The notes under the pieces were generated by a model. That model was not told the origin of the DNA and ran no database searches. It saw nothing but the letters and a program-made list of their open reading frames with translations. The position numbers and the translations under genes are program-made. 64,000 bases of DNA from Chiloscyllium plagiosum (Eukaryota), in the NCBI RefSeq assembly GCF_004010195.1, contig NC_057713.1, positions 102,737,242 to 102,801,241 on the forward strand, written 5' to 3'. Shown piece after piece: positions 1 to 64,000 of this stretch; positions within the stretch are counted from its first letter, which is position 1; the number at the start of each line of letters is the position of its first letter.

Positions 1-247
1 TTGATATAGTTGTCTTTCTTGACTTCTCTTGTTCTAACTTTCCCTTTAATTTCCTTTTTAAACATCCAGCTTGTCCCTCCCCCCCCGCTACTTAGTTTAA
101 ATGTAGCGGTGTTGCAGTAGAAAACCTGCCTGCCAGAATGCTGGTCCCTAACCTATTAAGGTGCAAGCCGTCTCTCTTGTAGAATTTATGCTTACCACAA
201 AATATACCCCAGTGATCCAAGAACTTAAATCCTTGCTTCCTGCACCA
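1..247 (-). mobile_element. CR1 LINE fragment (end of ORF1 esterase-like region)
   Basis: Minus strand reads WCRKQGFKFLDHWGIFCGKHKFYKRDGLHLNRLGTSILAGRF, typical of the CR1 ORF1 SGNH-esterase C-terminus. Confidence 0.7.
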
Positions 248-676
248 GTTCCCTGCATCAGGGTGGGTTACTCTTCAGAGGGTTGGTGTGGATTTGTTGG
301 GCCAAAGGGTCTTTTACCATACTATAGGGAATCAAATCTAACCTTATCAATATAAGGAGTGATAGGACTGTACCTTGTAGAAAAAAAGAGTCTTGATTTG
401 TAGATTCACCAGGTTGGTACTGCCCTTTTAGGTGCATTTAGTTCTCTTCCTTGCATGCTGTAGCACAATCCTCATTGAACTGGTTTTGATCTATCAGCTT
501 CATGGTAATTACAGATTGAGAAAAATGCCAAAACATCAGATTATATATTAAAGTGAAATGTAATTCTGCTGCTACTGAAAGCCCAAATATTGGCCTATTC
601 CAAATTTATATCAGTTAACACAGTGGTTAACAACAGAGGACAACTAAAAAGGAAATATGCAAAGAAAAAAAATAAG

Positions 677-2543
677 GTACGAAGGGAAACTGGACAAAAA
701 TATAAAGGAGGATAGTAAAGACTTTTTTAGGTAAGTGAAAAGAAAAAAATGGTTAAGACTAAAATTGGGCCCTTGAAGACAGAAACGGGTGAATTTATTA
801 TGGGGAACAAAGAAATTGCAGAAGAATTAAATTGGTACTTTAGATCTGTCTTCACTGGGGAAGACACGAGCAATCTCCTAGACATAAATGTGGCTGAAGG
901 ACCTGAACTGAAGAGAATTTATATTAGGCAGGAAATGGCATTGAAGAGACTGTTAGTCTGAAGGCTGATAAGTCCCCGGGACCTGATGGTCTGCATCCCA
1001 GGGTACTGAAGGAGGTGGCTCTAGAAATCGTGGATGCATTGGTGATCATTTTCCAATGTTCTATAGATTCAGGATCAGTTCATGCAGATTGGAGGGTGGC
1101 TAATGTTGTCCCACTTTTTAAGAAAGGAGGGAGAGAGAAAACAGAGAATTATAGACCAGTTAGTCTGACCTCAGTGGTGGGAAAAATGCTGGAGTCAATT
1201 ATAAAGGATGAGATTACGACACATCTGGATAGCAGTAACAGGATAGGTCAGAGTCAGCATGGAATTATGAAGGGGAAGTCATGCTTGACTAATCTTCTGG
1301 AATTTTTTGAGGATGTAATTCTGAAGATGGACAAGGGAGATCCAGTGGATGTAATATACCTGGACTTTCAGAAAGCCTTTGATAAAGTCCCACATAGGAG
1401 GTTAGTGAGCAAAATTAGGGCACATGGTATTAGGGGCAAAATACTGACATGGATTGAAAATTGATTGGCTGACAGGAAACAAAGAGTAGTGATAAACAGC
1501 TCCCTTTCAGAATGGCGGGTGGTGACCAGTGGTATGCTGCAGGGATCAGCGCTGGGACTGCAGCTTTTTACAATGTACATTAATGATATAGATGAAGGTA
1601 TTAAAAGTAATATTAGCAAATTTGCTGATGACACAAAGCTGGGTGGCAGGGTGAAATCTGAGGAGGCTGTTAGGAGAATACAGGGTGGCCTGGACAGGCT
1701 AGGTGAGTGGACGGATGCATGGCAGATGCAGTTTAATGTGGATAAATGTGTGGTTATCCACTTTGGTGGCAAGAACAGGAAGGCAGATTACTAGCTAAAT
1801 GAAGACAAGTTAGGTAAAGGGGCAGTACAATGAGATCTAGGTGTTCTTGTACATCAGTCAATGAAAGCAAGCATGCAGGTACAGCAGGCAGTGAAGAAAG
1901 CTAATAGCATGCTGGTCTTCATAACAAGAGGAATTGAGTATAGAAGCAAAGAGGTCCTTCTGCAGCTGTACAGGTTCCTGGTGAGACCGCACATGGAATT
2001 TGTGCGCAGATTTGGTCTCCAAATTTGAGGAAAGACATTCTGGCTATTGAGGCAGTGCAGCGTAGGTTCACGAGGTCAATTCCCGGAATGGCGGGACTAT
2101 CTTACGCTGAAAGATTTGAGTGACTAGGTTTGAAAACGCTTGAGTTTAGAAGGCTGAGAAGGGATCTGATTGAGACATATAAGATTATTAAAGGATTGGA
2201 CACTCTGGAGGCAGGAAGCATGTTTCCACTGATGAGCGAGTCCCGAACCAGAGGACACTGTTTAAAAATAAGGGGTAGGCCACTTAGAACAGAGGAGAAA
2301 CTTTTCACCCAGAGAGTGGTGGGTTTATGGAATGCTCTGCCCCAGAAGGCTGTGGAGGCCAAGTCTCTGGATACTTTCAAGAAAGAGTTGGATAGAGCTC
2401 TTAAGGCTAGTGGAATCACGGGTTATGGGGATAAGGCAGGAACAGGATACTGATTGAGGATGATCAGCCATGATCATAATGAATGGCGGTGCTGGCTCGA
2501 AGGGCAGAATGGCCTACTCCTGCACCTATTGTCTATTGTCTAT
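677..2543 (+). mobile_element. CR1 (HER1-like) LINE, 5'-truncated ORF2 reverse transcriptase with stops, intact 3' end
   Basis: ORFs 1015-1464, 1465-1794 and 2130-2453 give RT motifs (NYRPVSLTS, YLDFQKAFDKVPH, KFADDTK). The element ends in a (CTATTGT)n tail. Confidence 0.93.
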
Positions 2544-2831
2544 AAGTAAGGCTCACTGGTCTATAATAACCTGGGTCATCTCTACTGCCCTTCTTGAATA
2601 AGGGCGCAACATTTCCAATCCTCCAGTCCTCTAGTAGTAAACCTGTAGACAATGACAACTCAAATATCAAAGCCACGGGCTCTGCTATCTCCTCCCTAGC
2701 TTCCCAGAGGATCCTCGGATAAATCCCATCTGGCCCAGGCTGATCAGCCATGATCATAATGAATGGCGGTGCTGGCTCGAAGGGCAGAATGGCCTACTCC
2801 TGCACCTATTGTCTATTGTCTATTGTCTATT
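2544..2831. mobile_element. Inverted CR1 RT fragment followed by a duplicate of the preceding element's 3' end
   Basis: 2544-2740 on minus encodes PGPDGIYPRILWEAREEIAEP...YRPVSLT. 2741-2831 repeats 2461-2543. Confidence 0.85.
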
Positions 2832-3699
2832 GGTAGTGCTGACTAATACAACCATGGACATTTTCATTGCAGAAGAGTCTTGGTCACATCAAAGCAATGT
2901 AGTGATCATTAAGTATGTTCAAAGCTGAGATGATAAAATTTAAATCAGTGAAGGAATCAAAGGTTGTGGGGAAAGACAGGAAAGTGGAATTGAGGAATAT
3001 CTGAAAAATGAACCAACTGTTCATTTCTATTCCCTTTTTTATGTCCTTCATATCAAAAGTGTTAGTCACTTCACACAGCATTACAAAATGGCTGACCTCA
3101 ATACATACAGCAAAGGCTGTGAGTCTCAACTTCTATCCAAAACTAGTCCAACTCCTAACCTTGGCATCTACCTGACAGTGTTGAAAATTGCCTAGAAAGA
3201 CATAGCCAGCAGGCACATGGAAGCATCACAACCTGCAAGTTTTCCTCCAAGTCGCATAACACTATTACTTGGAAATGTGTCACCATTCCTTCATTGGCAC
3301 TGCCTAACAACACTATCCATCATTACCATATAATATTTAGTGGTAGGAAAAGGTGGACCATCTCCCTTTTCTCAAGGGAAATCAGGAATGGCAATAGGTA
3401 CTTGCTTTGCAAGTGTCATCCTCACCTGATGAAGGAGTAATTTGAAATAAAATTCTGTGATAATCAATACATCCCTACATCTCTTTATGTGGTGTGGTGT
3501 TATGTTCTGATTTGGCTTTGTAGCTGATGAGTAATTTTAACCAAACTCGTAGAATAAAACATCTACTGAAACAAGTAAAAATTTTGTTTTAAGCCCAGTC
3601 AATTCAAAACCCAGTCAAAAATGAATGGAATATAAATTAAGTGTTTCATCATCCCTTAAATTTTCAAATTGCCAGATTGTTAAAAAACAACCATGACAT

Positions 3700-5035
3700 T
3701 TTTGGTAAAGGTGATCAATATTCAGTACTTATGGAGATGACGTCCTCCTTCATATTGAGAATACCATCCATCATATTGTGTGGCTCTATCACCATGCTAA
3801 ATGGGACAGACACCAAACAGATCTGGCAACTCAAGACTGGGCATTTATGAGGTGCTGTGGTGCATCAATAGCAGCAGAATTGTACCCCAGCATAATCTGC
3901 AAGCTAATGGCCTGGCATGTTCCCCACTCAATCATTATGACCAAGTCAGGGGATGAATCGTTGTTTAATGGAGAGTGCAGGAGGGCATGTCAGGAGCAAC
4001 ATCAGGCATACCTAAAATTGAGATGCCAGTCTGGTGAAGCTACCAACAGGATTTCTTGCATACAAAACAGCATAAGCATTAAGTGATAGCCAGAGCTAAA
4101 TGATCCCATATGCACAGGGTCAGATCTAAGTTCTCACAGGATCAGATCTAAGTTCTGCAGTCTTGCCACATCCAATCATGCATGGTCATGGACAATTAAA
4201 CTCACTGGAGGAGGCTCCACAAATTTCCCCAGCCTCAATGATGGAAAAGCCCAACACTCAAGTGCAACAGATAAAGCTGAAGAATATGCAGCAACTTTTA
4301 GCCAGAAGTATTGAATGGATGATCCATCTTGGCCTCCTCTAGTAGTCCCCAGTATCACAGATACCAGCTTTCAGCACTCACTCCACATGCTATCAAAAAA
4401 CAATTGAAGAGATTGGATAAGGCAAAGGCTATTGCCGCTGACAACATTCCAGCAATATTATTAAAGACCTGTGCTCCAGAACTTGCTGCTGTCCTAGCCA
4501 AGCTCTTCCAATACAGTTACAACACTGGCATCTACCCGACAATGTGGAAAATTACACGGGTTTGTCCTGAACACAAATCTAACATGGCCAGCATTCAAGA
4601 AGTTTGACACCATCCAGATCAAAAGAGCCCACTTGTTAGGCACCACTCCACAAGCATCTACTCCCTCCACTACCAACACTCAGTATTAGCAGTGTATTAT
4701 ATACAAAATACACTGCAGAAATTCACCAAAGAATCTAAGACAGCACCTTCTAAACTAGACTTCTTCCATCTAGAATGACAAGGGCAGCAGATGCATGTTC
4801 CCATCCAGCCTACTCACCAGCCTGACTTGGAAGTATATCACTGCTCCTTCACTGTCACTGGGTCAAAATTCTGGAATTCCCTTCCTATAAGTGCATTATG
4901 GGTCAACTTACAGCATTTGGACTAGAGCAGTTCTAGAAGACAGCTCACCACTACCTTCTCAAGCAAACTAAGGATGGGCAACAAACATTGGCCAGCCAGC
5001 AAAACCCATGTCCCATGAGTGAAGAAATAAAAAAA
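3700..5035 (+). mobile_element. Old CR1/L2-group LINE, degenerate ORF2 and 3' tail
   Basis: ORF 4329-4607 reads KAIAADNIPAILLKTCAPELAAVLAKLFQYSYNTGIYPTMWK. The 3' tail GGATGGGCAACAAA...CCCATGAGTGAAGAAATAAAAAA is shared with the SINEs at 46.1 and 52.8 kb. Confidence 0.8.
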
Positions 5036-5399
5036 CTTGGCTGCTTTTTTTTGTGATTTATGGGCAAGGATTCCCAAATCCATCTGTTCCATAGCTTTCT
5101 GCAGTCTTTCTATGTTTAAATAATATTCAACTCCTCTATTCTTGCCAACATATATAATCTCATTTTCTGAAATCATATTTCATCTCTTAAGTCTTTGCCC
5201 ACTTGTTTAACTTGTCTATGCAGATGCTTTATGTCATCCTCACCACTTGCCTTCTCATTTATTATGATGCAGTAAATTTGGAGCCACTGAACCATCAGGT
5301 CCTTTCATGGAACTTAAATGAATATTAGATTGACAGTCATAATCCACGAACATAATGTTGTGGCCTCTGAAGAGTAGTGAAGGTTATGCCAGACTGTAT

Positions 5400-8313
5400 G
5401 ACACAAAGCCCACAAACAGCACAGCTCCCCAGGCATTCCTGCCCTTGATCACAGAAGTTTTAACCAACAGCACATGAGAGAGGTTGGACCAGCCATCATC
5501 TCCTAAAGAGCTGACCAAGGCCCTCAAATCCTTTGAAAAGAATAAATGTTCCAGAAGTGGTAGCTTAACAGATGAGATGGATTCAGCTCTGTGGGACTTT
5601 GATCAGGACCTGCTGGAGGTATACGAGAAGATGATTATGGCACTCATGGGACATGGGTTTTGCTAATCCATAAGGAAAGGTATCATCACGATCATCTACA
5701 AGCAGAAGGGGAAAGGAAGGAAATTAGAAGTTGGTAACCAATTTCTCTGTTGAATGTGGATGATAAAATCCTGTTTAAGGTCATCGCCAATCAGGTCAGA
5801 TCTGCTCAGGGATGAGTGATTCATCCTAACTGAACCTGTGCTATACCAGACAAGAAGATCTCTGAGAGCATTGTGCTCCTCAGAGATACAATCAGCTACA
5901 TACAGGACACAAGCATTTGCTTCATTGCTCTGGACCAGGAGAAGGCCTTTAACTGGATATTACACACCTACATGAGGAATGTGATCTCCAAATAGGCTTT
6001 GTAGAGGGAATCTGCAATTCATCTGACTGCTCTACACACCATTTTTAGTGCAGTCTTAATCCATGGGTGGGAATCAGAAAGCTTCCTGATCAGATCTGGA
6101 GAGAGGCTGGGCAGCCCACTCTCTGGTTCCTTGTTTGTATATTGTATAGAGCTTTGCTGAGTCCATAAGGAAAGATGCAAGCTTGAGAGGCGTGTCTATC
6201 CCAAGCAATGAAGGCCTGTAAATCAGAGCCTCCCCGTACATGGTTGATGTTGCCATTTTCTGCACAGATCCACTATTAGTGCACAGACTCATGAGCATCT
6301 GTGATGAGTTCAACTGGCCTTGGGAACTAGGATAAATTAAGGCAAGAGCAAGTCCATGTTCTTTGTAAGCTGGGTCGACCGATCCTTTTACCCGTCACTG
6401 TGAGGATAGATTACCTGAATGTGCTCGGAATATGGTTTAGAGAGGCTGTAACATGTGAAAATATTTGTGAGAAGTGAACCACCAAGATGAGGCAGAAACT
6501 GGGCAGATGAGAGCACTATTCCCTCATCACTGTGAATTAAAACCTAGTCATCAGGAATGAAGTACTCTTCGTATTGTTGCATGTGATACATGTTAATATA
6601 TGTAGGTCTAGCCTATTCCCTGAGCCTGCACCACTGCAGTCACCCGAGCCATCTTCCACTTCATCTGGACACTAAGGTCTAGGTAAGGAGGGGAAGGATG
6701 TACCTAATACAAACTTCATCCTGACAGCCAACTTTGTGTGTGGCTGCATAAAGTTGCATGTGGACCTGGTCCTGCATAACCAAGTGTTATTACATACTGA
6801 GGTTCTATCTATTCCCAGTGCTGGAGGGTGGGCCTGGCCTCGTTGCCATGAAACACCCTAAGTAGTTTGAATCACAAACTATCCACTGCTTTTTGTCATT
6901 TGTATAAATGATTTCGATGTGAACATAGGAGATATGGTTGGTAAGTTTGCAGACGACACCAAAATTGGAGGCATGGGAGACAGCAAAGAAGGTTAACTCA
7001 GAGTACAACTGAATCAGATGGGCCAATAGACTGAGATGGAGTTTTGTTTCGATAAATGTGAGGTGCTGCATTTTGGAGGGCAGAAATATAGTTCTTTGAA
7101 AGTGGAGTCTCATGTAGATAGGATAGTGAAGAAGGTGTTTGGTATGCTTGCCTTTATTGGTCAGTGTATTGAGTATAGGATTTGGAAGGTCATGTTGCGG
7201 CTGTACAAAACATTGGTTAGGCCACTTTTGGAATACTGTGTGCAATTCTGGTCTCCCTGCTATAAGAAGGATGTTATGAAGCTTGAAAGGGACCAGAATA
7301 GATTTACAAAGATGTTGCCAGGGTTGGAAGTTTTGAGCTACAGGGAGAGGCTGAATAGGCTGGGGTTATTTTCCCTGCAGGGTTATAGGCTGAAGGGTGA
7401 ACTTATAGAGGTTTATAAAATCATGAGGGGCATAGATAGGATAATAGACAAGGACTTTTCCTGGGGTGGGGGAGTCCAGAACTGGAAGACATAGATTTAA
7501 AGTGAGAGGGTGAAGATTTAAAAGGGACCTAAGAGATAACTTTTTCATGCAGAGAGTAGTTTGTGCATGCAATGAGCTGCCAGAGGAAGTAGTGAGGGCT
7601 GGTATAATCACAAAGATTAAAAGGCGTCTGAATGGTGTATGAATATGAGAGGTTTAGAAGGATATGTGCAAAATGCTAGCAGATGGGTTTGGATTAATTT
7701 ATGATGTCTGGTAGACATGAATGAGTTAGACTGAAGGGTCTGTTTCCATGTTACATACGTCTATGGCGGTAGTTGAACTGTTCTGCATCACCTGTCCCTC
7801 ATAGAAAAGTTTGACTAAAGCTTTGACTAAAAGTCTATCAGGCAGTGTTCAGCATGTAGTGTCCTTGACACCCGTAGGGTAAAGGAGAAGGTTGATTCTG
7901 TTGGATGGTTACCTGAGCAGACTGCCAAAATTGTTTGGCAGAATGACTCATTGTGTAAACTTTCCAAAGTGTTGTTTGGCTGGTGGTGAGAAGGGCATTG
8001 CCCCTCAAAACCTTCATGACTCTGGCCACCACCACACACTGTCCTTAAAGCAACTGGGGAAGTGGGAAGCAATTGGAGACTGTCACACATCTGTTTCAGG
8101 AATGTCCATTTGCAAAGAAGGGCTAGAGAGACATGCAATGGTTTATTTTGCTGAGATAGGTCCTGAACAGCTCCATGATGCAGAACTCTGTGCTCTACCA
8201 GCTGTTTCCCAGGATGCACACAGAGACAAACATCAACTGCTCTTGGAGGACCATCAACTCCATGAAAGACGCTCTTTGGTCAACCTGAAACTTGTTGGTT
8301 TTGACTGAGTGTT
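5400..8313 (+). mobile_element. Tx1/L1-clade LINE relic, interrupted by a CR1 insertion (6880-7765)
   Basis: ELTKALKSFEKNKC, LDQEKAFN and YMVDVAIF-like RT motifs with many stops. The sequence resumes after the CR1 inserts (7766-8313 and ~9597-9640). Confidence 0.7.
6880..7765 (+). mobile_element. CR1 LINE 3' fragment
   Basis: ORF 7036-7494 (LYKTLVRPLLEYCVQFWSP...RLNRLGLFSL) plus a CR1 3' UTR. Confidence 0.9.
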
Positions 8314-9596
8314 AGAACATAGAACATAGAAGAATACAGCGCAGTACAGGCCCTTTGGCCCTCGATGTTGCGCCGATCCAAGCCCACCTAACCTATACTA
8401 ACCCACTATCCTCCATATACCTATCCAATGCCCGCTTAAATGCCCATAAAGAGGGAGAGTCCACCACTGCTACTGGCAGGGCATTCCATGAACTTACGAC
8501 TCGCTGAGTGAAGAACCTACCCCTAACTTCAGTCCTATATCAACCCCNNNNNNNNNNNNNNNNNNNNNNNNNNNNNNNNNNNNNNNNNNNNNNNNNNNNN
8601 NNNNNNNNNNNNNNNNNNNNNNNNNNNNNNNNNNNNNNNNNNNNNNNNNNNNNNNNNNNNNNNNNNNNNNNNNNNNNNNNNNNNNNNNNNNNNNNNNNNN
8701 NNNNNNNNNNNNNNNNNNNNNNNNNNNNNNNNNNNNNNNNNNNNNNNNNNNNNNNNNNNNNNNNNNNNNNNNNNNNNNNNNNNNNNNNNNNNNNNNNNNN
8801 NNNNNNNNNNNNNNNNNNNNNNNNNNNNNNNNNNNNNNNNNNNNNNNNNNNNNNNNNNNNNNNNNNNNNNNNNNNNNNNNNNNNNNNNNNNNNNNNNNNN
8901 NNNNNNNNNNNNNNNNNNNNNNNNNNNNNNNNNNNNNNNNNNNNNNNNNNNNNNNNNNNNNNNNNNNNNNNNNNNNNNNNNNNNNNNNNNNNNNNNNNNN
9001 NNNNNNNNNNNNNNNNNNNNNNNNNNNNNNNNNNNNNNNNNNNNNNNNNNNNNNNNNNNNNNNNNNNNNNNNNNNNNNNNNNNNNNNNNNNNNNNNNNNN
9101 NNNNNNNNNNNNNNNNNNNNNNNNNNNNNNNNNNNNNNNNNNNNNNNNNNNNNNNNNNNNNNNNNNNNNNNNNNNNNNNNNNNNNCCTACTATGGGGAAC
9201 CTTATCAAACGCCTTACTAAAATCCATATATACCACATCTACCGCTTTCCCCTCATCAACCTCCTTCATCACCTTTTCAAAGAATTCAATAAGGTTTGTG
9301 AGGCACGACCTGCCCTTCACAAAACCATGCTGACTATCCTTGATCACATTATTCCTATCCAGATGTGCATAAATCCTACCCCTTACAATTCTCTCTAAGA
9401 CTTTGCCCACAACAGAAGTGAGACTCACCGGCCTATAGTTACTAGGGTTATCCCTACTCCCCTTTTTGAACAAGGGAACCACATTTGCTATCCTCCAGTC
9501 TTCTGGCACTACTCCTGTAGACAAAGAGGACATAAAAATCAAGGCCAATGGCTCTGCAATCTCCTCCCTTGCTTCCCAGAGAATCCTAGGATAAAT
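8314..9596 (-). mobile_element. Young CR1 LINE spanning the assembly gap
   Basis: (GTTCTAT)n tail at ~8314. Uninterrupted RT peptide on minus (NYRPVSLTS...YMDFSKAFDKVPH) at 9186-9596. Confidence 0.9.
8548..9185. other. Assembly gap (638 N)
   Basis: Run of n characters. Confidence 1.
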
Positions 9597-9741
9597 ATGT
9601 TGTAGACTGAATATTTCAAGGTCCACAACTACATGCTAAAGCTTAGTCACCAATGCACAGTGAAAATATATCTCTGTTTCAGATTGTTCTGCCAAAGTAT
9701 AACAGGGATCTGTTCAGTTCTCAGACTCCCATTGCCTCAAA

Positions 9742-10046
9742 CTCAGTGGTTAGCACTGCTGTCTCACAACACCAGATTCCTAGATTCAATTCCAGCCTAG
9801 GGAAACTGTCTGTGTGGAGTTTGCACATCCCCCCCGTGTTTGCATGGGTTTCTTCTGGGTGCTCTGGTTTCCTCCCACAATTCAAAGATGTGCAGGTCAG
9901 GTGAATTGGCTAGGCTAAATTGCCCATAGTGTTAGCTGCATTAGTCAGAGGAGAATGGGACTAGGTGGGTTACTCTTCGGCGGGTCAGTGTGGACCTGTT
10001 GGGCCAAAGGGCCTGTTTCTGCACTTTAGGTAATCTAACCATCTAA
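9742..10046 (+). mobile_element. tRNA-derived V-SINE (HE1-like)
   Basis: CAGTGGTTAGCACTGCT head, GGAGTTTGCAC...GGTTTCCTCCCACA core, CR1-like tail. Confidence 0.88.
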
Positions 10047-10287
10047 ACAAAATACATGGAAATATTTTCCTACATGAGTTAAAAATGCCTTGCTCTTTGG
10101 GCAGTCAAATTCCAATATGTCCTCTGTTTTGTTTTCTGTCTCAAAGACTGCATGGAAAGGATTGAGATGTATATGTACTGATAGGGAAAAGTTTCTTTTA
10201 TGATTAAAGTATATTTTTGCAATGAAGAAAGAAACCTATCTCTAAAGTTGATTCTCAACTTGATTCAAATACAAATCTTCATTCCCC

Positions 10288-11222
10288 ACTTCCAGGCACC
10301 TACCACCCTCTGTGTAAAATACTTTCTGCATATATTCCCCTTAAACTTTTCATCTCCACCTTGAAAACATGACCTCTCATTATTGAATCCCTCACCCTGG
10401 AAGAAAAGCTTATCTCTATCTATCCTGTTTATACCCTTCATGATTTTGTAGACCTCAGTCAGGTCCCCCCTCAATCTCCTTTTTTTTTCTAATGAAAACA
10501 GTCCTAACCTACTGAACCTCTCTTCATAGCTAGCACCTTTCATACAAGGCAACATCCTTGTAAACCTTCTCTGCACTCTCTCCAAAGCTTTCACATCCTT
10601 TTGGTAACGTGGTGACCAAGACTGTACACAGTATTCTAAATGCTGCCGAACTAATGTCTTGAACAATTTCAACATGATCTTCCAGCTCTTATACTCAATA
10701 CCCCATCCGATGAGGCAAGCATACCATATGCCTTCTTGACCACTCTATCAACCTGTGCAGCCACCTTCAGGATACAATGGACCTGAACTCCCAGGTCTCT
10801 CTGTCATCAACTTTTCCCAAGGCTCTTCCGTTTACAGTATAGTTTGCTCTAGAATTAGACTTCCCAAAATGCATCACCTCACATTTGCCTGGATGGAACT
10901 CCATCTGCCATTTCTCCACCCAACTCTCCAGTCTATATTCTCCTGTATTCTTTGATAGTCCCCTATGTTTTCTGCTTCTCCATCAACCTTCATGTCATCT
11001 GCAAACTTACTGATCAGACTAGCAATGCCCTCTTCCAGATCATTTATGTATATCACAAACAACAGTGGCGCCAGCACTGACCCCTGTGGAAAACCACTGC
11101 TCACTTTCTCCATTTCGAGAAACTCCTTTCAACTAGTACTCTCTGTCTCCAGTTCTTTATCCGCCTCGCTAGAACACCCTGCACACCATGTGACTTCACT
11201 TTCTCCATTAGTTTACCATGAG
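10288..11222 (-). mobile_element. CR1 LINE fragment
   Basis: ORFs 10874-11113 (PQGSVLAPLLF, KFADD) and 10265-10675 (LEYCVQSWSP). Confidence 0.9.
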
Positions 11223-11450
11223 TGACATTGGAACTGATGCAAGTGTGAGACTGGGGAGACATAAGCCCTCAAAATGCATTCAGTGACAGCTGTGTCTGGG
11301 GGATTGTAGGTCGGATTCAGTCTCTGTATCACTGAAGCTAGACCAGTTAAGGTAGACAAACTGTTTTATATTGGGTGTACCCACTTTGGCCAGTGTGGTT
11401 ACTGTTAAAGGGTTGGAGACGCTGCTGGTGAATAATCAGAGCGAGTGATA

Positions 11451-11478
11451 GGTTATTGTCAGGGGGTGTAACATAGTG
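11451..11478 (+). promoter_or_regulatory. 12-RSS of J1
   Basis: Nonamer GGTTATTGT (11451-59), exact 12-bp spacer, heptamer CATAGTG (11472-78). Confidence 0.9.
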
Positions 11479-11534
11479 CTACAGCAGTGCTTACGTGAAA
11501 ATTTTCGGCGCTGGAACGAAACTCTTTGTCACAG
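11479..11534 (+). CDS. TRGJ: TCR gamma J segment 1 (YSSAYVKIFGAGTKLFVT)
   Basis: FGxG motif, gamma-type KIFG, preceded by a 12-RSS, phase-1 donor G|GTGAGA. Confidence 0.95.
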
Positions 11535-11667
11535 GTGAGACTTCGATGTATTGCAGTAACAGTGGAGATGTGCTGAGTAACCGGATTATGGCTTTTAGAA
11601 GAGCGGGCGATATTTTCTGATCTCTGCAGGTTTAGTTCCTTTGGGAGAGAGTCTATGCGTCTGAGTT

Positions 11668-11695
11668 GGTTATTGTAATATAATATAACACAGTG
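11668..11695 (+). promoter_or_regulatory. 12-RSS of J2
   Basis: GGTTATTGT (11668-76), 12 bp, CACAGTG (11689-95). Confidence 0.92.
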
Positions 11696-11752
11696 CCACC
11701 TCTGGAGCATGGAGAAAAATATTCGGCTCTGGGACTCGGCTCATTGTAACTG
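11696..11752 (+). CDS. TRGJ: TCR gamma J segment 2 (TSGAWRKIFGSGTRLIVT)
   Basis: W-x-K-I-F-G-S-G-T as in mammalian TRGJ. 12-RSS and donor G|GTAAGA. Confidence 0.95.
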
Positions 11753-11972
11753 GTAAGAGGTGTGAGTGCGGTGAAGTGTTCAATAGGGTTCGGAGAGATT
11801 TATTCACAAAAATAACGTCTGGTGTGGCGGTCAGTCTGTACAATATTTGTTGGGGGTGTGGCTGGCCACGGTGCCAGTTTCTCGTGGTTGTTGGAGGAGA
11901 TTGGCACCAAAGCCCTATCTCCCGTTCAGTGTTTCCCCGAATAAGTCAGCCTCAGGATATAGGCGGTGGCCG

Positions 11973-12000
11973 GGTTTTTGTATAGTAGCATATCACAGTG
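11973..12000 (+). promoter_or_regulatory. 12-RSS of J3
   Basis: Consensus nonamer GGTTTTTGT (11973-81), 12 bp, CACAGTG (11994-12000). Confidence 0.95.
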
Positions 12001-12047
12001 GTGAGGGGTAAAGGTCTTCGGAACTGGGACTAAACTGATAGTTACAG
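12001..12047 (+). CDS. TRGJ: TCR gamma J segment 3 (*GVKVFGTGTKLIVT; in-frame TGA at 12002-12004)
   Basis: KVFGTGTKLIVT, consensus-nonamer RSS, donor G|GTGAGT. The first full codon in frame is TGA. Confidence 0.92.
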
Positions 12048-12544
12048 GTGAGTGGACAATGGTTAAGGAGTGATAGCGCCGCGAAACTCGCTCCAGGTTG
12101 ATACCGAGAAGGTCTGGGTCACTTGGGTCAAAGGTTTCTGGACTCCAGCTTTATAACGGATTCGGGGGTGCTGAGTGCATGGCCCCGGGCACCTAACGTT
12201 GCCAATATTAAAATTGATCATTCAGTAACACCGCGAAATGTATAATGTAGTATTGTGGCCAAGATGACACCAACAAGATCCCTGCCTGTCTGTTATAGGA
12301 ACTCCGCGCTAATCTGGATCTACCACTTAAATTGTGTTTGCAGAATTTTCCGATTGCTACAGTAACTCTGAAAACCCTGTCATGTTTAATGAGGGAAATA
12401 TCTAACGGTCAATTAAATAAAGCCGTGGAAACAGTAACAATTCATAGATCCAATGATACTAATGCAGATGGGTAATAGCACAAGAGTTACAGTAAGTGAA
12501 CTGAGACAGTAGTCCTTAAAAGCGGCAGTAATATTCACCGCTGC

Positions 12545-12572
12545 AGATTTTGTACGGTACTCTGTCGCTGTG
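12545..12572 (+). promoter_or_regulatory. Variant 12-RSS of J4
   Basis: AGATTTTGT (12545-53), 12 bp, CGCTGTG (12566-72). The essential GTG next to the coding end is retained. Confidence 0.75.
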
Positions 12573-12621
12573 GCCGGTACACGTTTGCAGTTTGGCAGTG
12601 GGACCAGGCTCATTGTAACGG
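12573..12621 (+). CDS. TRGJ: TCR gamma J segment 4 (AGTRLQFGSGTRLIVT)
   Basis: Open frame, FGSGT motif, variant 12-RSS, phase-1 donor G|GTGAGT. Confidence 0.85.
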
Positions 12622-12689
12622 GTGAGTTTGATTTTGTTGCTCATCCCGGGATCATGTTCCCTTGCAGCTATAATAACCTGCAATTTGTG

Positions 12690-12746
12690 CAAACTGATTT
12701 TTAAAAATCTTCAGTTTTCGGTGCTGGGACTGAGCTGTGAGTCCCT
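12690..12746 (+). pseudogene. Decayed J segment (..VFGAGTEL*VP)
   Basis: TTC GGT GCT GGG ACT GAG CTG TGA GTC CCT|GTGAGT: FGAGT motif, stop codon, donor in the wrong phase, no recognisable nonamer. Confidence 0.65.
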
Positions 12747-13839
12747 GTGAGTCTTTCAAATCTAGCAATTTAATAATACACGGGAACAGTTCACACTCTG
12801 CTTCAGGGAGGCACGAAAAGGAACGTTTAGCATCGTCTTAGTGGCGATAGGTTGCTTTAATTTGTTGCGAATGGAACGTCTAGAAACCGGGGAGTTACAG
12901 TGGGACCCGAAAATGAACGAGGAACTTAGTTTCTCGTTCGAATCGTTCACTGCTCTCACACAAGTGTCGCCTCTATGGGCAAAGTCCAACATAAAGGAAT
13001 AAGCAGTGAATTTATGATACACAAAGCACGCTGAGTTTCTCCGACATTCTCTGTGTTTGTTTGAGATTCGAACATGCACCATATATGAATTTATATATAC
13101 TCCTTACAAAATTCAGATTGAAAGTACGTTATTTTGGAGCAGCGTTACGAACATGACTAAGGTCCCAAACTGTTTAGAATGTACATAAATCTGCACTTTA
13201 GGAGCTAGTGGATGTCTATGACATCGTAGCAGTAATTGATGCAGGAATAAAGCGAGGGTAACTTGGTAGGTCAGGACGGGGGACGACTGTGGGAAGGGGA
13301 GGCGAGCTGTCCGGTGTAGGTCTGTCCGCGCAGGTGAGAGGGACGGAGAGGCGACATGGGGGACCCGAGCCTCAAAAGGCCGGGAAGGTGGGCCGTTCAT
13401 TGCCGATCAGTCAGAATGAGGAAAGACCTGCATTTAATTCATGTTCAGCTTCAATATTACGGGGAGTCGACGCACTTTTAAAAGTTGCTTATCGTGCATT
13501 GATCACTTTAACTTAATTACCGTTGGTTCGAGGAAATTCTTAAAGAAAGGAAAGGGGCGACTTCGTATCTTTCAACAAAGAAACAAAGAAAGCGGCCAGG
13601 GAAGCATAAGTGTTAAGAGAATTGGGAAGAGGCGCGGGTAAAATTATAGGATGATGGATTAGAGAAGGAAGGTATTAGGTCTATCATACATGCACCACTT
13701 CTATCCAGTTGGCGGTTCTCCTTTGCTCACTCGTCATAACTTTATCTATTCCTACTTTTCAAAAATGGAATTAGTTTCCACAGATGTTACAGTCAGTGCA
13801 TTCCAAATCACAGCTGACCGTTTAACTTTGAACAAAGGC

Positions 13840-14220
13840 TAAACATGTTGGGACTCTACTCATTGGAGTTTAAAACAATGAGAGGTGATCTCATTGAAGC
13901 ACTTAGGATTCTTTAGGGTCTTGGCAGGATAAATGCTGAGGGGACGTTTTCCCTCATGGGAGAGTTTTGGATCAGAGGGCATTGCCCCAATTTAAGGCTG
14001 GGATGAGGGGGAATTTCTTCTCTCAAAATGTTGTGAGTTTTTCCAACTGTTTGCCGCGAAGAGCTGTGTTGGGCAGATTCCTTGCGGATACATAAGATAG
14101 ACAGATTCTTCATCAGTAGGGGAATCAAGGGCTACAGGTAATGGGCAGGAAAATGGACGTGAGAAATGTCGGATCAGCAGGCTGGAGGGCTCGAATTGTC
14201 TACTCCTATTCTTAAATCGT
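13840..14220 (+). mobile_element. Old CR1 3' fragment in the J-C intron
   Basis: GGAGTTTAAAACAATGAGAGGTGATCTCATTGAA...TACTCCTATTCTT CR1 3' end. Confidence 0.75.
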
Positions 14221-14303
14221 ATGGCCTTATAGTTGCACACTTATGGCCGCTGGTTCTTTGCACAATTGGTTTACGAATGCTCCCATGATTGCCTCATACT
14301 GGA

Positions 14304-14508
14304 AAAAGTGAGGACTGCAGATGCTGGAGATCAGAGCTGAAAATGTGTTGCTGGAAAAGCGCAGCAGGTCAGGCAGCATCCAAGGAGCAGGAGAATCGTC
14401 GTTTCGGGCATGAGCCCTTCTTCAGGAATCATGCCCGAAACGTCGATTCTCCTGCTCCTTGGATGCTGCCTGACCTGCTGCGCTTTTCCAGCAACACATT
14501 TTCAGCGC
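14304..14508. mobile_element. Penelope-type inverted-repeat (hairpin) element with 15-bp target-site duplication
   Basis: Arms ~14336-14413 and ~14429-14506 are near-perfect reverse complements. Flanks TGCCTCATACTGGAA (14290-304) and TGCCTCATAGTGGAA (14509-523). Confidence 0.8.
14398..14425 (-). ncRNA. Minimal hammerhead ribozyme core (Penelope-type), cleavage triplet mutated
   Basis: Minus strand: CUGAAGA-A-GGGC-UCAU-GCCC-GAAAC-GAC. The partner arm has GAAACGTC. Confidence 0.6.
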
Positions 14509-14632
14509 TGCCTCATAGTGGAAGCTATTTCTCCTTTTCACTCCACCTACAGACATGTGTGTGTTGTAAACTTATGTTTGTCCTTAACTGAGAAGTTTAC
14601 AGACATTTGTCTTTTTTTTTTGTTTGAATCAG

Positions 14633-14953
14633 ATGCAATTGTTCGGTCACCAAAAATACAAATGTTCCCTCCGAACAACACGGAACTGGATAGAGATAAA
14701 AAAGCGACCATCGTCTGTCTCCTGACTGACTTCTTTCCCGATGTCATTCGGGTTCAATGGACTATCGGGGGAACGAGCGCATCCGAAGACAAAGTGTCAA
14801 CTGACTCAGTGGAAACACAAGCAAACGGCACTTACTCAGTGATCAGTCGCCTGAAAATCACTAAGTTTGAATGGGACACGAGCAGCGTTCATTGCAGTGC
14901 GGAGCATGAACTACCTCCAAACAAAGCCACGATTAACAAGGCCTCCATTCCCG
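14633..14953 (+). CDS. TRGC: TCR gamma constant exon 1 (Ig C1 domain)
   Basis: Polypyrimidine tract and AG at 14631-32. DAIVRSPKIQMFPP...ATIVCLLTDFFPDVIRVQW...YSVISRL...VHCSAEH has both Cys and the Trp. 321 nt, phase 1/1, GT at 14954. Confidence 0.95.
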
Positions 14954-16032
14954 GTACTGTTTCCATTGTCTCCTCTTAGCTTCTACTTCTTAGTACAAGC
15001 GGGTTCAGGAATTATTTTGCATCAACTCTCATCTGACTGAAATGTTCGATTTTACACTTTCATTTTAAATTAGTGCATTTTATTTTAAATATAACGTTCA
15101 GTAGAGTCATAGTCCATCTTTTAATCACATAGAAAAGTTATACCGAAGGTTCAATCAGATTAAATTCCCCATGCCCTTTAGACAAGCTTTCTCAGAAGCT
15201 TATTAACTCCAATGCAGTTTTGGTGTTCATTAAATAACTTAACAGTAGTGATTACAAATGGAATCTTGCGATTTTCTGTTCAATATCTGTTAGAGATCAG
15301 GTTCTGTACTTGAGGTCGGTAAGTACCATGTTGTTCTAGCAAGGGCCGATTTAGCACAGCTTCTGACATGGGATGAAAAATCTTCCCAGCATTTATGTTG
15401 GAAACGTAACTTTTATTTCAATATAATATTCTATTTGTGCCCAACTCCCCGCTTGCGAAGTACTCCGGATTCTGAACGATCAGTTCTGGAATCTGTAAAT
15501 TTGATAAATTGTCACTAGAATGGGGGCGGGGGGGGGGGGGGGGGAGTAAACTTTTCAAAGCCAGCGTGGTTGTCCCGAGCGCCCGCGGAACTTCGTCGGG
15601 AGATCCGCTGCAATTCCGGAGGGAGTGGAGCATAAGTGGCATTTTTCAATACAACACCGAAAGAAGTGTAAGAAACCAGAGCAACATGATCAGTATTGAA
15701 TTCACAGTATCAGTCCAGGTTACAGTGAAATGCTGATCCTCCAGTGGGGACTGAGAAGTGAAACGTTCATTGAAAGAAAAAGCTAATGTGTTACACCCAC
15801 TGTTTTAACGGCAGAAAATTATTACTTTAACACGTTTTAATTCCTTGCCAAACCGAACTCCTTTGGCTCAGAGATTACGAACTCCCGCAAGTATGCTTCG
15901 TTTACTCAGTGCCATAACAGATTATCTCCAAATGGACAGACTAATTCATGTTTCCACCCCCTCTCGCCAGCCACTGCATCGCTGAATTCTCGAATTGCTT
16001 CTAATCTGTCGTCTTTCTTTCCCCACCCGTAG

Positions 16033-16107
16033 CTAACGCACAAAGTAATGCTGCAACCCAGACGTGTTCGCCTAGTGTTCAGAACCTAACAACAATCGAG
16101 ACTAAAG
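16033..16107 (+). CDS. TRGC: TCR gamma constant exon 2 (connecting peptide ANAQSNAATQTCSPSVQNLTTIETK)
   Basis: Acceptor TCTTTCTTTCCCCACCCGTAG, 75 nt, phase 1/1, donor AAG|GTAATT. Single Cys for the interchain disulfide and an NLT sequon. Confidence 0.85.
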
Positions 16108-16399
16108 GTAATTCCTGTGGGAGGACGAACCGGTTTGCCAAGTCTAGGCGAGGCTTCCAGTGTTCAGGCAATTAACTCGGAGGCCAGGCCGTGTATCGGT
16201 TGGTCGGTGGGTCGACACCCGCACAACGTGCAGAAACGCTCTTACCTTGTTAGAAAATCACAACTAATCCAGTATTGTTCTTCAAGGAAGGCAGTCAGCT
16301 GTCCTTTCTGGGGTCTCACCCATACCAAATCCAGCCCACTCTCACTATCGGATTGCTCGGCCAGAAAAGGGTTTAGAGAAACAAACAAAGTGAGCAAAG

Positions 16400-18560
16400 T
16401 AATACATTGGTAAAGGTGGTCTCAGAAGGATGAGAATGGAACTAAGGAAAATAAACTGGGGGAAAACAGTACTGACTAAGGAAGAGCTAGAACAGTAATG
16501 GGAAACATTCAAAAGAATGATGAATAGACCCTAAGACAAATAGATTCCATTGAAAACTCAAAATCAGATTAGACAATAATAACAGACCACGAAGATAGAG
16601 AGAAATCAAATTAATGAAAACTGTATTCAAATGCACATCAAAAAGAGACAATATGAGATTAACTGATCAAGGAATGCTAATGCGTACAGCTCCGAAAGCT
16701 AGTGTGCTTCCAATTAAACCCGTTGGACTATAACCTGGTGTGTGATTTTTAACTATATGTATGCACGTATTTTATATATATAGATGGATAGATAGATTAA
16801 CATTCTATAGCGATAAAATAGAAAAGGGAAACAATCGGGATAGTTGCAGGACCACTAAGAGATGCAGAGATATTTCAGGAATGACACTAAATATATGGCA
16901 GAAATATTAAATAAGTCCTTCTCCCAGGGAAATTAACATGCTGTACATGCCATTAAGATTAGAGTTCGAAAAAATGTGCAAGCATTTACAAATGGAAAAG
17001 GAGCGGTAATTGATTGACTAATCAAACTTTGAGAACATACACATCTGCCATTCCCGTCTCCTACAGTTCGTTCGTTAAAACATATGTCCAAGATTTTGCT
17101 CATTAGCTAAGAAATACGGTGTCATATTTCGAATGATTAGTTGAAGCATCTTGAGATAAAAAAGATACAAATTATTAACAATTTTTAAAAGGCATTTGAA
17201 TAAATACTTGAATAGGAAAGGATTAGAAGGATATGGGCCAAGTGCAGGGAAATGGGGTCAGCGCAGATCGACATTTTGATCGACATGGACCAGTTTGGGC
17301 CAAATGGCCTGTCTACGTGCTGTAGGACTCTAAGACTCTAAATTCAAATGGTTTCGGATCCAGATAGGTTGTGTCTGCGCCTTTTATAAAAAGTCAGGGA
17401 AGAACTAGGAGGGCGTCTTACAGATTTTTAGAAAATAGCGACATTACTATGAAAGAGAGATCGACAATTACTGCTCTTTCGAAAATATAAAAAATGGAAA
17501 TCAAACAAGCCTTTGGGAAATATAAGATCAATGTCGCTCATAATAAAAATAATGGAAATGTAGAAACCTGGAAATAGAAAGTTTATAGTCCATTGTGTTT
17601 GCATCAGCTCACTCCCATTTACTCCCATTTAATTCCAGTTTTGGTCCATAGTTCTGTTGGTTACAACCTTTCAAATGGATATCCAGATATCTTTACCAGA
17701 AAAATTTCATTCAAAAGCCTAGATAATGAAAACAATTAGCCGGTACAGATTTCAGTAAAGGAGGTTGTGATCGACTTGAAGTAGCAGGACCAGCAGACGA
17801 GGGTAATACCGTACATTTAGATTTCTGACTCATGTATATTGAATGTGTGGGATCAGAGAGCTAGGTGCCTCCAAAAAGGAAGCCTTAGAAGTGGCTAATC
17901 AGACTGGAAAAGAAATGCTGGGAAAATGTTGGAATAGGGCTTGTGCTAGGGACATTTTTGTTCAGCATTGACACAGATGATTTGGACTCACGAATTGGAA
18001 AAATAATTTCAACATTTTAAGATGTCAACTTGATGGTGAGGGTAGTTAAAAGACAGGAACGTAGTGATAAATTACAGGAAGACATTCACGAATCCGTAGA
18101 ATGAGCATGCTTTTAAGAATTGTGCTTTCATCTCTATAAGTATTCGGATACTCGATTTGGGAGGAAGAATAATGAGACAACATAACCCCTGAAAGTACAT
18201 TTGTAAATAGTCCAGAGAAACAGGGTGAGCTGGAATGCAGATACACAAGTCACTAAACGTGATGGTGGGGATTAGTAAGTTTATACAGAAAAAACTGAAA
18301 TTTTCTTCCAGAAGAATACGATTGGATAGGAGAAAAGTTTCATGTATACGTGGAGAAGCCTCATTTGACTCCATTTGGACTGATAATAAACGGTGCTGTT
18401 CTCTAAATTATAAAGACGCACTAGAAAAGAAGCAAAACTGATTTTTTAGGCTACCAGAACAGAGAAGTTACACCTAACCGAGAAAAATAAACAGCCTGAT
18501 TAACTTTTCTGTAAGGGAGAGTTAGAGCACAAACAAATATGTCATTAAGATTATAAAATT
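16400..18560 (+). mobile_element. Degenerate CR1 fragments in C intron 2, with a Penelope-type fragment at ~16663-16755
   Basis: CR1 3' end at 17170-17340, eroded RT-like stretches, and a GAAAGCTAGTG...GGACTATAACCTGGTG motif. Confidence 0.6.
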
Positions 18561-18627
18561 ACTTTATAGATAGATGAAACAAAACTAGATAGGAACAAAA
18601 CTAGAAAGTGCTATATTGAGTCACTAT

Positions 18628-18882
18628 TGGCTCAGTGGTTAGCACGGCTGCCTCACAGTTCGGTTCCAGCCTTGGGCGACATTCTTCCCGTGTCTGCGTC
18701 TGTTTCCTCCTACAATCCAAAGATGTGCAGGTTAGGTTCCATGCTAAATTGCCCATTGTATTCAGAAATGTGTAGGTTAGGTGCATTAGTCCGGACAAAT
18801 ATAGTGTAGGCGAATGAATCTGAGTGAGTTTCCCTTCGGAGGGTCGGTGTGGACGTGTTGGGCCGAACACTGTTGGGATTCT
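18628..18882 (+). mobile_element. V-SINE (HE1-like), degenerate
   Basis: TGGCTCAGTGGTTAGCAC head and GGGTCGGTGTGGAC tail. Confidence 0.8.
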
Positions 18883-19628
18883 AAAGTCAGTTAAAAAAAA
18901 CTAGATTATCGAGAGGATAGTTAAAAGGTAAAGGGAGTGAAGGGTACCGACTAGGGGACTGGTATCGATACAGATAAACCATGTGAACGAAAAAAGAGGG
19001 ATATTTTGAGCTGAGTCAAAGCTAGGGTTTGGGACCATAAAGACAGATGTGGAGCAGTTGGGCCAAATGGCCCGCCTCTGAGTTTAGATTTAGAAACGCC
19101 AGTACCACCTTCGCGGAGCTCGGGATTTTTCTACCTATTGCAAGTGTTTGAGGTTCTATTTGGCTGTCTCCCAACATTGAACAGCTTTTCGTCTTTACTG
19201 GTGAGAACCTTCTGCTGCACAATGTAATGTTTTGTCCCTGTTTAAGTGTGATTGTTCTCTGGTTTAAAGCAATCTAACAAAACTGGAAAGGACAATTCAT
19301 TTATCAATTCTAAATCCACCGGAAGTAGCTTTTTCCATGGTTTCGTGAGTGAAATGCTTAAGACTGGATCTGACAATCCATTTTAAATATGGAGTTTTGA
19401 CAAATAATTACTCAACCGAATTACGAGCAACGGATATCTCACTTAATCATTAAAGTACTTTGCCAAATCTAGCAGATAAATGTTTTTCACCCGCTGTAGT
19501 TTACAAGCGGAGTTCACTGCCCATTATTCGTTTTTCTCAAATGATTACACTTCAATTTAGCATGGTCTCCGATATTACAGAACCGCATTGTGCATAAATG
19601 CCGTATTTTGTGTTTCTTCATTTTTCAG

Positions 19629-19762
19629 AATGGCCTTTGAGTTCACTGCAGTTGGCGTCTTTTACATATACACTGCTTCTGTTGAAGAGCGTGGTCTATT
19701 GTGGGATTATCTCGTTCATCTTGTACAAAGTGGAGTACCGTGACGTGAAGAAGCCACTTTAA
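19629..19762 (+). CDS. TRGC: TCR gamma constant exon 3 (TM + cytoplasmic tail)
   Basis: Acceptor TTTCTTCATTTTTCAG. EWPLSSLQLASFTYTLLLLKSVVYCGIISFILYKVEYRDVKKPL* closely matches the TRGC TM (LQL...YxLLLLKSVVY) with the conserved Lys. Confidence 0.95.
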
Positions 19763-20147
19763 TCCGGTATCGACCACCTCCCATTTCAAAATTTGATAAC
19801 AGATCTCTATTTGGCTTATGCTCCGATTTCCTGTTTACACGCAGAAATTGTACTTTTTAACTGTCAGTGTATGAACAGCTTACAACTGTCATGTAAATAT
19901 ATCCGGGGCGGGGGAGGGGGTGGGGGTGTGGGGTGGGTGGTTATTTTCAATCTTGTGTGTGTGAATAATGAGCAAAGCCTTCTGTGTGGATGACGCATTC
20001 TTGTTAATCAAGTTAATGTGATGGTTTCCAGAAGTATTGCTTGATGTTTCAAATGCTGCACTTTGCGAATCTTTCGCTACAACAAAATTGTTGTCTTCAG
20101 TTATAAGTTCATTTTGTAATTTTACTTCACAATTTTGCAAATTTGAC

Positions 20148-20153
20148 AATAAA
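20148..20153 (+). terminator. Polyadenylation signal of TRGC
   Basis: First AATAAA seen after the stop (~385 nt downstream), followed by T-rich sequence. Confidence 0.7.
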
Positions 20154-20599
20154 GTATATTTCAAACTCATTTGATTATTTCCCCTGTTTTGCTCTCAACG
20201 AGGCAGTAATCACCAATTTAGTAATATATGTTCTAAAGAGTATCACCTGAAAATGCAGCAAAAATGCCAAATACTACTCAAAGTACCCAGTTGACTCATG
20301 CAAAGTCTTAACTTATACCATTAACATCTGATGTTAAGGAAACAACATTAGTGTCTTAATTCGTTATGGATATTAATTCAGCGTACAGTAATGCAGAAAC
20401 CTAGACTAAGAATTTAGGGAAGTTTAATTTAAGATGATAATTGGCAATAAAATCAGAAACAGAGATCATGAAGCTGAGTTCATTGTTAAAAAAACAGCGT
20501 GGTTCACTAATGCCCTGTAAAATTGAAGCTTAACCTTACTACTCTTGCAATCTATTTGCCTCGCAATAAATCATAATTTGTTAGCTTTCCTGATTAATT

Positions 20600-22030
20600 G
20601 CTGCATCTGCACACTAACCTTCGGTAATTCATACACTAGAAGACCCAGATGTCTCTGCATATCAGAGCTCTTCAAACTCTCACTGTTTAGGTAATGTAAT
20701 AACTTTGCCTTATTTGTGTCAAAATGGACAAGTTTATACTTTCTCACATTATATACTATTTGCTAGATCCTTGCCCACTCATTAACCTACCTACATCTTT
20801 TTGTAGGCTCCATATGTCTTCTTTATACAACTCACTTCCAAACCTAACTTTAAGCCATGTCATCAGCAAATTTAGCTACCATTCCTTTGATTCCTTATCT
20901 GAATCATTTATATAGATTAAAAGAATTGAGACCCCAACACCGACTCCTGTGGTGACAACCTGCCAGCCTGAAAAAGATCTATTCATTCCTATTTTCTGCC
21001 TCCTGTTAGCTAACGAATGTTATACCATGCCAGTATCGTAATCCCATCACCATGAGTTTTCATTTTCAAGAATACCTAAATTCACAGCTAACCTTGGAGG
21101 AACCGGTGTGGGAGAGCTCACGGCTAAGTGGCTTTTTAAAGTGTAAGGCCACTTTTGGAAAACTGCACGCAATTTTGGTCTCCCTACTATAGGAAGGTAG
21201 TTGTGAAACTTGAAAGGGCTCAGAAAAGATTCGCAAGGCTGTTGCCGGGGTTGGAGGGTTTGAGCTACTGGGACAGGCTGAATGGGCTGGAGCTATTTTC
21301 CCTGGAGCGTCGGAGGCTGAGAGGTGACCTTATAGAGGTTTATAAAACCATGAGGGTAAATAGACAAGGTCCTTTCCCTGAGTGTGAGAGTCAAAAACTA
21401 AAGGGCATAAGTTTAAGGTGAGAGGGAAAGATCTAAAAGGGACCCAAGGGCAACATTTCATAAAGTGGTGTATATAGAATGAGCTGCCAGAGGAAGTGGC
21501 GGAGGCTGGTGCAATTACAGCATTTAAAAGGCATCTGGATGGGTATATGAATAGGAGGAGGTTAGAGGGATATGGGCCAAATGCTGGCAAACAAACTAGA
21601 ATTATTTAGGATATCTGGTCGGCATGGATGAGTTGGACTGAAGGGTCTGCTTCGTGCTGTACATCTGTATGACGACATGATTAATCGGCACTGAATGCCT
21701 TCTGAAAAACTAAGTGTAATATATCCACGAGAGCACCTTTATCTACAGCACGTGTTACTTCTTCAAAGAACTCCAATAAATTATTTAAATTTGATCTCTT
21801 CGGCAAAACCATGTGGTTCTGTCTGATTATTTGAACTTATCCAAATCTTTAATAATAACTTCTAATGTTTTCCCTATTACAGATGTTAAGTTAATTGGCC
21901 TTTAGCTTCTTGTTTCCTTTCTCTGTCCCCTTTCGAATAAAAGAGTTGTAATTGTTATTTTCCAATTTAAAGGAATCTTCCCAAAATCTAATGAGTTTTC
22001 GAAAATTAAGACAAACGCATCAAATATCTA
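20600..22030. mobile_element. Old minus-strand CR1 with a plus-strand CR1 3' fragment (~21145-21675) inserted
   Basis: ORF 21155-21421 (QFWSPYYRK...LFSLERRRLRGDLIEVYK). The flanks are RT-like on minus. Confidence 0.75.
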
Positions 22031-22524
22031 CAATTACAATAATCAACGATCATTTTGAACGGCTAAGATCTCTTTAGCTCTCTCTATAGTCAAGGATTAT
22101 AGGTGCATTTTGGTAATGAAATTGCTGACAAGATTCAGTAGCACTGACGCCGTCTACTAATACTACAATGAAAACAGAATATTCGCAAGGGCAATTAAGG
22201 TTGGCTAATAAATGCCCGTGAAGGAAAAAGAATCTGGGAAGTTTTTTTTGAAGCCAGTAATGACCATATTCCAGATGTAACATGGCGTCAGTTTTACGGT
22301 CTCAGCAGTACAACCTATTGACAACAGAGCAGGGTGGTCAGTGTGTTGTGTTGGAGAATGTGACGCAGAATGACCCCGACAGTGAATTGTTGATCTCCTT
22401 CCTGGCTGTAGCAGAACGTGGAGGTCTGCCTGCCTGTCACTTTTGTTGAGTAATGTCCTCAAGCTATACGTAATAGATTTTTCTCTTCACTTGTGAGAGA
22501 TGACTATGGCTAATTACAAAATAC

Positions 22525-22902
22525 AGAGGTTTATAAAATCATGAGGGATATGGCTAGGATAAATAGAAAAAGTCTTTTCCCTGGGATGGGCGAGTCCAAA
22601 ACTAGAGGGCATAGATTTAGGGTGGGAGGGGTAAGATATAAAAGAGTCCTAAGGGGCAACTTTTTCAAGCCGAGAGTGGTACGTGTATGGAATGAGCTGC
22701 TAGAGGAAGTGGTAGAGGCTTGTACAATTGCAACATTTAAAAGGCATCTGTATGATTATATGAATAGGAAGGATTTGGCGGGATCTGGGCTGCGTGCTGG
22801 CAGGTGGGACTAGATTAGGTTGGGATATCTGGTCGGCATGGACCAGCTGGACAGAAGGACCTGTTTCCATGCTGTACATCTCAATGACTCCATGATTCTA
22901 TG
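22525..22902 (+). mobile_element. CR1 3' fragment
   Basis: ORF 22541-22813 (TRGHRFRV...RVVRVWNEL) and tail. Confidence 0.88.
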
Positions 22903-23076
22903 ACATCTTAGCTTGCTTATGTTCAACTTTACTTCACAGACAATCCTGTGAATCCATATGCAATATATATCTTAAAAGTTGTTGATTTTGTCAGTTCATA
23001 CATTTTTCTGAAACTTGTAATGCAATGAATTTTGTTGACAAAAATATTCCCTCTACTGCATATATTCAGAACGAAG

Positions 23077-23398
23077 CTAAAAATCACACAACACCAGGTT
23101 ATAGTCCAGCAGGTTTATTAGGAAATACTAGCTTTCTGAGCGCTACTCCTTCATCAGTTGGCTGTGGAGCAGACCATAAGATACAGAATTTAAAACAAAA
23201 GATTACAATGTCATGCAACTGAAATGATATATTGAACAAACTCAGATTTACATATTAATTAAGCAAACTTGGAAACCATTCTAAAAGATGAAAGACTTAA
23301 CAGCAATCGAGGTTTGTTCAATGTATCATTTCAGTTGCATGACACTGTAACTTTTTAACTTTGTCCACCCCAGTCCAACACCAGCTCCTCCGCATCAT
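23077..23398. mobile_element. Penelope-type element with internal inverted repeat and hammerhead core (23129-23157, minus)
   Basis: Minus strand: CUGAUGA-A-GGAG-UAGCG-CUCA-GAAAGCUA. Inverted repeat at ~23203-23241 / 23312-23350. Confidence 0.7.
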
Positions 23399-23704
23399 AT
23401 ACTCAGAACCGTTACAAGTGGAAAGGACAGCAAACTAACGGGAATGTTATGTATATTGCTCGAGAGGTGTACTCTCCTCAAGGGGAATAAAGGATTAAGC
23501 GGTCGGAACACCAACTATTTGTAAGTCGGTAACTTGCACTGTTCATGTAAACTCAGTCCCTTTACCAACTATCGTGAACATGACAGTAACATTCCAGATC
23601 CATGCTCGACAAAAGCCATTTCAAAACGACCGGTAGAAATGTTCACTCTGGCTGCCTCCCTCTACGGTTTTATCCAGAATCCTTCCTCTGCCCTAAACTT
23701 TAGG

Positions 23705-23925
23705 AGGCACCGTGGCTCGGTAGTTAACAACGCTGGCTCACAACGCCAGGTTTGATGTGTGGGTTTCCGCCGTGTGCTCCAATTTCCTCCCGCAATCCAA
23801 AGATGTGCGGGTTACAGTGGATTGGCCGTGCTAAATTGTCCCTAGCGTGCAGGTTAGGTGGATTAGCCATGGCAAATGCAGACAAGACGGGCCGAATGAC
23901 TTCTTTTAACACTGTAGGGATTCTG
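23705..23925 (+). mobile_element. V-SINE, degenerate
   Basis: GGCACCGTGGCTCGGTAGTTAAC head and GTGGGTTTCC...CCAAAGATGTGCGGGTTA core. Confidence 0.7.
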
Positions 23926-24999
23926 TGATAAGTGGACAGGAGCCTCGGACTGTGTGATCGTCAAGGAAAATAACAGTCCGATCACTTCTCTTTGTCTGGT
24001 CATGCTGAGGCAGTTCCAAAATCGCCTTATGTTGAAACGCAAAGAAGCATTAATCACACTAAGTTAGAACAAGCGCTTGGAGTTGATGATCAATGCAACT
24101 GCATTTATTTTACAAACTTCAGACAAGTTGGACTTTTTTTTTTATATTTAGCGATTTTGTGTTAGCGGGTTTAATGCCAGTTCAGTAACAGCCAAGTTGG
24201 TCTTCATTGACTGTCAAAATTGATTAATCACTTAAACCCATTCACTGTTCACTGTGGGCGCAGCTTTTAATTGAGATCTCTTTGTAAATGAACACTTGTC
24301 AAATATGACCATTATTTTGTGGCAAATGCAATTCATTCGTACAAATAAGAAGGAGTAAATTACCGATACACAAAAATTCACGTGAATGAAAGAGACACCG
24401 ACTGAGGTGAGTCGAATCGTTCCTGGCTCAATTTCTTGCCGATTTTTTTTCCTGTAAATTACATCTTGCGTTTTAACGCGAACTTAATTCACTGAACTTC
24501 GCAGACTTTCATCAGAAATATCAGCCAGCAATGCTCGCGAGTTATTCGCGTTTTGTACCTTGCAGTTTTTATATTTTTAAAAACAAAATTGTTCAAATTT
24601 GGACACCGCATTAACCCAGCAACCTATCAGGGCGATATACTTTAATTTCCCCACATTCAGGTACAACTAAGGGCGCATTTATCATGTATCATATTTAAAC
24701 AGTTAAGGTGTTGAATTAAAGATTAAACAAACATTTTCTTTTCTATAACCTGTAGCAAAAGATCTAGAAATAAAACTCCGTTAATTTGCACTTAAATTGC
24801 AACTTACAAAATTGCTGATATAAAACATGTAGAACTCTTAGAATGTCTTGTACCATACCAGTGTAAATATTGACAGCTGATTCAAGCAGAGACTGCTTTT
24901 CGTACATGAAGCCTCGAGTTTCAACAGACTTCACTTCTCTGAACTTTTGTCGTTCTTTTTGCCCTCAAATTCTATATAAGTAGAATGGAGATTAGATTA

Positions 25000-26390
25000 A
25001 AGTCACTATTTAACAAGTATCTAGTCAAATCTCGGGAGAAACAAGGCGTTGGATAAAAGATTGAAAACGGAGAGTAGGGACAAATGGGTCTTTTTTGGGG
25101 GGTTGGCAAGCTGCATTTAGTGTATAGACAGGATCAGAGCTGAGGCTTCAACTATTTCCAATCTATATTAATAACTTGGATGAATGGATCAAATATGTGG
25201 AAGATAAATTATTTGATGGCACTAATGTTAATAGAAAACTAAATTATTGAGGAGATAAAGAGTCTGCAAATTCATTTACATTCATTACGTGATTTGCTAA
25301 AACAATTTACAGATGAAGCAAAAAAAAGTGGGAAATTGTGATCTTGTTCACTTTGGCAGGAAACGGAGAAAAGTGGCAAATTGTTCACATGGAAAGTGAT
25401 TGCAGGATTACTGCAGTGCAGAGAGATCAGAATCCTGACCGATGCCTCAGTAAATGTTAGCATGCGGGTACAATAAGTGATTAGGAAAACAAAGTGATTT
25501 TTTTTTGGAAAGCAAATTGGAATATAACCTGGAGAGGTTTCCTATAGCTGTACAGATCTTTGTGGGCGGCACGGTGGCACAGTGGTTAGCACTGCTGCCT
25601 CACAGCGCCAGAGACCCGGGTTCAATTCCCGACTCAGGCGACTGACTGTGTGGAGTTTGCACGTTCTCCCCGTGTCTGCGTGGGTTTCCTCCGGGTGCTC
25701 CGGTTTCCTCCCACAGTCCAAAGATGTGCGGGTCAGGTGAATTGGCCATGCTAAATTGCCCGTAGTGTTAGGTTAAAGGGGTAAATGTAGGGGTATGGGT
25801 GGGTTGCGCTTCAGCGGGTCGGTGTGGACTTGTTGGGCCGAAGGGCCTGTTTCCACACTGTAAGTAATCTAATCTAATCTAAAAAAAAATCTGGCCTACT
25901 GTGCTAAGTTTTGATCTTACTTTAATTTGTATATATACACACTCGCAGCAGTTCGGAGAAGGTTCACTCGATTTATACCTGGGATGAAGAGCATATTTAG
26001 TTAAGAAAAGCTGAAGATAAATCAGCTTCTTACCACTTGGAATTAGAATAATGAATATCTTACTGAAACGAATTAAGTTCGGGAGAGAAATTGGATAGTA
26101 GGATTCCTCTAGTTGGAGTAACTAGAACGAGGGAGCACAGTTTAATAAGAGAGCTTCCTTTTAAGACAGAGATACCGAGCAATTTCTTTTTGTCTCTCAG
26201 AGAGTTGTGAGTCCACGGAGTTCTCATCTATTAGTGAAAAACTGTTAGATTTTTGTTGGACCGGGGAGTCGAAGGTAAGGAAGGAGCAGATGGGAGAGTG
26301 GATCCGAGACCACAACCACACCAGCCATGATCTGTTACAATGGCAGAGCAGACTTGAAGGGCAAATGGCCACTCCTCCCAAGCTGCATGT
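25000..26390 (+). mobile_element. Old CR1 LINE (host of the SINE at 25564)
   Basis: Eroded RT motifs (QGSELRLQLF..YINNLD) and a CR1 3' end GAAGGGCAAATGGCCACTCCT. Confidence 0.7.
25564..25889 (+). mobile_element. Full-length young V-SINE (HE1-like)
   Basis: Pol III A box TGGCACAGTGG, B box GGTTCAATTCC, V-core, (TAATC)n tail, CpGs intact. Confidence 0.95.
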
Positions 26391-26782
26391 TCACACCGCT
26401 CAGTAAAATTCCAAATGAATTAAAAACTTTAATGACTGGAATACCCCCTCCCAGTTCGGATGTGACATCGGTATTGTATCCCCGACAATATTACTGGCTC
26501 CTGTCTCCAGTTGTCTGTATTATTCACGAATGACTGGTTACGGGACTTTTCAACGAACTCAGTGAAAAAAACGTCAAACTTTACTTTTCAAAGTTCACAC
26601 ACACTCCCCCCCCCCCCCCACAATGGCGTCCTGCGAGACTTTAAAATAAAAACAGTTCTAACTTCACCAATGTCAGAAATGGTTCGTTGTTCCTGAAACC
26701 TCACCCTGGCAGTTAAGGAACGGATTTGAACGGCTGATTTGTTCAAACTATAGAAAGAAGCTAAGCTCCTTCTCCGCATAAC

Positions 26783-26818
26783 TAACGGACGGAGTCTCGG
26801 TCACACTAACCACATCTG
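26783..26818. promoter_or_regulatory. Candidate 3' enhancer core: MYB + RUNX + E-box
   Basis: TAACGG (26783-88), AACCACA (26808-14) and CATCTG (26813-18) in non-repetitive sequence 7 kb 3' of C. Confidence 0.4.
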
Positions 26819-28103
26819 TTAAAGAGAGTGAACGAGTCTCAACATCTGGAGTTTTGGGGGTTTTGTTTTTAACCTCGTCAGCTCCCACGCTGTAATTCTG
26901 GAAGTTTTATGTAAAGCCAGGGCGGATTACCCTCTCCCCACCTCCCTTATGTTCTCTACTATTTAGTCTATTTTTTTTCCTTCTATAAATACAGTTTGCT
27001 TTTTAAACAATCGGAATCTTAAGAAAAATGATCGTATTTTCTAAACTGTTGAGATAAAAGGCCCAATTAGAATGCTGCTCAAAGCCGTCAAACTATTCGT
27101 TTTAAGGCCAAAAAACACTGCTCCAAAATAACACACGTTTTGTGCATGAGTTTTACGCAATTTCTAATACAAGTTAAATAACTGTTTTAATAGACTTGAC
27201 TGAATGCCGAGTTACCCCACGACTACCGGCGACAGTTGTTTCCACAGAGACAGCTGTCACGGAAAATGTGATTATTTCTTCATTGCGCCACGGGCAATGA
27301 GGTGCAAAACTGATGTTTAAAACACCCTAGAGCACTGAAGCAAAGTATATACTGTACATTGAAGGTTCTAGGTTATGTCCCCCACATAAATATAAACATC
27401 GAGTATAACATTATAGAATTCGAGAGGAACATTTATACAGTATCAGTTGATTTCAGCTCATGTGTTATGTTCGATTTTGGGCACCAACGTTTAGGAAATA
27501 GACAAGACTATGGAGAGGACATAGATAAGATTTGCTGTATTAGATGACAATGGGGGTGGGGAGGTGGGGGGATGACAGCTTTTATTTATGCCCTTACGAA
27601 AGCTCGGAAGCGTTGGGATTGTTCTCCGTACAGCAGGCAAAAGTGAGGACTGCAGATGCTGGAAATCAGAGTCTAGATTAGAGTGGTGCTGGAAAAGCAC
27701 AGCAGGTCAGGCAGCAACTCCTTACAGCAGTACAGTTTAAAGGGGAGATTTATTTCAAAAGTGCAAACAATGATGAGTTTTGATACAGTAATCAGGAGAA
27801 ACTACTTGGTGTCAGATGGCCAGAAAACAAATTTAAAGCAATTGGTAAAATACCAATTTTTACATAATGAGTTATGCTGTGGTAAACGCCGTCTGAAAAG
27901 GTGGTAGAAACAGATTCAACAGTAAATTTCCAAAAAAATAAATTGGATAAAAACATTTTAAAAGAGAGATGGGATAAAATAGAACATTTGACACAATGTT
28001 CAGAGTTGTAAGCAAAAATATGAACACATTTTACACCGTTCTCTTAAATATTCTACAGAATAATTTTATTTCACGGTTGTGTTCTGTTCAGAGCATTCTC
28101 CCA

Positions 28104-28150
28104 ACTTCCTGTTCTCAGACAAACTTCCTGCAGTTGAGAAAACCGGAAAT
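28104..28150. promoter_or_regulatory. ETS motif cluster (candidate enhancer)
   Basis: ACTTCCTG x2 (28104-11, 28123-30), CAGTTG (28131-36), ACCGGAAAT (28142-50). Confidence 0.35.
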
Positions 28151-29356
28151 TATATTAACTAACTGTTGAATCAGTGAAGTTTCTAGCATTGAGTCTAGTA
28201 ATTCGAGCAACCAATGAAGTTCTGGTCATCTTTATTCTGTTGAGTCGGCTCCAGAACTGTAACATGTTTTACGTCAGTACCTCAGTTAATGCAGTCTCCT
28301 TTGCTGCCTCCAGTACTCTCTTACATCATCTTTCAAAAACTATGCAAATACAGGTGGAAGCAGTAATATCTTTTAAAATAATCTATTAATATAATAACAT
28401 TGGGAAATAGAATGGCTGCCAGCAAATATGTTTCTGAAACAAAGGCAGAAATATTAAGTAATTATGTTGCTTCAGTATTTACCAGGAGGAAATAACAAGT
28501 GGGCATTAACAAAGTCAGTAAATATTTAAATGCTATTAATCATTTATAATTATATCATAATGGAATAAGTATTTTTAAAATAAAAAATGCAATAAATCAT
28601 GTAAATAAACTCATAAGTGGATATTATTCATTCAGAGAACACAAAAAGCATGAAGTCACCATCTGACTGATTGACCTTTTCTCATTTGGCCAACCCAACA
28701 AATTTAGGTTGCTGCCTGCACACTTACCAGGCAATGGTCATCTCCAAACTTATTGGTTGTTTGTTGTTTTATTGTTATCATATGTACCAAAATTCAGTGA
28801 AAACTGTTGTTTTGCGTGCTCTACAGGTAGATCATACTATACAAAGTGCATCAGGGTAACAGAACAGAGCGCAGAATATAAGGTTACAACTGCAGAGAAG
28901 ATACAGAGAGTGAGAGGTTAACATTATCATTTAAGAACTCCATTCAAAAAATAGTGGGGAAGAAGCTGTTCTTGAATCTGTTCATACATGTGTTGAAATC
29001 TAGCTGCCTGTCCTTGATAGGGTTGGATTAAGACATGCTGAGGCCCTCAGCAATGCCTAACTTAAGAGGCTTATAACATTACCAAAAAAGTGTATCATTC
29101 TCATTGAAAGGACAATGAAAATAGAAACATCAAAGCTTTTTGCATATATGCATAGGTGAAGATGCAATAACAACTAAAATCTAACTAAAATGTGCATCTT
29201 GCAATAAGCCAATTGGCATTATGAAATACTTTCAAATGAAAGTACTTTATGTTTTCTTAATTAGCATGTCTGACATCATTAACCTGCAGCAACACAAGAA
29301 CAATAACACAGATTAGCACTTACAAAATGGATGCAACAAAACAACCTGCAAAAGTG

Positions 29357-30390
29357 TTAAAATACTCTCCTTTCATATTTTCGTTTAGAAATTTACCTGA
29401 TGATGTCTTCAACTGATAAGCTATGACATTTATCTCTTCTTATGCACATAATGCTTTGTGCAGACAGCTTTCCTTATACCATTGTTGGCTGCAACTCATG
29501 CTTGATGTTTCTCAGCTGAGATGATCACCTTTCTCCTCAGTATCTCTCCTGAAAAAAAGAGCCACAGAATTGCTTCTCTATCAGGGATAACCAACTGAAT
29601 TCTATCTCAGAAGATGACTTCTACAGGCCCTGAAAAGCTTTCTTTGAAGGAAGCTTGTGTTTTTTTTTGTTCTCCAAGAAAATTAACATTAATATCACCA
29701 AGATATTTTTCATCAGACATTTCGCACTTCTGAAAAACTGTTTGCAACATTTTCATGCGATTGCTGTTTTGTTCAAGTTAGTTTCTGGTAAGTCCATCCC
29801 TAAACATAAAGGATTTAATTCAAAACTTGACTCTTGGTGAAAGCGTTTCATCAACATTAAGTGCATCACCATCACCTTATTTTTTCACATTCTTTCCCTT
29901 TTAGTCATGCATGTAGTTTACATAGAAAAAAGATCTTCTTTTGTTTTGAGTTAAAATTCTTCAAAACATTTGGGAGTTTCTTTCAAAGAGTGAGACAGTG
30001 ATATGTAAAGCTTTGCACATGCACTGAGAGTTATCCCTGCTATCCTGTAGGGCATTGTTAGATTTGTAGAAGTGATCTAACAAATGATTCCAAGGTTCTA
30101 CCATGAACACAAACTCTAACTCCTTCATTTTCTCCTCTAGAATATTAACTTCTCTCTTTGTATCATGTTTTTCACTGTCACCAGCATAAAGATAAGTAAG
30201 CTAATCAGTAATTGAACTGAAACTCTCGGTTAAGGATGGAGGGGGTTTTCCATGTACTTTCCACATAGTAACAGAGAGATGTTTGGTATAGATTTCTAAT
30301 TTCAGAACTTAATTTGCGAAATTACATTGCTATTGAGCAGAACTAATTATTGCTTCTCCATGTGGCATCATACCGTCTTTCTGGCTGCTT
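29357..30390 (-). mobile_element. Fossil hAT-superfamily transposase (C-terminal half)
   Basis: Minus strand: KMKELEFVFMVEPWNHLLDHFYKSNNALQD/ITLSACAKLY, then ETLSPRVKF, then GER*SSQLRNIKHELQPTMV*GKLSAQSIMCI...SLSVEDII, matching the hAT dimerisation motif ERSFS-L--IK--LR-TM---RL--L. Confidence 0.75.
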
Positions 30391-30609
30391 TTCAACCCAA
30401 TCTATCTAATTCTAATTATCATTACTGGCATTCTCTAAACCTGCTGTTTGATACTACAATAAAGAGGATTTAAAATGGTTACATTAAAATGCACCAAATA
30501 ACTTTCTTTGTAGTGATTATTGTGCAATTTTGTTAAGAGAGATGCTACAGAGGGGTTGCTTTCAAGATTATCTTCAGATAAGAATATCTCCCAAATTGAT
30601 GAACTATTA

Positions 30610-31455
30610 TTGTTTCGCAGGTAATGGGACCAGTAGAAAGTGGGAGGCCTTAAAAAAGTGATAATGACAATCTAGAGACAGTATGTTCCTGTTAGTGCAA
30701 AAGGCAAGGCTAGTGGATGTAGGGAATATTGGACGATGAAAGAAATTGAGGCTATCGTCAAGGAAAAGAAGGAGGTATATGTCAAGTATAGATAACAGTG
30801 ATTGAGTGAATCCCTGACAAGTATAAGGTAAATGGAGCATATTCAAGATGGAAATCAAGAGGGCAAAAAGGTGACGTGCGATAGTCATGAAGAATTGAAA
30901 AAGATTCTTAATATATTCTACAAATACATTAAGGAGTAACTAGGGAGCGAATAGAGTCCCTTAAAGATCAATAAGGCCGCCTATGTGTGGAAGTGCAGGA
31001 GTTAGGTGAGATACTAAATGAGTATTTCGCATCCATGTTTACATGGAGAAGGATATGGAAGCTAGAGAACTTGGGGAAATAAATAGTGATATCTTGAAAA
31101 ATGTTTATTTTGCAGAGCAGGAGGTGCAGCACATCTTAAAACACATAATGGTGGGTACATTCCTGGGACCTGATCCGGTATACACCAGAACTTTGTGGGA
31201 AGCTAGGTAAAGATTGTTGGGCTCCTTGCTGAGATATTTGTATCATCGATAGCCATGGGCAAGGCACCAGAAGACTGTAGATTCGTTAATGTGGTGCCAT
31301 TACTTAAGAAAGTTGATAAGGAAAAGTCAACGAACTGTAGATTGGTGAATCTGATATCAATGGTGAGTAAGTTGTTGGAGGGGATTCTGATGGACAGAAT
31401 TTACATGCGTTTGGAAAGGCAAGGACTGATTAGGGATGGTCAACATGACTGTATG
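30610..31455 (+). mobile_element. CR1 ORF2 fragment
   Basis: 5' part of ORF 31255 (VNVVPLLKK...RLERQGLIRDGQH). Confidence 0.85.
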
Positions 31456-31459
31456 TGTT

Positions 31460-32640
31460 TGGATCCCTTTGGATTCTCCTTAACTCTAATTGCCAAAGCT
31501 ATCTCTGCCCCCTTTTTTGGCCTCCAGATTTCCCACTTAAGTATACTCCTACTGCCTTTATACTCTTCTAAGGATTCATTCGATCTATCCTGGCTATACC
31601 TGACATATGCTTCCTTCTTTTTCTTAACTAAAACCTCAATTTCTCTAGTCATCCAGCATTCCCTACACCTACCAACCTTTTCTTTCACAAGTAATATTGT
31701 GTCTTAGAACTCTTGTTATCTCATTTTTGAAGGCTTCCCATTTTCCAACCATCCCTTTACCTGCGAACATCTGCCGCCAATCAGCTTTTGAAAGTCCTTG
31801 CTCAATACTGTCAAGATTAGCCTTCCTTTAACTTTTTGATCCTTTTCCATGACTACTTTAAAACAATTAGAATTACGATCATTCGCCACAAAATACTCCC
31901 CAAAAGACACCCCAGTCACCGGCTCTGCCTTATTTCCCAAAAGTAGGTCAAGAAGTAGTACCTACTGGTTCTCTAGTAGGTACATCTACATCCTGAGTCA
32001 GAAAATTTTCTTGTACAAACTTAACAAATTCCTCTCCATCTAAACCCTTAATACTATGGCAGTCCCAGTCTATGTTTAGAAAATGAAAATCCCCTATTAT
32101 AACCACCGCATTATTCTTCCAGATAGCTGAATCTCCTTACAAATATGTTTCTCAATTTCCTGCTGACTATTAGGAGGTCTATAATACAATCCCAGTAAGG
32201 TGATCATCCCTTTCTTATTTCTCAGTTCCACCCAAATAACTTCCTTGGATGTATTTCTGGGAATATCCTCCCTCAGTACAGCAGTAATGTTATCCCTTAT
32301 CAAAAACGCCACACCTCCTCCTCTCTTGTCTCCCTTTCTATCCTTCCTGTAGTATTTGTATACTGGAAAATTGAGCTGCCAGTCCTGTCCATCCATGAGC
32401 CATATTTCTGTAATTGTTATGGTATCCCAATCCCATGTTCCTAATCATGCCCTGAGTTTATCTGCCACCTCTGTTACACCTCTTGCACGGAAATAAATAC
32501 AGTTTAATTTATCAGTCCTACCTTGCTTTCTGCTTTGCCCCTGCCTGCCCTGAGTGTTTGACTTGCTCCTTTTTCCAACTGTACCAGTTGACTTGCTCCT
32601 TTTCCCAATCTCAGATTGATCTCTTTCCTCACTATTTCCC
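31460..32640 (-). mobile_element. CR1 ORF2 endonuclease fragment
   Basis: ORF 32097-32396 (RKDRKGDKRGGGVAFLI...GLYYRPPNS) is an APE domain. Confidence 0.88.
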
Positions 32641-32699
32641 TGGTTATAATATCAGTTTGTTTCAGCTACAACTCCGTACTCTAGTACATCATCACATCT

Positions 32700-33700
32700 T
32701 GTGATCCCTCCACTGTCACTAAATTGCCACACTGCTTCTCCAACATGCAATATTGGATTAAGTAAAACTTCCTCCAATTTAGTTTTGAACAGACTGAGCC
32801 CATTGTCATTAGTCCCTATAACAAACTATCTCTGCTCCTTCATTTCCATGCCTCCCCTTGGCAAATATCTGAGGCTGCACATGTCTCACACCTTTATCCT
32901 GACCTGAGCTCTTCATATTCACAGCATCACGCAAATCGAAACCTCCACTGTTGAGTTGTCCAACTCTGCCCCTGCATTAGCTCATTTGTTACTGAAACCT
33001 TCACCATTCTTTTGTTACCTCCAGATACGATTTTTTATTGCATTCATAGCCACTTCAGTGGTTTACTCTCTGTAAGCTTGAAGTAGATGTGATGGTCAAG
33101 AAGGCACAACAACATCTCTTCTTCTTCAGCTAGATCAGGAAATTTTGGCATGTCCATAAGGACCCTCAACAACATCTACAGATGCACTATTGAAAGCATT
33201 CTGTCCAGGTGCATAATGGCCCAGTATGGCAACTGCTCTGCTCAGGACTTTAAGAAACTACAGAAGGTGGTGTGCCCTCTGTACATTCTTGCTTACTATA
33301 ACCTGCCTGTACTGCTCATAAACAAAGTTTTTCACTGTACTTTGTTACACATGACAATCATTCAGTCAATCAATCAATCAATGTCTGCAGCCCATGTCCT
33401 AACCAGCAGCCACTTCCATTCTCCCATTCGCCCAGTGCTTACTGGCTTGCATTAATTCTTGATTAGGCAATACTTCAATTCAAATTCTCACCCTGTTTCA
33501 AAATTCCTCTATTCGCATATCCATCTGTGACTGTGGAATGTCCTATAACCCTCCAAAATTATTTGCACTCTTTTAATTTTGGCGTCTATTTTCTCAAGTT
33601 TATTCTCCTTGCTTCATTATCAGCAGTTGTGCCTTTAGCTTCTTGAATCTTAATTTTTCTAAGTGTCCCCAGACATTTCAAGATTCTCCATAAATCTAAT
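32700..33700 (+). mobile_element. L2-like LINE relic with nested Rex1/Babar fragment (~33085-33380)
   Basis: KAQQHLFF...YRCTIESILSRCI (Rex1-like) ending in (TCAA)n. The flanks resemble the L2 3' ORF (FVTSR-D, SPI-PVLTGLH). Confidence 0.6.
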
Positions 33701-33706
33701 GTCAGA

Positions 33707-34150
33707 TGTGGCTCAGTTGTGGTTCAGTTGGTAGCAATCTTGCCTTTGTAGATTGTGAGATTCAGGAGTTGAGCACAAAAGACTAGATTGATATTTCCAA
33801 TGTAGTACTAAGGAAATCCTGCACTGTTGGAGGTGCGGTCTTGTGAAGATGAAGATCTGTCTGCCCATTCCAATGGATGTATGGGATCCATGGCATAATT
33901 TTAACAGAAGTCTTTTCCTGGACAATATTTATTCCTTACCCAAAACTATAGGATTATCTGGTCATTCAGATATTGCTATTTGAGCAATTTGTTTGATTTA
34001 TCAAGTTAGCTGTCACATATGCTGAATTACTATGTTTCAGAAAGTATTTTGTTGACTTTGATATATGATGAGCTGAATGTGATTCTTCTCTGCTATATTG
34101 CTCTGTGGTTGCTCTAAAGTACTTTGACATTTTGACTTGTTCTGAAAGAT
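33707..34150 (+). mobile_element. Deu-domain SINE (SacSINE1/AmnSINE-like), old
   Basis: GTAGTACTAAGGAAATCCTGCACTGTTGGAGGTGC...GGATCCATGGCA...TTATCTGGTCATT resembles the Deu core. Confidence 0.6.
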
Positions 34151-34227
34151 GCCACATTACTTTAAGTCTTGTTATCAAAAACCTTTAAAGCTTTTGATAA
34201 TTTGTGTTGAATATCTTTTAATGTTAT

Positions 34228-35905
34228 GTCATAGAATCATAGAGATGTACAGCATGTCCAACCCATCCATGCCAACCAGATATCCCAACCCAATCTGTTC
34301 CCACCTACCAGCACCCAGCCCATATCCCACCAAACCCTTCTTATTCATGTACCCATCCAAATGTCTTTTAAATGTTGCAATTGTACAAGCCTCCACCACA
34401 TCCTCTGGCAGCTCATTCCATACACGTACCACCCTCTGTGTGAAAACGTTGCCCCGAAGGTCTCTTTTATATCTTTCCCCTCTCACCCTAAAACTATGCC
34501 CTCTAGTTCTGGAATCCCCGACTCCAGGGAAAATACTTTGTCTATTTATCCTATCCATGCCCCTCATAATTTTGTAAACCTCTATAAGGACACCCCTCAG
34601 CCCCAGCCTGTTCAGCCTCTCCCTGTAGCTTAAATCCTCCAACCCTGGCAACATCCTTGTAAATCTTGTCTGAACCCTTTCAAGTTTCACAACATCTTTC
34701 CGATAGGAAGGAGACCAGAATTGCACGCAATATTCCAACAGTGGCCTAGCCAATGTCCTTTACAGCTGCAACGTGACCTCCTAACTCCTGTACTCAATAC
34801 TCTGACCAATAAAGGAAAGCATACCAAATGCCTTCTTCACTATCCTAGCTACCTGTGACTCCACTTTTAAGGAGCTATGAACCTGCACTCCAAGGTCTCT
34901 TCGTTCAGCAACACTCCCTAGGACCTTTCCATTAAGTGTTTAAGTCCTGCTACGATTTGCTTTCTCAAAATGCTGCGCCTCGCATTTATCTGAATTAAAC
35001 TCCATCTTCCACTTCTCAGCTCATTGGCCCATCTGGTCCAGATCCTGTTGTAATCTGAGGTAACCCTCTTCGCTGTCCACTACACCTCCAATTTTGGTGT
35101 CATCTGCAAACTTACTAACTATACCTCTTATGCTCGCATCCAAATCATTTATGTAAATGACAAAAAGTAGAGGGCCCAGCACTGATCCTTGTGGCACTCC
35201 ACTGGTCACAGGCCTCCAGTCTGAAAAACAACCCTCCACCATCACCCTCTGTCTTCCAGTTCTGTATCCAAATGGCTAGTTCTCCCTGTATTCCATGAGA
35301 TCTAACCTTGCTAATCAGTCTCCCATGGGGAACCTTGTCGAACGCCGTACTGAAGGCCATATAGATCACATCTACTGCTCTGCCCTCATCAATCTTCTTT
35401 GTTACTTCTTCAAGAAACTCAATCAAGTTTGTGAGACATGATTTCCCATGCACAAAGCCATGTTGACTATCCCAATCAGTCCTTGCCTTTCCAAATACAT
35501 GTACATCCTGTTCCTCAGGACTTGCCCACCACCGAGGTCAGGCTCACCGGTCTATAGTTCCCTGGCTTGTCTTTACTGCCCTTATTAAACAATGGTACCA
35601 CGTTTGCCAACCTCCAGTCTTCCGGCACCTCACCTGTGACTATCGATGATACAAATATCTTAGCAAGAGGCCCAGCAATCACTTCTCTAGCTTCCCACAG
35701 AGTTCTCGGGTATACCTGATCAGGTCCTGGGGATTTATCCACCCATAACCATTTCAAGACATCCAGCACTTCCTCCTCTGTAATCTGGACATTTTGCAAG
35801 ATGTCACCATCTATTTCCCTACATCTTCCATTTCCTTTTCCACAGTAAATACTGATGCAAAATATTCATTTAGTATCTCCCCCATTTTCTGTGGCTCCAC
35901 ACAAA
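34228..35905 (-). mobile_element. CR1 LINE RT + 3' end
   Basis: ORFs 35515-35799, 35145-35453, 35021-35245 (PQGSVLGP, KFADDTK) and 34229-34753. Confidence 0.93.
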
Positions 35906-36184
35906 GGCTATGTTTTCATTTTTTTATAAACTCCTGTGACTGCCTTGGAACTCCTATTTCGTTAAAGTTTCCAAATGTTTTTGAGATGATTTTATTGTTG
36001 CATGGAATTGTGTGGCAGTGTTTATCAGATTTAATGTACCACCCATTTTGTTGGTGAGAAACTCAATATGTACTGTCAATGGTTCATCACCAGAGGGAGC
36101 GATTCATTGCTTGCTGTGGTTTTGGAGTGACATACTCAATATCATCAGATTCTACAAAATGATCGCTTCCTTTTCCATCGCAGA

Positions 36185-37055
36185 GTCATATAGTCATAGA
36201 GATGTACAGAACAGAATCAGACCCTTCGGTCCAACTACTCCATGTCGACCAGATAGCCTTCATCCTCTCCCTATAGCTCAAAATCTCCAACCCTGTCAAA
36301 TTTCTTGTAATATTTTCTGTACCCTTCTAAGTTTCATAACATCTTTCCAGTAGCAGGAAGACCAGAACTGAATGCAGTATTTCAAAAGTGGCCTAACCAA
36401 CAATCTGCAAAGCTGCAGCATGACTGCCCAACTCCTATACTCAATGCACTGACCAATAAGACAAGTATTCAAATGTCTTCTTCTCCACCCTGTCTATGTG
36501 CAAATCCACTTTCAAGGTACTGCAAACCTGCACTCCAAAGTTTCTTTGCTCAGCAACATTCCTCAGGACATTACCATTAAATATATAAGTCCAGCCCTGA
36601 TTTGCCTTACCAAAATGCAGTGTCTCACATTTATCTAAATTCAACTCCATCTGCCACTCCTTGATCCATTTGCCAATCTGATCAAGGTCCCATTGTACTC
36701 TGAGGTAACCTTGCTGTTCACTACATCTCCAATTTTGGTGTCATGTGCAAACTTCCTAACCATACATGTTATATTCACATTAAAATCATTTTTATAAATG
36801 ATAAAAAGTGTTGGACCCAGCACCAATCCTTGGCAGCCTGCTAGTCACAGGCCTACAGTCTGAAAAACAACCCTAAACAAACATGCTCTGTCCCCTACCA
36901 TCGAACCAAGTTTGTAATAACATGGCTAGTTCTCCCTGTGTTCCATATGTTCTAACTTTACTAATCAGTCTACTATGCAGAACTATGTTGAACGTATTAC
37001 TGAAGTCCATATCGACAACATCCACCACTCTGCCTTCATTAGTCTTCTTCATCAC
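36185..37055 (-). mobile_element. CR1 LINE fragment
   Basis: ORFs 36441-37055 are RT-like. Confidence 0.85.
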
Positions 37056-37229
37056 TTAGATTCACAGAATCATAGATATGTACAGCATGGAACCAGACTT
37101 TATGGTCCATCTCATATATGTTAAATCCAAAGGGGCAACCTTTTCACTGAGATGGTGGTGCATGTATGTCATGAGTTGCCAGAGGAAGTGGTAGAGGCTG
37201 GTACAATTACAGCATTTAAAAGGCATTTA

Positions 37230-37626
37230 CAGAGAAAGCGCGATTATTCCAAACAGATGGATGGGCACTATTGCGTTTGGATAGTTGATTATTCAGTTAA
37301 TTGATTTCCTCTGGGGCCTGGAGTTTTCTGTGAAGTCTGTTCTCCATTTGGGAGACTGGGCAGCAGCACATCGCGCGTGAGCCCCTGCCCCCTGCCCGCC
37401 CCCCCAACCCTGCCCCTGCCCGCCCACAACCTCATCCGCCCCCATCCCCAACCTGCCCCCAAACCCTCTCTGTGCCCACACCCACCCCCTGCCTGCCCCC
37501 AACACCGCGCTTCCCCCGTCTACCCACACCCACAGCTCTTTGACATGATTCTATCATGACCTTGAGATCCCCTTCGGATAATCCCATATTCGGATAATTA
37601 GTATTCGAATAATCGAGGTTCCTCTG
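37230..37626. mobile_element. Tc1/mariner (Tigger/pogo-like) MITE with TA target-site duplication, inserted in a CR1 3' fragment (37130-37770, +)
   Basis: TA|CAGAGAAAGCGCGATTATTCCAA ... TTCGAATAATCGAGGTTCCTCTG|TA terminal inverted repeats. Removing the MITE restores CR1 AGGCATT..GGGTATATGAATAGG. Confidence 0.8.
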
Positions 37627-38077
37627 TAGTTGGGTATATGAATAGGATGGGTTTAGAGAGATATGGGTCAAGTGCTGGCAAATTGCACGAGACTAGGTTA
37701 GGACATCTGGTTGGCATTGACGAGTTGGACTGAAGGGTCTGTTTCTGTGCTGAACATCTCAATAACTCTATGACATTCTGGGCTCCATCTTCTCTCTGCT
37801 ACCTTCCATTCAATCTAACCCTGCTACTGCATCCACTCCTGGTCCTCTCATATTGCATTCAATATCTTCCTTCATTCACTCTTAACTACCTCCATCATCT
37901 TCCCGTGTCCCCCCACATCCTCCGTCCCCCTCACCTGCTATACACATACATGCACTCTCGATTTTAGATGACCTCCATACTGCCTACTAATTCACTCAGG
38001 ATACCTCACTACTTTCCCCCGCAAACCAGTGCAAGCTACTTTCAACTCACACAATCCCTCCTTTTGCCTCATTCTCG

Positions 38078-38740
38078 GCAAAAATGACTCAGAAACAGAC
38101 AGAAAGAGCCAAGAGAAGTGATGGAGTACAAAACAAAATTATTAGAGAAACTCAGCAGATCAGATAGCATCTGCGGAGAGCAAGCAGAGTCAATGTTTCA
38201 GGTCCAGTGACCCTTCTTCAGTTCCACTTCATTCTCTGGCCTGTTCAATGTTTTTCCAGCATCTGCAGTTGTTTTCTTTTTACAGGTGATGGGATGCCTG
38301 ACTTCCATCTCTTCACCCCAAGAGGAGAGAATCCCAGCCTTTGCAAGAGACGACTCTTGTGGTGATGCTGAAATCTCCATGTTCCAGCAAATAAATGAGA
38401 TTCGCTGTCAACTGCTATGCTGTTCTCCTATTGTATTCATCCCATATACTCTTAATGTGCCTGAATCCCAATCCTTATCTGCAACTGATTTCCTCTTTTA
38501 TCTCCTGCAGGTTCCAGTGTCATCTGTACAATCTCTGCCCTCAAGAAAACAGCTCCACAAAGCATTATCTCCTTCTCTGCCTTTGAGGAAGAAGTCACAG
38601 ATGCCCCAGAGGATGCATTGGCATAGCCCTCTGCATCCTTCAGCAGTTCAGACTGATACCTTGGTGGTGATTAAAGCTATATTGGAAACAGGAGCACATG
38701 CTGGTGAACAAACATCATTGCATTATCTCTGCAGCTGATC
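38078..38740 (+). mobile_element. Probable PIF/Harbinger Myb/SANT-protein relic, split by a Penelope-type insert (38125-38285)
   Basis: AKMTQKQTERAK..(insert, GTGATGG duplicated)..TGDGMPDFHLFTP/EERI resembles the 'ER-KTGGG-P----LT--EE' motif. Confidence 0.4.
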
Positions 38741-39205
38741 AAGAAAGAAACACTCCATATTACTGGAAATCAGAGGATTGCCATTGTCCTGGTAGCTGCA
38801 AAACCTGGCCTTAGCACCAATAAAATGAAAGGTGTCAGTGCACTCCAAAGCACTACACTGAAGTGGAGAATTGCATTATAGGTGGATCAGAGGCTTGCCA
38901 CGATAATATAATGAGGTTGGTCTGTTCTAATGCCAATCTTCATGGCAAGGGGGCAAGTATGGGCACTTAATGCCCATGGATTTTAACCTGTGTTGTAGGT
39001 ACCTTCTAGCAAGATGGAGGCTCAGAAGGGTAAGCAGTGAATTGGATCCTCTAAGAACCTGCTCTTTCATGCCAGGAATTCTTGCTGTCTAGCTTCTGAC
39101 AAGTGGAAGAATAGGAAAGTGTAATCAATGAGGCAAGATTACTAATGGCATGCAAATAGGCCTCTTACTGCTTATGAGCAAATTTTCATCATGTCAATCA
39201 AAACT

Positions 39206-39515
39206 TAGATTCCCTACAGTGTGGAAACAGGCCTTTTGGCCCAAAACATCCACACCAACCCTTCAAAGAGTAACCCATCCAGGCCAATTTTCCTCTGACT
39301 AATGTACCTAATACTCTGGACAATTTTGAACGACCAATACACCTGACCTGCACATCTTTGGACTGTGGGAGGAAACCAGAGCACCCCGAGGAAACTCACA
39401 CAGACACGGGGAGAATGTGCAAACTCCACACAGACAGTTGCCCAAGGCCAGAATTGAACCTGGGTCCCTGGCGCTGTGAGGCAACAGTGCTAACCACTGA
39501 GCCACGATGCCTCCC
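39206..39515 (-). mobile_element. V-SINE (HE1-like)
   Basis: Reverse complement of the 25564 element. Confidence 0.9.
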
Positions 39516-40484
39516 CCAGTCACAGATTAGATTATTTTTCCTTTGACGTTGTGAATCTTACCATATTTTCTGAACTGACTTGACATTGCCATGTCCTTCA
39601 AAGGCTGGGAAGATACTGCTGTATATATTTATGTTTTCAATTTACTTACTGTGATGGTCAGTCACTGAACATATTCACAATGGGGTTGTTAATATACATT
39701 TAACCAAAGAACAAAACACTTATTTTTTTCACTACACAAGAATTTAATTGAAAAAAAGTTTTGTTACAAATATCAAGAATAAAGGCTCAATTCTTTTGCC
39801 CTCAACATTACAGGTACTGAAACTGCATTGAAGTGTCACTGCTTGCATTTTAAAGATTATTATTCAGAGAACATGTCTGTAGTTGGTTTCTGTCTGGCAA
39901 ATGTCTCTTCAGGAGACCCTTCAACAAACTAATGCATCACACATATTCCTTAACACAAGTTTTTAAAATTCCTCTTTTACAGCCTTCTGTTTCTTGAGCT
40001 TTCCCTTACCAACATTAATCAGGACATTTTTTCTATGAAATTACTTTAAAAATTATAATAGCCCCCTTGCTTTCAAACATCTGATTGCTCTAACAGAAAC
40101 TTGCACCCTTACTGTACTTCTGGATAGTTCTGCATTTCCAAAAGCAAAACTATTTCCATCACCTCATGTCCTAGGAATTTATTGCTAGGCAACAGTCCAG
40201 TTTTATCCCCCCTATTTTCTACTCTTATTTTTCTAATGCACTGAACTAATCACCTCACGGAACTTTCCTTTTTTTAAAAATTGCTCATCTAAATGCATGT
40301 AAACAAGTCTCCAGATATCTCAATATCACTCAAAGAACTCAAAAATGAAGCCAAAACCTTCTCTTATTCACCCACATAATATAAAAATACAGATTAAACT
40401 TAAAATTATACATCCACTTTAGAAATGAAGTTTCCAAATAAAAGTAGTATGAACATTTTTTAACAAATTCAAATTGTTAACTTA

Positions 40485-43400
40485 TAGAGTCATAGAGATG
40501 TACAGCATGGAAACAGACCCTTCAGTCCAACCCATCCATGCCGCCCAGATATCCCAACCCAATCTAATCCCATCTGCCAGCACCCGGCCCATATCCCTCC
40601 AAACCCTTCTTATTCGTATACACATCCAAATGCCGCTTAAATGTTGCAATTGTACCAGTTTCCACCACTTCCTCTGGCAGCTCATTCCATACACGTACCA
40701 CCCTCTGTGTGAAAACGTTGCATCTTAGGACTCTTTTATATCTTTCCCCTCTCACCCTGAACCAATGCCGTCTGGTTCTGGACTCGCCGATCCTAGGGAA
40801 AAGACTTTGCCTATTTACCCTATCCATGCTCCTCAATTTTGTAAACCTCTATAAGGTCACGCCTCAGCCTCCGACACTCCAGGGAAAACAGCCCCAGCAC
40901 ATTCAGCCTCTCCCTATAGCTCAAATCCTCCAACCCTGGCAACATCCTTGTAAATCTTGTCTGGACCCTTTCAAGTTTCACAACATCTTTCCAATAGGAA
41001 GGAGACCAGAATTGCACACAATATTCCAACAGTGGCCTAGACAATGTCCTGTACAGCTGCAACGTGACCTCCCAACTCCTGTACTCAATACTCTGACCAA
41101 TAAAGGAAAGCATACCAAATGCCTTCTTCACTATCCTACCTGCCTGCGACTCCACTTTCAAGGAGCTATGAACCTGCACTCCAAGGTCTCTTTGTTCAGC
41201 AACACTCCCTAGGACCTTACCATTAAATGTATAAGTCCTGCTACGATTTGTTTTCCTAAAATGCAGCATCTCACGTTTCTCTGAATTAAACTCCATCTGC
41301 CACTTGTCAGCCCATTGGCCCATCTGGTCAAGAAGCTGTTGTAATCTGAGGTAACCCTCTTCGCTGTCCACTACACCTCCAATTTTAGTGTCATCTGCAA
41401 GCTTACCAACCGGACCTCTTATGCTCACATCCAAATCATTTATGTAAATGACAAAAAGTAGAGGACGCAACACCAATACGTGTGGCACTCCACTGGTCAC
41501 AGGCCTCCAGTCTGAAAAATAACCCTCCATCACCACCCTCTGAATTCTACCTTTGAGCCAGTTCTGTATCCAAATGGCGAGTCCTCCTTGTATTCCGTGA
41601 GATCTAACCTTGCTAATCAGTCTCCCATGGGAAACCTTGTCGAACGCCTTACTTAAGTCGCTCTGCCCTCATCAATCCTCTTTGTTACTTCCTCAAAAAA
41701 CTCAATCAAGTTTGTGAGACATGATTTCCCACGCACAAAGCCATGTTGACTATCCCTAATCAGTCCTTGCCTTTCCAAATATACGTACATCCTGTCCCTC
41801 AGGATTCCCTTCAACAACCTGCCCACCACCAACGTCAGGCTCACTGGTCTATAGTTCCCTGGCTTGTCCTTACCACTCCTCTTAAACAGTGGCACCATGT
41901 TAGTCAACCTCTAGTCTGCTGGCATCTCACCTGTGACTATCAATGATACAAATATCTCAGCAAGAGGCCCAACAATCACTTCTCTAGCTTCCCACAGAGT
42001 TCTAGGGTACACCTGATCAGGTCCTGGGGTTTTATCCATCTTTACCCGTTTCAAGACATCCAGCACTTCCTTCTCTGTAATATGGACATTTTGCAAGGTG
42101 TCACCATCTATTTCCCTACAGTCTATCTTCCATGTCCTTTTCCACAGTAAATACGGATGCAAAATACTAATTTAGTATCTTCCCCCATCTTCCGCGGCTC
42201 CACACAAAGCCGTCTTGCTGATCTTTGAGGGGTCCTATTCTCTCCCTAGTTACCCTTTTGTCACTAACCTATTTGTAAAAATCCTTTGGATTCTCCTTAA
42301 CTCTATTTGCCAAATCTATCTCATGCCCCCTTTTTGCCCTCCTGATTTCCCTCTTAAGTATACTTCTACTTCGTTTATATTCTTCTAAGGATTCACTCGA
42401 TCTATCCTGTCTATACCTTACATGTGCTTCCTTCTTTTTCTTAATCAAACCCTCAATTTATTTAGTCATCCAGCATTCCCTATACCTACCCGCTTTTCTT
42501 TTCACCTTAACAGAAATATACTGCCTCTGGATTCTCGTTATATCATTTCTGAAGGCTTCGAATTTTCCAGCCGTCCCTTTACCTGCGAACATCTGCTCCC
42601 AATCAGCTTTCGAAAGTTCTTGCCTAATACCATCAAAATTGGCCTTCCTCCAATTTAGAACTTCAACTTTCACATCTGGTCTATCCCTTTCTATCATTAT
42701 TTTAAATCTAATAGAATTATGGTCACTGGCTCCAAAGTGCTCCCCCACTGTCACCTGCCCTGCCTTATTTCCCAAGAGTAGGTCATGTTTTGCACTTTCT
42801 CTAGTCGGTACATTACTCTCCATCTAAACCCTTAACACTATGGCAGTCCCAGTCTACGTTTACAAAATTAAAATCCCCTACCATAACCACCTTATTATTC
42901 TTACAAATAGCTGAGATCTCCTTGTAAATTTGTTTCTCAATTTCCCTCTGACTATTAGGGGGTCTATAATACAATCCCAATAAGGTGATCATCCCTTTCT
43001 TATTTCTCAATTCCACCCAAATAACTTCCCTGGATGTACTTTCGGGAATATCCTCCCTCAGCACAGCTGTAATGCTATCCCTTATCAAAAATGCCACTGC
43101 CCCTCCTCTCTTGCCTCCCTTTCTATCCTTTCTGGAACATTAAGCTGCCAATCCTGCCCATTCCTGAGCCATGTTTCTGTCCCCCACCTTACTAGTTTAA
43201 ATCCTCCTGAGCAGCTATAGCAAATTTCCCTGCCAGTATATTAGTCCCCTTCCAATTTAGGTGCAATCCGTCTTTCTTGTACAGGTCACTTCTACCTCAA
43301 AAGAGATTCCAATGATCCAAAATGTGAATCCTTCTCCCGTACACCAGCTCCTCATCCATGCATTCATCTGCTCTATCCTCCTATTCCTGCCTTCACTCGC

Positions 43401-43712
43401 TCATTGCTGCGTGAGTAATCCAGATATTACTACTCTCGAGGACCTCCTTTTTAAATTTCTGCCTAGCTCTCTGTAATCTCCCTTCAGAATCTCAACCATT
43501 TCCCTTCCAATGTTGTTGATTTCAATGTGGACAATGACCTCTTGCTGGCCCCTCTCCCCCATGAGAACATTCTGCACCCTCTCTGAGACATCCTTGATCC
43601 TGACACCAGGGAAGCAAAACACCATTCTGCTTTTTTGCTGCTGGCCACAGAAACTTCTGTCTGTACCTCGGACTGGAGAGTCCCCTAACACAATTGATCT
43701 CTTGGAACCTGA
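40485..43712 (-). mobile_element. Long CR1 LINE (ORF1 esterase + ORF2 endonuclease/RT + 3' end), degenerate
   Basis: ORF 43401-43715 (IVLGDSPVRGTDR..FPGVRIKDV, SGNH), 42813-43097 (APE), 40820-41907 (RT), tail at 40485. Confidence 0.93.
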
Positions 43713-43719
43713 CAAGTCT

Positions 43720-44795
43720 CAATACCAGAAGGGGAGGTTAGTGTGAAGGCCCTTGATATGAAATCCATATTTGACCGAACGTGACAAAGTGCTAGCAAAA
43801 CTGGAAATGAATGGGATTCAGGGGAAAACTCTCCATTTGCTGGAGTATTATCTGGCACATAGGAAGATGGTTGTGGTTGTTGAAGGTCAATCATCTCAGT
43901 GCCAGGACATCTGTGCAGGAGTTGCACGGGGAGTGTCATACACCGAACCATCTTCCATCTATCATAAGGTCAGAAGTACGAATGTTCATTGATGATTGCA
44001 CAGTGTTCAGAACCATTCATGACTCCTCAGATACTGAAGCAGTTCATTTGAAATGCAACAAGAAAAGAATATCAATGATTGATCTGAAAAGTAGCAAGTT
44101 AACATTCATGCCACACAAATACCAAGCAAAGACTATTACCAATAAGAGACAATGAGGGATGCGCAATAAATGCTGAATGGCCAGCCTCACCCACACACAC
44201 ACACCCCAAGAATTAACTTTAAAAATTGACCAATCAAGAGCATTGCCTTCACTGAATTCCAACCTTACCCTTTCCAAACAGCTCAGGAAACACTGTATAA
44301 ATAAAGTAGTTATAACATCAAACCAGAGACTAGGATTAATACAGTGAGTAATTCACCTCCTGACTCCTCAAACCTTGTCCACCATCTACAAACCACAAGT
44401 TACCAATGTGATGCGGAGTACTCTCAACTGCCTGAATGAGAGTAGCCAGCCAGGACACAGCAGTTAATTTTATTGGCACCACATCCACTCCCTCCACCAC
44501 AGACACTCAGTAGCAGCAGTGTGTGCTATCTATAAGATGCACTGCAGAAATTCGCCAAAGAGCATTACACAGCACCTTCCAAACACATGACCAATTCCAA
44601 TGGGAAGGATAATGGCAGCAGGTGCATGGCAACAGCAATACCGGCAAGTTTTCTTACAAACCAATCACAATCCTGACTTGGAAATACCTTGCTGTTCCTT
44701 CAGAGTCAGTGGGTAAAAATCCTGGAACTCCCTCCCTAAAGGCATTGTCAGTACGCGAGACTCTGTCAAGGCGGCAGCTCACCACCATCTTTTCT
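43720..44795 (+). mobile_element. Old CR1/L2-group LINE (same family as 3700-5035)
   Basis: SEVRMFIDDCTVF RT motif and the shared 3' region. Confidence 0.75.
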
Positions 44796-44799
44796 TTTA

Positions 44800-44986
44800 T
44801 AGAATAGAATCCGTACAGTTTGGAAACAGGCTCGTCAACCCAACAAGTCCACACCGACCCTCCGAAGAGTAACCCACCTAGACCATTTCCCTACCCTACA
44901 TTTACCCCTGACTAATGCACCTAACCTAGGCATTCCTGAACACTGTGGGCAATTTAGCATGGCCAATCCACCTAAACTGCACATCT
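44800..44986 (-). mobile_element. V-SINE 3' half
   Basis: CAACAAGTCCACACCGACCCTCCGAAGAGTAACCCACC...GCACATCTTT. Confidence 0.85.
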
Positions 44987-45653
44987 TTTCAACTACAATT
45001 AGGAGCTGGCAATAAACGCTAGTCCAGCCAGCAACACCTATGTTCCACGAGGGAATAAAAGAAAGGGAAAACAGTTTCAAGCCTATCAGCAAAGGAACAG
45101 TCAGCTAACTAAACTTGGAACACTTGAAATCAATGAGGTAACAAATTTTCACAAATCACAAGACTTTTAGGAAAGAGCCCCTTCAGCTTTTCGTAATTGG
45201 ACATGGGACCTCCAGCTTCAGGCTATGGGGTAGCTATCAGATAAGGAAAAACATGGCAGACACTTTTGTAAAGAACATTGCATCAATTACTAAATTTCAA
45301 TCCAAGATCAAGATCTGGGAAGCAGTAAGAGGGCATAGTAAAATGTGAAAGAAACAAATTAGCCGTGACTTGATTAATCTCAAAGATGTATTTCGGGTGA
45401 TGGTTTTTTGTGGGTCATTGATTTTGAAGCTTTTGCTCCTGTGTTTCCTTTTGCCAGTACTGTGACATCGAGAAAATCAATCATTTCCACGTGTACCCTG
45501 GCTTCATGTTTAATTGGAGTCAAGAACTGTCAGGTACATCAAAATTGCCGTCACTAAGATGAAAATCAGGTGTCATGAGATAAGTTGGATAGACTGTAGC
45601 CTGCATAACATGGCTTTGCAATATAATCAACAGGCATCAGGCTTATCTACTAA

Positions 45654-45758
45654 CTAGAAGTTCTCGGACCCTCCCACCGCCACCAGGCAGTATGTGTTGG
45701 TGAGTTTGATGAAGCAGCTGACCTCATCGTTGTTCTCGAAAGATGCTCTGACCGCCAT
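45654..45758 (-). pseudogene. EIF6: EIF6 N-terminal fragment (34 codons, then TAG)
   Basis: Minus strand: [34 protein letters not shown], versus human eIF6 [36 protein letters not shown]. No further EIF6 sequence was found. Confidence 0.9.
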
Positions 45759-46073
45759 CACCCGAGGTCAAGGGTCACACTAAAAAACACATTATTTTGA
45801 AAGATGCATTCATATACTATTCTGTATAACAACACTGATGTGATTAACAGTTGAACTTTGAAACTTAGAGCTCTTCATCAAAACTGGATGTAGGGTTGTT
45901 AAATGCTTTGCAGAAACAGGTTTTAAATGTCTCTGATAGATCATTTAATACTAACAATCCTGTCTCTGGGTGATTTGACCTCTCCCGACCACTAGGCCTG
46001 TTCTGAACTGAATGAAAAAAAAAGTATTAATGAGGTTACCATAATGCATGTAGCAATTCCACAAACATAAACA

Positions 46074-46425
46074 GGGAGGCAAAGGCTGAATGGTATTATT
46101 GCTGAATTGTTAATCTAGAAACTCAGGTGATATTCTGGGTTCAAATCCAATACAGCAGATAATGAAATTTGATTTTTTTTTAAATTCTGAAATTAGGAGT
46201 CCAATGACTACCATGAATAAGTTGTTGATTGTCTGATAAATCTATGTGGTTCACTAATGCCCTTTACAGAATGAAACTGCCACCCTTACCCTAGTGTGGC
46301 CTACATATGCCTCCAGACCCACAGCAATGTGGTTGACTCTTAACTGTTCTCTGGGCAATTAGAGATGGGCAATAAATGCTGATCTAGCTAGAGTTGCCCT
46401 CATTCTGTGAATGAATATAAAAAAA
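46074..46425 (+). mobile_element. tRNA-derived SINE, second family
   Basis: GGTTCAAATCC B-box, TGGTTCACTAATGCCCTTTA core, and a tail shared with the LINE at 3700-5035. Confidence 0.8.
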
Positions 46426-49400
46426 TTAAGAAGTTCAAAATAATTAGGTTATTAGAAATTGAAACAATAAAATTATTTGATGGGTTTAAAACACATGACT
46501 TTGTCAGGACAGTAAAATCAATAGATTAAAACAAGGTGATAAAAAGGCAGAGAATGGATCACAAATCAGTGAGCAACAAAAGACACTTTTCTACTAATTC
46601 CATTGATCCATTTACTTTTATTGCAAATGATTTAATGTATAAATTGATCCATTTATTTCAGTCTAATAAAACAAGGCATGACTTGAAGGTTACAGACATA
46701 ATATAACATGCACCAGCATAAAGGCAGGAGCTGAATTGATTCTGCTACCTCAGTTTGCATTTGTATATTCCTTTCATCTCTTAATGATCTCCTGTGTTGA
46801 ATGTCAGTAGTTTGAATACATAGAGCTCAAAATGCCCGGTGTAAAGTTTGGTCAGGGAGGTTGATGTGAATGCATTGCTGCAACAGTCTATTTCAGCAAC
46901 ACATAGTCTTGCTCCCATATAGAGTTGCGTTTTTAAAAGGCAGTCACATTCGACCTTGTAAAGCCAAGTGACAGGAAACCCCAGAAGAATCACTAATGAT
47001 GGAAGAGACATAAGTGGAGTAGAATGAAGGGCAACATTTGGAATATCAGTCCTGAGAGGGAAATTGAATCTTAAGTAAAATCTGAATACAAATCAATCCG
47101 TGACTGCAGACATAAAAGGGATGCATGATGTTTATACAAGATGAACATCGAATTATTTAAGGAATTTATATATGGAGTCTGCTCTTAATAATTCAGCGTT
47201 GCTTTATATACTAAAGCATTTTTTTTCCAATAATTTTAAGTAAGTAGTGCAAATAAAGAACTAAAACAGTTATTGGAATTTTAATTAAGACCAGACTTCA
47301 TTTGTCTAAGTTCTGGATGAAGTTTATCACCTGCTTTGAGTTGCATTCAGAAGCAACCCAACTCTAAGACACCGAGCTGAATAAGATGCAAGTCACAGGT
47401 CTCAGGTACATGCAGTAAGCAATTATAATCATCTCAGTGTGACAACTGATTTCTTTATATCACAACATTAGCTACTTTTACTGAAAATTAGTTATTTTCA
47501 TAGCACCCTGGGGTTTTACATATCTATTTATATAAAGTATGCTGGAGATCTTCTATCAAACACATTAAAGCAGTTGATTAAATCCAAATTATGTACATAT
47601 CTATTTCAAGCCAATTTAGGCTATTATAATATTTTCTCAAATGGTAGGAGGGTGGGTCTGGGTGAGATACTCCTCAGAAGGTCGATGTGGTCTGGATGGG
47701 CTGAATGGTAGAGATTCTATGATCTGGGATCTTCTAAAGCTGGTTAGATATTATATTTGAATATCTTCATGCCCAGATATTTAGTCTCGGCGGAGGGGGA
47801 GTTGAAGGTATAAACTATGTGCAACTAAAAGAAGAAGACATGATTGTCTATTGATAGGTGTGTTATCAATGAAATATCACTGGTGTTTATAAGTAAAGGA
47901 AAATGATATATACCTTTAGAACATGCTTATGCTAAGTGAGATTCATCTTCCTTCAACTGTAGAGGTGGGTCTAATTGATTCCAGATCAAAAATTCACCCA
48001 CAACCCACCTGGTGGCTCAAGAAATATTAATCTTCACTTCATTTTGCCTGCAAGAGGTGAGAGGCTTTGGAAGGGTTAATGAACAGGTAAAGACATTTGT
48101 CAGCAAAGAAAGTTCTTATAGGATAGGGAAATGAGGCGGGGACAGCCTTCCTACATGCCCAGGGTCAGTTTGTCTTAATCAAATAAGCCACTTTGTTGCA
48201 TGAAAGCCTGAAAATAAAACAATATCATTTACGCACAAGCTGGGGAGAAGGTCATCCACAGCTGGAGCATGCCAGGAGGATTTTTTAAATGAATGTATTA
48301 ATACCTCATTGTACATATTTAATATTTACATAGTTCTTTAGGTAATCAAAATTGATTATAATGATTAATTGCATTAAATTATAAATCTACTGTCATTATT
48401 AGAAAGAAATGTATTTAAAACATAAGGGTGCACATATTAAAGGACTGGAATATCTGCATTAATGCTTCTCATCCAACAGCACGTGCCAGATCATAAGAGC
48501 TTGCAGTGTGAAGGGCGTATTAAAATGGGAAGATGTTGTTTAACATATTCCAACAGTCATTCACAACAGAAATTGCATCCTGCCACCTGCACTGAACTTT
48601 GGGATGTTCTGCATTCGCCAAGTAGTTAATGGCAGAAGAAAACCATCCCTTAACTTTTTGCAAAATATTTTGTTTGGTTTTATTATCAAAGACGAAATGA
48701 ACAATTTCACCTAATTTATATCTAGTTTCAGCTAAATAAAAATGATTTTTAAAAATTTCCTTCAATAAACTTGTATCACAGAAAGTAACAACTGCAAGTT
48801 ATGATGTGCATCAATACTTCAGAATATTATCACAGCACAGTCAGTCATCTGCAAACTTGTGCAATTCTCTCTCCACGTATGTTAAATACACCCCTTTGCA
48901 AGTAAGGCATAAATCTATAAAAATCGAATGTTCAGGAACACTTCATAATTTATAACGGTTTGTTGTATTTGGCCTATTTCATTTAAAATAATGAAAGACC
49001 TAACCAAAATAATATAGAATTTTAGTGCAACATAATGCTTAAAGTGAAAAGTACTGATCACATCAGTCAGGTAAATGAATCGCACTCGTTGATGATTTTC
49101 AAATGTTATTACAGTAGAATTACTAAGTGCTGAAAATGACTGGATTGGAGCCTAAAATGAGCTATTTTGACAAATGTGCAGCAGCTGATTCTGGAACTGA
49201 AATTAGTTCAGTGATGACAGGATCCTGAAGCCACTTCAGAGCTGGCATAAGGCAGTAAAGTGATAAACTTCCAACAGCTGAGGGCTCTGGAGCTGAATCA
49301 CAGATTTCCCACTGCCAGTTATATCATGTTCTTCCCCAAAAGGAATTTGAGTATTGGGGAAATTCCGCAGCTCAGCATCTCTCAGAAACGTTTCCATCAT

Positions 49401-49879
49401 CCCTTTCAGCCTGAGCTGTGTCCACCTAGTGAATGCTGAGGGTGAAGTGGAGAGAAAATAAGTCAAGTTCCTTGCAATAAATATCTACACAGCTGAAAAC
49501 ATGGATGAATAACCAATGATCTAATCAGTCAAAAGTGCATGGGTGATATTTGTACTTAAATTTGGATATAAAAGCAAAGAGTAAGACAATTTTAGCTGTC
49601 ATAGGAACGTTTGCTAAATACATACTGATGAGATTACAATTTAATTATAAGTAATAGCAACATAGTAGAAAGCAAAATATTGTAAGGGATGGAAACCTGA
49701 AATAAATGCAGAAATACTCAGTAGATTAGGCAGCATTTGTGGGGTTAACATTTCAGGTCTATGACCTTTCATAAGAACTGAAGAAAAAGAATTACAACAG
49801 ACATCAGTAAATAGTGAAATACAATAGACATGGGGGTGATATTGTGGGAAGAGAGTTGCATTCAAGAAGAACAAGGATC

Positions 49880-51480
49880 AAACCAAAATGGACAGGAAGC
49901 AGCTGTTTTTGAGAAAATCTACATCAGAACAGTAGTCGTTGTTAAAAGGAAATAATGAAAGTGCAGGGCCAACACGTTCTTGTAAATGGCGAGGAGTGGG
50001 AGCTAACATGCTACAGAATCCTGGATATTAAGGATTGTAAAGGATTGGATAAGGAAATTTAAAAAAGCTTAAAAGGCTTAAAACAGTAGATGCCGTAGAA
50101 GAGTAATGAACATGCAACGGGTTATTAAAAGAAGTTAGGAAATTGAAGAAGGAGCATTACAAAACACTGGCAACAAAATCCAAATGCATTTTATGAGTAT
50201 ATTAGGGTAAGAATATAACCAGGCAAAGAGTGGGACCCATTTGGAACTTCAGTGGTAAACTGTGGGAGGAGCCAGAATTTATAGGTGATGTTTTAAATGA
50301 GTACTTTACTGTATTCACGATAAAGGAGAAGGGTGTAGATACAAAGGAAGAGGACAGTGATGAGCAAATTACAATTAGGAGGGGAAGTATCAGTGGCCTT
50401 TAATTTGAAAAGTCCTCAAGCCTGGATGAGATAAATTTCAGGCTGCTGTGGGAGGCAAGGAAGTAAATTGCTAGGGTCCTGACATTACTTTTCAAATCCT
50501 CTCAGGACAGAAAAGGGTCCCAGAGGACTGGAAGACAACTAATATGGTCCAATATTCATGGATCTATAGGCCAGTGAGTCCAAACCTCAGTAGTAGGGAA
50601 ATTATTGGTAAAAAACTCTAAGCGACAGAATTAATCTCCACTTGAAAGTCAAGGATTGTCAGCATGGCTTTGTGAGGAGAAGATCACTGCTAGTACGCTT
50701 GATTAACCTTTGAGAGGAGTGACTAAAGGTATGGATGAGAAATATGCCTGGATATTTTACACATGGATTTTGGTAAGGCTGCTGACAAGATCTTGCATGG
50801 GAGACTGTAAAGAAAGTAAAAGCCCATGAGATCCACAGCAACTTGGCAAACTGGATCCAAAACTGGATTAATGATTGAAGGTAGGGGATAGTTGAAGGTC
50901 ATTTTTGTGACAGGGAGATTGTGTAGAGTGGTGCAGCGCAGAGTTTGGTGCTAGGTCCCTTGCTGTTGGTAGTGTATATTAATGATCCAGAATCTAGAAG
51001 CAGTGGTTAGCACTGCTGCCTCACAGCGCCAGAGACCCGGGTTCAATTCCCACCTCAGGCGACTGACTGTCTGGAGTTTGCACATTCTCCCCGTGTCTGT
51101 GTGGGTTTCCTCTGGGTGCTCCGGTTTCCTCCCACAGTCCAAAAATGTGCAGGTGAGGTGAATTGGCCATGCTAAATTGCCCGTGTTAGGTGCAGGGGTA
51201 AATGTAGGGGAATGGGTCTGGGTGGGTTGTGCTTCGGCGGGTCGGTGTGGACTTGTTGGGCCAAAGGGCCTGTTTCCACACTGTAAAGTAATCTAAAGTT
51301 CGCAGGTGGCACAAAAGTTGACGGTGTGATAAATAGTGAGGAGGAAAGCCTGAGACTTCAGCACGATATAGACGGGCTCGTCAAATAGACAGAAGAACAG
51401 CAAATCGAAATTAATCCTGAAAAATGCATTTTGGGAGGATTAAAGACAATGGAGTACATGATAAATAGAAGAACCCTTAG
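49880..51480 (+). mobile_element. Old CR1 LINE with a V-SINE (51001-51295) inserted in the RT
   Basis: YRPVS and QHGFVRRRS motifs. The SINE interrupts between YIND and KFAGGTK. Confidence 0.8.
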
Positions 51481-51897
51481 AAACAACTACTGGTATTTCT
51501 AATGAATATCAAAGTTTAAAAATTACTTTGTTCTGATATAAAGTAAATTGGTGCGAGTTGCAATGTTAAATATTCAAAGGGGAAATCACCCCATGTCTCA
51601 GGTGATAGCTGAAAAGTAGTCCATGTGGTCCTGTTCATGGTTCTGCCTCAGAAACGTTCCTCAATAAATAAAAGCAACCACTTACTAAACTTATCAGTCC
51701 ACCAGCATTGCTGTCTGGATTTGGGATCATTTAAAATTAATGAAATGGACTCATTCTGAATAAATCTAGTTTGTTTTGTAAACAGATAAATCATAATTTA
51801 GCTGAATGGCAGAAAAGGCATAAGTAGTTGAGGGACTTGCTGTTCCTAAGGTACAAAGCTCTCCAAATAACAAAAGGATTTAACTTATCACAGTATT

Positions 51898-52213
51898 TTA
51901 GATTAGATTAGATTACTTAGTGTGGAAACAGGCCCTTCGGCCCAACAAGTCCACACCGACCCGCCGAAGCGTAACCCACCCATACCCCTACATTTACCCC
52001 TTTACCTAACACTACGGGCAATTTAGCATGGCCAATTCACCTGACTTGCACATATTTGGACTGTGGGAGGAAACCGGAGCCCCCGGAGGAAACCCACGCA
52101 GACACGGGGAGAACATGCAAACTCCACACAGTCAGTCGCCTGAGTCGGGAATTGAACCCGGGTCTCTGGCGCTGCGAGGCAGCAGTGCTAACCACTGTGC
52201 CACCGTGCCGCCC
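51898..52213 (-). mobile_element. Full-length young V-SINE (HE1-like)
   Basis: Near-identical reverse complement of 25564-25889. Confidence 0.95.
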
Positions 52214-52758
52214 ACGGTGACACGGTGGCACAACGTAAAACACAGGCTACACATTTGCTTAAAATTAAGAATGTATGAAATTTTGTTTGGTTTTCATTTG
52301 AACCTAAAGCATAAGATTACTACATAAAAGTATTTCCAGCCAGTTGTGGACCACAACAAATAAAGGCAGTTTGCACAACGTGATTATAGGGTTGCCTTTC
52401 TGTCAGGGATTCATGCCAGGAGCTTTTATGATAGATTAAACTGGTTATAACAGTTTAACCACCAGGTGTGAAACTGTCACACGGAAATTCATTTTTTTTT
52501 TATCAAGAACTATGCCATTGCAACACAATTACTGTGTTTAGATGTAGTTCTGAAGTTTCAAGGGATTAAACAATTATAATGGTGTTCAGCAGCTGGCCAC
52601 TTTGGACAGATGAATCCAGCATCATGGGTAGCTTCTCCAAAAGAAAAGAGAGAATATAAAAAAACAACAGATCTCTTTTGGATGTTTACCTGGTTTTTTT
52701 CCTTTAGTTTTATGTGGCTTCCCTCTTAAGTTATTAATGCGCTCTTTATAGCACAGAT

Positions 52759-53083
52759 GGGAGGCAATGGCCTAGTTGTGTTACTGCCGGATTGTTAATC
52801 CAGAAACTGAGGTAATGTTCTGGGGATGCACAGCAGATAGTGGAATTTGAATTCAATCACTATCTGGAATTAAAGTCTAATAACCATGAAATAATTGTTG
52901 GGGAAAAACCCATCTGGTTCACTAATGCCCTTTAGGGAAGGAAACTATCATCCTTACCTGATGTGTCTTATATGTGACTCCAGACCCACAGCAATGTGGT
53001 TGACTCCTAATTGCCCTCAGAGATGGGCAATAAATGCTGGCCCAGCCAGGAATGCCCTCATCCCATGAACTAATTAATAAAAA
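52759..53083 (+). mobile_element. tRNA-derived SINE, second family
   Basis: Homologous to 46074-46425. Confidence 0.8.
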
Positions 53084-53439
53084 GATATATTTCACTCCTT
53101 GTGATGTATGTTAGCCCACTTATCCCAATGTTTGAAATTCATTTTTAGGCCCTGCACATTAAAATTTATATGCCTTTGCTAAATCTTGTTTAATTCCAGC
53201 ATTTATATAAATTACTTAACAGCTACTACTAGTGGCCCGACGCACAACACCTACTACAGTTATCAATTTAAATTTTTCGTTTGTGCTATAAAATTTTCAC
53301 CGTCTGCCTCTTGGTACATCCTCCCTTGTTGGAAATGATTTAATCCATAATTGTTAAAACTTTTCCTTCTTCCTGCTTTTCCTATAGATTTTGTAACCTG
53401 ATATATATAGTTTGAGTTGTGACATGGTTTTGAAACATA

Positions 53440-56400
53440 TTCACACATGGGTCATGGCTATCACTGGCATTTTCTTGTGGATTCCTATGCACTTGAGAAG
53501 GTGGTGGTGATATCACCTTAAACTAGTACTGTCAATATGTTGTATATGTATCAACAGCTATGCTCCCTCTAAATTGCATGGCTATACTTAGGCTCAGAGG
53601 TTCTGTGCAATACATTGTTGTGGAATTCTTTGGTTTCTGAGGCAATGGACCTTATAGATCTGTACAGCAGAAAAAAAATAATTGGGGGAAAACGTTGATC
53701 CACAATGCTGATAGGAAGGGAGTTCTAGGATTTTGACTCAGCAAAGGTGAAGGCAGAGACATGGTTCCAAGTCAGGATGCTGCAAGGTTTGGAGAGGAAC
53801 ACGTTCCATTACGTCTGTTTATTTTGTATCTCTAGCTGGAAGAGGATGCAGTCTTAGTAGGTGCTATTAAAATTGTGATTACAGCAAGTTATTACAGTGC
53901 ACCTTGTAGATGATACATACTTCTGCCACAGCATCAGTGGTGGAGGGAACAAACATTTAAGGTGATGGATGGGTTGACAATTGAGTAAGTTGCTTTTTCC
54001 TGGATGGCATTGGCAATTAGGAGAGAACTTCATCACAGCCCTAAACTTGTGCCTTGTAGATGGTGATTAAATTTTGGGGAGTCGGGGGTGAGCTACTTCA
54101 CTTCTCGGTTGATGCGCTGGGCAACTCCCAAATGGACTTGGCAGAAGTTTAGATTGAATCCGCAGGTTCTGGGATCACTTACTCCTCTCTGTTGCATGTT
54201 GCTTCCACTGTCTGGCATGCAAGTAGTGCTGCATTGTAACACCAACAGATTGACACCTCATTATTAATTGTGTTCTCAGCATGCCCACTTGCACTCTTCA
54301 ATGAACCAGATTAATCCTCAGGATGCCCTGTCAGTCTGGAGGTTTATCAAAAACAAACTTATTCATGTCCCATGGGCTTTGTTGGCTCAGCCAGCAATTA
54401 TTGCATCATTAGCTGAATGGGAGATGGCGTTGGTAGTGAATGGTCTTCTCTAACCGTTGAAATCCATTTGGTATAGGTAAACCCACAATGCTGTTAGGAA
54501 GGGAATTCCAGAGTTTTGATTTAGTGACATCGAAGGAACATCGATATATTTCCAAATCAAGATTGAGTGTGGCTTGGAGAGGTATGAAAACACACAAGTT
54601 CTACAAATTCATCTGCTACCCTTGGCCTTTGCTTTGGTAGTAGTCATAGGTCTCGAAGGTGCTGTCCAAGAAGCCATGGTGAATTTCCACAGTGCATCTT
54701 GTAAATGATACACACTACTACCACTGTGCATCATTGGTGGAGGGAGAAAATATTTGTAGATACAGTACCATTCAAGCAGTTAATCTGACAGCATTCAATT
54801 AGATTCCTGACTTGTGCCCTACATGTGATGTACAGATTTTGGAAGGCAAGTTACTCACTGCAGGGTTCCTAGCATCTGTCCTTCTCTTGTAGCCATAGGA
54901 TCTACATAGCTAGTCAAATTTGGATCTTGGTCAACGGTAACCCCAGGATAATGACAGTGGAGGATTCAGTGATGGTAAAGCCATTGAATATCATTAGCAA
55001 TAGTTAGCGTTTTTCTTCTTGAGATGCTAATTGCCTGGTGTGGAGATGCAAATGTTATTCACCACTTATCAGTCCAAGCTTGGTTATTGTCCAGGTCTGG
55101 TTATTGTCCAGGTCTTGCTGCATGTGGACAAGGACTGCTTCAGTACCTTTGTTGTCACAAACAGTGCTGAAAATTATGCAATTATCATGAGCATCAGACT
55201 CAGACCCTATGATGGCAGGAAGGTGATTAATAAAGTAGCTGAAGATGGTTGTGCATAGCACATTATCAAGAGAAACACCTGTAGTAATGCCCTGGAGCTG
55301 ACAATGATTGGCCTTCAACAACCACATCCATCACCCTTTGTACTGAGCATGACTCCAATCAACTGAATGGTGTCATCAGTCACTGATGATGGGGATATTT
55401 GTGGTGCTTCCTCCTCCAAATTGTTTAATTGCTCACTATTATCTATAGAGTCATAGAGATCTGCAACATGGAAAAAGGCCCTTTGGCCTACTGTGTTCAT
55501 GCCAGTCAAAAACCACCATCTAACTATTCTAATTTCATTTTCCAACACTTTGCCCATAGCTTTGCATACCTTGGCATCATAAATGTAATGACTGGAGATG
55601 GCAGGACTGCAAAGCTTAAATCTGAAATGTTGCTGATTGAATCACTTCACCTTGTTCATTACTTGTTTGGCCCTTGAATAGTGTGTGCCTGTATGTTCCA
55701 GTTTGCCCAGGCTGACACTTTACTTTAGGCATGTACGGTCTTGTGCTTGGCATGCCCCATCAGTATTTTTCTTTGTATCAAGGTTGATCTATTGGTTTAT
55801 CAGCAATAGTACACTGGGGTAAATACTAGGCAGAGGGTGTTGCAGTACAACTCTGCTGCTGCTACTAATGGCCCAAAACGTCTCCTGGATATTCAGACTG
55901 AGTTGCTAGATCTGTTTGAAATCTACACTATTTAGCATAGTGCAGGTGTCACATGTGACAGAATACTGTCCTCAAATAGGAAGATGGGACTTCGTTTCCA
56001 CAAAGACTGAGTGACAGCTTCTCTTACCAATACCATCACAGAAAGTTACATCTGTGGCAGGCAGATTGAGGTGAGTGAGAGGAGGTATGTTCTTCCAACT
56101 TGTTGGTTCCTTCACCACCTACCACAGACCCAATCCTTTACAACTCAACCAGCTCACTGCTGCTGAACCACTCTTGGCTATGGGCATCAAAAGCATCCAC
56201 CCAGACCACATTCTGTGCCCTTACCAGCCTCAGTGCTTCCTTCAAGCAGAGTTCAACATGGAAACATGGTAATTGATAGGAGGCAGGAGTTTCCTTGCTC
56301 AAGCTTGACTGAGTACCATGATACTTCAAGGAAGGATCTACAGTCAATGTTAAGGACTGTCAGAGCAACTCTGTCCTGACTATATCACTGTGTCGCCACC

Positions 56401-56560
56401 TTTGGTGCATCTGTCTGACGGAACATACCCAGGGATTATGGTGGTCATGGCTGGTAAGAAGTTATAATTCATACTTTGCAATTCAGGTTGTTGCTTGACT
56501 AGTATGTAGGGCAGCTCTCCCAATTTTGGCACAAGTCGCCAGCTGTTAGAAAGGAGACCT
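53440..56560 (-). mobile_element. Array of old CR1/L2-group LINE fragments
   Basis: Reverse complements of the 3700/43720 family 3' ends and RT (ORF 55055-55327 HDNCIIF). Confidence 0.65.
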
Positions 56561-57529
56561 TCGCAGAACTCAGTGGTTTGCTAGCCTACCTCAAAAGGCA
56601 TTTAAGATTTGACCATATTGCTGTGTGTCTGGAGTCAAATGTAGAGAGAAGGCAACAGCAGATTTATTTTTGTAAAGAACTTTTGTGAACCAGATAGAAT
56701 TTTACAATAATTGGCAATGCTTTCATGGTCATTATGCAATCAATTTGTAATTCCAGATTTATTGTATGAATTTAAACTCTATTAGCTACTTTAGTTAAAT
56801 CTGAACCACGTACAGCTTATGCTCAAAACGTCGATTCTTCCACTTGTTGGATGCTGCCTGACCTGCTGTGCTTTTCCAGTACCACACTCTCGACCCCCAT
56901 GTACTAGGTGAATCAATTCTGAATTACTGGTCCACTTACATTGCCTCTACCATCTCCCCCATGTCTTGCAGTCATATCTATAATAGCCACCATGTTAGAC
57001 TCTTCAAATTAAACTTGGGCCTGGATTTCACTTAAGGGGTTTACTATATTCTACAACGATTTATAAACCTGTTGGACTACACAGCCTAGCTGCCCTTCTG
57101 GTTTCAGTTCTGTTTTTCTCTTCTGGTTTAATTACCTTACATTTTATTTCCTCATTTACCTGTGGTATCTAAAGTAAAACTTTTGATTGTTTCTTTACTC
57201 TCTTCATCTTTGTCTATTTATCTCTACTAATGTTTCCATTCAGCCCCTTCTCTTCATTTACTGCCTTAAGTTCATCATCTGCTAGGTTCCAGCCTGGTTC
57301 AGGTGGAGTCCATCCCAATGGTACAGGTTGATTCTGGAATATCCATCTGCACTTACTCAATGAGCAATGACGCTGGTTATCTGGAACCCCTTGGGTTGTG
57401 TTTCTAAGTATAACACTTTTTAGAGGACAGGGAGAATGCTGTATGTTACTAAGATCAGTGGAGACCAAACAGAGCATGCACGTGCCAGGAAAGAGATCGA
57501 ATTGAAGCGCAATTATCAATAGCCTCTAT

Positions 57530-57808
57530 TTTTTTGAAAAGACACAAAGTGCACGAATCTTTATTCAAATTCCACCACCAGGAAGATAGGAAAACACCCG
57601 GGTGGCCAGTGACAAACACTGCCCTACACATCAAAGGGCAGTGATGTGTGATCAAAACAGTGAAGGGGAGGGTAGGGACTAAATCAAAATAGAGTTGGAG
57701 GGAGAAATGATGCACTCCACTCCCTGCGGCACCCACCTCTCCCTGAACAACTCCAGGGTGTTGGTGGACACCGTGTGCTCCTTCTCCAAGGACACCCAGG
57801 CCCTAACG
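57530..57808 (-). mobile_element. 5'-truncated Tx1/L1-clade 3' end with polyA and perfect 16-bp TSD
   Basis: TATCAATAGCCTCTAT at 57514-29 and 57809-24. AATAAA and A-tail on minus. Encodes VRAWVSLEKEHTVSTNTLELFRERW... Confidence 0.85.
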
Positions 57809-58339
57809 TATCAATAGCCTCTATCTTTTTGCCTAACTGAAACCATGCAGCTGTTAGTATTTTCACTCAAAAGTCTGGACTTGATTAGTGCAAACAGGAA
57901 TCAACAGCTCTGCCATTTTCCACACCTGTTAATGTTTTGGATTCTCAGCATCATCTTCTTCATCAGAATCTACAAATTAAACAGAAGCAATAAAGGTCAA
58001 CCTCTGTGCTTCAGAGACAATGGAAGTGAATTATGCCAACAAGCAGGCAGATACATGTTCAGCCAATGCTACTCACTGTGTTTTCTAGTCTGAAAATGAT
58101 TAATGAATACAACACATCATTGTAACACAGAAATGGGTGATTCTGTCTAACCTGTTCTGTAGGTGTTACATTTAAATCCCATGTTTGCCTTGCTATTTTC
58201 CTTCAAACACTTCTTAACCGATTTTAATAAGTTGGTATGTTCTGTTTCAGTCAGAAGTGATTTCACAGTCTTACAATTTCTCAAGGGATTTCTCCTCCTT
58301 CCAAATCTCTTAATTTAATCTTTTATCAATAGACTATAT

Positions 58340-58925
58340 CATGTTGCGGCTGTGTAGGACATTGGTTAGACCACTTTTGGAATATCGTGTGCAATTTTGG
58401 TCTCCTTCTTATCGGAAAGATGTTGTGAAACTTGAAAGGGTTCAGAAAAGATATACAAGGATGTTGCCAGGATTGGAGGGTTTGTGCTATGAGGAGAGGT
58501 TGAATAGGCTGGTGCTGTTTTCTTGAGAGTATCAGAAGCTGAGGGATGACCTCAGATGTTTATAAAATCATGATGGGCATGGATAGAGTTAATAGACAAG
58601 GTCTTTTCCCTGGGGTGGGGTAGTCCAGAACTAGAGGGCAAAGGTTTAGGGTGAGAGGGGAAAGATTTAAAAAGGGACCTAAGGGGAAGCTTTTTCACAC
58701 AAAAGATGGTGTGTGTCTGGAATGAGCTGGCTGAGGGAGTGGAGAAGGCTGGTACAACTACAACATTTAAAAGACATCTGGAAGAGTATATGAATAGGAA
58801 GGGTTTAGAGGGATATGGGCCAAATGCTGGTAAATGGGACTAGATTAATTTAGGATATCTGGTCAGCATAGACAAGGTGGACCAAAGGATCTGTTTCCCT
58901 GCTTTACATCTCTATGACCCTATGA
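58340..58925 (+). mobile_element. CR1 3' fragment
   Basis: ORF 58341-58526 and CR1 tail. Confidence 0.9.
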
Positions 58926-60044
58926 ACCTTGATCACAGCCTTCACAACTGGAAACACATTCTGCTTCTATCAATCTTGCCTCTCTTCTCATAATCTGTTT
59001 CTCTCCCTGATGCTGCCTAACTTGCAGAGTATTTCTAGCATTTTTTCATTGCTATTTCAGATTTCCAGCATCTTCAGAATTTTCCTTGTGTGTTAAACAG
59101 ACACTCTCCCATTAAAGGGAGTGGAATGGCACTGAAAGCTAGAGCTCCCTTGGTAGCTAATGAAATACAACTTTAATAAAATTAAATAAACATGAAAAAA
59201 CAAATCAATGGATGTCAGTTCATAATTTAATAGGGAACCAAGGTGAATATGGGAAGTTCAGAGGAAACTGAAAAGAAACGGACAAAGAAAATACGTGAAT
59301 AGTTTTGCAGATAATGCAACAGAATTAAAAACATTGATTTTAACACAAATTTAAAAAGTACAACCAAAACAGATGTGACTTATTTGGGACCAAACAGATA
59401 GCTTGGATGGGGGTGGGTTGGGGGGGTGGTTTGGGAGTTATATTATTGAACTGCTGAGTACATTGGCCACAGCCTGTATCCTAGTGATGATGGCTGTGGT
59501 GTAGCAGCAAGGGAGACATGAGGCGCAATACTGGATTGGGTAACATAAAGAGGTAGTTAAAAGGTTTGACAGCAATTAACTGGCACATATAGGTGTAAAT
59601 CCTAGGTCACCAAAAATGTAAATTGTGGAGGAACTAAGCACAATCTCCCAAATATCCTTAAATAGGGGAGCTCTGAAAGGACACAGAAGGTTTTTTAAAA
59701 AAAACCCTCAACTCAAAAGAAAGACGACAGATAAACTGTTATACCTCCAGGATAGCCAACTCAACATTAATGGTGCAAAAATCTTAAAGGCCCAAGATAA
59801 AATGAATCGCCATTTGTAAAACATGAGTTAATATGAAACTAATGAAAAAAAAAACACCCAAAAGAACTACAGATGCAAGAAATATGAAACAGAAATGAAA
59901 TGAAATCAATTTGCTAAATATATTAATTTCATCAAGATGTTTGAACTGGACAGGTTTGATGAAGATGGTGCAGTTTATATTGAGTATATGGATTTTCAGA
60001 AAGTCACGAGATAGATGACAATATAATAGAGTTGTTAGAAAAAA

Positions 60045-61330
60045 AGCTATAGGGAGAGGTTGAATAGGCTAGGGTTGTTTTCCCTGGAGCATCACAGACT
60101 GAGGAGTGACCTGATTGAGGTTTATAAAATCATGAGGGGCATGGATAGAGAGAATAACCATGGCCTTTTCCCCAGGGTAGGGAGTCAAAAACTAGACAGC
60201 GTAGGTTTAAAGGTGAGAGGGGAAAGAGGCAGAGGGTGGTGTGTGTATGGATTGAGCTTCCAGAGGAACTGGTGGAGACGGGTACAATTACAACATTTAA
60301 AAGGCATCTGGATGGGTACATGAATACAAAGGGTTTATATTGGTCAAATGCTGGCAAGTGGGACTAGACTAATTTAGGATATCTGGTCGGCAAAGATGAG
60401 TTGGACCGAAGGGTCTGTTTCCATGCTGTATGACTCTAATCGAAGTGCATGGGCTTCAACTGAGTGACACCATAGATACAAAGTTGGCTAAGAGACAAAA
60501 AAAAAAAATCAAGCAGCGTTGAATAGTGGTTTTTCGGTTGCAAGGAAACATATATGCATCCCCCCAGGGACTAGTAATTGTTTTTAAAAAAAGTATACTA
60601 GGATGGCCTGGACGCAGGTATATACGGTAAAACTTCAAATTTTGCTGATGATATGAAACGTGGAAATGTAATAAACAATGAGGAAGTTGGAAACAAATTT
60701 CATGTCTCAGATTGGTGAAATAGGTAGGTGTATAACAGGTACAATTCAGTGTGCAGTGATGTATCTAGGTATGAAGAATAAGAAATGATATAAACTAAGT
60801 TATATAATTTTAGAGAACATACAAAACAGAGACCTGAGGTATTTACATAAATAAGCCTTTGATAAGGCAGGACAAATTGAAATGGCACTGAGTGTCCTAC
60901 GTATTTTGAGAAATTCTAGGGACCACACTTTAGGAAGGTTGTCAAGCCTTAGAAAGGATGCAGAAGAAATTGACCAGAATGGTACTAGTATGGGAGATGG
61001 GCATAGGTAGAGAAACCAAAGATGCAGCTGCTCTCCCTAGAACTGAAGAGATGCTTCCAAATGATAGTGGAGATAGGACACAGACTTGAAATGACATGAG
61101 GAATTTTTAAAATTTAAAACACATCAAGTTGCTGTGATCCAGATGAACTGCCTGAAAGATGTAGACACAGATGTAACAGTAATATTCAAAAAAAGAGATT
61201 GGAAAGACATTTGAAAAGAAATATTTTTAGACGCTATATGGAAAGAGTAAAGGAGAACTATTTTGATTGCTCTATCGAAGAGCTGGCACAGGCTGAATTA
61301 GCCAAATAGCCTCTTTTTGTGCTGCATCAT
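60045..61330 (+). mobile_element. CR1 3' fragment (60045-60440) nested in an older CR1
   Basis: ORF 60060-60323, with eroded KFADD motif and 3' end downstream. Confidence 0.75.
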
Positions 61331-62840
61331 ATGCTGCCAGCTACATCAATCTTGGTTCAACACAAACAATTCTAATTTAGATCTTTTTCACATTTCTAAC
61401 TTCCTGCAGGCAGTGGTCCAGTGTATCTGTCCTGCACATATCCATTGTCTCAACATCTTTCCTATAAATGTAAATGTATATTTATTATAATTGCAAAGGT
61501 TACCCCAACTGTTGTTTTACTGTCCCCTGGCAAGGCTTTTTAAGAGATTAACTTATTTTGTTGCGCAGCACAACAAACATTAAAACATTCAAATATTTAC
61601 TCAGCAGAATATTTAAATGCTACATGGACAATCCTTTCAGTTACAGCTAGCCCGTGCAATTATATCTTTTGGTTCCTCTTAAAGATAAACATTTTTTGAA
61701 TTTTTTTTTTATTTATAGCAGATTCTGAAGGAGAGAGCCCAAGATAAGTGAAGTGGTGGTTGTCCTGTGGTTAAAAACAGTTAAACGCCCACAACTCACA
61801 CCTGCAACAACTTAACCCAAACAAAACAGCTGCAATTAACACAATGCAGGAAATACTCACTGCGGTTTAAGGTCATGAGTTGGCTCTAAAGATTTGGGAA
61901 ACAGGCCCCTGCAGCAGAGAATCAATCCCTCAAAAGAAAAGTTTCAATCCAACTCTATGAAAATAACTGAACAGGGGAGCATGTGGTGGAGAGATGGTGC
62001 TCCTACTGTATTGCACATTGTTCAAAGAATTGGCAACTGAAATGGCACAGCCCACAGAAAGGGGGTCTTCTATTGAACATTGGGCTCATTAACCTACAAT
62101 AAGTTATGCATCCTAGTTTATGGAGAAAATTGAATTATTTCCAAAGCAAAAATTAAAAAAAAAATCAGCACTCATGATAGCTTCAATGCAAAATGATCAC
62201 ATTAACCCTGATCAGCCAACCTACAAATAGCAATCAGCATGGTTACACTGCAGGGTAGTCATTGGTTAACACCTGCTTTATGCTTCAGAAAAAGTACTTC
62301 TGAGAATCAGCGTCACTTCAACTTCTTCTGTTCTGGTTAGAACTGCATTTACACTTCAAAAGACTGTCCAGAAAACAGAAGACCATGTTTGAAAAATGCT
62401 CAGCAATTGCTCATAACACAATACAATTCAAAAATCAAGTTTTGTCCTATGGTGCAGGAAAGCATATTCAAAGAGGAATAACAATAACTATTCAGTAAGC
62501 ATTTTACTCAGGAATATGAATAGGTTGTAGCTTATTTGAAACATGCAAAAAAACAACAAATGTAAAAGCAAACTGGAAAAACTGCAGTGTTTGTAAAAAT
62601 GTTACAAAACCTTTGCCAACATTCTGGGTCACAAGCTTATTAGTGAACATGTGAACCAATACAATTCTTATGAGAGCATGTTAACACTTGGATTTTCTGC
62701 ATGTGCTTCCAGCCAGCATGGCTCTTGGTTCACGGTCAAAGATAAATTGATGACACCTACATCAGTGAAGGGCAAGTATCTTGTAGTACCTCCAATGCTT
62801 AACTGTTTAGAACTTGCTTACAGAAGGACTGGTCCCGTTC

Positions 62841-63629
62841 CGTGCAAGAATGCTCAAATTTCAGAAGCACTTAGGAATATGATATATAATAATGCAGATT
62901 ATTGTTTTCCTAATTTGTATCTTTAACATAAAAACTGGTTACACAGACACATGATTAGACAAAACACAAAAATAAATATTTGATGAGTGGTCATAATACT
63001 TCGTGAAAGAGATGGGTTTAGGAGGAGAAGTGGAAAGTGGAAAGCAGAAGTACAGATGGAAAAAAGTTCAGAAATTATGACCAAGATTATCATTTCCTGG
63101 AGGCCAGGGATCAAAGGTTTTATTGATGGTGCAGGTAAGACAGAACTTCATTGGAAGAGGAACTTTCTTCTACCAATGTGGATGCAGCAAGTGGAAGATG
63201 GTTGGGACACTTCGGATCTGGAGGGGTGAAATTGCTCCCATTGTATTCCCCCAATGACAGCTGAGTTAGTTAGTGGTGGAAGACTATGGGAGGAATTTGG
63301 TTCTAGAAGATGGTGGGTTTCAGTGGCTTGCACCAAGTGTTAAGGATTAAATTGTCTATGATAACAGGTGCTAAGAAAGGGAATCCAGTGCCAGTAAGCA
63401 CTAGATTCAGAACCATTCACATTTTTTCCACAGACTACAGCGTGCATTACAGCATGCATAATCAGTTTATGGGTGGACATAAATTGTGCAGGGAAGCGTG
63501 CAAGAATGCTCAAATTTCAGAAGCACTTAGGAATATGATATATAATAATGCAGATTATTGTTTTCCTAATTTGTATCTTTATCTGCATGCATAATCAGTT
63601 TATGGGTGGACATAAATTGTGCAGGGAAG
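62841..63629 (+). repeat. Local duplications: 85-bp copy (62841-925 = 63497-581) between 45-bp direct repeats (63452-496 = 63585-629)
   Basis: Exact sequence identity by inspection. Confidence 0.9.
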
Positions 63630-64000
63630 AGGATAAGTTGGAAGTCCAAATTCTCAAGAATGATGTACGTCACAGAGAGAGAAAAAAAGAGACTACTGCT
63701 ATTATGAGAAGAGTAGATGGAACCAGAGAATAACACGCCCACTCAGTTTCTGAAGTGTCCTGGACAACTGCCATTTCCTGAACATCTCATGGGTGTCCCT
63801 TGAGCAGAAATTTCTATGAACGGTCAATTAATGCAGATTTGCAGTCAGGATAGCAATCAGATATTTAAGTGGAAATTAATCAGACCATCCATATTCTTAA
63901 TATGATTGTACATTTCACACAATGAACACAAATCTGTTACAAATTAACAGCCTATCATTCCATTAATGATTATTGGCAGTTATGAGCCTGTACAGGTTGA

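What the first reader, a model, noticed from the sequence alone, without database searches (positions are those of the whole stretch)
11451..20153. Shark TCR gamma J cluster and constant gene, with at least 4 J segments plus a pseudo-J
Seen: four 12-RSS J segments with phase-1 donors and a three-exon C gene that splices in frame (J-G|AT GCA...CCC G|CT AAC...AAA G|AA TGG...TAA). Established: TRG is V-J only with 12-RSS on J, and the TM motif is diagnostic of gamma. From memory (verify), the sandbar shark TRG locus was described with three J and one C, so extra J segments would be a lineage difference. The ORF track captures only C exon 1.
Basis: partly seen in the sequence, partly recalled or inferred. 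Interest (0 to 1): 0.7.

Follow-up and report, generated by a model that had tools for sequence, protein, structure and literature searches.

The report
Bamboo shark T-cell receptor gamma locus
This is the 3' end of a bamboo shark's single T-cell receptor gamma locus: four joining segments, each seen spliced to the one constant gene, and a likely decayed fifth lie downstream of 14 intact variable exons, making it an ordinary immune locus that is larger than the sandbar shark's and, in this assembly, lacks the upstream neighbour gene found in bony vertebrates.

Summary
Confirmed: a TCR gamma (TRG) locus. Four J segments carry 12-spacer RSS and phase-1 donors. The three-exon C gene is single-copy and 61% (C domain) and 81% (membrane exon) identical to nurse shark TCR gamma. 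Upstream lie 14 intact V exons with 23-RSS in 7 families and 4 pseudogenes. Contigs of public runs show both C introns and all four J-to-C joints, plus three V-N-J-C junctions, two in frame. The pseudo-J scores like a real J but has no RSS and a stop; it may be the decayed counterpart of an expressed nurse shark J. Sandbar shark has 5V-3J-1C, but all four J types occur in other sharks, so the difference is modest. One side result: the 5' neighbour is SUSD5, while amphiphysin, the neighbour in bony vertebrates, lies about 8 Mb away; misassembly is not excluded. This scan has already noted TRG loci in other cartilaginous fish. New member of a known kind; interest 0.28.

The parts
11451..11534 (+). 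TRGJ1: 12-RSS 11451-11478, coding 11479-11534, donor at 11535
   Evidence: J1-to-C joint in runs X16, X18 and X1. In-frame V-N-J1 junction in X18. Identical peptide in C. punctatum P0004.
11668..11752 (+). TRGJ2: 12-RSS 11668-11695, coding 11696-11752, donor at 11753
   Evidence: J2-to-C joint in X14 and X15. Near-identical J in Heptranchias, Heterodontus, Mustelus and Carcharodon models.
11973..12047 (+). TRGJ3: 12-RSS 11973-12000, coding 12001-12047, donor at 12048; germline in-frame TGA at 12002-12004
   Evidence: J3-to-C joint in X14, X16 and X17. In X17 five bases are trimmed, which removes the TGA, and the junction is in frame.
12545..12621 (+). TRGJ4: 12-RSS 12545-12572, coding 12573-12621, donor at 12622
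   Evidence: V-N-J4-C contig in X19, using the most distal V 159 kb away, out of frame. J4-type segments are in nurse shark cDNAs P0008 and P0015.
12714..12752 (+). Pseudo-J: FGxGT motif at 12717, in-frame stop, donor-like GTGAGT at 12747 one base short, no RSS
   Evidence: Matrix rank and RSS scan; parsimony against 11 J peptide types; no joint to C in 7 of 7 contig runs.
14633..14953 (+). TRGC exon 1, Ig C1-set domain
   Evidence: Pfam C1-set E 8.8e-19; 61% to nurse shark TCR gamma; single copy, next genome hits 39% or less.
16033..16107 (+). TRGC exon 2, connecting peptide with one Cys (predicted interchain bond to the delta chain)
   Evidence: Joints 14952-16032 and 16105-19627 in contigs; 68-84% to relatives.
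19629..20169 (+). TRGC exon 3: membrane helix with Lys, short tail, stop at 19760-19762, 3' UTR, AATAAA at 20148-20153
   Evidence: 81% to nurse shark TCR gamma; 11 of 11 PDB hits match the same helix, 9 of them named TCR gamma; contig to 20169.
1..11450 (.). Part of the interval between the last V (about 8.9 kb before the window) and J1: retroelement remains and an N run; no V, D or J found
   Evidence: About 3.2 kb of the 20-kb interval reads N and could hide a segment.

Best explanation
[quoted passage not shown] Shown: the layout is 14 intact V exons + 4 pseudo-V, 4 J + 1 pseudo-J and 1 C over 167 kb, all on one strand; V-J junctions have trimmed J ends and 1-3 non-germline bases; all four J and both C introns are spliced as predicted. 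Inferred from established V(D)J biology: RAG1/2 joins a 23-RSS V to a 12-RSS J by deletion without a D; TdT adds the extra bases; the exon 2 Cys bonds to the delta chain; the membrane Lys recruits CD3. Inferred from other sharks: AID later mutates the V. J3 yields a productive chain only if trimming removes its leading TGA. The pseudo-J cannot recombine because it lacks an RSS, and is likely a decayed fifth J.
For: RSS and J frames with a chance control. V array and families. Leaders found for 12 of 14 intact V; two leader types match the nurse shark gamma V1 and gamma V3 primer peptides in PMC5931798. Identity to nurse shark TCR gamma cDNAs. C exon 1 and the J cluster are each single-copy. 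Among 7 contig runs with this species label, J1-C is seen in 3, J2-C in 2, J3-C in 3, J4-C in 1 and pseudo-J-C in 0; three V-N-J-C junctions are seen. A MENTAL-domain gene lies inverted at the 3' side, as in other vertebrates.
Against: The contig runs are not on record as RNA; that they are transcripts is inferred from the GT-AG joints. The only J4 junction seen is out of frame, so productive use of J4 in this species is not shown. The 5' neighbour is not amphiphysin, unlike other TRG loci. Automatic names of the closest proteins say Ig light chain. Pairing, CD3 binding and hypermutation were not tested.
Confidence: 0.97

Rival explanations
1. It is an Ig light-chain locus, as the automatic annotations of the closest proteins say.
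For: 4 of 4 hits of the C domain among longer proteins are named Ig lambda/kappa-like or hypothetical. Top PDB hits of the C domain are Ig chains. It is V-J only.
Against: Light chains have no connecting peptide or membrane exon (established); here both are spliced on. The same protein family includes cDNAs named TCR gamma. The PDB list is driven by multi-domain sums. This is one translocon with one C, whereas shark Ig genes lie in clusters (PMC6795676, for IgH).
Confidence: 0.01
2. It is TCR beta, or another TCR chain with a similar membrane helix.
For: The best other C hits in the genome (C41 twice, C46; 32-39%) include two with a related Tyr-Leu...Lys-Ser helix. One catshark homologue is auto-named TCR beta-like.
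Against: There is no D segment, and V is joined directly to J. The C domain is 61% identical to named TCR gamma against 39% or less to those other C genes. The PDB membrane hits are TCR gamma chains.
Confidence: 0.015
3. The pseudo-J is a chance match or a partial copy of J1 or J3, not a decayed fifth J type.
For: It has no RSS; the best candidate has 6 mismatches and overlaps the motif. At protein level the nurse shark J shares 9 of 11 residues with J1 and 8 of 11 with the pseudo-J (read). The matrix was built from only four sequences.
Against: It outscores every other site in 377 kb, equals the real J in leave-one-out tests (19.7-24.2 against 19.7-23.6 bits), lies 95 nt after J4 and keeps a donor at almost the right distance. 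It needs 3 base changes from the nurse shark P0023 J type and 5-9 from the other 10 types.
Confidence: 0.35
4. The SUSD5 neighbourhood and the distant amphiphysin are scaffolding errors, and the true order is AMPH-TRG-STARD3NL.
For: The assembly has gaps: one of 64 N between SUSD5 and the first V, 8 between the first V and J1, and one of 500 N between the end of amphiphysin and its next gene. AMPH-TRG-STARD3NL is reported for mammals, opossum, alligator, newt, catfish and zebrafish.
Against: Only one short gap separates SUSD5 from the V array. No BAR-domain exon was found in the 290 kb upstream of the first V. No V lies in the 200 kb that covers amphiphysin's 3' part and beyond. SUSD5 and TRG share a chromosome-length contig in 8 other sharks, judged by equal contig lengths; this shows linkage, not adjacency.
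Confidence: 0.25

Closest known systems
Sandbar shark (Carcharhinus plumbeus) TRG translocon, Chen et al. 2009 (paper not held; seen through passages of PMC7349638 and PMC5931798)
   Same: Single V(n)-J(n)-C translocon, one C, no D, all J used.
   Different: 5 V and 3 J there; here 14 intact V exons in 7 families, 4 pseudo-V, 4 J and a pseudo-J over 167 kb. Hypermutation was shown there and not tested here.
Nurse shark (Ginglymostoma cirratum) TCR gamma cDNAs ADW95910-95915 (P0008, P0015, P0022, P0023)
   Same: C domain 61% and membrane exon 81% identical; J1 and J4 types shared; V families shared (81% and 78% for two of them). PMC5931798 already inferred 9 V genes in nurse shark, nearly twice the sandbar count.
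   Different: One cDNA (P0023) uses a J type with no intact counterpart here; the pseudo-J may be its remnant. No nurse shark genomic locus was available for comparison.
TRG loci of bony vertebrates with a single J-C cluster (zebrafish V7-J7-C, duck 5 J, alligator 9 J, opossum 7 J; PMC8656973, PMC7349638)
   Same: Cluster layout, three-exon C (stated for alligator and opossum), inverted STARD3NL at the 3' side. Four J is well inside the known range.
   Different: The 5' border is amphiphysin in zebrafish, alligator and opossum (not established for duck); here it is SUSD5, with amphiphysin about 8 Mb away on the same chromosome.

Membership tests
TCR gamma locus (TRG) | V with 23-RSS and J with 12-RSS, joined directly with no D | tested here: met
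   13 V RSS at the strict cut-off plus one weaker; four 12-RSS J; three direct V-N-J junctions. About 3.2 kb of the V-J interval reads N.
TCR gamma locus (TRG) | C gene of C1-set domain, connecting peptide with Cys, and membrane/tail exon with Lys | tested here: met
TCR gamma locus (TRG) | C closer to named TCR gamma than to other antigen-receptor C domains | tested here: met
   61% and 81% to ADW95914.1 against 39% or less to any other C1 in the genome. No tree was built.
TCR gamma locus (TRG) | Rearranged, spliced transcripts | tested here: met
   Contigs of runs not on record as RNA; 2 of 3 junctions in frame.
TCR gamma locus (TRG) | STARD3NL inverted at the 3' border | tested here: met
   MENTAL-domain exons on the minus strand from just past the window end. 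The name STARD3NL rather than STARD3 is inferred from position; the paralogue is on C33.
TCR gamma locus (TRG) | Amphiphysin at the 5' border (usual in bony vertebrates; a synteny marker, not part of the definition) | tested here: not met
   SUSD5 starts 35 kb upstream of the first V, head to head. Amphiphysin is at C4:110.71-110.82 Mb.
TCR gamma locus (TRG) | Chain pairs with TCR delta and CD3 on T cells | not testable with these tools
   Inferred from the Cys and the membrane Lys.
Shark TRG with somatic hypermutation | AID-type mutations in rearranged V | tested here: inconclusive
   One C-to-T change in the X17 junction against all 4 matching germline V ends. It sits in a WRC motif but also in a CpG, and the animal differs from the reference.
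Ig light chain | Single C exon, no membrane anchor | tested here: not met
   Two further exons, including a membrane helix, are spliced on.
TCR beta | D segment between V and J | tested here: not met
   No RSS pair between the last V and J1; direct V-J junctions.

The most novel reading that the evidence does not exclude
The amphiphysin-TRG border, treated as conserved from zebrafish to humans, does not exist in this shark: TRG sits head to head with SUSD5, and amphiphysin lies 8 Mb away. If other cartilaginous fish agree, that border is a bony-vertebrate arrangement or was broken early in sharks. In addition, carpet sharks began with five gamma J types, the fifth still expressed in nurse shark and decayed in place in the bamboo shark.
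Probability: 0.45. Interest if true: 0.45.

Novelty: new member of a known kind. Interest (0 to 1): 0.28.

Why it matters
Shark TCR gamma hypermutates, and measuring that needs a germline map. The only shark locus cited in the reviews I could read is the sandbar shark's (5V-3J-1C). The bamboo shark is bred as a laboratory model (PMC8692893, search listing only), and this map of 14 V, 4 J and 1 C makes its gamma repertoire and mutation rate directly measurable. Public annotation calls the orthologues Ig light chains in most sharks listed, which hides gamma-delta T cells in expression studies. The different 5' neighbour matters for anyone who uses amphiphysin as the border to declare a TRG locus complete. 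None of this changes how the receptor is thought to work.

Tried and rejected
Papers not held: Chen 2009 and Criscitiello 2010 (one search used a wrong id), so sandbar J sequences and any published nurse shark J count were not seen. The PDB search with the C domain was uninformative because multi-domain Ig chains dominate. No RNA holder was listed by the run search. About 2% of the raw single-cell run X20 was read and nothing fell on the exons; this is no evidence either way. Accession-number order as a proxy for SUSD5-TRG adjacency in other sharks gave gaps of hundreds to thousands and was dropped. The Atlas did not hold the SUSD5 exon. The terminal exon of the MENTAL-domain gene was not located in the window. 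The ORF at 57455-57802 has no Pfam match. No extra V was found up to 440 kb upstream or in the window, and no extra J in 377 kb. The C11 and C30 BAR hits were checked as amphiphysin candidates and read like endophilin B (label recalled). The elephant shark genome supplement held (1 file) had no hit for TCRG, STARD3NL, AMPH or SUSD5; it may not be the full supplementary text.
Full report
Observation. Four RSS of the nonamer-12-heptamer type end at 11478, 11695, 12000 and 12572. Each is followed by an FGxGT frame and a phase-1 donor. They are the only such sites in the window and 4 of 4 carry FGxG, whereas 100 Markov-1 simulations gave a mean of 0.01 and a maximum of 1. The C gene has three AG/GT-bounded exons (14633-14953, 16033-16107, 19629-19762) that read in frame with every J: a C1-set domain, a connecting peptide with one Cys, and a membrane helix with Lys. 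J3 begins with an in-frame TGA at 12002-12004.

Identity. The C domain is 61% and the membrane exon 81% identical to a nurse shark cDNA named TCR gamma. The membrane exon's 11 PDB hits all match the same helix and 9 are named TCR gamma, though the best E-value is only 0.07. In the genome, C exon 1 and the J cluster are single-copy; other C1 domains reach 39% at most among the 150 of 368 candidates scored. The closest proteins are from Hemiscyllium ocellatum and Chiloscyllium punctatum (82-83%) and carry automatic Ig light-chain or hypothetical names. They have the same membrane exon, so those names are wrong. A neighbouring gene is 100% identical to a record labelled Chiloscyllium plagiosum, which gives the species label.

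The rest of the locus. The window is G000:C4:102737242-102801241. In the 147 kb upstream lie 14 intact V exons, all on the + strand, from C4:102.590 to 102.728 Mb. Thirteen have a 23-RSS at the strict cut-off and one has a weaker one. They form 7 families of 1, 3, 4, 3, 1, 1 and 1 members. Leaders were found for 12 of 14. The two without are a 1.6-kb tandem duplicate with an identical exon, which may be an assembly artefact, and one V at -28 kb. Four more V are broken by a stop, a truncation or an insertion. One further V lies on the 1.5-kb contig C46360, either an allele or an unplaced copy. No V was found further out, up to 440 kb. The span from first leader to C stop is 167 kb. About 3.2 kb of the 20 kb between the last V and J1 reads N.

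Expression and rearrangement. Contigs of 7 public runs with this species label (3 studies; not on record as RNA) were laid. X14-X16 were laid on the whole J-C region; X17-X19 and X1 on the J cluster only. Joints with GT-AG ends, or loose ends that read into C exon 1, show J1-C in 3 runs, J2-C in 2, J3-C in 3, J4-C in 1 and pseudo-J-C in none. Exon 1-2 is seen in 2 of 3 and exon 2-3 in 3 of 3 runs that could show it. Three contigs continue into a V. The most proximal V is joined to J1 (2 J bases trimmed, 2 added, in frame). A V of the four-member family is joined to J3 (5 trimmed, which removes the TGA, 3 added, in frame). The most distal V is joined to J4 across 159 kb (3 trimmed, 1 added, out of frame). 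So all four RSS or donors are used, but productive J4 use is not shown. Contigs show presence only; the counts are not usage frequencies.

The pseudo-J. A matrix from the four J ranks position 12717 fifth among all positions of 377 kb on both strands, with nothing else within 2 bits. In leave-one-out tests it scores like a true J. It has a stop, a donor one base short and no RSS. Among 26 shark proteins, all four intact J types have counterparts: J1 in nurse, whale and brownbanded bamboo shark; J2 in sevengill, horn, smooth-hound and white shark; J3 in sevengill, basking and brownbanded bamboo shark and catshark; J4 only in nurse, zebra and epaulette shark. Some J1/J3 assignments are close calls. 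One nurse shark cDNA (P0023) has a fifth type. The pseudo-J is 3 base changes from that type and 5-9 from the other ten. I put the odds that it is that J's remnant at about 0.55-0.65, because only protein was available for nurse shark.

Mechanism. Shown: layout, trimmed and extended V-J junctions, splicing. Inferred from established V(D)J biology: RAG1/2 deletional joining under the 12/23 rule, TdT additions, a disulphide to TCR delta and CD3 assembly through the Lys. Inferred from sandbar and nurse shark (PMC5931798, passages): AID hypermutation of V. One C-to-T difference in the X17 junction cannot be told from an allele.

Neighbours. A MENTAL-domain gene, STARD3NL by position, lies on the minus strand from just past the window end, as in other vertebrates (PMC7349638, passages). 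The 5' neighbour is SUSD5, head to head and 35 kb from the first V. A PTHB1-domain gene (BBS9, name recalled) lies about 245 kb upstream of the first V. Amphiphysin, the 5' border in mammals, opossum, alligator, newt, catfish and zebrafish (passages of PMC7349638, PMC12698447 and PMC8656973), is at C4:110.71-110.82 Mb. It is followed by a DUF5614/DUF1308 gene (C7orf25, name recalled) and no V. One 64-N gap separates SUSD5 from the first V, and one 500-N gap lies after amphiphysin, so I give misassembly about 0.25. In 8 other sharks SUSD5 and TRG lie on contigs of equal length, which shows linkage only.

Comparison and novelty. Sandbar shark has 5 V, 3 J and 1 C (PMC7349638). Nurse shark was already estimated at 9 V (PMC5931798). 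J counts of 2 to 9 are known in single-cluster TRG loci. Earlier unchecked notes of this scan give 8V-3J, 7V-2J and 7V-3J for other cartilaginous fish, and an amplified V array in another shark. I found no description of this species' TRG locus or of SUSD5 as its border in nine paper searches; none of the 20 papers listed of 30 contains SUSD5. The main text of PMC7677710 has no TCR term (supplements not seen). PMC11372145 mentions only tcrb and tcrd in the passages read. PMC12227049, PMC10322711 and PMC6795676 were read as passages. Chen 2009, Criscitiello 2010 and most subscription journals are not held, so a published nurse shark J count or flank could exist unseen.

Verdict. This is a new member of a known kind, with a modestly larger V and J set and two small leads: a decayed fifth J and a different 5' border. 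Interest 0.28.

Noticed in passing
G000:C4:102.530-102.555 Mb (L019-L021) and C4:110.71-110.84 Mb (L039, L057-L070): SUSD5, not amphiphysin, borders the V array; amphiphysin lies 8 Mb away and is followed by a DUF5614/DUF1308 gene.
   Followed up: yes
window 12002-12004: J3 starts with an in-frame TGA. The C. punctatum model P0003 reads through this spot, which suggests a one-base difference in this species (DNA of the relative not seen).
   Followed up: partly
G000:C4:102.728 Mb (L001:828-1109): The most proximal V ends two bases after Cys-Ala, without the Trp that follows in the other 13, and is 44-50% identical to all other V. It is rearranged in frame in X18 and is 96% identical to C. punctatum P0003.
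   Followed up: partly
G000:C4:102.6155-102.6187 Mb (L012-L013): A 1.6-kb tandem duplicate carries an identical V exon but no leader or polypyrimidine tract; a recent duplication or an assembly artefact.
   Followed up: partly
G000:C46360:1253-1519 (L076): Unplaced 1.5-kb contig with an intact V exon and RSS, 96% identical in protein to the V at -115 kb; allele or extra copy.
   Followed up: partly
V array, L001-L015: V families recur in a repeated order in blocks of 1.4-3.5 kb at 77-97% identity, consistent with several tandem duplications of a multi-V unit.
   Followed up: partly
Upstream of V leaders: A TCA(Y)TTCC motif noted earlier by this scan occurs within 900 bp upstream of 6 of 15 V exons tested, 57-81 bp before the leader ATG; background is 0.058 per 900 bp (pattern widened by me).
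   Followed up: partly
G000:C41:18.64 and 18.78 Mb, C46:8.36 Mb (L033-L035): Three related C1 domains; the two on C41 face opposite ways and each has a TCR-type membrane exon. TCR beta-like by recall; the C46 copy showed no such exon in the 10 kb fetched.
   Followed up: no
Protein records P0002-P0017: TCR gamma gene models of ten shark species are auto-named Ig lambda- or kappa-like (nine) or TCR beta-like (one).
   Followed up: yes
window 1-11450 and 20200-64000: Mostly retroelement remains (reverse-transcriptase and endonuclease-like frames, short interspersed repeats). The 3' end of the MENTAL-domain gene probably reaches into the window's last kilobases; its last exon was not found.
   Followed up: no
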